IMG/VR virus record: IMGVR_UViG_3300032254_000013
Location: 1-39,734 of that record
DNA length: 39,734 nt
Source of the DNA: a virus
Lineage: Duplodnaviria > Caudoviricetes
Strand: one strand, 5' to 3'
Shown: in pieces, positions 1 through 39,734 of the stretch
Layout of the letters: each line of letters begins with the position of its first letter
Position numbering within the stretch: position 1 is the stretch's first letter
The notes under the pieces: model-generated
Told to the model about the DNA's origin: nothing
What the model saw: only the letters and a program-made list of their open reading frames with translations
Databases searched by the model: none
Made by a program: the position numbers and the translations under genes

Positions 1-15
1 TTATTGAAATTTAGC

Positions 16-54
16 AAAAAAAAGCCTACAGAGAAACTGTAAGCTTTTGATTTT
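16..54. terminator. Bidirectional intrinsic terminator-like hairpin downstream of the tRNA-His fragment
   Basis: A-tract, AAAAGCCTACAG / CTGTAAGCTTTT stem (one mismatch), then T-rich tail. Confidence 0.6.
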
Positions 55-64
55 AATGCAAATA

Positions 65-110
65 TGGGGTGGCTGACGGGGCTCGAACCCGCGACGACCG
101 GAATCACAAT
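65..110 (-). mobile_element. att core: 3' half of tRNA-His(GTG), anticodon loop to CCA
   Basis: Minus strand ATTGTGATTCCGGTCGTCGCGGGTTCGAGCCCCGTCAGCCACCCCA has a GTG anticodon, a T-loop GTTCGA and a GCCACCCCA end. The sequence beyond 110 cannot form the anticodon stem or D arm, so this is a fragment, as is typical of tRNA-targeting phage att sites. Confidence 0.88.
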
Positions 111-129
111 ACACTCTAGAACACTTTAA

Positions 130-218
130 AATCAATGAGTTAACCTTGTTTTTCGTAACGTTTTAGGTTGTTTTCGGTCTATATAAAACAATAGCTTACG
201 TTATAACGTTACGAAAAA
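130..218. promoter_or_regulatory. att arm region: IHF-consensus site and 14-bp inverted repeat (candidate Int arm or Xis sites)
   Basis: AATCAATGAGTTA (130-142) fits WATCAANNNNTTR. TTTTTCGTAACGTT (149-162) and AACGTTACGAAAAA (205-218) are perfect inverted repeats. Confidence 0.55.
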
Positions 219-632
219 TTTAGCGATAAACAAAGCGTAATTCATAGAGTTAGAACGCCCGGTTCGCAGATAGGTTTTTTGACTCTAAATTCCTTTTGAA
301 TATCAAAAAGATAGCCTCTATCATTTGCCCCATAGAGCAGTGTGTACGCTTGATATATGCTATTGATTTGTATGGATTTAACTTTTTCTTATGGGGCAAG
401 AAAGCAGTTACAATATCAGCAAACAGCTTGCTGCAGAACGTGAGCATGAGACAAGATCAGGGTTTCTTGCCAAAGCAGCATTGAGCTATATTCAGCAAAA
501 AATAGACTAATAAACGTATCAAATAACCATATAAGGCTCTGTTTGTTTACATTCTAACCTTAAAATGTGAAAATTCATGAAATTGCTCCCTTGGACGATA
601 TATCTATTATAGATAACTGCTAAAATTTACTT

Positions 633-1376
633 ATGCCAGAAGCTCAAGAAAAAAATCTCTCCGAAGATCTAACGTCTAGAATTGGATCTCTTCCTGATGA
701 CAGGAGTTTGGCAGAATTACTTGTCAAAAGAATTCAAAGTGATATCGAAATACATTTAGCTGATGATGCTGCAGATGCTTATGGCCTTTCTGGTTTGTTA
801 GCAACATATTTGCGTGATGAAAAAAGCATGCACTCTTTTTATAAGAAAGCGCTAAAAATTGAGCCAGAGAATGCTGTCTTAAACCACAATTATTCCACTA
901 ATTCATTTGCATTTGGGTTGATAGACAACGCCATCCAATATGCAAAGAAAACTCACGGCATATTAAAAGATGACAGAGATGCTGTTGAGTTTTTATTCCA
1001 GGCTATGTTTTTTACGTTAAGAGTTAAAGAGGCCTCAGAATTGTCTGAGCAAATAATAAAGCATAATATTGAAAAATATTTACCTACCTTAAATTTTGCT
1101 CAAGATATTCAAAATATGTTTTCAAGATCTGATATTTCAGCTGATGAAGCTCAGGATTTCTTGAAAATCGCCTACGATTTAATGCGAGCTAAAAAACTAA
1201 CAGCAACAGCAAGAAGACTCCACCCCTGCGGAAATAATTCAATTAGTTATAAAATACAACTTGGTGTAGATGTTGAACAAGTTGTTGATATGAATATTCT
1301 ACTTGCTGAAAAATTCGCATCTCATGAAAACGCTTCGAAAATCAGCACGATTTTAAATGTGGCTTATTCTATTTAG
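633..1376 (+). CDS. TPR-like helical repeat protein (cargo gene)
   Basis: TPR-like segments (FYKKALKIEPENAVLNHNY, AIQYAKK); AT-rich; opposite strand to the late operon. Confidence 0.6.
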   Translation: MPEAQEKNLSEDLTSRIGSLPDDRSLAELLVKRIQSDIEIHLADDAADAYGLSGLLATYLRDEKSMHSFYKKALKIEPENAVLNHNYSTNSFAFGLIDNAIQYAKKTHGILKDDRDAVEFLFQAMFFTLRVKEASELSEQIIKHNIEKYLPTLNFAQDIQNMFSRSDISADEAQDFLKIAYDLMRAKKLTATARRLHPCGNNSISYKIQLGVDVEQVVDMNILLAEKFASHENASKISTILNVAYSI

Positions 1377-1390
1377 GAAGATTCATCTAT

Positions 1391-1765
1391 ATGCCAGTTA
1401 CCCCTTTGAAGTTTCTTGAATTTTCTGAAGGTTTACTTGAGTCAAAAGAAGAAATAAATATTCGAAACGCAATGAGTCGCTCTTATTACGCCTCATACCA
1501 CGCAGGGCAACCTATCGGTAAGAAGTTTGCTTTGTATGCGGATGTGGAAGGTGGTTCTCACGCTCAGTTCATTTCTAGATTCACAGAACATAGTGATGTT
1601 TCTGTTAGGAAGGTTGGGTTTGTATTACGATCATGCTTAAGCGACAGAAGGATTGCTGATTATGAGCTGGACATGGATTTATCAATCGATGATGCCCTGC
1701 TCGCTATATCTCAAAATAAAAGAGTTATTGGTCTTCTTTCTGAATTAGATGAAAAATACCCGTAG
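1391..1765 (+). CDS. HEPN-domain protein
   Basis: RNAMSRSYYASYH helix, GGSH and C-terminal RRIADY motifs are typical of small HEPN proteins. Confidence 0.75.
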   Translation: MPVTPLKFLEFSEGLLESKEEINIRNAMSRSYYASYHAGQPIGKKFALYADVEGGSHAQFISRFTEHSDVSVRKVGFVLRSCLSDRRIADYELDMDLSIDDALLAISQNKRVIGLLSELDEKYP

Positions 1766-1771
1766 CCTAAT

Positions 1772-2341
1772 TTATTTCCGAAACGCACTAATTAAATTAG
1801 CAATTGCACCTGAAGGCTGACCAGAAGCCGCGCTATATCGTGCGGTTTTTTCTTTTGTGCGCATTCCAAAGTAGGCTCGCAGCAGAGCGGTTGGGGTGCC
1901 GATAACTGCCAGCATCATTGGCCACGAGTCACTTAATATTTTTAACGTCTCTGCTAGACCATTAAAAATCGCATAAACCCATACGATGGAAAATAAAGAA
2001 ACAACAACAGTAACAAGCCATGACATCATTAATGCTATATAAGGTCGCGTGCTTGAACCCGCTGCATCAGCTTGAGCTAACGAGGCTTGAATACCTTCCC
2101 ACGATTTAATTTCTGCAATTTCGACATCTAATTGCTTTTCCATTAACGAACTTCGCTGGTCTGGAGTAAGTTGATTAACTGCGCTTCGAATATCATTACC
2201 TGTTGCTGTTTCTGGGAGCTTTTCATCGTCAGGCAACATAGCGTTTACAGCCCCCAAAATTGCTGGTCCACCAGGTATTAATGTAGACGCCACCGCTAAC
2301 AATGGCCCTTTGATTGTGTCGAATATTTTTCCAAAATTCAT
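1772..2341 (-). CDS. Holin-like membrane protein
   Basis: Follows the endolysin; hydrophobic helices after TRPYIA and a YFG motif, as in GTA-type 3TM holins. Confidence 0.6.
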   Translation of the reverse strand: MNFGKIFDTIKGPLLAVASTLIPGGPAILGAVNAMLPDDEKLPETATGNDIRSAVNQLTPDQRSSLMEKQLDVEIAEIKSWEGIQASLAQADAAGSSTRPYIALMMSWLVTVVVSLFSIVWVYAIFNGLAETLKILSDSWPMMLAVIGTPTALLRAYFGMRTKEKTARYSAASGQPSGAIANLISAFRK

Positions 2342-2784
2342 TATACGTTCTCCTTTATTAGTTCAATATGCGCCATATCCCAGCCATACGGGATACCGCT
2401 TATAATTTTTGGTACTTTGCGTCTCCAAAGACCGCCCCATTTAATTCTGTAACCAAGTCTTGATGCTGCTTCTAAATGTGCAGCACCGACCATGGCTAAG
2501 TGGTGATGTTCCCAGCTTGCCTTGCCATTAACGAACGCATAAAAATCTAATGCTTTACCATAACCATCTTCTTTTGGTTGATGTTTGCCAATTTTATTAA
2601 ACCCATCTGCTTTTGATTTTCCATCAGCGAATAATTCACCTTGGCGTGTTGCTGTTCGTACTCCACCGTCTGCAGGAATACCAAAATCAACTACTGATAT
2701 TTGAATAGCAAGATCACTAATCTCAATTAGTCGTGGGTCAACGCCTTCGCGCCTTTGTTTTGATTTTTTACTTAATTCAAACAT
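2341..2784 (-). CDS. Endolysin, peptidase M15 family (L-Ala-D-Glu peptidase-like)
   Basis: LSKKSKQRREGVDPRL, GVRT, KH...GKALD, IKWGGLW and WDMAHIEL motifs. Confidence 0.85.
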   Translation of the reverse strand: MFELSKKSKQRREGVDPRLIEISDLAIQISVVDFGIPADGGVRTATRQGELFADGKSKADGFNKIGKHQPKEDGYGKALDFYAFVNGKASWEHHHLAMVGAAHLEAASRLGYRIKWGGLWRRKVPKIISGIPYGWDMAHIELIKENV

Positions 2785-2807
2785 TGTTAATCCTTATAAT
2801 TTAGGTA

Positions 2808-2842
2808 TAAAAAAACCCGAGATAATTAAAATCATTCGGGTT
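2808..2842 (-). terminator. Intrinsic terminator after tail-fibre module
   Basis: AACCCGA...TCGGGTT stem with a T-tract on the minus strand. Confidence 0.5.
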
Positions 2843-2902
2843 ACTTGGTAGCTTTCGTTATAGTGAAGCTGTGGCTATTTGTTATATAAGATATTTGTGG
2901 TA

Positions 2903-3244
2903 TTAAGGCTTCCTAGTCGCACGTTTAACCACTGCTTCTGCTTCTAAATCTTTAAGAAACTGTGGTGCAGATGGTTGTGATGCTACCCATGCACGAACTT
3001 CACGCATAGATGCTAAATCAATTTGCATTAACTCAGCATCAACTTGAGCGTTAAACCCAGCATCATCAATAGTTGCTTGAGTAGCTTTTATAATACCGTC
3101 ATTAGTATTATTCAGCTTATCGAGTTCCATATTAGGAATTTCAGTAACGTCAAGAACGACATGGGTTAAAGGATCGAAAGGAATATCACCCCAACGAAGA
3201 AATGATTTAGTTTTCTTTGTGGTTTTATTGCATAATACTTTCAT
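2903..3244 (-). CDS. Putative tail fibre assembly or chaperone protein
   Basis: Small ORF coupled directly downstream of the tail fibre; IDLASMREVR...LEAEA C-terminal helix; mainly a positional call. Confidence 0.45.
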   Translation of the reverse strand: MKVLCNKTTKKTKSFLRWGDIPFDPLTHVVLDVTEIPNMELDKLNNTNDGIIKATQATIDDAGFNAQVDAELMQIDLASMREVRAWVASQPSAPQFLKDLEAEAVVKRATRKP

Positions 3245-4983
3245 TAGTTTTGCCCTCTGTTATCAATCCAACCTAAAGTTTTTATATTAAATTGAATACT
3301 TGTGTTTGAAAGAGAACTCCGATGCCTAATTTGTGACGATATATTAGTGACTACTTCCATTTCTTGGATAGTTATAACCCCTGCCGTAAAACCGCCTTGG
3401 AAATTATAGAGGGAGGATGTTGGCGCGGTATCAGTTTGAGATGGGTCAGTTATCAGCATATATGGAGTCGCTGAAACTGAGCCAGAGTAGCTATAAACAT
3501 TAATGATTGCTGTCGTTTTAATTCCCAACGGAGTGCTTAAAATATCTAAAACAGCGGCGGATGAATGCGTTGTCGCTATATCGGCGGAAACAACATCAAA
3601 AATAAAACGATTACCATTCTGAATAAATTGGATAATATTACCCGCGCCATCAGTAAGTACAGAACCAATACGACGATAGGCTGTATAGCCTACTGGAATG
3701 TTTGCGGCAGTTACAGAAGTATCAAAACCTGCATCAACTGTTCCATCTGAATCTTTACGAATTAAAAACATGTGATACCAGGTATTAATTGCAACCGCGC
3801 CAGTGAACATGCCACCTGCATTTGTTCCTGCTGCAAATGCAACATCTATTTGTTTTGTTAAGCCTGAAGCAAGATTTAATGTTTCACCTGTTTTAGCAGC
3901 ACACTCGCCTGTTGCAATGTCAATATCGTTTAATGCGTCTGTCACATTGTTTGAAATAGCTAACCCGTAAATGTAACCAAGACGAACAGGGTTAGGGTTC
4001 AACAAAATCATATTCACGCCGTTATAACGGAAAAATGCTTCAGTAGGTATAGAACCAATAGCTAATGCAGAACCATCTAAATTCTTTATTGTTTTTGCAC
4101 CCTTCGCATCAAAGTTGATAGTAGGTGCTGCAATCGTATTGGTGTTGGCAATCGACAAATAGTACGTTTTACCTGCTGTATATGCGCTGATACCAAGTGT
4201 TGCAGTATATGTGTCTGTACCTGCAACTGTTGAAGCTAAGTCTGCACTTGTGGCTGCGCTTGCTGCTGCTTTTTTGGCGTGATGCAGAGCTGAATAATCA
4301 TCAATCGCATCACCACCAGCTGCTGCAGAAACCAAGCTGTCTTCAGCTTTATTTGCCCATTCTTCTGCATAGGTAACTTCTGCTTGCGAATCTGTTACTG
4401 CGGTTTCTGCCAAGACCTTTGCTGCAATCGATAAATCACGGGCTGCCTCAGATAAACCTTGAGCAGTGACTGATGCATCTTTAGCAACGATACTTGCATC
4501 ACGAGCAGCTTCTGATAAACCTTGAGCAGTTTGTGATGCTTGGTTTGATAATTCAGAAGCAGTTGCGCTCGTTGCAGCACTTGCATCATAGGCAGACAAA
4601 TCAATAATCAACGTCCATTTATTTGCTGCTAAATCTGTTGCGAATACACCAGAGGCATGATCAACCAAGCAATAATATAATGCGCCAGCTTCCCAAACAC
4701 TGTGACGTTTTGTGTAATCTGTTGCAGTCAGCCAGTTTGTAACATCTGCTATACCAACTGATACTTCTGCTTTAAGTTGATCAATACCAATTGATGCATT
4801 GGCAATAACACCATCATCACGTTGAATTAATGCTAGGTTAGCTAATGTTTCTGAGATTGTTGTTGCAATGTTTGCAAGTTCAGCATCAACCGCTGCGGTT
4901 AGTACTGCACTGCGACCTGCGACACTACCGGCTTCATCGGCACTAAAGTCACGAGTCACGACATAAGGTGTTGGTTGTGGCAT
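3244..4983 (-). CDS. Tail fibre / receptor-binding protein
   Basis: N-terminal anchor, a W..A.DY...V...G.LYYC..DH..G.F..D...KW module, Ala-rich repeats (TAQGLSEAARD twice), and a beta-rich C-terminus with IPVGYTAYRRIGSV. Confidence 0.8.
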   Translation of the reverse strand: MPQPTPYVVTRDFSADEAGSVAGRSAVLTAAVDAELANIATTISETLANLALIQRDDGVIANASIGIDQLKAEVSVGIADVTNWLTATDYTKRHSVWEAGALYYCLVDHASGVFATDLAANKWTLIIDLSAYDASAATSATASELSNQASQTAQGLSEAARDASIVAKDASVTAQGLSEAARDLSIAAKVLAETAVTDSQAEVTYAEEWANKAEDSLVSAAAGGDAIDDYSALHHAKKAAASAATSADLASTVAGTDTYTATLGISAYTAGKTYYLSIANTNTIAAPTINFDAKGAKTIKNLDGSALAIGSIPTEAFFRYNGVNMILLNPNPVRLGYIYGLAISNNVTDALNDIDIATGECAAKTGETLNLASGLTKQIDVAFAAGTNAGGMFTGAVAINTWYHMFLIRKDSDGTVDAGFDTSVTAANIPVGYTAYRRIGSVLTDGAGNIIQFIQNGNRFIFDVVSADIATTHSSAAVLDILSTPLGIKTTAIINVYSYSGSVSATPYMLITDPSQTDTAPTSSLYNFQGGFTAGVITIQEMEVVTNISSQIRHRSSLSNTSIQFNIKTLGWIDNRGQN

Positions 4984-4998
4984 TTATTTGCTCCCAAT

Positions 4999-5022
4999 AA
5001 AAAACCCGCATAAAGCGGGTTT
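4999..5022. terminator. Intrinsic terminator after giant gene
   Basis: AAAAAACCCGC-ATAAA-GCGGGTTT. Confidence 0.75.
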
Positions 5023-5044
5023 AGTTAAATTAAATATGTATTTT

Positions 5045-8000
5045 TTATTCATCCGCAAACCTGCCTTTGTTTCGCAGGTGTTGCATGTTCTTTCTTAAGT
5101 ACACGCCATTTTTTGTCATTGCACTTGTACGTGCACGCATCTTTAATGAGCGCTCAATGCTGTCAACAGTAATGGCGTTTGTTGGGTTCTTTTTACTAAA
5201 CTTAGCCATCTCTTTTAAGATTTCTTTTTGCCAAGCGGCATCACCATTATTAATTGATGTTGCAAATTTATTCATTAATAGCTTACGGCGGTCTTTAATT
5301 CTATTTTCCGCGTTTTTAATAGTGGACCGTGCATCATATTGTTTATTAACACGGCCAACAGAAAAACCAATGAACTGCATAAAGGCTTCAAAGGCATTAA
5401 TATCCTGAACAATTGGATCGCCTTTTAAAGTGGTGGCACCTTCATCGGCGATACGCACGGCTTTCATTACATCTTTTGCAGATTTGGGTAGCATGGTTTC
5501 AATGCCGCGATACACTTTGCCTTCTTTCATTAAACCTACGCCACGTGCTGCACTGTCTAAAATACCGAGGGTTGGCCCTAGCATGCTTAATGCCTGGTAT
5601 TGCAACTCTTCTTTTGCTTCTAAATCACGGCCTGAAGGTCTAAACCACAAACTATCTAATGCCAATCTATCGCTAAAACCGACACCCGTTAATGCTTCAA
5701 CGGGCCCTATTGCAAGAACGTCTGCCCATGTTGAACCTAAAAGCTCAGTAAAATTATTACGACGCTCCGCTTCAATATCAAAAGGCTCATCTTCATCATC
5801 CCAAATCATTTCTAAAATTAAATCGATAACACCAAATGGGAGCCATGGCATACCGTTATACCCCACGAACAAGTAAGACATAAACAAAATACCGCCCAGC
5901 TTTCGGCGAGCTTCTTTCTTAACTGCAGCACTTTCACCTTTAACTGATTGGTAAGTAGAACGTGCTAGCAAATAGATCATATTCAGTGAATATTGTTTGA
6001 AGATGAATGCCACTTTTGCAATATCGTTTTGCATAAAGGCAGCTTTGTTTGCATTAGAATAATTAAAGTGAGTCGCATCCACCATGTCATAAGCTTCTTG
6101 CATTGCGACTGCATGAGACAGGCCTTTTTTACGGGCTAACCGATAAGTGGCAATCGATGTGACTTCACGGTTAAACCGTTCAGCGTGATGAAAAGCATAA
6201 CTCACCGCACCCATCACTTTATCTTTTTTAGGACTATAAATTGCGCTGGGTGTTTCAGACATAGCCGCTAAATCATGCGCAAGCGTTTTATCAATAATTC
6301 CTGTATCAACCAACCATTGGTATGCCTTAAGTTCATCCCCTTTCAGTGCACCTTCAATACTAAACAGGCCATCTTTAACCTCAATACGATTACCCATGAA
6401 TTCACGCGAGGCGTTTAATAGCTCTTTACCGGCTTTAGTAAACCCAAACTTTGCCCCCATAGAGGGGAAGGCCACCATAGCGGTTTGCGTCATATTAACA
6501 ATAGCCGCTGCAGGTGTTGCACCCAGGTACCAAACAAAATTAAATTGAGTGACGTTATTTGCCCACCCTGCTCCCATGGGGTTCATTGCCCAGTCATGAC
6601 GTTTTTTGGTTTCATTGAGAATTTGCGCAGCTTTATCGGCTTTGTCGCCGGTCATATCGCGTGCTTGTTCTTCCATATTTTCAAGTTGTGTTTGCATGAC
6701 ATCAGCAAACTTTAATTTACTTAACTGGTAAGCACCGTGAAAATTATGATGAGAAAATGCACGTAATGCATCAGGTGTAAAACCTTCTTTCTTTTGACGA
6801 TGAATAAAAGATTTACGCATTGAAACGTCTGGCAAGGTATTCAAAAACAATTGGTAAATTTCATCATGTGTGCTATTTGACTGAAGGTTAAGTTTATCAA
6901 CTACCTTTAAAACATTAGCAATAAAGCCTTCGCTAACCGCTGCATCTTGTCTGTTTTTATCAATCTTGTGGCCAGTTTTTACTTTAAGCCCTTCGTTTTC
7001 TTTTTTCTTAACGAGGTTGTCTCGATGGCCTTTTTTCTCGAACATATAAAACTCATAATCAGTAGACTTTTCAACCGCCCATTTAATGGCTTCTTCTTTA
7101 GAGTCAAATGTTTCAATGGCATTACGGGTTTCTTTTAGCATAACCGCCCACTTGCCCTGCTCTGAGTCTTTTGCCGTGAACCCTTTGTTTCGAATAGAAT
7201 ATTTTTTCTGCCACTCAGTAGGAATTAACACCTTAGCCCAGTAATCACCGAAACGGGCTAACGGGAAGTAAGGCCCCTCAATACGAACAGATTCAAACTG
7301 CGCACGCATTTCAGCTTTGTATTGTTCTTTTTCTTTTGCGCTGAGTTCAGCACGATCAATCTTGTCCATTAACGCTTGTTGAGTTTGGTCCATTCGCTGA
7401 ACATAATGATCGCGTACTTCTTTGTAAATTTCTTGCGCTTTAGGTGGCAACTTATCCCATTGGCGCTTTAATTCTGGATAAGCTTTTTCTCTGTTTTTCT
7501 CAAAGGCAACACGCTCTCTTATTTCATTTACTTTCTCAATATATTTACCGGCTTCACCAGGCATTGATTTAGCAAAACGGAATTGTTTAGCGATATCCTC
7601 TTTGGCGGCGCCAAGATTAATAATTGAACTATAAGGCTCTGCAGGATCAACTCCCGCAATGGTGGCCGCATGCATGGTGTTTACCATAGCATCGGCATCT
7701 TTAACGTTTTCTTTTTGTGTCGCCCACTTCGTCCAGCCCTTAGCAATCTCTGAAGACTCAGCCACTAATTCATTTCTAAAAGCGTCCATCTTCTCAGCTG
7801 TGAGCACGTAGGTTTTAATGGTCGGTAAAATGCTGCTACCAATATCAGCCAAGTGACGGCGAGTGAGCATTTTTAATGCGCCCGGGCGAAGATGATCAAT
7901 TGAGTTACCTAATGAACGTTTAACCTTATCCCATGTTGGTACATTTTGAGCTTCTTCATCGATATCATCTAAAATTTCATTTGGCTCACGACTAAAGTAA

Positions 8001-11000
8001 CGCTCATTATCTTCTTTAGAAAAATGCTTGTAGCTTTCTTTACGTTCTGCTTTTTCTTTTTTTGTGCGGTTAACCTCAAGATTTTTAGCCGCTTTTACAA
8101 CCAATGCATCAAGTTCTGATTTTGACCATTTAAGGTTGATACCTAGCTTACGTAAAAACTTACGAAGCAACTCAACGACCTTGGTTAACAAAGGAGAACT
8201 AACACCCTTTTCTGCCACTAAAGCAACAATCTCTTTGGCTTCAGTAGTTTTATCCAATTTTCCATAACGCTGAAATACTTCATCTGATATTTCAGTAAGC
8301 TTTTTGTCACCTGAACGCTTTAACCATTGAACGCGTTCGAGGACTTGATCTAAGTCATCCCCCATCATTTGTTCAAAAGAATGGTGGCCAACAGCTTCGT
8401 GTGCCAGGCGACTTAAAATATGGTCCTTGTCTTTTAATTTATCAGCAACCAAATAAATTTGCTCTTCTGCACCGTAATGCACGGCACTTACTTTTTCCAT
8501 GCCATGCGCTTCTGCATCAAGAATATGCTCAGGAATTTCAGAGATGCTTTGAACGACCTCAACCTTAGGTGATTTGTCGCCCCACTTTAAAATAACCGGT
8601 GCAATAATTTTTTCTACTTCAGAAACAGAAAACCCGCTAGAAGCGGGTTTGTCTTTTGAATAAAGTATATCTTTTAGTCCGGGAAGTCGTCGTGAATCCT
8701 GTAACTGGCGGCTAAGGTAAGCCAGTATTCCTCGCCGTTCAGCTCCACTTTTCGCTTGTAAAAAGGTAGATGTGAGAGCGCCTCTTTTAAGCGTTGCGAT
8801 TCCTGCTCGACCGCTTTTTGCCGGTGCGGATTTGGCGAGTGTGTCAAACTGTAATCGATCAACTCGTCTACCGTTGTGAACGAAGGCATTTTCTGAGAAG
8901 TCATAAGTAATATCCTTAATCAATGGAACTGCTTCTGTGATATTAGTATAGCTTCTTTCCATCAATCTGACCATGTTGCCTTCATGATCACCCTGAATCC
9001 AGTCAATTTTTTGCTTAGGATGGGGTCTTAAATGCTTGGTCGTACCGAATTTCAATGCGGAAGAAAGCATATTTTCAGTGCGTCTAAAATAAGCATCTTC
9101 TGATAAACCATCCCGATCACCAATAAACACTTTGCCATTATTGTGTGCAAAGGTAGATACAATATTATAAATAGCCGTACCACGGCCACTGCCAGACTTT
9201 AGGCGAGCAACATTTAATTCAATGGTTCCGTCAGTGTTTTCACGCACAAAGGCCACTGATTTATCTGGCATTACTAAGCGCCACTCATGTTTTAAGCCAG
9301 CTCGCTTTATGCCGTAGTCATAATTCTCTACCTGAATATCAGGACTTATTTCAGCCGTAATTTCTTTTATGGTTTTAGCATTAGACTTAGGCTGCTGAAA
9401 CATTTCGTCGTCCATAACAAACTGCTTCCACAGCTCGACTACTTCTTTATCAACTTTTGGTTCTGCTTTTTCTTTAGAGAATAAAGCTGTTCCATTTTTA
9501 GTTTCCTTTGTTTGGAAAACTTCAAATAGGTCTTTGAATTTACCATTAATGGCTTCACGCTCCTTACCTTCTGGGTAAGGCTTCACATTAAACATTTTGT
9601 ATTCTGGTAAGTCGTTATGTTTTTCGTAAGAAAGGAAATCATTACGCGCATCAATGGTTTTAAGTTTGTCATAGATATATGACTCAAAAGCACGAGCCAT
9701 TAATTCATGCTGAGTACTCCAATAGTTTGCACGAGATCCTTTGTCCATAAAGTAAGCTTCTGAATAAAACTCACTTGCAACCTTTCTTGTTTTTACTTTT
9801 TGTTTTTGGGCTTCAGCTAAATATTCGGCTGCGGTTTTTTCGGAACTAATGGCAGCTTGAATATTAACAATAACACCCTGTAACCGGCCTTGGGCTTTTG
9901 AGTAACCTTGGCGACCACGCGTTGTTTTATATAAATCAGAGAGTTTTTTTACTGATTCGAACAGGTGAATACCGCCATAACCTTTGCCTTGAACCCATTG
10001 CTCGGTACCGTATTCACCTGCTTTAATATCCGCAATAATTTTATCCGCTTCTTTTAGCTGTTCTTTAGTGGCTGGTGCATTATTCTTTTTACCACGATAT
10101 GGCTGGTAACTTTCACCAGTATAGTCAGTCTCTAAATCTGTACGGAATTTATCAAGCCGTTTATGCAAGTCTTCTTTACGACCATTTTCAAAACGTTCAC
10201 GAGAACTAACGTCTTCTTTATATTCTTGAGTACGTTTAGTAATTGTATCCATCACGCTATCAAATGCATTCTTTAGCTCTTCACGTGTTTTATCTTGGTA
10301 GCCAAAACCATGAGAGACAAAATTGCCTGAAGGTGATTTACTAGCATCAAAGACTTTATCGCCATTACTTTTAGTGATTCTTTCTGCTTTTGCTTTGCCA
10401 CCTTCTCGACCAAGGTAATGGTCTAATGCATGCATCCACTCATGAGCAAGACTGCCAGCACCTTTAATCTTGGTTAAGTTAATAACACCGTAATTCATTT
10501 CGTAATGCGCTTTTGCACCTGTAAGCCCGTGGCCACGAGAGCCAAAGCCAACACCCAAATCACCATTAAGAGAAATAGCCTTTGGTGGCACATTTAACAT
10601 TTCTGCTAAATCTAAAAAAGCATCATACGCCTGGTTTAAAATATGCTGGCGCTCTTCAGAGTTATTCCACTTACCAAACTCAACGCCACGGAAACCAAAT
10701 ATCTCATTGAAGTCATCTGCGCCTACATTAGCATCGTCTTCTCGACGTGCTTCACCACTGCGAATAGCTTCTTTTAATGCTGGGTGAATAGAATCATCGA
10801 AACGTGTTTTTGTTTCAATAATGTCAACGGCATTCTTGGCCATGTATTCCATGGCTTCTTCACGACTTTCAAAACCACCCTTAACAACTGGGCGCTTACG
10901 GTCTGTGACTATACGAACAATTTCATACTCGCCTTTTTTGTCGGCAGACTGAACACGGTGGTTACGAGAAACTTCATGCAAAGGAATGGCTTCTTCTGCT

Positions 11001-13630
11001 TCTTCTCGCGTATTAAAATAACGTTTTTTATAATTTGAACGAAGGTGTTCACTTTTACGTTTATCGTAAACCGTAAACTTACCTTTGTTACCTGTGTCTG
11101 ATAGTTCGCCATTAACCGCTGTTTCCATTAACGATGCTTCGGCTGCAACCTCACTAACATCATATCGACGTTGCCAACCTTTACGGGGGTCTTTAACTGT
11201 GCGACCTGCCCCCGTACCTTTGCGCGATGTATCTTTACGCGCACCGCCAAGCTTTTCACCAAAGTCTTGGATTTTAGAATCTTTATTGTTGGTATCAGGC
11301 GCAGCACTTTCCCGACTGGACGCAACACCAGTATCACTCGGTTCCGATGTGCCGAGGGCTTGGCTTTCAGCTACGGGTAAAGTGCTGCTTTCTTCCTGAT
11401 TGTTTTGCTCTCTAAGTTTTTGCGTTGCCCATGACATTAAGGCCACATATCCGCGTTCTGTACCTTCGAGGTGTTCAATTTTACCAGGCAAGTCTTTGCC
11501 TAGTGCATCAGCGAGCTCTTCCCACGTTTTACCAATTGTTTTTTCACCAGTTTGGCCATTGAAGGCAATAACACTGCCCGGCTCCCAACCAGAAAGAGAG
11601 TTTAAGTTTTTTTCAAACTTAGTTTTCATTTTATTATTTAAGTTTGGATATACGTCAACCCAGAATTCTTTTGACACTGACTCTGGTGAAGCGCCTTCTT
11701 CCTCCAAATTAAATAGAATATCTTGCCCTTGCTCTTCCATTAAAATGCGTTTTGCTGTTTTATCTAAAAACGATTCGAACTTATCTTTATTTTTATTACC
11801 CGATGTTCTCTCATTTGGTAACGAGGATGATTCAAAATCCAAATTGTCCTGCTTAGCAATTTTGTGTACTGCGTTAGTTTCTTTTTCTTTATCATTTTTA
11901 TTAACATCATGCCCAAACTCAACGGCCCATTTTTTCACCTGGGTGGATTTGTTATAAGCTTCTCGATCGCCCGATTCTTCGCTATAGGCAACTTCATCAG
12001 CCAGCGCTTTAATGTCACTTAGCTTCGTATTTAATTCTTCAGTGTTTTCATACCCGTTTTGCTGTAACTCAGATTGCAGTTTCAGTAATTCAGGGAGCTT
12101 AGACGGCTTCTGCTGTATTTCTGGTTCTTTCTGTTCTGTATTTTGCCGTACTACGGCAGTTTCGGCAGGTTTTGCCATTTCTTCTGGCTTGCTTGTCTCG
12201 TTATCTTGCTTAGTTTGTTTCTGCTGCTTAAAGAGCTCGACAACATTTGACGCCATGTTGTTATTTGCATACGGGCTTTGTTGTTGTGGTTGCTTAACGG
12301 AAGCTTTTAAAATATTCGCAATTTGTTCTGCTGGGGATTCATCAACTTTTGATACAGGTTTATCAGATTTCTGATTATCGATAGACTTATTATCGTTGCT
12401 TGAAGTGTTACCGCCTAATGCGCCACCCACAATTGAGCCAATTAATGCTGACTTACCTACGCCTTCATCCCAATCTTTACCGGTAGCAACATTGCTAATA
12501 GCTTGTTGAGGCGCTTCTTGTAAAACACCTTCATTAACCGCAGAAAGAGAACGACGAGCAGCTTGGCCACCGTTTTCATTAAACAAACCATACTTGTTAG
12601 TGACAGAAACTAACGCTGCATTTTGCCAAAAAACATTATCCGCTTTTTGTGCTGCTTCTTTGTGACTTAAACCTTGATCTCGTAGTTCAGTATAAACCGC
12701 GCCAGATTCAGTTGCCGCTTCCATTCCAGCTGAAGCACCCGAACCTAACCATGCCGCCATACGCGGTGAAACTTTAGAGACAGCTTGAGCCCCCTTCATT
12801 ATTCCTAAGCCGGGAACAAAGAATGTTCCTGTTGAACCAAAGCCAGCCGCTAACTCATCAAGAAACTTTGGATCTGCAGCCATTAATTCGCGTGCTTTAC
12901 CAGACATAATATCTTGAGCAACCCGCATGCCATTACTGTCTGTCATGCGAGAAACAAAACCCAACATACCTTCTGCAGTAGAAACACCACCTGAAGCAAC
13001 ATCTTTTAAGCCGCGAGTTAACACCCCTTCAGCTGGTCCAGCACTTTCAATGTACTCTCTTCCTGTTGTTCCTTTAGGTGCATTCATTTCACCAATTGCT
13101 TTGACATTATCAACCGCATTACTCTCAGGCGTTACATCACCACGAGCACCAAACATACCTTCTAATGCTGTTCGTAATTCTGATTTAGGTTCGCTTGGAT
13201 ACATACCACCAGGCTTTCTTTTGCCTGGAGCAATCGCGTCATAATTTTCAATAAACTGATTTTCACGCCAACCCGGTTCAGCAATATCACGAAGAACATC
13301 TTCATTACCGCTTATGGTGGGAAATTGATCGCCTGTTTTAACTTCGGTACCGAGAACGTTTAACGTTTCGGGTTCTGGTGGTCGCTGATAGTCAACAACA
13401 CTTTGCTTGTTATCTACTAATGGATTTTGTATGCCTTGATTAACGACACCCTGAAACGCATTAACAATTTCATTAGCTGCATCTGATGCTGGAGCCTCAT
13501 AGCCAATGCTTTTACTAAACTCACCGTAATCTAAATCTGAGTAGTATTTATTATAAATACCGCGCGATAGTGACTCATCATCCATATCATCGTATTGCGG
13601 ATTTTTCTGGCGAAATTCAGTTAAGAGCAT
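5045..13630 (-). CDS. Large polyvalent virion or ejection protein (LPD1/zincin-like peptidase motifs, PLxRFG domain)
   Basis: 2861 aa; DFGEKLGGARKD, FGFRGVEFGKW, LAHEWMHALD (HExxH), YWS...ELMARAFE, second LAHEAVGH, YFPLARFG; last gene of the internal-virion cluster. Confidence 0.8.
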   Translation of the reverse strand: MLLTEFRQKNPQYDDMDDESLSRGIYNKYYSDLDYGEFSKSIGYEAPASDAANEIVNAFQGVVNQGIQNPLVDNKQSVVDYQRPPEPETLNVLGTEVKTGDQFPTISGNEDVLRDIAEPGWRENQFIENYDAIAPGKRKPGGMYPSEPKSELRTALEGMFGARGDVTPESNAVDNVKAIGEMNAPKGTTGREYIESAGPAEGVLTRGLKDVASGGVSTAEGMLGFVSRMTDSNGMRVAQDIMSGKARELMAADPKFLDELAAGFGSTGTFFVPGLGIMKGAQAVSKVSPRMAAWLGSGASAGMEAATESGAVYTELRDQGLSHKEAAQKADNVFWQNAALVSVTNKYGLFNENGGQAARRSLSAVNEGVLQEAPQQAISNVATGKDWDEGVGKSALIGSIVGGALGGNTSSNDNKSIDNQKSDKPVSKVDESPAEQIANILKASVKQPQQQSPYANNNMASNVVELFKQQKQTKQDNETSKPEEMAKPAETAVVRQNTEQKEPEIQQKPSKLPELLKLQSELQQNGYENTEELNTKLSDIKALADEVAYSEESGDREAYNKSTQVKKWAVEFGHDVNKNDKEKETNAVHKIAKQDNLDFESSSLPNERTSGNKNKDKFESFLDKTAKRILMEEQGQDILFNLEEEGASPESVSKEFWVDVYPNLNNKMKTKFEKNLNSLSGWEPGSVIAFNGQTGEKTIGKTWEELADALGKDLPGKIEHLEGTERGYVALMSWATQKLREQNNQEESSTLPVAESQALGTSEPSDTGVASSRESAAPDTNNKDSKIQDFGEKLGGARKDTSRKGTGAGRTVKDPRKGWQRRYDVSEVAAEASLMETAVNGELSDTGNKGKFTVYDKRKSEHLRSNYKKRYFNTREEAEEAIPLHEVSRNHRVQSADKKGEYEIVRIVTDRKRPVVKGGFESREEAMEYMAKNAVDIIETKTRFDDSIHPALKEAIRSGEARREDDANVGADDFNEIFGFRGVEFGKWNNSEERQHILNQAYDAFLDLAEMLNVPPKAISLNGDLGVGFGSRGHGLTGAKAHYEMNYGVINLTKIKGAGSLAHEWMHALDHYLGREGGKAKAERITKSNGDKVFDASKSPSGNFVSHGFGYQDKTREELKNAFDSVMDTITKRTQEYKEDVSSRERFENGRKEDLHKRLDKFRTDLETDYTGESYQPYRGKKNNAPATKEQLKEADKIIADIKAGEYGTEQWVQGKGYGGIHLFESVKKLSDLYKTTRGRQGYSKAQGRLQGVIVNIQAAISSEKTAAEYLAEAQKQKVKTRKVASEFYSEAYFMDKGSRANYWSTQHELMARAFESYIYDKLKTIDARNDFLSYEKHNDLPEYKMFNVKPYPEGKEREAINGKFKDLFEVFQTKETKNGTALFSKEKAEPKVDKEVVELWKQFVMDDEMFQQPKSNAKTIKEITAEISPDIQVENYDYGIKRAGLKHEWRLVMPDKSVAFVRENTDGTIELNVARLKSGSGRGTAIYNIVSTFAHNNGKVFIGDRDGLSEDAYFRRTENMLSSALKFGTTKHLRPHPKQKIDWIQGDHEGNMVRLMERSYTNITEAVPLIKDITYDFSENAFVHNGRRVDRLQFDTLAKSAPAKSGRAGIATLKRGALTSTFLQAKSGAERRGILAYLSRQLQDSRRLPGLKDILYSKDKPASSGFSVSEVEKIIAPVILKWGDKSPKVEVVQSISEIPEHILDAEAHGMEKVSAVHYGAEEQIYLVADKLKDKDHILSRLAHEAVGHHSFEQMMGDDLDQVLERVQWLKRSGDKKLTEISDEVFQRYGKLDKTTEAKEIVALVAEKGVSSPLLTKVVELLRKFLRKLGINLKWSKSELDALVVKAAKNLEVNRTKKEKAERKESYKHFSKEDNERYFSREPNEILDDIDEEAQNVPTWDKVKRSLGNSIDHLRPGALKMLTRRHLADIGSSILPTIKTYVLTAEKMDAFRNELVAESSEIAKGWTKWATQKENVKDADAMVNTMHAATIAGVDPAEPYSSIINLGAAKEDIAKQFRFAKSMPGEAGKYIEKVNEIRERVAFEKNREKAYPELKRQWDKLPPKAQEIYKEVRDHYVQRMDQTQQALMDKIDRAELSAKEKEQYKAEMRAQFESVRIEGPYFPLARFGDYWAKVLIPTEWQKKYSIRNKGFTAKDSEQGKWAVMLKETRNAIETFDSKEEAIKWAVEKSTDYEFYMFEKKGHRDNLVKKKENEGLKVKTGHKIDKNRQDAAVSEGFIANVLKVVDKLNLQSNSTHDEIYQLFLNTLPDVSMRKSFIHRQKKEGFTPDALRAFSHHNFHGAYQLSKLKFADVMQTQLENMEEQARDMTGDKADKAAQILNETKKRHDWAMNPMGAGWANNVTQFNFVWYLGATPAAAIVNMTQTAMVAFPSMGAKFGFTKAGKELLNASREFMGNRIEVKDGLFSIEGALKGDELKAYQWLVDTGIIDKTLAHDLAAMSETPSAIYSPKKDKVMGAVSYAFHHAERFNREVTSIATYRLARKKGLSHAVAMQEAYDMVDATHFNYSNANKAAFMQNDIAKVAFIFKQYSLNMIYLLARSTYQSVKGESAAVKKEARRKLGGILFMSYLFVGYNGMPWLPFGVIDLILEMIWDDEDEPFDIEAERRNNFTELLGSTWADVLAIGPVEALTGVGFSDRLALDSLWFRPSGRDLEAKEELQYQALSMLGPTLGILDSAARGVGLMKEGKVYRGIETMLPKSAKDVMKAVRIADEGATTLKGDPIVQDINAFEAFMQFIGFSVGRVNKQYDARSTIKNAENRIKDRRKLLMNKFATSINNGDAAWQKEILKEMAKFSKKNPTNAITVDSIERSLKMRARTSAMTKNGVYLRKNMQHLRNKGRFADE

Positions 13631-14631
13631 TAACGAATCCCCATAGGGTCATCGCTTTGCGAACCAGAAACATTTCCATTTCGCTTAAGAAAATCGATCG
13701 CTTTTAATGTGTTGCTTTCAGCCTGACGATCAATTTCATCTTCTGTCATATCTGGATTAAATAGTTTTATATTTTTGCGTGTCTTTGAATATTCTTCAAG
13801 CATGATATCGTTTAAGGATTTATTCTTTTTGCTTCGCGCCATCTCAATGGCTTTATCTTTTGTATAACCTTTTCCTATATAGAACTCGACCATCTTCGCT
13901 TCTGCAGGTAATTGACCGCCATCTGCTTTACTGCGAGCCAATACAGCATCCACTTTTGCTTTTGCATCGATATTTGCATTTTGAATAAACGGCTTTGTAT
14001 TTAAGTTTTCAGTATTACCATAAGGATTAAAGGCAATACCGCTACCCGTCACATCAACCGTTGGTTTGCCTGCTGTCGCAGCCATAGCGGGAGCCACCCT
14101 ATTAGGATCAAGACTGCCATTGATCATGTCATCTTGACGATTTAAGTTTGCACCAGAAATTAACGCATCCATAATTTGTTCAGCGTTTGATTTTCCTGTT
14201 CCCATCATATTGGCGCCACTGGTCATGCGTGCACGGTTATACTTATCGCTTACTTCTGGTGTAAGCCATTCAGGTTGAACATCGGTTGGTTGCAGCATGG
14301 TGGGCACTTCACCAGTTTGGGTTGGTGGGCCTTCTGCACGTTGTTGAGATTGATATTGACCAGACTTTTTAAAGGCATTTAATATTTCTAATTGTGGTTG
14401 AGATAACCCGGTTGCACCTTCCATGAATTGATTACGGCCAACATCCATATTCTCAAAACGCTGTTTGTTCAAATTAGCTTCAGACTTATATTTTTCAGCC
14501 TGGGCGGCTTTTGCCGCCATCCCCATTTTTGCGGCTAAGGTATCTGCAAAGCTTTTATTTTCAACCGAATTTCCACCCATTAATGACATCATCATCTTCT
14601 GGCCACCGGAACCTAGTCGTGTGTGTTGCAT
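13630..14631 (-). CDS. Putative DNA ejection / internal virion protein
   Basis: Position between ejection-like genes; G/Q/M/N-rich composition. Confidence 0.5.
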   Translation of the reverse strand: MQHTRLGSGGQKMMMSLMGGNSVENKSFADTLAAKMGMAAKAAQAEKYKSEANLNKQRFENMDVGRNQFMEGATGLSQPQLEILNAFKKSGQYQSQQRAEGPPTQTGEVPTMLQPTDVQPEWLTPEVSDKYNRARMTSGANMMGTGKSNAEQIMDALISGANLNRQDDMINGSLDPNRVAPAMAATAGKPTVDVTGSGIAFNPYGNTENLNTKPFIQNANIDAKAKVDAVLARSKADGGQLPAEAKMVEFYIGKGYTKDKAIEMARSKKNKSLNDIMLEEYSKTRKNIKLFNPDMTEDEIDRQAESNTLKAIDFLKRNGNVSGSQSDDPMGIR

Positions 14632-14644
14632 TTAATCTTCTCCT

Positions 14645-15295
14645 TTACCCTATTGCGCCGCCAAATGATGATGAACTTACCGCTGTTTTACCGGCAGTAC
14701 CTGCGGCTCCACCTGCACCACCATAAGCCATGGAAGCACCACGAAGCAGTCCAGAAATTAACTGCATGGAAGGATTGAGTTTTGATGCATTTTCAATATC
14801 GTAACCACTTGCTCGCGCCATATCGCTACGCTGCTGGGCTTGTGTACCCATAACTGTTGATGCCTTTGCATTTTCTTGCTGCTCATCATTTCGTAAAGTA
14901 GTGGGTGCACGAACCTTGCTGATCATCTTTGCTAAATCTGCCCCTGCTTTCGCACGTTTAATTGCACGCTCTGCCTTACTGTTGGTATAGGTATCACTCA
15001 CTTTACCTTGAGCAGCAACACTATTACTTGCTTGATTATCTCTTGCTGTGGTTAATGCATCTGTTAATGACTTTTCTGATTTGTCCTGATTCGTTTGTAA
15101 ATTTTCAATACGCGTATCAGGGTTATATTGTTCTAAATTTTTATCTGAAGCATTAATAATACTTTGGCTAAACTTATCATTACGGTTTTCAGACAAACCT
15201 ATTTCTTTGTTCATGCGGTCAGTTGCATCACTTTGGTTTTTATAATCGACCGCAGTACTTGCCGCCATTAAAGCTATTGCTGCTGGATTACACAT
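14645..15295 (-). CDS. Putative internal virion (ejection) protein
   Basis: MCNPAAIALMAA N-terminus, coiled-coil body and Gly/Ala-rich tail, typical of podovirus ejection proteins. Confidence 0.6.
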   Translation of the reverse strand: MCNPAAIALMAASTAVDYKNQSDATDRMNKEIGLSENRNDKFSQSIINASDKNLEQYNPDTRIENLQTNQDKSEKSLTDALTTARDNQASNSVAAQGKVSDTYTNSKAERAIKRAKAGADLAKMISKVRAPTTLRNDEQQENAKASTVMGTQAQQRSDMARASGYDIENASKLNPSMQLISGLLRGASMAYGGAGGAAGTAGKTAVSSSSFGGAIG

Positions 15296-16084
15296 TTAAT
15301 TTTTCACTCCTGAATAACTTTTATTTGAAGGATAATAAGTGCCGTAATAATCATTTGCACGTTGCGCACCTTGTTGCTTTAGTCTTTGGTTGTTTATATA
15401 AGCAGTATCGCCGAATACATTATCAAGTGACTGAGACAATGATTGGCGTCGAATATTTTCAGTATTATCTCTCATTGATTGTTGAGCTGAAGTGATTGCT
15501 GCATCACCCGACATACCTTGTAAAATTCGTTGAACCATATTCAATCGAGTTTTACTATCAGCATTACGCATATTTAGTGATGCATTTGATGCTTTGTTGC
15601 TTACATCTAAAACACCTTTATCATAATTTTCTTGCATAGTATCTTGCATATCGAGTTCAGAAGAACCGCCACGAATACCACGACGAGCAGCATTAAAGCG
15701 CCCATTTCTTTCTGCTACTTCATATTGATCATTTAAATCTTTAGTAAGAGACGCGCTAACATCATCACCCACACCTTGATAAATAGAATCAAGCTTTAAT
15801 TTGTTTGCTTCAGCTTCCGTATTGTTTGCGCCATTTTGGCCTGCCTCTGCTACGGCTTGATCATAAAGTGATTGGTTAAAGGTTCTCTCTGGTGGAGCAA
15901 AGGGGGCGGGGCGAACCATAGTGTAAAAACGATTGTCATTTCTATCCGGCAGCGGAGTAGCGTCTGCATTTGAACTAACACCAAATAATGAATTAATTCT
16001 TCCTACTGCTGCATCTTGTTTTTTTTGTCGTGCAGCTTCACGTTCAGCTGCTCCACCATCTCCACCACCGCCGCTGCCACACAT
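15296..16084 (-). CDS. Putative internal virion (ejection) protein
   Basis: MCGSGGGGDGG start; ARRGIRGGSS motif; position after the GNAT-like gene. Confidence 0.55.
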   Translation of the reverse strand: MCGSGGGGDGGAAEREAARQKKQDAAVGRINSLFGVSSNADATPLPDRNDNRFYTMVRPAPFAPPERTFNQSLYDQAVAEAGQNGANNTEAEANKLKLDSIYQGVGDDVSASLTKDLNDQYEVAERNGRFNAARRGIRGGSSELDMQDTMQENYDKGVLDVSNKASNASLNMRNADSKTRLNMVQRILQGMSGDAAITSAQQSMRDNTENIRRQSLSQSLDNVFGDTAYINNQRLKQQGAQRANDYYGTYYPSNKSYSGVKN

Positions 16085-16086
16085 AA

Positions 16087-16551
16087 TTATTTCCCCTTAA
16101 ACACGTCGAACAAAATAAAATCTTCACCCTCTTTACCCCATTGGGATAAAAGATTATTTGGCTGCATGCCAACAATCTCTAACCATTTATGTGATTGAGT
16201 ATGAAAAATAGCTGAGAAGGCTTGAATGCGATGCACATCGTCGCCTTCAAATATTGTTTTAATTGATTTTTTACAAAACCGGCTAACCTCTAAAGCAACC
16301 GTTAACCATTTGTCACTGCCCACCATCCATGCAGTACCAACACCCGGTGAATTAATGGCTACGCCCCCCATTACTACAGGTTCATCTTCTTTATTTACTG
16401 CAACCCATGCCAAGCCCGGGGCACGAAAACAATCAATAGCAAAACCTTCAACATCATCGTCCCATCGAGTGGCCATGACTTCACGGCGATCATTCTCACG
16501 CATGTTTCGTGCAACATGTAATGCATGACCTAACGTGAGCTTAGTGATCAC
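16087..16551 (-). CDS. GNAT-fold virion morphogenesis protein (T7 gp13-like)
   Basis: MRENDRREV, GVGTAWMVGS and SHKWLEIVG motifs; located just before the ejection proteins. Confidence 0.65.
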   Translation of the reverse strand: MITKLTLGHALHVARNMRENDRREVMATRWDDDVEGFAIDCFRAPGLAWVAVNKEDEPVVMGGVAINSPGVGTAWMVGSDKWLTVALEVSRFCKKSIKTIFEGDDVHRIQAFSAIFHTQSHKWLEIVGMQPNNLLSQWGKEGEDFILFDVFKGK

Positions 16552-17018
16552 ACGCTTTTACCTTCTTTACGAAGTTGCTTAATTAGATTTTCAAGTTGCG
16601 CTACTGCTGAGATTCCACTAATAGGGGCATCAAGACGTGTTAGATTATCCAGCAATGCTGCTCTTGCTGAAGATAACCTTGTTAACAATGTATCGATATC
16701 TGTTTTTAAATCTTGAAGTAATCCGTATCGTGCTTTTAAGGTAATGCTGCCACTGGTCCATGCTGTTACATTTCCACGTACATGCGTGTAAATACCGGTA
16801 TTAGAATAAAGGCCACCTACATCTGTAAAGGTGCTCAACGCATGCCAGGTGAAACCACCATCTATTGAACCTTCGATATCTACACTACCCACAAACGTGC
16901 CGCTCACTTCAAAACTATGTGCGCCGCCTAGATAACGAGGTAAAGCTGATAAATTAAACGCACTGCCAATGCCCGTTGCTACAACAGCATTAAGTAATGT
17001 TTGAATATTAGAACTCAC
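16548..17018 (-). CDS. Virion structural protein, beta-sandwich-like
   Basis: SGTFVGSVDIEGSIDGGFTW beta-rich motif; coupled within the tail module. Confidence 0.45.
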   Translation of the reverse strand: MSSNIQTLLNAVVATGIGSAFNLSALPRYLGGAHSFEVSGTFVGSVDIEGSIDGGFTWHALSTFTDVGGLYSNTGIYTHVRGNVTAWTSGSITLKARYGLLQDLKTDIDTLLTRLSSARAALLDNLTRLDAPISGISAVAQLENLIKQLRKEGKSV

Positions 17019-18400
17019 ATTTCACCTAAGACATCAAAATAAAAGGTAAGCGAATCAAGCTGGCTAATACCATTAGCACTATTAGCCGTTATAACGGGTG
17101 CAATCTGTGTAGACGTTAATCCAACAGGTATCATTGCGTTAACTTGAGAGTCGCCCGTTAAAGGAATTTTATCTGTGATTAGTGTGTTGTCATTTGGATC
17201 CCAACGAAATTGAATATCCATTGATCCTTCAACAATCGCATCCATTCCGGTAATGTGCTTTAGAACACCAGGTTGTTTGAAATTTAAGAACGGCATTTCA
17301 ATGGTTAACTCAAAATCATTACCGTAGTCGCCCGCGGTGGCGTCATTAAGTGAATATACTTCATCACCAATACGTACATATAACGTACCGTTTAATTCTG
17401 CAATAGCATCAAAGCCTGTTGGAAATTGATATTCAGACCATGCGCTCATTTTCATTGAGCGTGAGAACGTGTACACGAATACGCTGGTACCAATTACACA
17501 CCAATATTGACCACCGCCAGAATAATAAATTGATAGCGGCTCTATAGAATCGTTGATTACAGGCTTAACTACTTTATCGATAGGGCTACCAACATCCATA
17601 TCAGTCAGGTTGCCATCACGTGCAACGGTTATTGAACGAAATCCAAAATCACTTAAGAAATAAACATCATCTGAAAGCTGGCCAACACTACCCGGGAACT
17701 TTGTGCCAATACCTGTGATTGGTTTTTTAAATACATGTAATGCAGGATCAGGATCAGGAATCCATACTTGAGAGCTATTGGGGAAAAAAACTACTAAATC
17801 TTTATCACGTTGGCCAATTGCCTTTGCATTATTACCACCAGCTTGCTGTAAGCCTATCGGTAAGAAACCTGCATCATCGGGCAACGTCCAGTTACGCGGT
17901 AAGCCTGTTGCACTAAAAGGTGCTGTATCACCATTTAGTGCCCAAATTTTAGATGAGTTTTTTATCCAGCTTGCTGAATGTGGGCAATTTACATCTGCAA
18001 CGTGTGTGGGCGAACTACCATCAAGATAATGATGCCAAATAGAGCCATCAGCATATTCAACCGATAGATAAACATAACCATCAAACTCATCTGCATGGTG
18101 CACTTTTGAAACAAGTTGTGATGTTGTTGGATGAGCGACTACGTTTGCTTGAAACAAACTATTCGCATGCGTAATCGAACCCGACTCATAAAATGTGTTG
18201 AGCTTGTCATTAGCAGCGACTAAACCTTTGGTACCCGCCTCCAATGTTGCGACTGCAGTTAACCCGCCTCGCATACGAATGGCTTTACCTGTTGTTACAA
18301 AAGCATTCAGTAAATTACGAAGACGATTAGCATCTGAAACGGACTCGCCTTTTCTTAAATCAAAGCCACCATCAAAACGATCATAGGTAATCGATGGCAT
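17015..18400 (-). CDS. Tail nozzle / packaged-DNA stabilisation protein
   Basis: 461 aa, beta-rich, starts FDGG, MSAWSEY motif; follows the adaptor gene in podovirus order. Confidence 0.6.
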   Translation of the reverse strand: MPSITYDRFDGGFDLRKGESVSDANRLRNLLNAFVTTGKAIRMRGGLTAVATLEAGTKGLVAANDKLNTFYESGSITHANSLFQANVVAHPTTSQLVSKVHHADEFDGYVYLSVEYADGSIWHHYLDGSSPTHVADVNCPHSASWIKNSSKIWALNGDTAPFSATGLPRNWTLPDDAGFLPIGLQQAGGNNAKAIGQRDKDLVVFFPNSSQVWIPDPDPALHVFKKPITGIGTKFPGSVGQLSDDVYFLSDFGFRSITVARDGNLTDMDVGSPIDKVVKPVINDSIEPLSIYYSGGGQYWCVIGTSVFVYTFSRSMKMSAWSEYQFPTGFDAIAELNGTLYVRIGDEVYSLNDATAGDYGNDFELTIEMPFLNFKQPGVLKHITGMDAIVEGSMDIQFRWDPNDNTLITDKIPLTGDSQVNAMIPVGLTSTQIAPVITANSANGISQLDSLTFYFDVLGEM

Positions 18401-19059
18401 TATTCAACCACCACTGGTCGCGGCATTATTTCGCTATCATTTCTTTTGCTAATAAAATAACGCTTGTCGCCATGTACTTTGCTCTTCAACTTTCTCAGCA
18501 TAGTACTCACATCATCAACATAAGATTGTGCATCAGCATGTTTATAGTGAGCTTTAGCTTTTGCCAGGGCATAAGAAAAAACAAGATAGTCATCAACCGT
18601 GCAACGGTCATTATCTTGAGTGAAACGACCTAAGCGAGAATAATAATCACAACGCAAGGTATACGTTACATCTGGTTCAGGATAAATTTCTAGTTGAGCT
18701 TTACGATCATATCGCTGTGGATAAGTACGTGTTTCCACATCAGTATCATGGTAATACTCGACACCTTCTTTTAAAGGAAACCATTCCCCATTTTGAGAAA
18801 CACGTAAAACTGATGCTTGACGTGGATCCATATCATCTGGCCAGTCATATAATGTTTGACCTGCATTTAAGGTCCAGTCGTAAACCTTTTTTAATTCATT
18901 AAACGTGTAATGCCAGTAAAGAAACTCCTGCGCACGCCGCAAAAAAGAATCTGCTGCTGGAACCATGTTGCCAGCGGCAGCGCCCTGGGCTGCAAACCCA
19001 AGACGTACCAATAGCTCGGAACGTAATACTCCGAGCGTAGGTTTTACTGGTAATGCCAT
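18400..19059 (-). CDS. Head-tail adaptor protein
   Basis: GQTLYDWPDD and LEIYPEPD motifs; size and position typical of podovirus adaptors. Confidence 0.65.
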   Translation of the reverse strand: MALPVKPTLGVLRSELLVRLGFAAQGAAAGNMVPAADSFLRRAQEFLYWHYTFNELKKVYDWTLNAGQTLYDWPDDMDPRQASVLRVSQNGEWFPLKEGVEYYHDTDVETRTYPQRYDRKAQLEIYPEPDVTYTLRCDYYSRLGRFTQDNDRCTVDDYLVFSYALAKAKAHYKHADAQSYVDDVSTMLRKLKSKVHGDKRYFISKRNDSEIMPRPVVVE

Positions 19060-19979
19060 TAGTCGTTGCTACCTGTTTTAAGTGCAGCTTCATGCTCTTG
19101 CACTTTAGCCCAAAGTACTTCAACAGAATCGCCAGCACCATGATCAACATCGTAGATATCAAGCAAGTCTTCGAGCTCTTCAGTTAATAGCAATAATAAA
19201 TCTTGCTTTTTATCATTTGCTTTATAATTAACTTCCAACACATCAAGCTTGGCTTTAATTTCTTTAACAGTAATATCGCCATCACCGTCTTCATCGATAT
19301 TATCGTTCTTGCCGTTACCACCAATGGCTGACTTAACTGCATTCTTAATAGAGCTACCAACTGTGATACCAAGTACTGCTTTAGCAACTGCCATTAATAC
19401 TTTAATGTCATCGTTAGAACGATACTCAACACCTTTTTCATCCAGCTTTTCACAAATAAGCTCACGAAGCTGACTTTCAACTTTAGCAGGACGCTCACTT
19501 TCAACGTCAACATCAAAGTCTTCAAGCATATCGAGCATGGATTCAAGAGTTTCACTGTTGGTAATAGCGCCCATATCAGCAATTAATTCATCAACATCAA
19601 ACTCAGCCATACGACGTTTATCGTTTTGATAAACATAAACCACTGTTTCAGCATCAAAGTTAGGGTGCATGCCGTACTTCGACATTAAGCGACCCCACTC
19701 TTCATCGCGGTCGAGCTCTACTTCTTTACCGATACGAGCATAATCAAGAACATCTTTAGGAACATCGGTAATAATTTTTACAGAACCTTCGCCATGCTTA
19801 GCCTGTAAGCATGGAAGTTCATGTGCTAAAACTGTTGCAGGAACATGTTCATTCTCACCACGTTCAATTGTGACGTGGACATACGTGCTTGTAAATTTAC
19901 GAGCCATAATTAGTACCTTCTTTAAATAGTTAGGGGAAAATATATCCCGCGTAAGTACCGCGCCTGCCCCCACGGGCAA
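19059..19979 (-). CDS. Head-associated protein with HeH/LEM-like repeats (start likely at MARKF)
   Basis: ITVKEIKAKLDVLEVNYKANDKKQDLL plus related LD..GV.Y repeats; directly after the capsid gene. Confidence 0.5.
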   Translation of the reverse strand: MPVGAGAVLTRDIFSPNYLKKVLIMARKFTSTYVHVTIERGENEHVPATVLAHELPCLQAKHGEGSVKIITDVPKDVLDYARIGKEVELDRDEEWGRLMSKYGMHPNFDAETVVYVYQNDKRRMAEFDVDELIADMGAITNSETLESMLDMLEDFDVDVESERPAKVESQLRELICEKLDEKGVEYRSNDDIKVLMAVAKAVLGITVGSSIKNAVKSAIGGNGKNDNIDEDGDGDITVKEIKAKLDVLEVNYKANDKKQDLLLLLTEELEDLLDIYDVDHGAGDSVEVLWAKVQEHEAALKTGSND

Positions 19980-20007
19980 AGACAGGAACGTTCCCCAAGC
20001 GGATTGA

Positions 20008-21075
20008 TTACGCTATAGCGAGTACTGCATGTGCATTACGACGGTTAGTCGTTAAAGCACCTTTCCAGGTTAAACCCCAATACTGTTCGTACTGGTTGTA
20101 AACACGTGGCGGTTTACGCGTCTTCATGTCGTGACCTTCAATTGGACGCAACTTGATATGGTTGCAGTTAATGAAGTAACAACGTTTTTCCCAAGGTGTA
20201 CCCGGTGAATAAATCGTATCGAGCTCTTGGAAAACAGGATCCCAAACAATTGGCACACCGTTGAATGAAAGGTTAGTTTCAACGCCCTTCATGCCCATAC
20301 CGGCATCAACACCCTTCATATCTTTAGAACCGTAATTAACAGTGCCATATGTGGTCATCATAAATTTACGATAACCATCAATGAAGTCGGTACCTGCCAA
20401 GATAAAGTCAGGCATGCCACCGTTACGGATACAGGCTTTCCATGCAGCTTCCATCTTGTCCACAATATCGCCTGTGGTTGTGGTAACTGTTAAACCTGTC
20501 GCCGCGTGGTTACGCCAATAGACTTTAGTTAATGCATCAATGCCACCAATGGTGCCCGTAGATGGCGTTAATGAAATCAATGCATCTAAACCAACCAATG
20601 CATCTGAATCTTGCGTGCCATCTAAATGCAATGCCTGGTCAAACTTCTCATCAAAGCCTAATGACAATGCTTCCACTTCTTCATCCAACAAGTTATTAAG
20701 TTGAACTAATTCAGCTTGAGAGAAGTTTTTACCTCTACCGTTTTCATCCAACTGAATACCGTTTTGAATTAAACGATCTTCGTCTAATGAAAAGCCATCA
20801 TGCGCTGAACGATACGGGAACTTCACACGTTTCACATTATCGCGCTTGTTATAGCTAACGATTTTAGAACCGATATACCACTGGAAGTTTGAACCATTGC
20901 TAACACGTAGACCTTCGGTAATATTTTCTTTACCGCCGCCCCAGTTTTTTTGCTTGGCTTTGAGTTTCTTAAGAAGTGGCCGAGCAGTATTAACCTGATC
21001 GGTAAGTTTGTTTTTTAAATTGTGGTCAATCGAGGTTTCACCTGCAATTGCCAGCTCTGCTGCTGTAAAAGGCAT
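20008..21075 (-). CDS. Major capsid protein
   Basis: 355 aa after the scaffold; AGGAGG RBS; LVGLDALI, GTIGGID...YWRN, FNGVPIVWD motifs. Confidence 0.85.
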   Translation of the reverse strand: MPFTAAELAIAGETSIDHNLKNKLTDQVNTARPLLKKLKAKQKNWGGGKENITEGLRVSNGSNFQWYIGSKIVSYNKRDNVKRVKFPYRSAHDGFSLDEDRLIQNGIQLDENGRGKNFSQAELVQLNNLLDEEVEALSLGFDEKFDQALHLDGTQDSDALVGLDALISLTPSTGTIGGIDALTKVYWRNHAATGLTVTTTTGDIVDKMEAAWKACIRNGGMPDFILAGTDFIDGYRKFMMTTYGTVNYGSKDMKGVDAGMGMKGVETNLSFNGVPIVWDPVFQELDTIYSPGTPWEKRCYFINCNHIKLRPIEGHDMKTRKPPRVYNQYEQYWGLTWKGALTTNRRNAHAVLAIA

Positions 21076-21227
21076 AACGCCCTCCTATTCAAGTTTGAGT
21101 TAAACTTTGGTTATCCAAAGTGTTTTCTCAGCACTTGAGGAAGACGAAGCCTCTTAAAAATCTGTCCTATCGGGCGCGACACCGACAAACTGCTGCGTGC
21201 TGTTGCTGTACTACTTAAGCGTTATTA

Positions 21228-22325
21228 TTAACTTAACGCCTGGCTTATTGCATCCAATGAGCTTGTTGGCGTTTTAGTTCCACCACCACCATTACTGCCT
21301 GGACGCAAAGGGGTATGTTGATTACCTATTTTAGGCTTGCTATCAACTTTAATCGCATCGTAATTAAGTTGGAGAATTTCAGCCCATTGTTCAGGTGGGT
21401 ACTTCTGGCCAATCTCTTCAACTTTTTTAACAATGGCCGCTTGCTTGGCAGAAAAGTTAATATCATTTTTCTCCCAGCTGCTGACCATGCTCATCACGTC
21501 TGCTTGCGCATTTTCAATCGTTTGATTGAAATTGTTATCTACCTGCTGCTGATCATGTTGTGCTTTTTCTTGAGCACGTAACTCATCTTCTTGCTTAACA
21601 CGTAATGCATCTGCATTTCGTGTTTTAACAATTTCACCAGCAAGCTCTTCTGTTAACTCATGGTTATCAATCTTGTCCTGCAAGTCTTGATGACCATGAA
21701 ACAAATTAACACCGGGTAACGGTTTGCCCATTGCTGTTGCGAGTCCGGCACGCTGCGCATCTAACATTGCAAGCGCCCCCTCTAAATTGCCTGACTTTAC
21801 TAAATGGGAATATTCAATCAGATCATTAAACTCATTCGGTGTTGCGCCTGAATGTTGAACGATAGATTGAAAGTCATCGTGGTATTTTTTATACGCTTCT
21901 GATTCAGTGGTAAGCGTTTCATGTTTTTCTTTCAGGTCTTTAAACCCTTCGGTCAACTTTTCGAAACGTTCCGCAGTCTTTACCGGTGTTCCGTCTGGTA
22001 AGGGTTCTAATAGCGCATCATCACTCAGCTCTTCAGCTTTAGTCTTATCGCTATCGTTACCCGCCGCATCATCAGGCTTAGCCTCATCTTTCTTGGCTTC
22101 ATCCGTTTTTACGTCTTGCTTGCCACTTTCTTTTTCACCACCTTCTTCATCGTCATCCGCACTTAATGCTTCTGTCATTGCTTCGAGTGATGTTTGTTCT
22201 TCTTCCTTTGGCGAATCGGAGTTTTCACTGCCATCAGCTGGCGAAGCCGTTGTTTCACTGCCATCTTCATTGCCTGTGGACGAGTCAGGCACTACCTGTC
22301 CATTTTCATCTAGTTCTGGATCCAT
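21228..22325 (-). CDS. Capsid scaffolding protein
   Basis: Very acidic low-complexity N-terminus and coiled coils; lies between portal and capsid. Confidence 0.7.
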   Translation of the reverse strand: MDPELDENGQVVPDSSTGNEDGSETTASPADGSENSDSPKEEEQTSLEAMTEALSADDDEEGGEKESGKQDVKTDEAKKDEAKPDDAAGNDSDKTKAEELSDDALLEPLPDGTPVKTAERFEKLTEGFKDLKEKHETLTTESEAYKKYHDDFQSIVQHSGATPNEFNDLIEYSHLVKSGNLEGALAMLDAQRAGLATAMGKPLPGVNLFHGHQDLQDKIDNHELTEELAGEIVKTRNADALRVKQEDELRAQEKAQHDQQQVDNNFNQTIENAQADVMSMVSSWEKNDINFSAKQAAIVKKVEEIGQKYPPEQWAEILQLNYDAIKVDSKPKIGNQHTPLRPGSNGGGGTKTPTSSLDAISQALS

Positions 22326-22354
22326 GGGGAATCACCTTTTTTAGTTGGGGAAAC

Positions 22355-24319
22355 TTATTGAGCTAATGGTGCTGTTGCTTCAGATGCTTTTATTTGTGTA
22401 TCCACTTCTGTTTCAACGGCTTCTGCTGTTGTCTTACGAATATCAGCATCCATTTTTTCTAATTCTTTTTGAGCTGCTTCCATTTGTTGCTGAAGCGCCA
22501 TACGTTTTTCTTCATCGTTTTCAGGTTGCTGCTCTTCTTCTTGTTGAGGTAAGAATTCATCGATGTCTATACGGTCATCGAAACGGCGAATTGTTTCACG
22601 TGCCAGCGCAATTATTGAATCAGCAATTTCATTCTTACCTGCTTGTCGTAGCTCAGCAACTTGCTGAATGAGCTCACGGAATTGAGGCATAAACTCAATC
22701 CAGTTCTTTTGTTCTTGCATTTTATTTGGCTTTCCGGATGAACCAGCACGAACTTCAATATTCACCATATCAAAGATTTGTTCTTTTTCCATTTCTGGCC
22801 ATTGAGCACCTTCGCCGGCAATTAGCTTAACCTGTTCAACCGCTAATTCTTGCAACAGAATTTCTAACGTGTACTTACCAATCTCAAGAAACCAATCTTC
22901 AATCTGGTCGGTCATGTCGTTACTGCGATCAGCTACCCCATTCTCAAGAATTTGAGCTTCACCTAATGTATTAGATTTATTATTGGCCTGTTGAGCGCTA
23001 CCCACTAAGCCAGACATCATCTCCATGTCAGCACGAATAGGTGATGTATCGTAATCAGCTTGATTTATCGATAATGAATCTGCTTTTTGGAATACTTGAT
23101 TTAATGGTTTTCCATCAGTATCAATAATAACAATTTCACCAAGCTCTGCATTTTGCTTACGTTCTATGCTATTAACATCCGTATCTGATGCCGCAATGTA
23201 ATGCGGTTTATTTAAATCACGATGTTTAGAATATTTTTCACGAGTTTCTTCATATTCATCTTGAAGTTTATCAAGCAGCTCAACGCCAGACATTGGCAAC
23301 TTAGTACCGTCTAGTGGAATTAAGGCTAAATCAAAGAAGGGGTACCAACGCTCACCCGTAGTAGCTGGTGAATAAGGCTCTCGACAAAAATCAAGATCAC
23401 CTTCGCAAATAGTTAAAATAGTGTTGGTTGTTTTATCCCATATTTCCCATACGCGATACTGAGAATTTTCTATCTCTGTATCCTTTTGCTTTAAATCTTT
23501 TGCAGCATAAACCGTAGACTTACTGCCTGGTTCACGACCAAACGTTTCTTTAAAGCCATCTTTGTTAAACCATAAGCCTTGTGCCATCCATGGTGATAAC
23601 TCTGACACCATTTCAAATTCTGGAATATCAGGACACCAAAGCATGTCTTCACTTAAGACACGATCTAATACCATGCCTTCTGAATGTGTAACTTCAACTT
23701 CATTTTCTAACGCCTTAACCATAAGCCCTAGTTCAGCTTTCTTGGCTTCGTATGCATCACTTTCTTCGGCGTTCTTGCATTCGCATAACAAGTTTTCAAT
23801 TTTACGAATATTTTCTTGTGTATCATTTATGCGACTAACAATAATTGGGTCTTCTTGAATGTCACGCTGATAACTGGCTTTCAACCAACCAATCTTGCAC
23901 GTAAGTGATGCACGCACACTGGCCTTACCACGTTTCTTTAATTTTGCATCTGTTAACTGGCGGTTAACAACAACCTCTGCTGTTTGCGAGAAGTTTTTCC
24001 ACAGCTTATATTGTGTTTGATTGACTGCTTTACTTGGCGCAATCGATAACTCTGGGTTCTTTGCGTAAATACGCGATTGCTGTGAACGTAAAGTTGAAAA
24101 AATAAGGTTCGTCCTTACTTTTCCTTTTTCGTTACTCTTGCCATTCTTAAAGCCCTCAACACGGCGGCGGTAAGTTTTAATGTTCTTATGGTAGTCAACA
24201 ATATGTTCAGAATCTTTTGAACGTTTTATTTCGTCTTGCCATTTAGAAACAAGGGCACGCTTAACCTTCTGCGCTTCTTCTTGCTCTGGGGTAAGCGTGC
24301 CTTGTTCTTCAGTTTGCAT
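22355..24319 (-). CDS. Portal protein
   Basis: 654 aa after the terminase; RVWEIWDK, WYPFF, LQDEY motifs; Q/E-rich coiled C-terminal barrel. Confidence 0.8.
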   Translation of the reverse strand: MQTEEQGTLTPEQEEAQKVKRALVSKWQDEIKRSKDSEHIVDYHKNIKTYRRRVEGFKNGKSNEKGKVRTNLIFSTLRSQQSRIYAKNPELSIAPSKAVNQTQYKLWKNFSQTAEVVVNRQLTDAKLKKRGKASVRASLTCKIGWLKASYQRDIQEDPIIVSRINDTQENIRKIENLLCECKNAEESDAYEAKKAELGLMVKALENEVEVTHSEGMVLDRVLSEDMLWCPDIPEFEMVSELSPWMAQGLWFNKDGFKETFGREPGSKSTVYAAKDLKQKDTEIENSQYRVWEIWDKTTNTILTICEGDLDFCREPYSPATTGERWYPFFDLALIPLDGTKLPMSGVELLDKLQDEYEETREKYSKHRDLNKPHYIAASDTDVNSIERKQNAELGEIVIIDTDGKPLNQVFQKADSLSINQADYDTSPIRADMEMMSGLVGSAQQANNKSNTLGEAQILENGVADRSNDMTDQIEDWFLEIGKYTLEILLQELAVEQVKLIAGEGAQWPEMEKEQIFDMVNIEVRAGSSGKPNKMQEQKNWIEFMPQFRELIQQVAELRQAGKNEIADSIIALARETIRRFDDRIDIDEFLPQQEEEQQPENDEEKRMALQQQMEAAQKELEKMDADIRKTTAEAVETEVDTQIKASEATAPLAQ

Positions 24320-24332
24320 AATTAATTTTTAC

Positions 24333-24626
24333 TTATGCTTCAATATCACAATCGCCGGTACCAGCTGTACCACCGCTCACATCGATACGATGATAAGCCG
24401 CTAATGTGATAGGGAAACGGTCGGTACCAGCCGATAAAGTCACACCCGCAACATCTGTAAACGTTACATTGTCATCACTTTCTTGCAGCTTAACCACGCG
24501 ATCACTTGAACTTGTTAAAATACATACCGCAGAATTACGCGCCATAAATGGTGTAACATTCATAGCAACAGCTGCCGATTGACCAACCGCTTGTGCAGTA
24601 GCAACCACTTTCGTTTGTAAACTCAT
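24333..24626 (-). CDS. Small beta-rich structural protein
   Basis: AGGAG RBS; VKLQESDDNVTFTDV; between terminase and portal. Confidence 0.5.
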   Translation of the reverse strand: MSLQTKVVATAQAVGQSAAVAMNVTPFMARNSAVCILTSSSDRVVKLQESDDNVTFTDVAGVTLSAGTDRFPITLAAYHRIDVSGGTAGTGDCDIEA

Positions 24627-24665
24627 CTTTCTATCTCCTGTTTATTTATTTCACCGGTAAAATTT

Positions 24666-26609
24666 TTAATCGATATCTCTTATAACTTTGTTTGATGTAA
24701 CTTGTTCTAACCAACCAAAGGTGCCTACCTTGGGTCCTTCTTCTTTGTGTTCAACACTTAACACCTTGTGACGTGAGCGCAATGAGTACATTGTTTCATC
24801 CCAGCAATTTGAGACCAACACACCATTACTTAAAGCAAAAGCATGCGTCACAGGAACGGACATGCAATAAACGTTAGCTTTTCCTGCTGGCTCGACACTT
24901 ACGACCCGCAGTGGCCGCACAGTTTCTTGAGCAATACATGGCACGCTTTTGTTGCGCTTTAGTCGTAAAATAATCCGAACCGTATTGAACACATTGTTTT
25001 TTAATCGAGCGCTCGGTATGCACTTTCCCCAAAAACTCTTGGATGGTATTTGAAATAACATTAATGTCGATTGTTCTTTCAAGTCCTTCGCTTCTATCCA
25101 ACAATTTTCACCACCTACAAATTTATGATCCGGGGTACAAACAACTTCTGATCCATCTTCAAAAGTCACTTTTACAACATTGGCGTATCTTGTTTTTCTA
25201 CAATTAAGAAATTTTCTATATCCATCAGCTGAAGCAATTAGTCCAGACTTACCAACAAGTTCTTTAATGGCAACCATACCATTACTTGTCATAACTTCTG
25301 TATCACCAACAAAGCAATGGTCCTCCATTTCAGTATCCACATCTTCCCAATTGCTTGAGTTAGGCATGAGCACTGGCACGGTTCTTAACCAATGTGTGCA
25401 AGTATCAAAAACAAAGAACTTGTTTTCAGTTAACGCGTTAATAATTAACTGTGCACCAATAATTCTTGAGCCGGGACCTTTCTTTGATTTAATCCAACGC
25501 ACCTTTTGGTTTTTAAATAAATCATAAATACTTAGCTCATTACCAACATCAGCCCACATAGCGCTATCAGCTGGATTTTTTAAGAAACGAATACCTGCTT
25601 TACGTTCTTTGGCTTCAATCTTAAATATTGCTTTAGCAACTGCTGTGGCATTTTCTCGCGTACCCGTATTAGGTTTACCACCATAACCATACAACTCACG
25701 GTAACGATAAATTTCACCTTCAGGGCTCATGCAATACCAACCGATTGAATACGGTTTAGCTGAACCCCAATCCATTGCTCTCCATCGAGGCCAGTCAACT
25801 GGAATCTTAAACGGTGAAACTTTATGAATCTTGTTATCCCAAATGCCTTGTAAGAATCCACCTACAACGATATCCCAGTCACCATAGCGCCATGCTTTCT
25901 TCAGCTCAGGGTTTTTAATACCTTCAAGCTGCTTAACGTATTCGGGATCGTTTTCAAATATTGCAGGGTTATCATCAAGACTAACGTTAATTCTTACACG
26001 TACATTGCCTTGCTCATCTTGAGCAACCGTACCTTCGGGACCAAGATCAATAAAACGTTCTTTAACCCAGTTGTGTCCAGCACCGAATGGATTGCCCGTT
26101 GAAACATAAAACTTGGGAACACCAGGTATCGAACAACGGCTACACGATTTCATAACCTCGTAGCATTCATCCGTTGGCCAGTTAGTTAGCTCTTCCCAGC
26201 CAATGAACGGTAATTCGTGACCGTGAAAACTCCAATAAGCATCCACGTCTTTCATGACGCGGAATAACAATTCCTCGCCATCCGGAAAGACCCACTTATA
26301 ATCACCCTTCGATGCTAACCAACGAGCGCCGGGGAATAACTGAGGGATCCAACGTTTTGATTTTTTAATAATGTCATCGAGGTGCTTATACTCTCGACGA
26401 AATATAACGCCGGTCCATGCAGCACCAAAACCTAAACCCACATACCGCAGGTACTTCATCAGTAATGTGTCGGTTTTGCCCCCACCACGATTACCTTCTG
26501 CAAATATTTCTTTTATCGGGCAGGTTAAGAATTTAGTTTGTCCACCTGGGTAAGGTGTCCAAACAATCTTTAATTCTGATTCTGTTGAGGGAAGTGTTGC
26601 TTCTGCCAT
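24666..26609 (-). CDS. terL: Terminase large subunit containing an intein
   Basis: Walker A GNRGGGKT, Walker B IGWEEL, TGNP coupling motif, RNase H-like nuclease AMDWG and final EDH|CWD split by the intein. Confidence 0.92.
   Translation of the reverse strand: MAEATLPSTESELKIVWTPYPGGQTKFLTCPIKEIFAEGNRGGGKTDTLLMKYLRYVGLGFGAAWTGVIFRREYKHLDDIIKKSKRWIPQLFPGARWLASKGDYKWVFPDGEELLFRVMKDVDAYWSFHGHELPFIGWEELTNWPTDECYEVMKSCSRCSIPGVPKFYVSTGNPFGAGHNWVKERFIDLGPEGTVAQDEQGNVRVRINVSLDDNPAIFENDPEYVKQLEGIKNPELKKAWRYGDWDIVVGGFLQGIWDNKIHKVSPFKIPVDWPRWRAMDWGSAKPYSIGWYCMSPEGEIYRYRELYGYGGKPNTGTRENATAVAKAIFKIEAKERKAGIRFLKNPADSAMWADVGNELSIYDLFKNQKVRWIKSKKGPGSRIIGAQLIINALTENKFFVFDTCTHWLRTVPVLMPNSSNWEDVDTEMEDHCFVGDTEVMTSNGMVAIKELVGKSGLIASADGYRKFLNCRKTRYANVVKVTFEDGSEVVCTPDHKFVGGENCWIEAKDLKEQSTLMLFQIPSKSFWGKCIPSARLKNNVFNTVRIILRLKRNKSVPCIAQETVRPLRVVSVEPAGKANVYCMSVPVTHAFALSNGVLVSNCWDETMYSLRSRHKVLSVEHKEEGPKVGTFGWLEQVTSNKVIRDID
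24807..25316 (-). other. 170-aa mini-intein in TerL (Cys432-Asn601)
   Basis: Block A CFVGDTEV, block B VCTPDHKF, block F VYCMSV, block G NGVLVSN followed by Cys+1. Confidence 0.9.
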
Positions 26610-27172
26610 TCGGCTGCATCCACATCTGTTGGTACCAATAACACTCCCCCAGTGCTACCAGAATGCTCAACCTTCTCAGTAAGCATGCCTTTGTTTTTCA
26701 TTAATAATTCAAGTGATGCTTTTTTATCGTTATGTTTTATTTTTGTTGTCGTACCAATTCGAGCACGATTTTTACCTGTACCAGAAAACAACGCATTAAC
26801 CTCAATGCCTGCCAATGCTCGTCGTGCATGTTCAGGCATTTCATGAATAGGCAACAAGGCACCTTCTTTATCAAAAAAGTCTTTTGGATCAGTAAATGCA
26901 GAACAAGCCACTTCTTGAAGTAACCGCTCTTCAGTAATATCAAACTGTTCCATCACCATTGCTGTTTTAGTTTTCAAGTACTCAACAACATGCGGGTCTT
27001 TATTTATCAATCGAGGGCCATTGGCTTCTGCGCTTTCTTCTTTAGCGCCATACGCAATCATGTAACAACGTTTAGCGTTGCCACGAACTTCAGAGTCTTC
27101 AGACGCGCGATAAAGATCACAAAAGGTCTGCTGTTTAACAGTCAATCCGTTTATGTTGCGATTTGAAGACAT
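26570..27172 (-). CDS. terS: Terminase small subunit
   Basis: LTVKQQTFCDLY HTH-like start; KIKHNDKKASLELL...GM; overlaps the terL start. Confidence 0.85.
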   Translation of the reverse strand: MSSNRNINGLTVKQQTFCDLYRASEDSEVRGNAKRCYMIAYGAKEESAEANGPRLINKDPHVVEYLKTKTAMVMEQFDITEERLLQEVACSAFTDPKDFFDKEGALLPIHEMPEHARRALAGIEVNALFSGTGKNRARIGTTTKIKHNDKKASLELLMKNKGMLTEKVEHSGSTGGVLLVPTDVDAAEWQKQHFPQQNQN

Positions 27173-27199
27173 GATTCTTGGGGAACCTCATATTAATAA

Positions 27200-27454
27200 T
27201 TAGTGACTTGGTGGTGGTGAATTCTTTAACGCTTCGATAACTAAAGTGCCTATCCATATCAACATAGCCACAAAGCTTGTAGCTAACGTACCAATGAAAG
27301 ACGTTTTAAATTTCTGCCATAACTCAACACGTCTTTTTTCACGACCTTTAAGCATTGCAATAAATTCATGGTCATCTGAATGAACTTCTTGGCTAATGTT
27401 ACGGTGGTCGTTAAGCACTTTGTTCATTGCTTGTTCTATTTCAGAAGTGTCCAT
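27200..27454 (-). CDS. Small single-TM protein (holin- or antiholin-like)
   Basis: Hydrophilic N-terminus, one C-terminal hydrophobic helix, AAGGA RBS. Confidence 0.45.
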   Translation of the reverse strand: MDTSEIEQAMNKVLNDHRNISQEVHSDDHEFIAMLKGREKRRVELWQKFKTSFIGTLATSFVAMLIWIGTLVIEALKNSPPPSH

Positions 27455-27471
27455 AAGTTTCCTTTAGGCGT

Positions 27472-27497
27472 AAAAAAACCCTCAAAAAGAGGGCTTT
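27472..27497 (-). terminator. Intrinsic terminator
   Basis: CCCTC/GAGGG stem with a 7-T tract on the minus strand. Confidence 0.6.
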
Positions 27498-27523
27498 CTA
27501 AACTTAATAAAGATAAATTAATT

Positions 27524-27769
27524 TTAAGAAGTAACGTCAGGACGATCATCTAGTCCTTTCTCTGCAAGAACATCTGCCACATCGTCAACATGCAAACAAT
27601 CAACCATACATGCAAGTTCGTTTGTTGGTTGAACGATCGCAATATTACCATTGCAATAATCATTACCTGGTACTGCGCTATGAAGAACACCAAAAGCAAC
27701 AACTTTTCCACCTTCAAGCTTTACTAGCTTGTCGCCATTTTTTGCTTCACGTCCGTTTCTGTAATGCAT
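27524..27769 (-). CDS. Hypothetical protein (MHYRNGREAKNGD...), moron-like
   Basis: Clean ORF with AGGGG RBS, flanked on both sides by terminators. Confidence 0.6.
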   Translation of the reverse strand: MHYRNGREAKNGDKLVKLEGGKVVAFGVLHSAVPGNDYCNGNIAIVQPTNELACMVDCLHVDDVADVLAEKGLDDRPDVTS

Positions 27770-27801
27770 GCCATACCCCTTCATCATTAAAAGTCACCCA
27801 C

Positions 27802-27836
27802 AAAAAATGCCCCGTAACTTTCGTTAGAGGGCATTT
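27802..27836 (-). terminator. Late-leader terminator (tR'-like) downstream of the Q-like gene
   Basis: Long AAATGCCC...GGGCATTT stem with a T-tract on the minus strand. Confidence 0.65.
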
Positions 27837-27937
27837 CGTGTAGCATGGGGAAAATATAGTTTCTCAGTCCGGCTTTGTAAAGCCTTTTTTTATTTATTTT
27901 TATTTACCTTATAATTCAATAAGATATAAATAACACA

Positions 27938-28486
27938 CTAAGCCGCTCTATCGAAAACCAAGTTAAGCCAATTAGCTTCGTGTTCTATTATTAAAACTGC
28001 CATTTCATCAGACTCAGACATGTGTTTTCTGGCTCTAATCATGATGTAACGATATGCCCTGTTAGTCCATTCATTTAATTCTTCAAATAAAACTTTATAT
28101 CTAGCAGACCAAACACCAAACCATTGAGACTTACCTACCCCAATATAAGCAGCACGTAACTTCCAGGCATCTGGTGAATTAAATCTCGAAGGCTCATTCA
28201 TCTCATGCAACGCTAATCTAGCCATTCTTCTTAACATTGATTTACCAATATCACCTTTACGGGTTTTCCACTCTAAACGGTTCTTCATGCGTACAGCGAT
28301 ATCCCACAACTTATATTCTAAAGTTTTCATAACAGTATCGCTTAAATCATGAGCAAACTTTAACTGACCAGCAAAGAACCAATGCTGTGGCATACCTGCG
28401 CAAAGAAGACCGGGTACTTCCGGTCGATGTGAAGCGAATACACTTTCAGGGCATGACATGAATAATATCCTTACGTCTAAATTCAT
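27938..28486 (-). CDS. Putative late antiterminator (Q-like)
   Basis: Last early-right gene before the late operon; RAAYIGVGKSQWFGVWSARY HTH-like motif. Confidence 0.55.
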   Translation of the reverse strand: MNLDVRILFMSCPESVFASHRPEVPGLLCAGMPQHWFFAGQLKFAHDLSDTVMKTLEYKLWDIAVRMKNRLEWKTRKGDIGKSMLRRMARLALHEMNEPSRFNSPDAWKLRAAYIGVGKSQWFGVWSARYKVLFEELNEWTNRAYRYIMIRARKHMSESDEMAVLIIEHEANWLNLVFDRAA

Positions 28487-28622
28487 TAGTTACATAGCCT
28501 TCATAATTTGAACAGCGTTTCAATTTATAACCTTGCCCCTCAATGGCCCTAACCATTTCTTGATCGATATCGCCTTGAGTAAGAACAGTCACATACCTTG
28601 GCATAGGAACTTTATCTGTCAT
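28446..28622 (-). CDS. Hypothetical protein, 58 aa (not in ORF track)
   Basis: Hand translation MTDKVPMPRYVTVLTQGDID...HVMP*; fills the gap and overlaps both neighbours. Confidence 0.45.
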   Translation of the reverse strand: MTDKVPMPRYVTVLTQGDIDQEMVRAIEGQGYKLKRCSNYEGYVTNEFRRKDIIHVMP

Positions 28623-28803
28623 TTAATCTAAACCCCTTCTTTTTATCTTTACGACAAAATGGAAACTTCAAACCCGTCTTACATGCTCGATGGCCATCAC
28701 CGAAAGTCTGGCAACGCATACATATCGCACAACCCTGCTCTCTAATTTCCAACTCAAGTACTTCACGCTCAACCGGTGTAAGCTGTACAGCTGTCTGACT
28801 CAT
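28612..28803 (-). CDS. Small Cys-rich hypothetical protein
   Basis: CxxCxxC...C...C; coupled TAATG start. Confidence 0.55.
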   Translation of the reverse strand: MSQTAVQLTPVEREVLELEIREQGCAICMRCQTFGDGHRACKTGLKFPFCRKDKKKGFRLNDR

Positions 28804-29141
28804 TACGCAGCCTTCTCATGAGATAATTCTTGCTCGTCGTATTTCATAATATTTACTGCATGCGCTTCAGCAAGCAATAATCGAGCATCGATTTCTAAAT
28901 CAGGATTATCAACATACCCGGTATCATTATCATGAACGTCACGAACTTTGATTCTTATTTGTCCGTGATAAACATACATAATTAAAATATAACCAATTGG
29001 CATTTGGTAAGAAGCATTGATAATAATGTCATTCACGTTATCACTACCCATTTTTAATAAAGCAATAATAACAATCCCAACAAAGGAACCTATTGCCAAC
29101 CCAAATGTAATACCTGCAACAAAACCAAAGCTATCAAACAT
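28803..29141 (-). CDS. Hypothetical protein with N-terminal TM helix
   Basis: GAGGG RBS; hydrophobic N-terminus. Confidence 0.5.
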   Translation of the reverse strand: MFDSFGFVAGITFGLAIGSFVGIVIIALLKMGSDNVNDIIINASYQMPIGYILIMYVYHGQIRIKVRDVHDNDTGYVDNPDLEIDARLLLAEAHAVNIMKYDEQELSHEKAA

Positions 29142-29183
29142 AATTAATCCCTCTTTTGTTTTTGTTCCATGTGGAACGTATCA

Positions 29184-29411
29184 TTACTTTTTTAACTTTC
29201 TTCTATTAATACTTTTGATAACAAGCTTATCGACTATATAAACGCACTCATCATCTTCACCCGCTTGTTCAGACAATTGAACCAACTTATCTGAAAGACT
29301 CTTCGGCATTGTTATACTTAACTCGTAAGTGACGGTCTGTTCATTTTTCTCATCCATACCACCCACCCGATCACACCTGATCATTACTGTTGTTTTTAGG
29401 TTTAAAGGCAT
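29184..29411 (-). CDS. Hypothetical protein, possibly ribbon-helix-helix
   Basis: LSITMPKSLSDKLVQLS pattern. Confidence 0.4.
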   Translation of the reverse strand: MPLNLKTTVMIRCDRVGGMDEKNEQTVTYELSITMPKSLSDKLVQLSEQAGEDDECVYIVDKLVIKSINRRKLKK

Positions 29412-30024
29412 TCTTCTTGCCGATAAATCTACTTAAAATCACTCTTGCAGCTGCTACTTCTTCGTCGCTTGGTTCAGGTTCAGTAAGTTGAGGAACATCG
29501 AGCACCGGAATAACAAACCGTTCACCGGCTACATGCAATCGAAATAACTTTTGATACTGTTTGACGAATGCCTTTCGAGATTTACCTTCTGGCCACGTTC
29601 TGAATTCCCATTGACCAACCTTACTCACTGCATGCCAAACAATAGGAACACGCCAATCGCCTCTCGTTGCCATTAAGTACGCTTCATCTTCATCTGGTAA
29701 ACGATAGTCATGAAACTCAGGAGTACATCTTGCTGAAAACGTAGAAAGATTGGGTGCATGTACCTCAGAAAGCTCTACGCACTTTTCCATACCCAGTTCT
29801 AAATGCCTGGGTGAAAACTTCTTACGTTTGAAATGAGTCATCCAAATTTTTAATTGATTACCGAAACGAGTAGTAAAGCTGCCATCGTATTGCTCACCCA
29901 TGAACTTCCAAAGATCAATCATGTCTTGGTCGTTAATTTCAATCCTCGTGTTCATATACCCTATTTCCTCCCAGCTGTTCGATGGCGAGTTCTTCAGCTG
30001 TGGCACGTTTATTTGTTTTGACAT
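29371..30024 (-). CDS. Replication protein P-like helicase loader (start uncertain: 30024 or 29955)
   Basis: Follows the initiator; APNLSTF, LPDEDEAY, PIVWHA, F...Y motifs resemble lambda P-family proteins. Confidence 0.6.
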   Translation of the reverse strand: MSKQINVPQLKNSPSNSWEEIGYMNTRIEINDQDMIDLWKFMGEQYDGSFTTRFGNQLKIWMTHFKRKKFSPRHLELGMEKCVELSEVHAPNLSTFSARCTPEFHDYRLPDEDEAYLMATRGDWRVPIVWHAVSKVGQWEFRTWPEGKSRKAFVKQYQKLFRLHVAGERFVIPVLDVPQLTEPEPSDEEVAAARVILSRFIGKKNAFKPKNNSNDQV

Positions 30025-30913
30025 GGGGAGCTCCTTGAGAATTAAGCTTTGCATTTCTATTTTTAACGGCTTCTTCAACAAACAATTTGTAATAGGCAGG
30101 TTTGTCTGGGCGTTTACCGAGATTTTGTTCAGCAGCTTCAATTGCAACGACTGCTTCAGCTAGTGAAAGCTTTACTTCGCACCAGGTTCTGAACATCGTC
30201 ATTACCGGTACCGTTTTAACTTCATGGAATTGATAACGAACGTGGTTTACAAAAAACTCACACCACTCACTTGCTTTGTCTGGAATTTGAATTGACTCAA
30301 CTTCACTAATAGTGATTTGCACAGGTATGGTTAGGTAAGGTAAAACAGATCCCTGATGTATGTCGTTCATAGCTGGTTGTCTTTTGTCGTTCTTCTTGTT
30401 ACTCCCTTTGTCGTTCATTACTTCCGAAGTGATGATAAACAAAGGGGAAACGTTAGGTTTGCTTTGTCGTTCACCTTGTTGTTCTGCTTGCAAGCCTCCT
30501 TTGTCGTTCCTTTGTCGTTCCTCCTGAGAATAAAACCCCCCTACTTCTTCCGATTGCTCGAAATTTTCAAGGGTGGGCGTGGGGGGCGCATGATTCGTTG
30601 TTGCTAACGGGAGCTTATAAACGGGTTGCTCAAGACGCTTACTGATTAAAATTATTAAGCCTCGTCGTATTAACTGACGAACTGCAGCACGTAACTCATT
30701 TCGAGTCGGCTTTGTATATTGAAGCCGGCTTCCTTTATCTGGAACCGTTTCACACGTTTCTGCCATCATCTGATACCCAATTTTTCGAGCTATACCAACA
30801 ATGCCAGTGTCATAATCCATGAACCGGCGAAAACAACGCAGATAAACAATCTGAGTTAACAACGGCAAGCCTTGCAACTCGGACTCTTCTTGATCATTCC
30901 ATTGGGTTGCCAC
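29939..30913 (-). CDS. Replication initiator (O-like)
   Basis: N-terminal winged HTH (LRRFMDYDTG-like...LRAAVRQLIRRGLI), low-complexity linker, position after the cII-like gene. Confidence 0.65.
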   Translation of the reverse strand: MATQWNDQEESELQGLPLLTQIVYLRCFRRFMDYDTGIVGIARKIGYQMMAETCETVPDKGSRLQYTKPTRNELRAAVRQLIRRGLIILISKRLEQPVYKLPLATTNHAPPTPTLENFEQSEEVGGFYSQEERQRNDKGGLQAEQQGERQSKPNVSPLFIITSEVMNDKGSNKKNDKRQPAMNDIHQGSVLPYLTIPVQITISEVESIQIPDKASEWCEFFVNHVRYQFHEVKTVPVMTMFRTWCEVKLSLAEAVVAIEAAEQNLGKRPDKPAYYKLFVEEAVKNRNAKLNSQGAPHVKTNKRATAEELAIEQLGGNRVYEHED

Positions 30914-30922
30914 TATTAATTC

Positions 30923-31375
30923 CTATGGCATCAAGCTTTCGTTGCAGAAATTCATTACACGCACTACGTTGCTATCGTCAGGCACCTCTTGATTTTCTAT
31001 TCTTGTTAACTGTTCTGTTGCCACTGCTAAAACTTGTGTGGCATCGGTGACCACCTGGTTAAGCGAACTTAATTGATCTTGAACACTGATAGGTTGTGGA
31101 CGACTTAAACCCAACTCATCGCACATAAAAAATATTGCATCGTTACACTTAGTGAATTTAGAAATCGCAATAAGCTCAGAAAACTTAAAAAACTCATGTT
31201 TTTCTTTATTCATACAAGCACGAACTCGCGCCGCACCCGTTTCCAGCTTTTTTTCGTGCCAAATACCATCAACACTAATTAAGTGATGAGATATTTCTTG
31301 CGAGCTTTTGCCGGCACACATTGCTTCAAGTGCGGCATACCCATCTTTATAAAGTGCATGGCTCATGCCTCGCAC
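30923..31375 (-). CDS. CII-like regulator
   Basis: Position after cro; RVRACMNKEKHEFFKFSEL motif. Confidence 0.5.
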   Translation of the reverse strand: MRGMSHALYKDGYAALEAMCAGKSSQEISHHLISVDGIWHEKKLETGAARVRACMNKEKHEFFKFSELIAISKFTKCNDAIFFMCDELGLSRPQPISVQDQLSSLNQVVTDATQVLAVATEQLTRIENQEVPDDSNVVRVMNFCNESLMP

Positions 31376-31450
31376 CTCCTATACTTGAGGGTGGTCGTGG
31401 TAAATTACACGCAGCTATACTCACCAACATGAAATATCCAACCCACCAAA

Positions 31451-31488
31451 ATAAAAAAAAGGCCATCCGCTTGGGGAAACGGACAGCC
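31451..31488 (-). terminator. tR1-like terminator after cro
   Basis: GGC..TCCG / CGGA..GCC stem followed by a T-tract on the minus strand. Confidence 0.5.
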
Positions 31489-31545
31489 AAAAGCACTACT
31501 CTCGCAGTGCGTTCACCTTCGTGGAGTCATACGAAGTCTTGTAAA

Positions 31546-31761
31546 TCATGCTGCTACCTTTTTTTCTGTAGCTCGCTTGAATAAATCTGGACGGGTAAGG
31601 TATCTGGGAATGCGAGAATCAAGCTCTTCAATTTGAATCGCTCTTTCTGCTGGAACCCCTCTTTTCTTCCACTGAGCAACAGTCATAGGAGATACGCCAA
31701 GCTTTTTTGCAAACTTTGCCTGACTGCCGTACAGTTTTTTAATTGTTTTTACCCATGTCAT
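31546..31761 (-). CDS. cro: Cro-like repressor
   Basis: GSQAKFAKKLGVSPMTVAQWKKRGVP HTH and RPDLF motif; divergent from cI. Confidence 0.85.
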   Translation of the reverse strand: MTWVKTIKKLYGSQAKFAKKLGVSPMTVAQWKKRGVPAERAIQIEELDSRIPRYLTRPDLFKRATEKKVAA

Positions 31762-31766
31762 GCATG

Positions 31767-31809
31767 AATATAAACATAACGTTTATACAAATGTCAACAT
31801 TTTGTTTAT
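31767..31809. promoter_or_regulatory. OR operators and PR promoter
   Basis: 17-bp palindromes ATAAACATAACGTTTAT (31770-31786) and GTCAACATTTTGTTTAT (31793-31809); minus-strand TTGACA at 31792-31797. Confidence 0.75.
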
Positions 31810-31843
31810 TGATTGCAAAATCAAGGGGCGTAAAATTTGATTC

Positions 31844-32308
31844 ATGGAAACAATGATAAATAGGGTTGAAACCCAAATGGATTCGCTTGGTATTACACCT
31901 GCTGAGTTTTCTCGCAGAATGGGTGAATTACCGCAGACATATAACAACTGGAAAAAGCGTGGCAATATTCCGGGCAATAAATTATTTAAAGCAGCTGAAG
32001 TTCTCGAATGTAGCGCAGCTTGGCTGTCTGAGGGTTCAAACGAAGTACGTGAGTCTTCGCCTTCGTACGCAAGCGAATTAAATGACTCGTCCGTGAAAGA
32101 CGCAATTACCGTTATCAAATTCATTGAGAACAAAACTCAATCTGAGTTGTCCATAGACGAATGGGCTGGATTATTTAGCCATTTTTACGAAAAATATGAT
32201 GCCGGCCAAAGAGCTGGTACCGAAGTTGATAAAGCAGAATTAGTGCTCGACTACCCCTCCATTATCGAGCGTATAAAAAATAATAAGTCACTCGTGACTG
32301 AAGAATAA
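31844..32308 (+). CDS. cI: CI-like repressor (XRE HTH, no S24 peptidase domain)
   Basis: PAEFSRRMGELPQTYNNWKKRGNIP...AAEVLECSAAWLSEG HTH; 154 aa. Confidence 0.8.
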   Translation: METMINRVETQMDSLGITPAEFSRRMGELPQTYNNWKKRGNIPGNKLFKAAEVLECSAAWLSEGSNEVRESSPSYASELNDSSVKDAITVIKFIENKTQSELSIDEWAGLFSHFYEKYDAGQRAGTEVDKAELVLDYPSIIERIKNNKSLVTEE

Positions 32309-32318
32309 GGAATTTACT

Positions 32319-32618
32319 ATGTCTATTGTAAGTAAAGATATTGAAGTTTTAGACGGCTTTTTTAATGAACAGCAAGAAATTGGTGCTATGAAAGAACGTA
32401 AAATATTGATGCCCATTATGGCAATTATGTGTGTTGGTAGCCTATTGCTGGGCGCAAAAATCTCAGCAAGCCCACAAGAACAGCCACCCGCAATACCTAA
32501 AATTGAAGCCCTCACCCTGCCTACTGCTTATAATTTTATGGATCCACTTCCAGACATTAATGTTGATCCGCTTGAGTTGCCCCCAACGTTTAACCGTTGG
32601 ATTATTATAAATAATTAA
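32319..32618 (+). CDS. Small membrane or exported protein in immunity region
   Basis: Hydrophobic segment ILMPIMAIMCVGSLLLG and Pro-rich tail. Confidence 0.5.
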   Translation: MSIVSKDIEVLDGFFNEQQEIGAMKERKILMPIMAIMCVGSLLLGAKISASPQEQPPAIPKIEALTLPTAYNFMDPLPDINVDPLELPPTFNRWIIINN

Positions 32619-32619
32619 A

Positions 32620-33123
32620 ATGCCTATATATCTAGCATTAAAATGGATGTTTAATGCGGCGCTTTATGTCTTTTTAGCGTTGTTTTTTGTAGGCTTGATT
32701 GGCAAAGCAATATTGATACTAATTATCCCTGTAAGTTTGTATTTTCTTAGTAAATGGATAAAGCCAAAAATAAAAAATGAAGTGCGCAGAGACAGAGTCG
32801 ATCCTGTGCTGTATGGTTTATACGTATTAATTGGTATATTGCTTAATTTTGTCTTTTACGATGAAATCTACCCACCCAGAATCACAGAAAAACAGCACGC
32901 AAGATACTTATCTCTTGCAGATAAAAGTTTCGAAGATTACTTAATTTTTACTAATAATGACTGTGATTACCTCCCCTTTAGCTCCGCAAAAAAGAAGTGC
33001 TTAGTATCATCATCTAAGAAGTGGATAAAACATACTAAACACAAATATGATTCCTTGCCTAGCACTGGCTATACATCAGGCAAAGATATAGCCGAGGAAA
33101 TAATTAGCCGATATAAAAAATAA
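32620..33123 (+). CDS. Membrane protein in immunity region
   Basis: Two or three hydrophobic helices; likely co-transcribed with cI. Confidence 0.55.
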   Translation: MPIYLALKWMFNAALYVFLALFFVGLIGKAILILIIPVSLYFLSKWIKPKIKNEVRRDRVDPVLYGLYVLIGILLNFVFYDEIYPPRITEKQHARYLSLADKSFEDYLIFTNNDCDYLPFSSAKKKCLVSSSKKWIKHTKHKYDSLPSTGYTSGKDIAEEIISRYKK

Positions 33124-33170
33124 ACCCACATCACATATAATAAGAGTAATCCCTACCTTAAAGCAAAATC

Positions 33171-33213
33171 ATAAACAAAATGTTTGCATTACCATAAACG
33201 TTATGTTTATACT
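33171..33213 (+). promoter_or_regulatory. OL operators and PL promoter
   Basis: ATAAACAAAATGTTTGC (33171-33187) and ATAAACGTTATGTTTAT (33194-33210, exact reverse complement of the OR site at 31770); TTGCAT-N18-TATACT. Confidence 0.78.
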
Positions 33214-33244
33214 TTCCTCAAGTTATCGAATTGAGGGAATAACA

Positions 33245-33421
33245 ATGAATATCAAAAACCACGTCGAGCACCGAATAGCGGCTCAAAAGCCAGCAAATCG
33301 CCAGCGATTGAATTTATATACGCAGCGCCGTGAAATCTACCTTCGTCATCTTGGCGAAGGCTGCAAAGTATCCTTTCCCCTTGTACTAGCCTTATCCGAG
33401 GTACGCCGTTGTGTCTCGTAA
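33245..33421 (+). CDS. First early-left hypothetical protein
   Basis: GAGGG RBS before ATG 33245; basic. Confidence 0.5.
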   Translation: MNIKNHVEHRIAAQKPANRQRLNLYTQRREIYLRHLGEGCKVSFPLVLALSEVRRCVS

Positions 33422-33728
33422 AGCATTAAAAATCATAAAACCATGGACAATTATTGAAGAGCAAGAACTTACGCAGCTTCGTGATGAAGGCTACCGCGTA
33501 AAAGATATTGCTCAAATGCTTGGGCGCGGCGTTGATTCGGTGTACGACAAAATTTACAACCTCAGAAATATTTCTCCATTGAAACTGAAAAATATTAACG
33601 CAGTGCCCCGCGACTGCCTTAAATGTCACAAAAGTTTCCGTTCGTCTGGTCCGGGTAATCGAATATGTAATACGTGCAGCAAAACCAACGCAACCCAGTG
33701 CGACATTCAATATGCGGTGGGTCGATAG
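33411..33728 (+). CDS. HTH plus zinc-ribbon protein
   Basis: WT..EEQEL...GYRVKDIAQMLGR HTH; CLKCHKSFRS.GPGNRICNTC. Confidence 0.65.
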   Translation: MSRKALKIIKPWTIIEEQELTQLRDEGYRVKDIAQMLGRGVDSVYDKIYNLRNISPLKLKNINAVPRDCLKCHKSFRSSGPGNRICNTCSKTNATQCDIQYAVGR

Positions 33729-34045
33729 TGGTTGAATCTACCCATGATACCCGTACTACGGCTAACCAAGCCAAGAACGCGGTTAAGTGTGACCAATGTG
33801 GCAAGGAGTATGAAAAGAACCACCCTAATCAGCGTTTTTGCAATGACAAATGCAAAGCCAAATGGCACAGAGTCAAACCGTTGGGCAGTGGTGTTCAGGT
33901 AACCAATACCGGTTCACGCAACCTAAAAAGTCATATTGAAGTAAAGCTAATTGTGAGTTACGCCAATCGTGAAAAATTAGCCAAGATTTTATTACCGGGT
34001 GCTGATTTGTATCTGGCAAGAACAACGGAGGATTTATTCGAATGA
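33728..34045 (+). CDS. Zinc-finger protein
   Basis: CDQCGKEY...QRFCNDKC; coupled GTG start. Confidence 0.55.
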   Translation: MVESTHDTRTTANQAKNAVKCDQCGKEYEKNHPNQRFCNDKCKAKWHRVKPLGSGVQVTNTGSRNLKSHIEVKLIVSYANREKLAKILLPGADLYLARTTEDLFE

Positions 34046-34236
34046 AATTCTTTAAAAAAATCATTTGTTACTTTAAAGGGCATGACTTTGGTGCTGCTGT
34101 TTATATCTCTCCTTCAATGTTGGTGTATTGCCGCACTTGCGGAGTTGAAATACAAGACAGAACTATTGAAGACCTCGAACCAATGACAGACGAAGACTAT
34201 GAACATCTTGAATTAATGGAGCAGCTATCAGAATGA
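34042..34236 (+). CDS. Small Zn-binding phage protein (CxxxGH...CxxC)
   Basis: ICYFKGHDF...CRTCG; GGAG RBS, ATGA coupling. Confidence 0.6.
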   Translation: MKFFKKIICYFKGHDFGAAVYISPSMLVYCRTCGVEIQDRTIEDLEPMTDEDYEHLELMEQLSE

Positions 34237-34610
34237 ATGCACAACAACACAAAATAACCGACTTCGAGCGCGATATTTTAAAGTGGCTTGCTGAAGGTGA
34301 AAAAACACGCTCAGCTGAAACAATCGCCCTCACCCTTTTAGGTGTTCCCCGCAGAGATATTTTTAAAAATAACTTTTGCATTTATGCACCACGCAATGCG
34401 CACGACTTTCGCACAAGTTACATCATGGTGGCAGCGGTACCAGGTGCACGTGAACAGCTCGACAAACTTAAAAAGCTTGGCCGTGTATGGACCAACGTTA
34501 TTACCAACTGGGACAAATTAGTAAAGCTTTATAAAGAAGAATGTCTTCAAGGCAAACAACCAAAACTTGAAGCCTTGTTACGTGACTTAAATGAAAGAGC
34601 GGTGGTTTAG
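34233..34610 (+). CDS. Phage hypothetical protein, paralogue of cassette gene 36392-36727
   Basis: ATGA coupling; shared IL.W...G....S..T.A...G.P, P....DF and W...I..WD pattern. Confidence 0.65.
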   Translation: MNAQQHKITDFERDILKWLAEGEKTRSAETIALTLLGVPRRDIFKNNFCIYAPRNAHDFRTSYIMVAAVPGAREQLDKLKKLGRVWTNVITNWDKLVKLYKEECLQGKQPKLEALLRDLNERAVV

Positions 34611-34781
34611 ATGTTTAAGACTTTCTTTAAATGGATATCGAGTTTGTTTGAGGTAAAGCTACCGCCTGCTAACAGGTGCACCGTATGCAAAATAACAGCT
34701 TCAACAACGTGCTTACCATTTTGCGGTTCAAAACGATTTTGTAGAGCTTGTGCAACAAAAATAATGAGTGGAATAGAATGA
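34611..34781 (+). CDS. Small Cys-rich protein, 56 aa (not in ORF track)
   Basis: Hand translation MFKTFFKW...CTVC...FCRAC...IE*; abuts the previous stop and is coupled to the next ATG. Confidence 0.55.
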   Translation: MFKTFFKWISSLFEVKLPPANRCTVCKITASTTCLPFCGSKRFCRACATKIMSGIE

Positions 34782-35080
34782 CTAAAAATGAAAACAACGT
34801 AATTCAACTAAATGCTCCAGTTGCTTGCCACTGTGCGTCATGGCCGGTATCACACCAAGACCGGACAGGTGCACATCATCACTCAGTTTGTTCGCATTAC
34901 AAATCAGATAAGTACCCTTACCTCTTCGCATGGCATGAAGAAGATGAAGCTTGGTATCTGGTACCAATGGATTTCTTACAGTTCATCGCTGAGGGTTTAG
35001 AAGACCAACAAGCGCAAACAATTAAATTTATGCGTACCGATTTAACCGATGAAGAAATATTTAACGAGTGTGGATTATGA
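34778..35080 (+). CDS. Hypothetical protein
   Basis: ATGA-coupled start; CHC...HHHSVC motif. Confidence 0.55.
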   Translation: MTKNENNVIQLNAPVACHCASWPVSHQDRTGAHHHSVCSHYKSDKYPYLFAWHEEDEAWYLVPMDFLQFIAEGLEDQQAQTIKFMRTDLTDEEIFNECGL

Positions 35081-35247
35081 GTGAGCAAGAAACATTAAAA
35101 CAAGCACTCGAAACACCCTGCCCTTTTTGTGGCTGTACAGATTTAACTAAAAACCTATGGTCATTCAATAGCGGTGAAGTTGATGCCGTTGAATGCAACC
35201 AATGCTGCGCAGGTGCACCTGCTCACTCATGGGTTAGACGTAAATGA
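35077..35247 (+). CDS. Lar-like (restriction alleviation) zinc-ribbon protein, 56 aa (not in ORF track)
   Basis: Hand translation MSEQETLKQALETPCPFCG...VECNQCCAGAPAHSWVRRK; PCPFCG...CxxC..W is the Lar-family pattern. Confidence 0.6.
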   Translation: MSEQETLKQALETPCPFCGCTDLTKNLWSFNSGEVDAVECNQCCAGAPAHSWVRRK

Positions 35248-35450
35248 TAACTGAATGCGCAACTCGAAAAAAATGTGACCAGGCGCTGCGCAAGTTTGGT
35301 GGTGTTGGAATATTTGAAGGTGATGTTTGGTTAGCTTGTCATGCAGGTGAAGAAACACGTTATCGAAGTAATGAACATATTGATAATTTAAAAGACTGTG
35401 ATTGGTTAGAACCAACACCAATAAGCAAAGGTCAAATGGGATTAATATGA
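35244..35450 (+). CDS. Hypothetical protein
   Basis: ATGA coupling upstream; overlaps the MTase start. Confidence 0.5.
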   Translation: MITECATRKKCDQALRKFGGVGIFEGDVWLACHAGEETRYRSNEHIDNLKDCDWLEPTPISKGQMGLI

Positions 35451-36328
35451 TTGCAGTAAACAGTTACTTCTCAGGTGGTGGTCTTCTTGATATTGGTTTG
35501 ATGCAAGCTGGCTTGCAAATACATCAATCATTTGAGCTTGATAAAATTGCTTGTGAAGTACAAAAACACAACTTAGGTAATCATGTAATTCAAAGTGACT
35601 TAACAAAAAAACTCGTTAGTAATGATAACAATGCAGATGTGATGGCATTTACCTATCCATGCACAAAATATTCCCCTATTGCTAACATTCAAGGCAGTCG
35701 AACCGGTGATGAATTATTCCTTCATGCATTAAGACATATAGTAATCAAAAAACCTGAGGCTTACACGATAGAGAATGTACCCGGTATGAGAGCTTTTCCG
35801 GTAGTAATGGAGGCAATGACCAGGCTACCTGATTACTATATACAAGTATTTTGCCCTATTCAGTCAGAAATATGGCTACCTCAAAAAAGAGATAGATTAA
35901 TTATTATTGGCACTAAAAAGAATTTTAATTTTCGCCCACCAAAAAAGACAAAACAAATAAAGCTTCGTGAAATTCTTGAAAAAGATCCTCAAATAAAAGT
36001 GCCAAAATATGTATTAGACAGAATGAAAGGACGTTACCGAGATTTACCCATTATTTCCGATCCAGATAATAATGATTTAGCTCCAACGTGTGTAGCCCAT
36101 TACTCTAAAGATAAAAGCACTCGTTTAGTAAAAGATAAAAATTTCCCAATGAATGTTAGGCCATACACTGTCAGGGAGTATGCAAGACTCCAGGGAGTAC
36201 CAGATTGGTATGAGTTTAATTGCTCTGATTCAGCAGCTTACAAAATAATTGGTAACGGTGTCAGTGTACATGCAGGACAGTGGTTAGGTTTTGAATTAAA
36301 GAGATATTTTAATTTAGGTAAAAAATGA
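35447..36328 (+). CDS. Orphan DNA (cytosine-5) methyltransferase
   Basis: Motif I FSGGG, IV YPC, VI ENV, VIII QKRDR, IX REYARLQG, X IGNGV. Confidence 0.92.
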   Translation: MIAVNSYFSGGGLLDIGLMQAGLQIHQSFELDKIACEVQKHNLGNHVIQSDLTKKLVSNDNNADVMAFTYPCTKYSPIANIQGSRTGDELFLHALRHIVIKKPEAYTIENVPGMRAFPVVMEAMTRLPDYYIQVFCPIQSEIWLPQKRDRLIIIGTKKNFNFRPPKKTKQIKLREILEKDPQIKVPKYVLDRMKGRYRDLPIISDPDNNDLAPTCVAHYSKDKSTRLVKDKNFPMNVRPYTVREYARLQGVPDWYEFNCSDSAAYKIIGNGVSVHAGQWLGFELKRYFNLGKK

Positions 36329-36374
36329 ACTTGCTGCCCACAATGCAGTTTGCCATTGGAATTAATTGTTAGCA
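36324..36374 (-). repeat. Degenerate distal attC-like site (attC0)
   Basis: Minus strand TGCTAAC-AATTA-ATTCCAAT has a normal R''/L'' arm, but only a short CAATG/CATTG stem and a weak GTTCATT on the other side. Confidence 0.5.
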
Positions 36375-36391
36375 CTTTTTTGGAGAGAGGC

Positions 36392-36727
36392 ATGAAAAAC
36401 AAAATACTTGAATGGTTTGCAAACGGGCAGGTTGGCTCAAGCTCAAAAACGATGGCTTGCGCTGCCGCCGGATTACCCCAAGATAGATTTGGTGGTAGCC
36501 ATCCATACGACCCTGCCGATTTTAATAGATGCTTATTGCTTTTAGAAAAAGCACCAGAAATACGTAAACATTTTAATAAGGTTTCTGATGTTTCAGAAAC
36601 ATGGAAAAAATTAATAGATCGATGGGATGAAGTTGAGAAGACGTTTATAGATGAAGTTGGTTACAACTGGAGCAAATGTGATAGTGCACCAAAGACCTAT
36701 GAATTGATGAAGTCTATAGGGTGCTAA
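36392..36727 (+). CDS. Cassette A gene: phage hypothetical protein
   Basis: GGAGAGAGG RBS; HPYDPADFNRC motif; TAA stop within the TAAC core. Confidence 0.8.
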   Translation: MKNKILEWFANGQVGSSSKTMACAAAGLPQDRFGGSHPYDPADFNRCLLLLEKAPEIRKHFNKVSDVSETWKKLIDRWDEVEKTFIDEVGYNWSKCDSAPKTYELMKSIGC

Positions 36728-36794
36728 CGATGAAGTTAATTTGCAAGAAAGGAGCGCAGCGGAATGATTGTCAAAATTAAACGCCTTGTTATCT
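36722..36794 (-). repeat. attC1 (73 bp)
   Basis: Minus strand TAAC-AAGGC-GTTTAATT...AATTAAC-TTCATC-GTTA; one extra base in L''. Confidence 0.85.
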
Positions 36795-37057
36795 TTTTGC
36801 ATTGCTGGTGGTTCGGGCATGAGCCTGATTACAGTGGACAAGTATTTGATAGTGACCCTGATAACTATGGCTGGCAAAACACACCATGCAAGTGTTGTGG
36901 CTTATGGGATATTCCATATCACGAACTTGTAGAAGGTAGCCGACACTATAAAGTAAAACAGTTCTTTCGATACTGGCTATACAAAAGATGGTGGCCTGAG
37001 AAGTGCATTGACTGCAGCAAGCGTTACGGTAAGCACAATAGCTGCATACCATTTTGA
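36764..37057 (+). CDS. Cassette B gene: Cys/His-rich protein starting inside attC1
   Basis: AAGGAG in the attC loop; CWWFGH, CKCCG, CIDC. Confidence 0.7.
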   Translation: MIVKIKRLVIFLHCWWFGHEPDYSGQVFDSDPDNYGWQNTPCKCCGLWDIPYHELVEGSRHYKVKQFFRYWLYKRWWPEKCIDCSKRYGKHNSCIPF

Positions 37058-37058
37058 A

Positions 37059-37121
37059 AGATAACGGCCTAAATAACGTGCCGGAGCGCAGCGTAGGTCG
37101 CTGTTGATTTTATTGTTATAT
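37059..37121 (-). repeat. attC2 (63 bp)
   Basis: Minus strand TAAC-AATAA-AATCAACA...CGTTATT-TAGGCC-GTTA; extrahelical C. Confidence 0.88.
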
Positions 37122-37134
37122 TTTGGAGTTTATT

Positions 37135-37323
37135 ATGGATACATCAACAAATTGTCAGAAGTGCGGTAAGACCACAGAGGTATATTGCTCTCGTTGGTGT
37201 GAAGCATGTTATTACCCTGGTATCGATCAAGATTATGAAGAATATCAGGCAATGCTGGATGAAGGTCATAGACCAGCAGTAGCTGCTGTACAGTCTGGGT
37301 GGAAAGGTATTGAAGAAATATAA
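37135..37323 (+). CDS. Cassette C gene: small CxxC...CxxC protein
   Basis: GGAG RBS; CQKCG...CEAC; TAA in the core. Confidence 0.7.
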   Translation: MDTSTNCQKCGKTTEVYCSRWCEACYYPGIDQDYEEYQAMLDEGHRPAVAAVQSGWKGIEEI

Positions 37324-37389
37324 CGCTGGAGCTATGCGGCTATGAATGAATCGCAGCGTAACGAAATCCGAACGAGCGTATTGTTATGA
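37318..37389 (-). repeat. attC3 (72 bp)
   Basis: Minus strand TAAC-AATAC-GCTCGTTC...GCATAGC-TCCAGC-GTTA; L pairing imperfect. Confidence 0.8.
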
Positions 37390-37616
37390 GCGAATTTAAT
37401 GTTGAACAGGCAATGGAAAACGAAAAGCTAAAGAACGAACTTAGCTTGCAGCACACACATTATTTCTTGAACCTGTATAAGTTTGGGGATTCTCCATTCT
37501 GGTCGATGCACACAAACTATCAAGTTGCAGTGAATGATGCCGAACAGAATAAACGATATGGTAATAAAGCCTTGCATATTGGTATTCCGATACCGAGAGA
37601 AATGTTTGGCTCATAA
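37386..37616 (+). CDS. Cassette D gene: hypothetical protein
   Basis: ATG within GTTATG, TAA within TAAC. Confidence 0.7.
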   Translation: MSEFNVEQAMENEKLKNELSLQHTHYFLNLYKFGDSPFWSMHTNYQVAVNDAEQNKRYGNKALHIGIPIPREMFGS

Positions 37617-37700
37617 CGAATTTTAATAAGAGGCGCGACACAATGAAAACAGAGAAGAGAACCAACGCTTTCAAGCGTCCTTTTGATTTGTTTGTTATGT
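37611..37700 (-). repeat. attC4 (90 bp)
   Basis: Minus strand TAAC-AAACA-AATCAAAAGGACGC...GCGCCTCTTATT-AAAATTC-GTTA; same family as attC5. Confidence 0.82.
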
Positions 37701-37924
37701 GGTTTAAATTCAGAAAACATCCTTGTTACCGAGGTGCTGGCGAGTTTGAACATGATCTTGAAGTGGTTGATGATTCCTTTGACCATGAATTTGGAACTGA
37801 GGTTATTCAATATATGCAATGTGAAACATGCGGGGCAACTCATGATGAGGACGCAACTGTGCCGGAAAGCCCACAAGGTTTTTGGGATGACAGTAGTGAA
37901 GATTTCTACGAGTTGCACACATAA
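37643..37924 (+). CDS. Cassette E gene: acidic Zn-ribbon protein (alternative start 37697)
   Basis: VDDSFDHEFGTE...CETCG; starts inside attC4. Confidence 0.7.
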   Translation: MKTEKRTNAFKRPFDLFVMWFKFRKHPCYRGAGEFEHDLEVVDDSFDHEFGTEVIQYMQCETCGATHDEDATVPESPQGFWDDSSEDFYELHT

Positions 37925-38007
37925 CGATTTTAATAAGGGGCGCGACATGACCAACCTAGAGAAAAACGCCGATGCTTCCGAGCGCCCGCTTGATTTACTT
38001 GTTATGC
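37919..38007 (-). repeat. attC5 (89 bp)
   Basis: Minus strand TAAC-AAGTA-AATCAAGCGGGCGC...GCGCCCCTTATT-AAAATC-GTTA. Confidence 0.86.
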
Positions 38008-38318
38008 GTATTTTGCAACTGACATTAAAAAAGCAATGGTTTGATTTGATTGCCAGCGGTGAGAAGAAATTTGAATACCGCGAATATAAAAAGCACTGGA
38101 TGTCTCGCTTGCTCTGTAAGCAGGGTATTCGTAATTATGATGAAGTTCGCTTTACCAATGGCTATGGGAAAGATAAGCCGTTTATCCGTGTTGAGTTCAA
38201 AGGTGCGGCGATTATTAAAGGTGCGCATTGCTCTCCAGATAATGGCGAGCCACTGAACCAAGAACAAAAGTATTTTGTTATCGGCCTCGGTAAAGTGTTA
38301 GAGGTTGGGAACGCATAA
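37947..38318 (+). CDS. Cassette F gene: ASCH/PUA-domain protein (alternative start 38004)
   Basis: L.LTLKKQWFDLIASGEKKFEYRE and F.NGY are ASCH-type motifs. Confidence 0.8.
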   Translation: MTNLEKNADASERPLDLLVMRILQLTLKKQWFDLIASGEKKFEYREYKKHWMSRLLCKQGIRNYDEVRFTNGYGKDKPFIRVEFKGAAIIKGAHCSPDNGEPLNQEQKYFVIGLGKVLEVGNA

Positions 38319-38385
38319 CGGCTGAACTCACTTGCGCTGAAAGAGCACAGCGAGTGAAGCGTCAAAGTGGAGTGAATTGTTATGT
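38313..38385 (-). repeat. attC6 (73 bp)
   Basis: Minus strand TAAC-AATTC-ACTCCACT...AGTGAGT-TCAGCC-GTTA; extrahelical C. Confidence 0.9.
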
Positions 38386-38633
38386 TTTGCTGTGGAAAAG
38401 AAAGAGACGGTAAGTTTTGCTCAGAATGTGGAGCAGAGTTTATTGCGGATACCACTAAGAGAAACTTGGCTGATTATTTAGACAGGCAAGCGAAGACTGT
38501 AAAAAAGAACATTGATAACAGACTAAAAATTAAACCAGACATGGACGAGAGCACAATAAAAAAGTGGAACCAAAAAATTAAAAAATGGGAAGAATGGAGG
38601 GACTGGGTTCTCTCTGTTGAACCAGAAACATAA
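38382..38633 (+). CDS. Cassette G gene: zinc-ribbon plus coiled-coil protein
   Basis: CCG...KFCSECG; ATG in GTTATG, TAA in TAAC. Confidence 0.72.
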   Translation: MFCCGKERDGKFCSECGAEFIADTTKRNLADYLDRQAKTVKKNIDNRLKIKPDMDESTIKKWNQKIKKWEEWRDWVLSVEPET

Positions 38634-38699
38634 CGGCGCTGCTCAGTTGTTGCGACTGAGCGTAGCGAAAGAGCAATCAACTGGAGTGAATTGTTATGT
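38628..38699 (-). repeat. attC7 (72 bp)
   Basis: Minus strand TAAC-AATTC-ACTCCAGTTGATTGC...GCAACAACTGAGC-AGCGCC-GTTA; extrahelical C and A as in canonical attC. Confidence 0.9.
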
Positions 38700-38971
38700 G
38701 GGAATTTAGTGCAGAAACAAAACCAACAGCACGTAAGGATTACCATTGCGAGGCATCAGACTGGATTATAAATACAGTTGGATTGGACGAGCGAGAATTT
38801 GAGCCAGAGGATTGGGCGAAAATTGAAGAAGCAAGAAAAAATGGATTTAAGATTTTAAAGGGTGAGAAATATATAAATGTATCTGGGAAGTGGGAAGGTG
38901 AGTTTTCTACTTTCCGCGCAATACCAGAGCTTAATGATATTTGTATTAAGTACGATCTTTATTGTGATTGA
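38696..38971 (+). CDS. Cassette H gene: phage hypothetical protein
   Basis: ARKDYHC...ILKGEKY motif; ATG in GTTATG. Confidence 0.72.
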   Translation: MWEFSAETKPTARKDYHCEASDWIINTVGLDEREFEPEDWAKIEEARKNGFKILKGEKYINVSGKWEGEFSTFRAIPELNDICIKYDLYCD

Positions 38972-38973
38972 GC

Positions 38974-38995
38974 ACATAACAACAGAATATGCGGA
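38974..38995 (-). repeat. Proximal half site, candidate attI-like site
   Basis: Minus strand CCGCATAT-TCTGTT-GTTATGT has a core site but no partner arm to form a hairpin. Confidence 0.5.
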
Positions 38996-39007
38996 GTGTG
39001 CAAGGTA

Positions 39008-39310
39008 ATGTTTAGAAAGCGTACAAAATATAGCGAGAAATTAAAGGTTATGCGAAAAGCCAAAGAACGCAAACGGCTTGAAGGTGATGCGCCCGACTAT
39101 CCTATAATGCTGCCAGAGATTCGCCGCCGCATAATTATTATTGACTATGATTTTGGTGAAGTAATGCACGAAATAGTTTTAAAAAAATCAAGCCGTGTTG
39201 ACTGTTACCAGGCAGTTATCGACGGCAAGGTTTGGAGAGAAAGAATTGGCTGGTCAAAAATTTTAGAAGCCGTCCGCAAAAGTTTTATACGAGTAGGTAC
39301 GGTATGCTAA
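39008..39310 (+). CDS. Basic hypothetical protein between array and xis
   Basis: GGAG upstream; stop overlaps the xis start. Confidence 0.65.
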   Translation: MFRKRTKYSEKLKVMRKAKERKRLEGDAPDYPIMLPEIRRRIIIIDYDFGEVMHEIVLKKSSRVDCYQAVIDGKVWRERIGWSKILEAVRKSFIRVGTVC

Positions 39311-39525
39311 TGTCAGTGCAAGAATTTCGAGAAACTTGTTTTACTGAGCACTCGCGCCCTGCTTTGGCAACGATTAAATCATGGATAAAGTCGGGTGAAC
39401 TTGCAGGAAAGCGGATTGGTAGGCTATATTTTGTAGTTACAGACGATGCAATAATAGCCCACGAATCAAAACCAACAACTGAGCCCGATTTTTCAAGTTA
39501 TGAGTCCAAGCAAAAGAAAAAATGA
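39304..39525 (+). CDS. xis: Excisionase-like winged HTH protein
   Basis: MSVQEF...PALATIKSWIKSGELAGKRIGRLYFV; overlaps the integrase start. Confidence 0.75.
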   Translation: MLMSVQEFRETCFTEHSRPALATIKSWIKSGELAGKRIGRLYFVVTDDAIIAHESKPTTEPDFSSYESKQKKK

Positions 39526-39734
39526 AAAAGATAAGTGGATGCCATCCCGAGTGTACGAGGGTAAATCTGCTTATGAATATCGTCCAAAAGGTGGCGGTAA
39601 TATACGTCTATGTTCTTTAACTGCATCTAAAGCCGATGTGTGGGTTGAGTATGAAAAGCACTATAGAACGGACACCAAGCAAGGCACCGTTGCATTCTTA
39701 ATAACTGGTTACACCACAGACAAAGCCTTTATTG
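39500..39734 (+). CDS. int: Phage tyrosine integrase, N-terminal part (truncated by window end)
   Basis: Hand translation MSPSKRKNEKDKWMPSRVYEGKSAYEYRPKGGGNIRLC... is open to the edge and resembles prophage integrase arm-binding N-termini; the catalytic domain is not visible. Confidence 0.72.
   Translation, partial: MSPSKRKNEKDKWMPSRVYEGKSAYEYRPKGGGNIRLCSLTASKADVWVEYEKHYRTDTKQGTVAFLITGYTTDKAFI

What the first reader, a model, noticed from the sequence alone, without database searches (positions are those of the whole stretch)
34042..37057. Cassette cargo mirrors non-cassette phage genes: possible conversion of phage genes into cassettes
Seen: backbone ORF 34233-34610 (ILKWLAEG...SAETIA...GVP...APRNAHDF...VWTNVITNWDKL) aligns by eye with cassette A (ILEWFANG...SSKTMA...GLP...HPYDPADF...TWKKLIDRWDEV). 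Backbone 34042-34236 (ICYFKGHD) shares the CxxxGH...CxxCG pattern with cassette B (HCWWFGHE). The other cargo (ASCH, Zn ribbons) is typical early-phage material rather than resistance or toxin-antitoxin genes. How cassettes are created is an open question, and the same family present with and without attC is a useful test case.
Basis: partly seen in the sequence, partly recalled or inferred. Interest (0 to 1): 0.7.

Follow-up and report, generated by a model that had tools for sequence, protein, structure and literature searches.

The report
Phage gene family toggling cassette state
This temperate phage carries two distant copies of one phage protein family, one as an ordinary gene and one packaged as a backward-facing integron cassette, and relatives show that the family has repeatedly switched between the two states, likely in both directions, which makes it a test case for how cassettes are made.

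Summary
Pair A is real: 34233-34610 and cassette A share 26% over 89 aa and both hit PHROG 1229. Pair B is not significant (117 of 2000 shuffles score as high). The backbone copy is not cassette A's source: it lies in its own long-branched clade with no DNA likeness, while cassette A has 55-70% identical relatives elsewhere. The array is eight cassettes (36330-38979) whose genes run opposite to their attC sites, ending at an attI-like dock followed by a conserved 100-aa gene. The scan reported inverted arrays with such docks before on other DNA; phage attC clusters are published. New here: in 185 family rows from other loci, 17 are cassette-type, all inverted; on a 57-row tree the state changes 10 times and one origin is rejected. 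A 95% identical pair with and without the upstream attC points to loss; two cassettes with different 12-bp terminal repeats beside attC-free sisters point to fresh gain. No IntI was found in 22 viral records, so a host integrase is inferred. Three cassette-type relatives lie in bacterial-type or ICE-like arrays. Verdict: family-level traffic supported, in-genome conversion not.

The parts
34042..34236 (+). Backbone ORF, 64 aa, C-x3-GH...CxxC pattern; not a demonstrable homologue of cassette B; absent at this position in relative L186
34233..34610 (+). Backbone PHROG 1229 gene, 125 aa, start overlaps the upstream stop, no attC; orthologues P0131-P0134 at 70-72%, the one with DNA in hand (L186) also attC-free
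35077..35247 (+). Backbone Lar-like zinc ribbon, no attC; 48% identical to an attC-headed ORF in the inverted array of L085 (second family seen in both states)
35447..36328 (+). C5 DNA methyltransferase; its stop overlaps the left crossover of the array
36324..36374 (-). Decayed attC (s0) of cassette A: R'' box, 5-nt spacer and L'' box intact, body shortened to 51 bp, R' side degenerate; not called by the scanner
36392..36727 (+). Cassette A gene, PHROG 1229, 111 aa, confident all-helical model (pLDDT 96) without a solved relative; 8-bp terminal inverted repeat
36722..36794 (-). attC s1 (belongs to cassette B)
36764..37057 (+). Cassette B gene, 97 aa, starts inside s1; no family hit
37059..37121 (-). 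attC s2; a contig of run X1 leaves the window right after this crossover into another attC-like start
37135..37323 (+). Cassette C gene, 62 aa, cysteine-rich
37318..37389 (-). attC s3
37386..37616 (+). Cassette D gene, 76 aa; ATG inside R'', TAA inside R'
37611..37700 (-). attC s4 (74% like s5)
37643..37924 (+). Cassette E gene, 93 aa from the ATG inside s4 (75 aa from 37697)
37919..38007 (-). attC s5
37947..38318 (+). Cassette F gene, phrog_625, ASCH-like
38313..38385 (-). attC s6
38382..38633 (+). Cassette G gene, 83 aa, zinc-ribbon start
38628..38699 (-). attC s7; two differences from a site in L186 that has other genes on both sides
38696..38971 (+). Cassette H gene, phrog_13613; next to the dock, so likely the newest
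38974..39007 (-). attI-like dock; crossover between 38979 and 38980; motif conserved before 29 of 32 gene X loci
39008..39310 (+). Gene X, 100 aa, basic helix plus four-strand sheet plus helix, no Pfam/PHROG/PADLOC hit; lies where intI lies in integrons

Best explanation
The two PHROG 1229 genes are old, distant members of one phage family, one an ordinary early gene and one an inverted integron cassette, and across relatives the family has switched state repeatedly, likely by both loss and fresh gain of an upstream attC. Shown: homology, the eight-cassette array, its inverted layout, the conserved dock, the scatter of the cassette state on the tree. Inferred: a host IntI acting in trans inserts cassettes at the dock and excises them. 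Inferred for loss: deletion or replacement of the attC hairpin leaves the gene in the operon. Inferred for gain: in this layout the attC body lies upstream of the gene and a stop codon TAA followed by C reads G|TTA on the attC top strand, a ready-made secondary target, so attC x secondary-site excision would circularise attC plus gene in one step; the upstream box is then likely copied from the gene's own 3' end. Cassette A reached this phage as a finished cassette.
For: Homology. Backbone clade 100/100, stem 2.03, nearest other row 3.14 changes per site. Cassette A relatives at 55-69% share its upstream box and spacer in L085, L108, L110, L114, L152. Terminal repeats of 8-9 bp in 8 of 8 units, while 6 of 7 neighbouring box pairs mismatch. 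Orientation: scanner puts 7 of 7 sites on minus; 96 of 97 sites beside chromosomal intI point the textbook way, ORFs canonical in 44 of 47 clear chromosomal cassettes and inverted in 30 of 36 phage-type ones; a site in L141 is 95.6% identical to the attC after aac(6')-IIa but faces against the family gene. State changes 10 (bootstraps 10-11, 5 forced by starred branches); single clade rejected, p-AU 6e-54. Loss: L110/L113 95% aa identical, upstream attC in one only; box remnants in L116, L121. Gain: L141 and L159 have different 12-bp repeats that reach into Ile-Gly and Ile-Glu codons shared with attC-free sisters L176, L154, L158. IntI: 0 of 22 viral records over cut-off, present in both bacterial assemblies tested. 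Excision outside the insertion site and attC loss by slippage: bioRxiv 10.1101/2022.09.11.507474, passages.
Against: The AU test does not reject a tree joining the backbone clade with cassette A (p 0.32), so an ancient common cassette or backbone ancestor is open. The tree has 114 columns, is unrooted and cannot tell gain from loss; direction rests on flanks. L113 has only 46 nt upstream. Gain rests on few cases (L141, L159; weaker L184, L140, L003). Cassette labels were set by hand; 3 of the 18 (L107, L113, L129) have only a downstream site. Long terminal repeats are just as common in chromosomal cassettes (median 9 in both), so they are not phage-specific. No rise of decay with distance from the dock. 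Cassette-type copies in L110, L114 and L085 are not in evident phage context. No recombination was measured and the host is unknown.
Confidence: 0.6

Rival explanations
1. One-way domestication: the family was packaged once, long ago, by the unknown general route, and attC-free copies near cassette A are decayed cassettes; different terminal boxes arose by drift and selection.
For: Shared upstream box and spacer in cassettes 55-69% identical; remnants in L116, L121; L113; decayed s0 here. Box-bearing rows do not form a clade without attC-free rows (p-AU 0.0006), which needs losses.
Against: Six different box pairs, each self-complementary over 8-12 bp; L141/L159 nested in a starred clade of otherwise attC-free rows (97/89); the family occurs in 282 phage records including lambdoid ones (these were not checked for attC).
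Confidence: 0.25
2. Direct conversion in this lineage: the backbone gene was copied into a cassette and both copies were kept.
For: Both copies lie 1.8 kb apart in one operon; a joint clade is not rejected.
Against: 26% identity, no DNA likeness; cassette A has 55-70% relatives elsewhere; relative L186 has the backbone orthologue but no cassette A in the 15.7 kb read; pair B fails.
Confidence: 0.05
3. The cassettes are made in bacterial integrons from prophage-derived genes, and phages only select the rare inverted ones because these read from the phage early promoter.
For: Cassette A beside canonical ABC-3C (L110) and RhuM (L114) cassettes; inverted ORFs occur at low rate beside chromosomal intI (3 of 47 clear); attC types are shared with class 1 integrons.
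Against: 0 of 185 family rows have a canonical downstream attC; an unbiased bacterial factory should give mostly canonical copies; the family is in 2 of 401 gammaproteobacterial genomes.
Confidence: 0.1

Closest known systems
Phage CALINs (Qi et al. 2023, PMC9892861; seen: passages and section 3.4; supplements not read)
   Same: Clusters of attC sites without intI in phage genomes, carrying small ORFs and DNA methyltransferases; their sites recombine with IntI1.
   Different: In the parts read, no systematic inversion of ORFs, no conserved dock plus gene X module and no family traced with and without attC. Figures and supplements could show orientations that I did not see.
Sedentary chromosomal integrons (intI, attI, Pc, attC cassettes)
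   Same: attC anatomy (R'', 5-nt spacer, L'' with an extra base, L', 6-nt spacer, G|TT), terminal repeats, an attI-like site resembling those beside intI in L229 and L278.
   Different: No intI; genes run against attC and toward the dock; cargo is phage-type and rich in DNA modification; gene X sits at the intI position.
attG secondary sites (Loot et al., bioRxiv 10.1101/2022.09.11.507474; seen: passages)
   Same: GWT target, excision outside the insertion point and domestication by attC loss supply both steps proposed here.
   Different: Shown in E. coli with lab cassettes; creation of a cassette from a neighbouring gene is my inference. The dock is a conserved site, not a chance GWT.
Group IIC-attC intron model of cassette formation (Leon and Roy, as cited in PMC3053210; seen: passage)
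   Same: Treats gene and attC as joined independently; attC bodies here also vary freely among family members.
   Different: No intron or reverse transcriptase was noticed in the window's ORF list (not searched by profile).
PHROG 1229 (unknown function)
   Same: Both proteins hit it; relatives in lambdoid, P22-like and Vibrio phages.
   Different: The backbone copy is a divergent long-branch subfamily; function remains unassigned.

Membership tests
PHROG 1229 | Profile match over most of the protein | tested here: met
   E 2.5e-20 (backbone) and 1.6e-33 (cassette A)
Pair B as homologues | Significant alignment or shared family | tested here: not met
attC site | R''/L''/L'/R' boxes with conserved AAC and GTT and proper spacing | tested here: met
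   7 sites score 20-26, none at 20 or more in 200 kb of Markov control; weights were set after seeing these sites, then checked on chromosomal integrons
attC site | Extra-helical base in L'' marking one bottom strand | tested here: met
   C at L'' position 4 on the minus strand in 6 of 7 intact sites, T in s1
attC site | Recombined by an IntI, bottom strand preferred | not testable with these tools
   needs a recombination assay; a contig branching at the s2 crossover is indirect
Gene cassette | Own R'/R'' boxes complementary, as in an excised circle (criterion recalled) | tested here: met
   8-9 bp in 8 of 8 units
Complete integron | intI beside attI | tested here: not met
   gene X follows the dock; TIGR02249 over cut-off in 0 of 22 related viral records; the window itself was judged from its ORFs and ends inside a likely phage integrase
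Complete integron | attI site at the array head | tested here: inconclusive
   conserved motif with GTT core like the sites beside intI in L229, L278; function untested
Complete integron | ORFs co-oriented with attC, read from Pc | tested here: not met
   8 of 8 inverted; promoter scan at chance level
CALIN | Two or more attC sites, no neighbouring intI | tested here: met

The most novel reading that the evidence does not exclude
Temperate phage early regions are cassette factories: a borrowed host IntI, helped by phage gene X at the dock, excises attC plus the next phage gene at its TAAC stop, the upstream box is copied from the gene's 3' end, and the new inverted cassettes pass into bacterial integrons (L110, L114).
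Probability: 0.25. Interest if true: 0.85.

Novelty: new variant of a known kind. Interest (0 to 1): 0.55.

Why it matters
How cassettes form is named as an outstanding question (PMC8618304, passage). Most cassette genes lack close attC-free relatives; here one family has attC-free sisters at 67-76% and one pair at 95% identity, so before and after states can be compared base by base. The inverted layout gives a simple, testable route because many phage stop codons already read as an IntI target (31 of 128 family rows not ending in Gly-Cys have TAA followed by C). If true, phages both feed and drain the cassette pool.

Tried and rejected
1) That the array split the start of gene X at a chance GTT: rejected, gene X homologues are about 100 aa and start after a conserved dock. 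2) Pair B homology. 3) Rfam: 0 matches. 4) Covariance model R1 had only 6 pairs and was not used. 5) Folds: gene X no match (Foldseek none at E 0.001, best Z 3.8; atlas 0.78); cassette A only unnamed viral models, best solved Z 3.2. 6) Decayed attC around backbone genes 33200-36420: only one weak call of 15.25. 7) Decay gradient along arrays: own repeats of 7 or more in 0.84, 0.70, 0.79, 0.77 of cassettes by rank, no trend. 8) A 17-mer dock scan gave 10 unrelated hits. 9) Gene X not found in 50,697 annotated phages, in 6 records holding family A, and in 1 of 400 genomes. 10) Lar-like relatives in viral contigs: 2 weak hits. 11) No RNA holder listed. 12) No tRNA called. 13) The 156-row tree stayed at the quick method. 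Eight paper searches listed no paper on inverted phage arrays or on this family; subscription journals are mostly missing.
Full report
Setting. The window is a single virus record with terminase subunits, major head protein, endolysin and a divergent repressor pair; the large terminase holds an intein. The finding lies in the rightward early operon after the repressor, which ends in a likely excisionase and the start of a likely integrase (inferred from position and from the similar gene order in L188).

The two pairs. 34233-34610 and 36392-36727 align at 26% over 89 residues, far above 2000 shuffles, and both hit phrog_1229. Their DNA shows no likeness. 34042-34236 and 36764-37057 give E 0.046, are matched by 117 of 2000 shuffles and share no family. 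One pair stands, one falls.

The array. A rule-based scanner finds seven attC sites, all with the top strand on minus, scoring 20-26 against none at 20 in 200 kb of control. Its weights were set with these sites in view, so I checked it on 20 stretches beside chromosomal intI genes: 96 of 97 sites faced the textbook way, and ORFs were canonical in 44 of 47 clear cassettes, against inverted in 30 of 36 in phage-type arrays (all cassettes: 58 of 67 canonical, 58 of 85 inverted; the longest-ORF rule is noisy). A site in relative L141 is 95.6% identical to the attC after aac(6')-IIa of a class 1 integron yet faces against the family gene. An eighth, shortened site (36324-36374) precedes gene A. 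All eight units have perfect terminal inverted repeats of 8-9 bp, whereas 6 of 7 neighbouring box pairs mismatch, as expected of units that were once circles (criterion recalled). So cassette A is the decayed site plus gene A.

The dock and gene X. The array ends at 38979/38980 in a motif found before 29 of 32 viral loci of the next gene (two more have looser variants); 25 of 32 have inverted attC sites upstream and none downstream. A scan by the motif alone gave 40 distinct loci, 21 with gene X directly behind and 18 with an inverted attC upstream; many of the rest look like chance. The core resembles sites beside intI in L229 and L278. IntI passes its cut-off in 0 of 22 viral records (8 of them at least 90% complete) and in both bacterial assemblies tested. 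Gene X has 259 representatives at E 0.001 and no family or fold match. Relative L186 shares the backbone gene, dock and gene X but none of cassettes A-H. In the probable source run, a contig leaves the window at the s2 crossover into another attC-like start, and other contigs share only s7 or the dock; these are contigs, not independent and not linked. Earlier scan notes describe inverted arrays with docks on other DNA; I take the word dock and the attI comparison from them.

The family test. With a profile I fetched loci from three collections (best 80 of 119 viral and 80 of 180 metagenome hits, so biased toward cassette A). Of 185 rows outside the window, 17 are cassette-type (2 of 83 viral, 1 of 23 genome, 14 of 79 metagenome), all inverted, and 0 have a canonical downstream attC. 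The family also occurs in 282 of 50,697 annotated phages (not checked for attC) and 2 of 401 gammaproteobacterial genomes. On a 57-row tree (15 cassette-type rows; long-branch L063 and duplicates dropped; 37 attC-free rows chosen by hand as near relatives), the backbone copy and four orthologues form a 100/100 clade on a 2.03 stem; the cassette state changes 10 times and one clade is rejected. A tree joining the backbone clade to cassette A is not rejected (p 0.32), so only distance, not topology, excludes recent conversion.

Direction. Loss: cassette A relatives at 55-69% share its upstream box and spacer, so that cassette is old; L113, 95% identical to the intact cassette in L110, lacks the upstream attC (46 nt seen); L116 and L121 keep box remnants; box-bearing rows are interleaved with attC-free rows. 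Gain: L141 and L159 are sisters with different 12-bp repeats, inside a starred clade whose other five rows are attC-free; each upstream box mirrors codons also present in the attC-free sisters, which suggests that the box was copied from the gene end. L184, L140 and L003 carry further box types. Repeats this long are equally common in chromosomal cassettes.

Cargo and context. Phage-array ORFs hit PHROGs more often than chromosomal cassette ORFs (21 of 67 against 8 of 57) and include 8 DNA-modification genes against 0. The Lar-like backbone gene 35077-35247 has a 48% identical attC-headed relative in L085. Against a phage-only picture, cassette A also lies beside canonical ABC-3C or RhuM cassettes (L110, L114) and in an ICE-like region (L085).

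Mechanism. Inferred: host IntI loads cassettes at the dock; inverted ones are kept because the early promoter at the far end reads them; attC deletion turns them into ordinary genes; attC x secondary-site excision at a TAAC stop makes new ones. The GWT target, outside excision and slippage loss are reported in bioRxiv 10.1101/2022.09.11.507474 (passages); bottom-strand preference in PMC5371416 (passages); extra-helical bases in PMC3053210 (passages). Phage CALINs are published (PMC9892861, passages and section 3.4; supplements unread). PMC2761259 and PMC13323075 (passages) added nothing. Score 0.55: the platform has been seen before, the strong reading fails, but the family gives a concrete two-way test set.

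Noticed in passing
window 39008-39310: Conserved 100-aa gene X directly behind the attI-like dock in 29 of 32 viral loci, at the position of intI; no family or fold match.
   Followed up: partly
window 37065-37066, 38625-38681, 38976-39008 (run X1): Contigs of the same run branch at attC and dock crossovers; several phages share s7 and the dock with different neighbours.
   Followed up: partly
window 37643 and 37947: ORFs E and F can start inside their attC sites, so the hairpin encodes an N-terminal leader; s4 and s5 are 74% alike.
   Followed up: no
window 24666-26609: Large terminase with an intein.
   Followed up: no
window 60-215: Stretch resembling a tRNA 3' part (by eye; ARAGORN calls none) and a 62-bp inverted repeat at 153-214; possible attachment region.
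   Followed up: no
window 633-1765: Two-gene unit on the plus strand (247 and 124 aa) that looks by eye like a TPR plus HEPN pair; no Pfam hit at E 1e-4.
   Followed up: no
window 5045-13630: 2861-aa protein with LPD1, LPD37 and LPD39 domains.
   Followed up: no
L110 287-4394: Three-gene ABC-3C defence unit as a canonical cassette next to an inverted cassette A and an attI-like end.
   Followed up: partly
L123 1100-1520; L154, L158, L176: Family A genes flanked by short direct repeats instead of attC sites, possibly another module system.
   Followed up: no
L142 600-1019: SieB-like ORF in canonical orientation within an otherwise inverted array.
   Followed up: no
L186 6300-7900: The closest relative carries what looks by eye like a serine recombinase after gene X, where the window has a likely excisionase and integrase.
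   Followed up: no

Follow-up and report, generated by a model that had tools for sequence, protein, structure and literature searches.

Early-operon genes of a likely temperate phage as a probable reversed integron-type cassette array with a downstream attI-like site

The window analysed here, a single virus record of 39,734 bases, has an estimated completeness of 70%. Near its right end lie eight small genes whose units, according to an initial annotation, each have perfectly complementary ends, taken there as the footprint of circular intermediates inserted at G|TT. The locus raises the questions of whether these genes are integron-type cassettes, which hairpin belongs to which gene, at which end new units enter and which enzyme would move them.

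Phage setting and complementary unit ends

Family searches of the window identified a terminase, a major head protein, a DarB-like giant protein and a repressor/cro pair. A rightward run of small genes begins at about 33200, includes a C5 DNA methyltransferase (35447-36328, PF00145) and the array (36368-38980), and continues up to the contig end; the array likely sits within the early operon of a temperate phage. The window is cut 750 bases on from the fixed site at the right of the array, beside which the 100-aa gene lies (Table 1). The last frame, cut by the contig end, looks by eye like the start of a phage integrase. Searching 36300-39100 by blastn against 50,697 annotated phages gave zero matches, and Rfam over the window gave two weak matches only, both distant from the array.

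Table 1. Features of the array and its flanks, in window coordinates
Feature	Position	Strand	Details
Unit 1 hairpin remnant	36330..36374	-	GTT-side arm with G 9 and T 17 bases before GTT; outer AAC arm gone; adjoins methyltransferase stop; by eye
Unit 1	36368..36728	+	ORF 36392-36727; phrog_1229 (unknown function), E 1.6e-33; own ribosome site
attC-type site 1	36722..36794	-	73 nt; contains AAGGAG and ATG (36764) in frame with unit 2 ORF
Unit 2	36788..37065	+	ORF 36764-37057; no own ATG in first 60 nt; no family match
attC-type site 2	37059..37121	-	63 nt; run X1 contig departs at 37066 to another hairpin
Unit 3	37115..37324	+	ORF 37135-37323; own ribosome site; no family match
attC-type site 3	37318..37389	-	72 nt
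Unit 4	37383..37617	+	ORF 37386-37616; ATG immediately 3' of GTT; no family match
attC-type site 4	37611..37700	-	90 nt; in-frame ATG 37643; 74% like site 5
Unit 5	37694..37925	+	ORF 37697-37924; no family match
attC-type site 5	37919..38007	-	89 nt; in-frame ATG 54 nt before GTT
Unit 6	38001..38319	+	ORF 38004-38318; phrog_625, weak ASCH match
attC-type site 6	38313..38385	-	73 nt; GGAG 9 nt before unit 7 ATG
Unit 7	38379..38634	+	ORF 38382-38633; weak phrog_12850
attC-type site 7	38628..38699	-	72 nt; GGAG 9 nt before unit 8 ATG
Unit 8	38693..38980	+	ORF 38696-38971; phrog_13613, E 8e-27; adjoins fixed site
attI-like fixed site	38974..39006	-	core GTT on minus strand, without partner hairpin; kept in related phages
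Conserved 100-aa basic protein gene	39008..39310	+	no known family; ribosome site within fixed site

The complementarity described by the initial annotation was confirmed in all eight units. All 16 end motifs lie where it had placed them, and the own ends of units 1 to 8 pair perfectly over 8, 9, 9, 9, 8, 9, 9 and 8 bases (sum 69); the core pairs of the in-array hairpins, for which it had given 4-7 bases, measure 4, 5, 5, 6, 6, 6 and 7, below the own-end pairing. Shuffled pairings, which it had named as the refuting test, do not reproduce the pattern: the 40,320 possible permutations of starts and ends have a mean sum of 45.4 (sd 3.9), and two attain 69, namely the true pairing and the exchange of units 5 and 8, which have one 8-mer in common. 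The unit ends are not freely picked, six of the eight being the TAA stop of the unit's ORF. A structure-blind chain search over the whole 39.7 kb returned these same eight units as its best chain.

Ends complementary as in a circular form are expected of integron cassettes, and the ACID paper takes the attC of a cassette to be the element present in the circular form (PMC2674596). Since an ordinary bacterial integron with a canonical IntI (L077) has the same matching ends, with own-end pairing of 14 and 14 bases, the signature is not new; it is a general and already known property of cassettes. The published phage TJE1 cluster gives 8, 8 and 8. Matching ends arise with either polarity and cannot assign a hairpin to a gene. 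The same holds for in silico circularisation: fold energy drops in 7/7 sites when unit ends are joined, because of the extra base pairs, and does so under either polarity. As to the circle junctions that the initial annotation proposed to look for, neither a circle nor a skip joint across the array was found in the assembled contigs of X1, the single run containing the stretch and possibly its source, and contigs drop rare forms; no RNA run is listed as containing the stretch. The part of the earlier reading that concerned integron-type cassettes, with matching ends as expected from circles, therefore stands; insertion at G|TT on the plus strand is not supported, as described below.

Fixed site and hairpin polarity

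A search with the 100-aa protein encoded to the right of the array gave 43 database matches including itself, through which relatives were retrieved. In the six with a blastn match at the fixed site (L039, L040, L048, L049, L050 and L051), likeness to the window starts at 38967-38977 in five and at 38966 in the sixth, and then runs rightward; left of the site each carries its own units. A motif built from the fixed sites of relatives led to 21 viral and 2 genome loci. After duplicate removal the 100-aa family lies right of the site in 21/27 loci and is absent there in 6/27, although for loci retrieved by the motif the right-side conservation is built in. Among the 20 loci that have the 100-aa family and extend 60 bases leftward of the site, no pair of left flanks is more than 60% identical. 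A fixed core lacking a hairpin next to a variable first cassette, found by comparison of these 20 loci only, makes the site a candidate attI. Within the window no hairpin follows unit 8, and a remnant arm, recognised by eye, precedes unit 1.

In bacterial genome bin G024 the motif heads an array with genes in the classical direction, by eye (L075), and a separate contig of the same bin (L077) carries a full IntI gene. Among 401 genomes of its class the motif was found in G024 only, and never adjoining intI. A promoter scan for Pc gave 17 against 22.4 in shuffles, i.e. chance level; a Pc at the fixed site would read the array genes antisense. A pattern scan for arrays yielded 15 loci, of which three looked genuine (L028, L035, L037) and the others chance. 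Another locus, L076, resembles by eye a chance match at a gene end.

Polarity can be read from the hairpins, since according to Nivina et al. (PMC5027507) the attC strand that recombines is marked by two bulged bases, G at 16 and T at 23 or 24. To define sites without reference to structure, complementary units were chained one after another toward the left, starting at the fixed site of each of the 27 loci. Chains were obtained in 17/27 loci and none in 10/27, giving 38 sites, of which 33 with at least 8 pairs in both flanking units were retained, 7 of them from the window. Outer L-box pairs, three per site, number 65/99 with the minus strand as attC top and 21/99 with the plus strand. By site the minus strand fits better in 24, worse in 1 and equally in 8 (sign test p 1.5e-6, for a set that contains non-independent sites of kin and perhaps a few mis-joined ones). 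A G occupies the bulge position in 17/33 sites, and a T the second bulge in 27/33 against 8 at the mirror position. In the window alone the outer L pairs are 18/21 (minus as top) versus 6/21, with the bulged G and the bulged T each in 6/7 sites; the L boxes and bulges fit the plus strand as recombining strand, weakly so in site 4 (1/3 pairs). All seven sites, at 63-90 nt, fall within the 57-141 bp expected between attC cores AAC and GTT.

In 26 loci searched on both strands, a strict detector recovered 4/7 window sites; within 5 kb left of the fixed site it found 33 sites on the gene strand and 0 on the other, and on the right 1 on the gene strand. The control integron L077 has a polarity score opposite to that of the phage sites. 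For phage TJE1 the score is uninformative, and its orientation was taken from the strand of the published oligo. The bulge geometry agrees with the G16 and T23/24 rule (PMC5027507) and with the aadA7 oligo given in Table S3 of Qi et al., as far as those texts are available. The seven spacers have canonical attC geometry only with the minus strand as top. In a classical integron the gene lies on the attC top strand with its own attC behind it; here the genes are on the opposite strand, and the gene-carrying strand would be the one predicted to fold and be cut. From this geometry and the fixed site at the right end, the crossover is likely AA|C on the plus strand, at the gene's end.

Assembled contigs of run X1 bear on the same point. 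A 1,622-base contig (depth 17.2) stops at 37066 and has two continuations, the window path (13.3) and a 230-base contig (8.9). The latter enters a different hairpin, an 18-base piece of which is present in a site of L042. The branch lies one base past the AAC of unit 2 and 49 before the next GTT; classical polarity would place it at 37115, so its position favours AA|C. The overlap with the window is 30 letters, where the tool asks for 31, and comes from a single contig in a single run; the branch may be taken as a weak hint of an AA|C crossover. Bulge geometry, the right-end fixed site and this branch point thus all point away from the G|TT crossover of the initial annotation. Other X1 contigs, at depth 31-36, contain site 7 and continue to the downstream gene of L039, with upstream sequence unlike that of L039. 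Along the path suggested by the depths, site 7 of an abundant relative appears to be followed by the downstream gene of L039 and preceded by a different upstream gene.

Cargo genes, recombinase and alternative readings

Four of the eight cargo genes match phage families, with function unknown, and a paralogue of the unit 1 family lies outside the array at 34233-34610. Across the loci, 45/51 units have a plus-strand frame that fills more than 60% of the unit and ends at its end, and 31 stop at the TAA of TAAC. Twenty-one of the 51 are open from GTT. The left hairpin is known for 17 of these; in 9 it contains an in-frame ATG, and 3 lack an ATG of their own within the first 60 bases. Window units 4-8 start straight after GTT, and the ATG of unit 2 is inside site 1. 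Cassette ends were clear in 3/13 homologue loci inspected by eye (L004, L018, L019). In L004 an ASCH-like cassette 82% identical to unit 6 has both ends changed in step; it is without its ATG, and an in-frame ATG stands in the preceding hairpin. Near copies of site 7 occur between other genes in L039 (97% over 72 nt) and L037. Site 7 therefore precedes three unrelated genes, in the window, L037 and L039, which indicates that hairpins are not bound long to one gene. A gene-hairpin linkage comparison found one homologous pair among 30 units, with values of 0.44 for left and 0.40 for right hairpins against a background of 0.45, and neither hairpin common to the pair. The hairpin likely travels with the gene after it, often supplying that gene's ribosome site or start codon. 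Three observations touch on whether cassettes could be self-made by phages: the same hairpin stands before three unrelated genes; a given gene is seen with hairpins of two unrelated kinds, both of its ends having changed in step; and cargo genes are found elsewhere as plain phage genes.

No match above the cut-off of the integron integrase model TIGR02249 came from the 24 virus records, nine of which are 90% complete or more. A general tyrosine recombinase match of 349-418 aa was found in 4/24, and none in the two records with terminal repeats (G007, G017); these searches used a loose first look, and many of the 24 records are fragments. Because no IntI was found in the 24 records, a host IntI acting in trans is likely, as the simplest source of the enzyme. 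IntI is under SOS control (PMC5027507). This control may overlap with prophage induction. In a complete integron intI lies beside attI; here the 100-aa gene occupies that place. With seven sites and no IntI in an incomplete record, the locus is a CALIN, that is, an attC cluster without nearby intI. The 100-aa protein has a predicted fold with pLDDT 81.5. It has no family match, Foldseek gave no match at E of 0.001 or below in viral or PDB libraries, and its best VIA Z is 3.8 and its Atlas best 0.78. These results show neither function nor a new fold.

Taken together, we consider it probable that the locus is a reversed integron-type cassette array with a downstream attI-like site, lying within the early operon of what is likely a temperate phage and moved as circles, probably by a host IntI. 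The gene-sense strand would fold and be cut at AA|C at each gene's end, and the mobile unit would be a hairpin plus the gene after it, e.g. 38634-38979 for unit 8. Cassettes would be excised as circles and inserted at the fixed attI-like site by an IntI, probably host-supplied. New units would enter beside the fixed site, so unit 8 should be the newest and unit 1, with its broken hairpin, the oldest. The array genes would be read from a phage early promoter upstream, and, as the hairpin belonging to several of them supplies the ribosome site or the start codon, they should be translatable in any position.

The same reversed array could be served by an enzyme other than IntI, encoded by the phage or by a helper element, such as a Xer-like recombinase, the phage's own integrase or one with the 100-aa protein as a necessary partner. 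The 100-aa gene in the place of intI in 21/27 loci fits this, and a recombinase could lie beyond the end of the window, which is incomplete (70%) and whose X1 contig extends 873 bases beyond its right end. We nevertheless regard such an enzyme as rather unlikely, given the full IntI-type bulges of the hairpins, the six loci without the 100-aa gene beside the site, and tyrosine recombinases in so few of the virus records, with none in the two bearing terminal repeats. Homologous or micro-homologous exchange across common hairpins serving mainly as translation signals, with no site-specific circles, would account for near-identical hairpins in different phages (site 7) and for the ribosome sites and start codons inside them. 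Such exchange would not maintain complementary ends in each unit or the bulged G and T, nor alter both ends of the ASCH cassette in step, and both the X1 branch and the breakpoints at the fixed site fall at AAC, where little flanking sequence is common, all of which renders it improbable.

Very improbable, in our judgement, is an attC cluster of classical polarity, each gene followed by its own hairpin with G|TT on the plus strand, perhaps captured whole from a host integron. It is equally compatible with the matching ends, and the TJE1 phage cluster in print has that form, but the geometry favours the minus strand by 24 sites to 1, the remnant before unit 1, the hairpin-free end of unit 8 and the fixed site on the right all suit the opposite layout, and four cargo genes match phage families. 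That the ends match by chance, as an artefact of GTT-ATG starts and TAA-C stops, can hardly be credited. GTTATG and CATAAC, common to five units, do supply six free pairs; yet only 2/40,320 permutations overall, and 2/120 within the five GTTATG-starting units on their own, are as good as the true pairing, and the pattern recurs in 17/27 loci.

If this main reading is right, a temperate phage family has turned host integron machinery into its own accessory-gene shuffler. The layout would suit a phage operon, with genes read from the far end and a translation start carried in the hairpin, and would account for one kind of sharp gene-boundary mosaicism in phages. Tools and drawings that assume gene-then-attC would give each gene the wrong hairpin, and the locus would offer small testable substrates for cassette origin. 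The origin of cassettes is generally regarded as an open question. A further idea, conceivable though doubtful, is that the phages make their own cassettes, a reusable hairpin being joined to a gene start and the gene end matched to it, and that the 100-aa protein steers host IntI to the docking site; the first making of cassettes could then be watched in a phage.

Comparison with known systems

Among 10,705 phage genomes Qi et al. (2023) reported 17 integrase-less attC clusters, mostly of 2-4 sites; 5/6 tested sites were recombined by IntI1, the bottom strand above the top, and sites of Pseudoalteromonas phage PH101 were recombined into attI1 by IntI1 (PMC9892861). The window shares with these CALINs its attC-bounded small genes in a phage without intI. 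The PH101 sites resemble those of the window, and their oligos map to the strand of the annotated genes, the forward oligo being taken as bottom strand from the aadA7 control and the bulged G. A reversed, IntI1-active example is thus likely already in print without comment. In contrast to the present account, the available text of that study calls the PH101 layout typical and describes no reversed polarity, and it has no fixed phage docking site and no phage family varying at one site; the TJE1 cluster differs from the window in having classical polarity. No paper describing reversed cassette polarity in phages came up in a literature search to which most subscription papers were closed.

The 'inverted' integrons of Treponema share an unusual orientation within an integron, but there, in the portions available, intI is turned with respect to the array, whereas in the phage the genes are turned with respect to attC and intI is absent (PMC3607928, PMC4889954). 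With classical integrons, as described in the accessible text of PMC5027507 and PMC2674596, the phage array has in common sites of 63-90 nt with AAC/GTT cores, spacers of 5 and 6 nt, L boxes of 8 and 7 nt and bulged G and T, as well as matching cassette ends, a single fixed insertion site and a variable first cassette. Unlike in those integrons, the genes of the phage array face the fixed site and sit on the strand predicted to recombine, their expression would begin at the far end, no intI lies beside the site, and the hairpin precedes its gene and can contain the translation start. The phage array departs from the classical form in two features, the direction of its genes and the lack of intI beside attI, while it would work like an integron and falls within the definition of a CALIN.

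Repressor region, terminase and opposing genes

The repressor region of the window is bracketed by an inverted pair of 41 nt (88% identical), the arms of which likely represent two operator/promoter regions. These arms are linked across strands by one contig of X1, a sequencing run that holds this stretch and may be its source; the join is possibly due merely to the repeat. Near residues 420-610, the large terminase is interrupted by an inserted segment with matches to other families; this segment terminates in a motif that resembles an intein end. The layout of the two genes directed against the late operon resembles that of a toxin-antitoxin pair or defence moron.

Coordinates of features in the window and in loci fetched for comparison
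Locus	Coordinates	Strand	Feature
Window	65-110	minus	tRNA-His 3' half (read by eye)
Window	633-1765	plus	two genes: 247-aa protein; 124-aa phrog_5176 protein
Window	24666-26609		large terminase gene
Window	31769-31809		inverted pair, left arm
Window	33171-33211		inverted pair, right arm
Window	34233-34610		phrog_1229 paralogue
L018	3919-6175		second array type
L019	4527-5689		second array type
L039	6429-7986		large serine recombinase and tRNA-Glu (read by eye)
L090 (PH101)	30900-33000		published attC cluster

Likely attachment site and putative integration genes

The apparent partial tRNA-His is a likely attachment site. The apparent serine recombinase and tRNA-Glu of L039, a close relative, lie where a different, putative integrase starts in the window, and the upstream fixed attI-like site is common to both.

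Array-gene paralogue and other arrays

Beyond the array, the window has a paralogue belonging to the gene family of leftmost unit 1 (phrog_1229); this paralogue is found in L039 too. The second array type is AT-rich with matching ends of 10 bases; one ASCH-like cassette is common to both of its phages, with differing neighbours. The attC cluster of Pseudoalteromonas phage PH101 (Qi et al. 2023, PMC9892861) has one site present twice, with identical downstream bases and different upstream genes, and the cluster appears to be reversed, like the window array.
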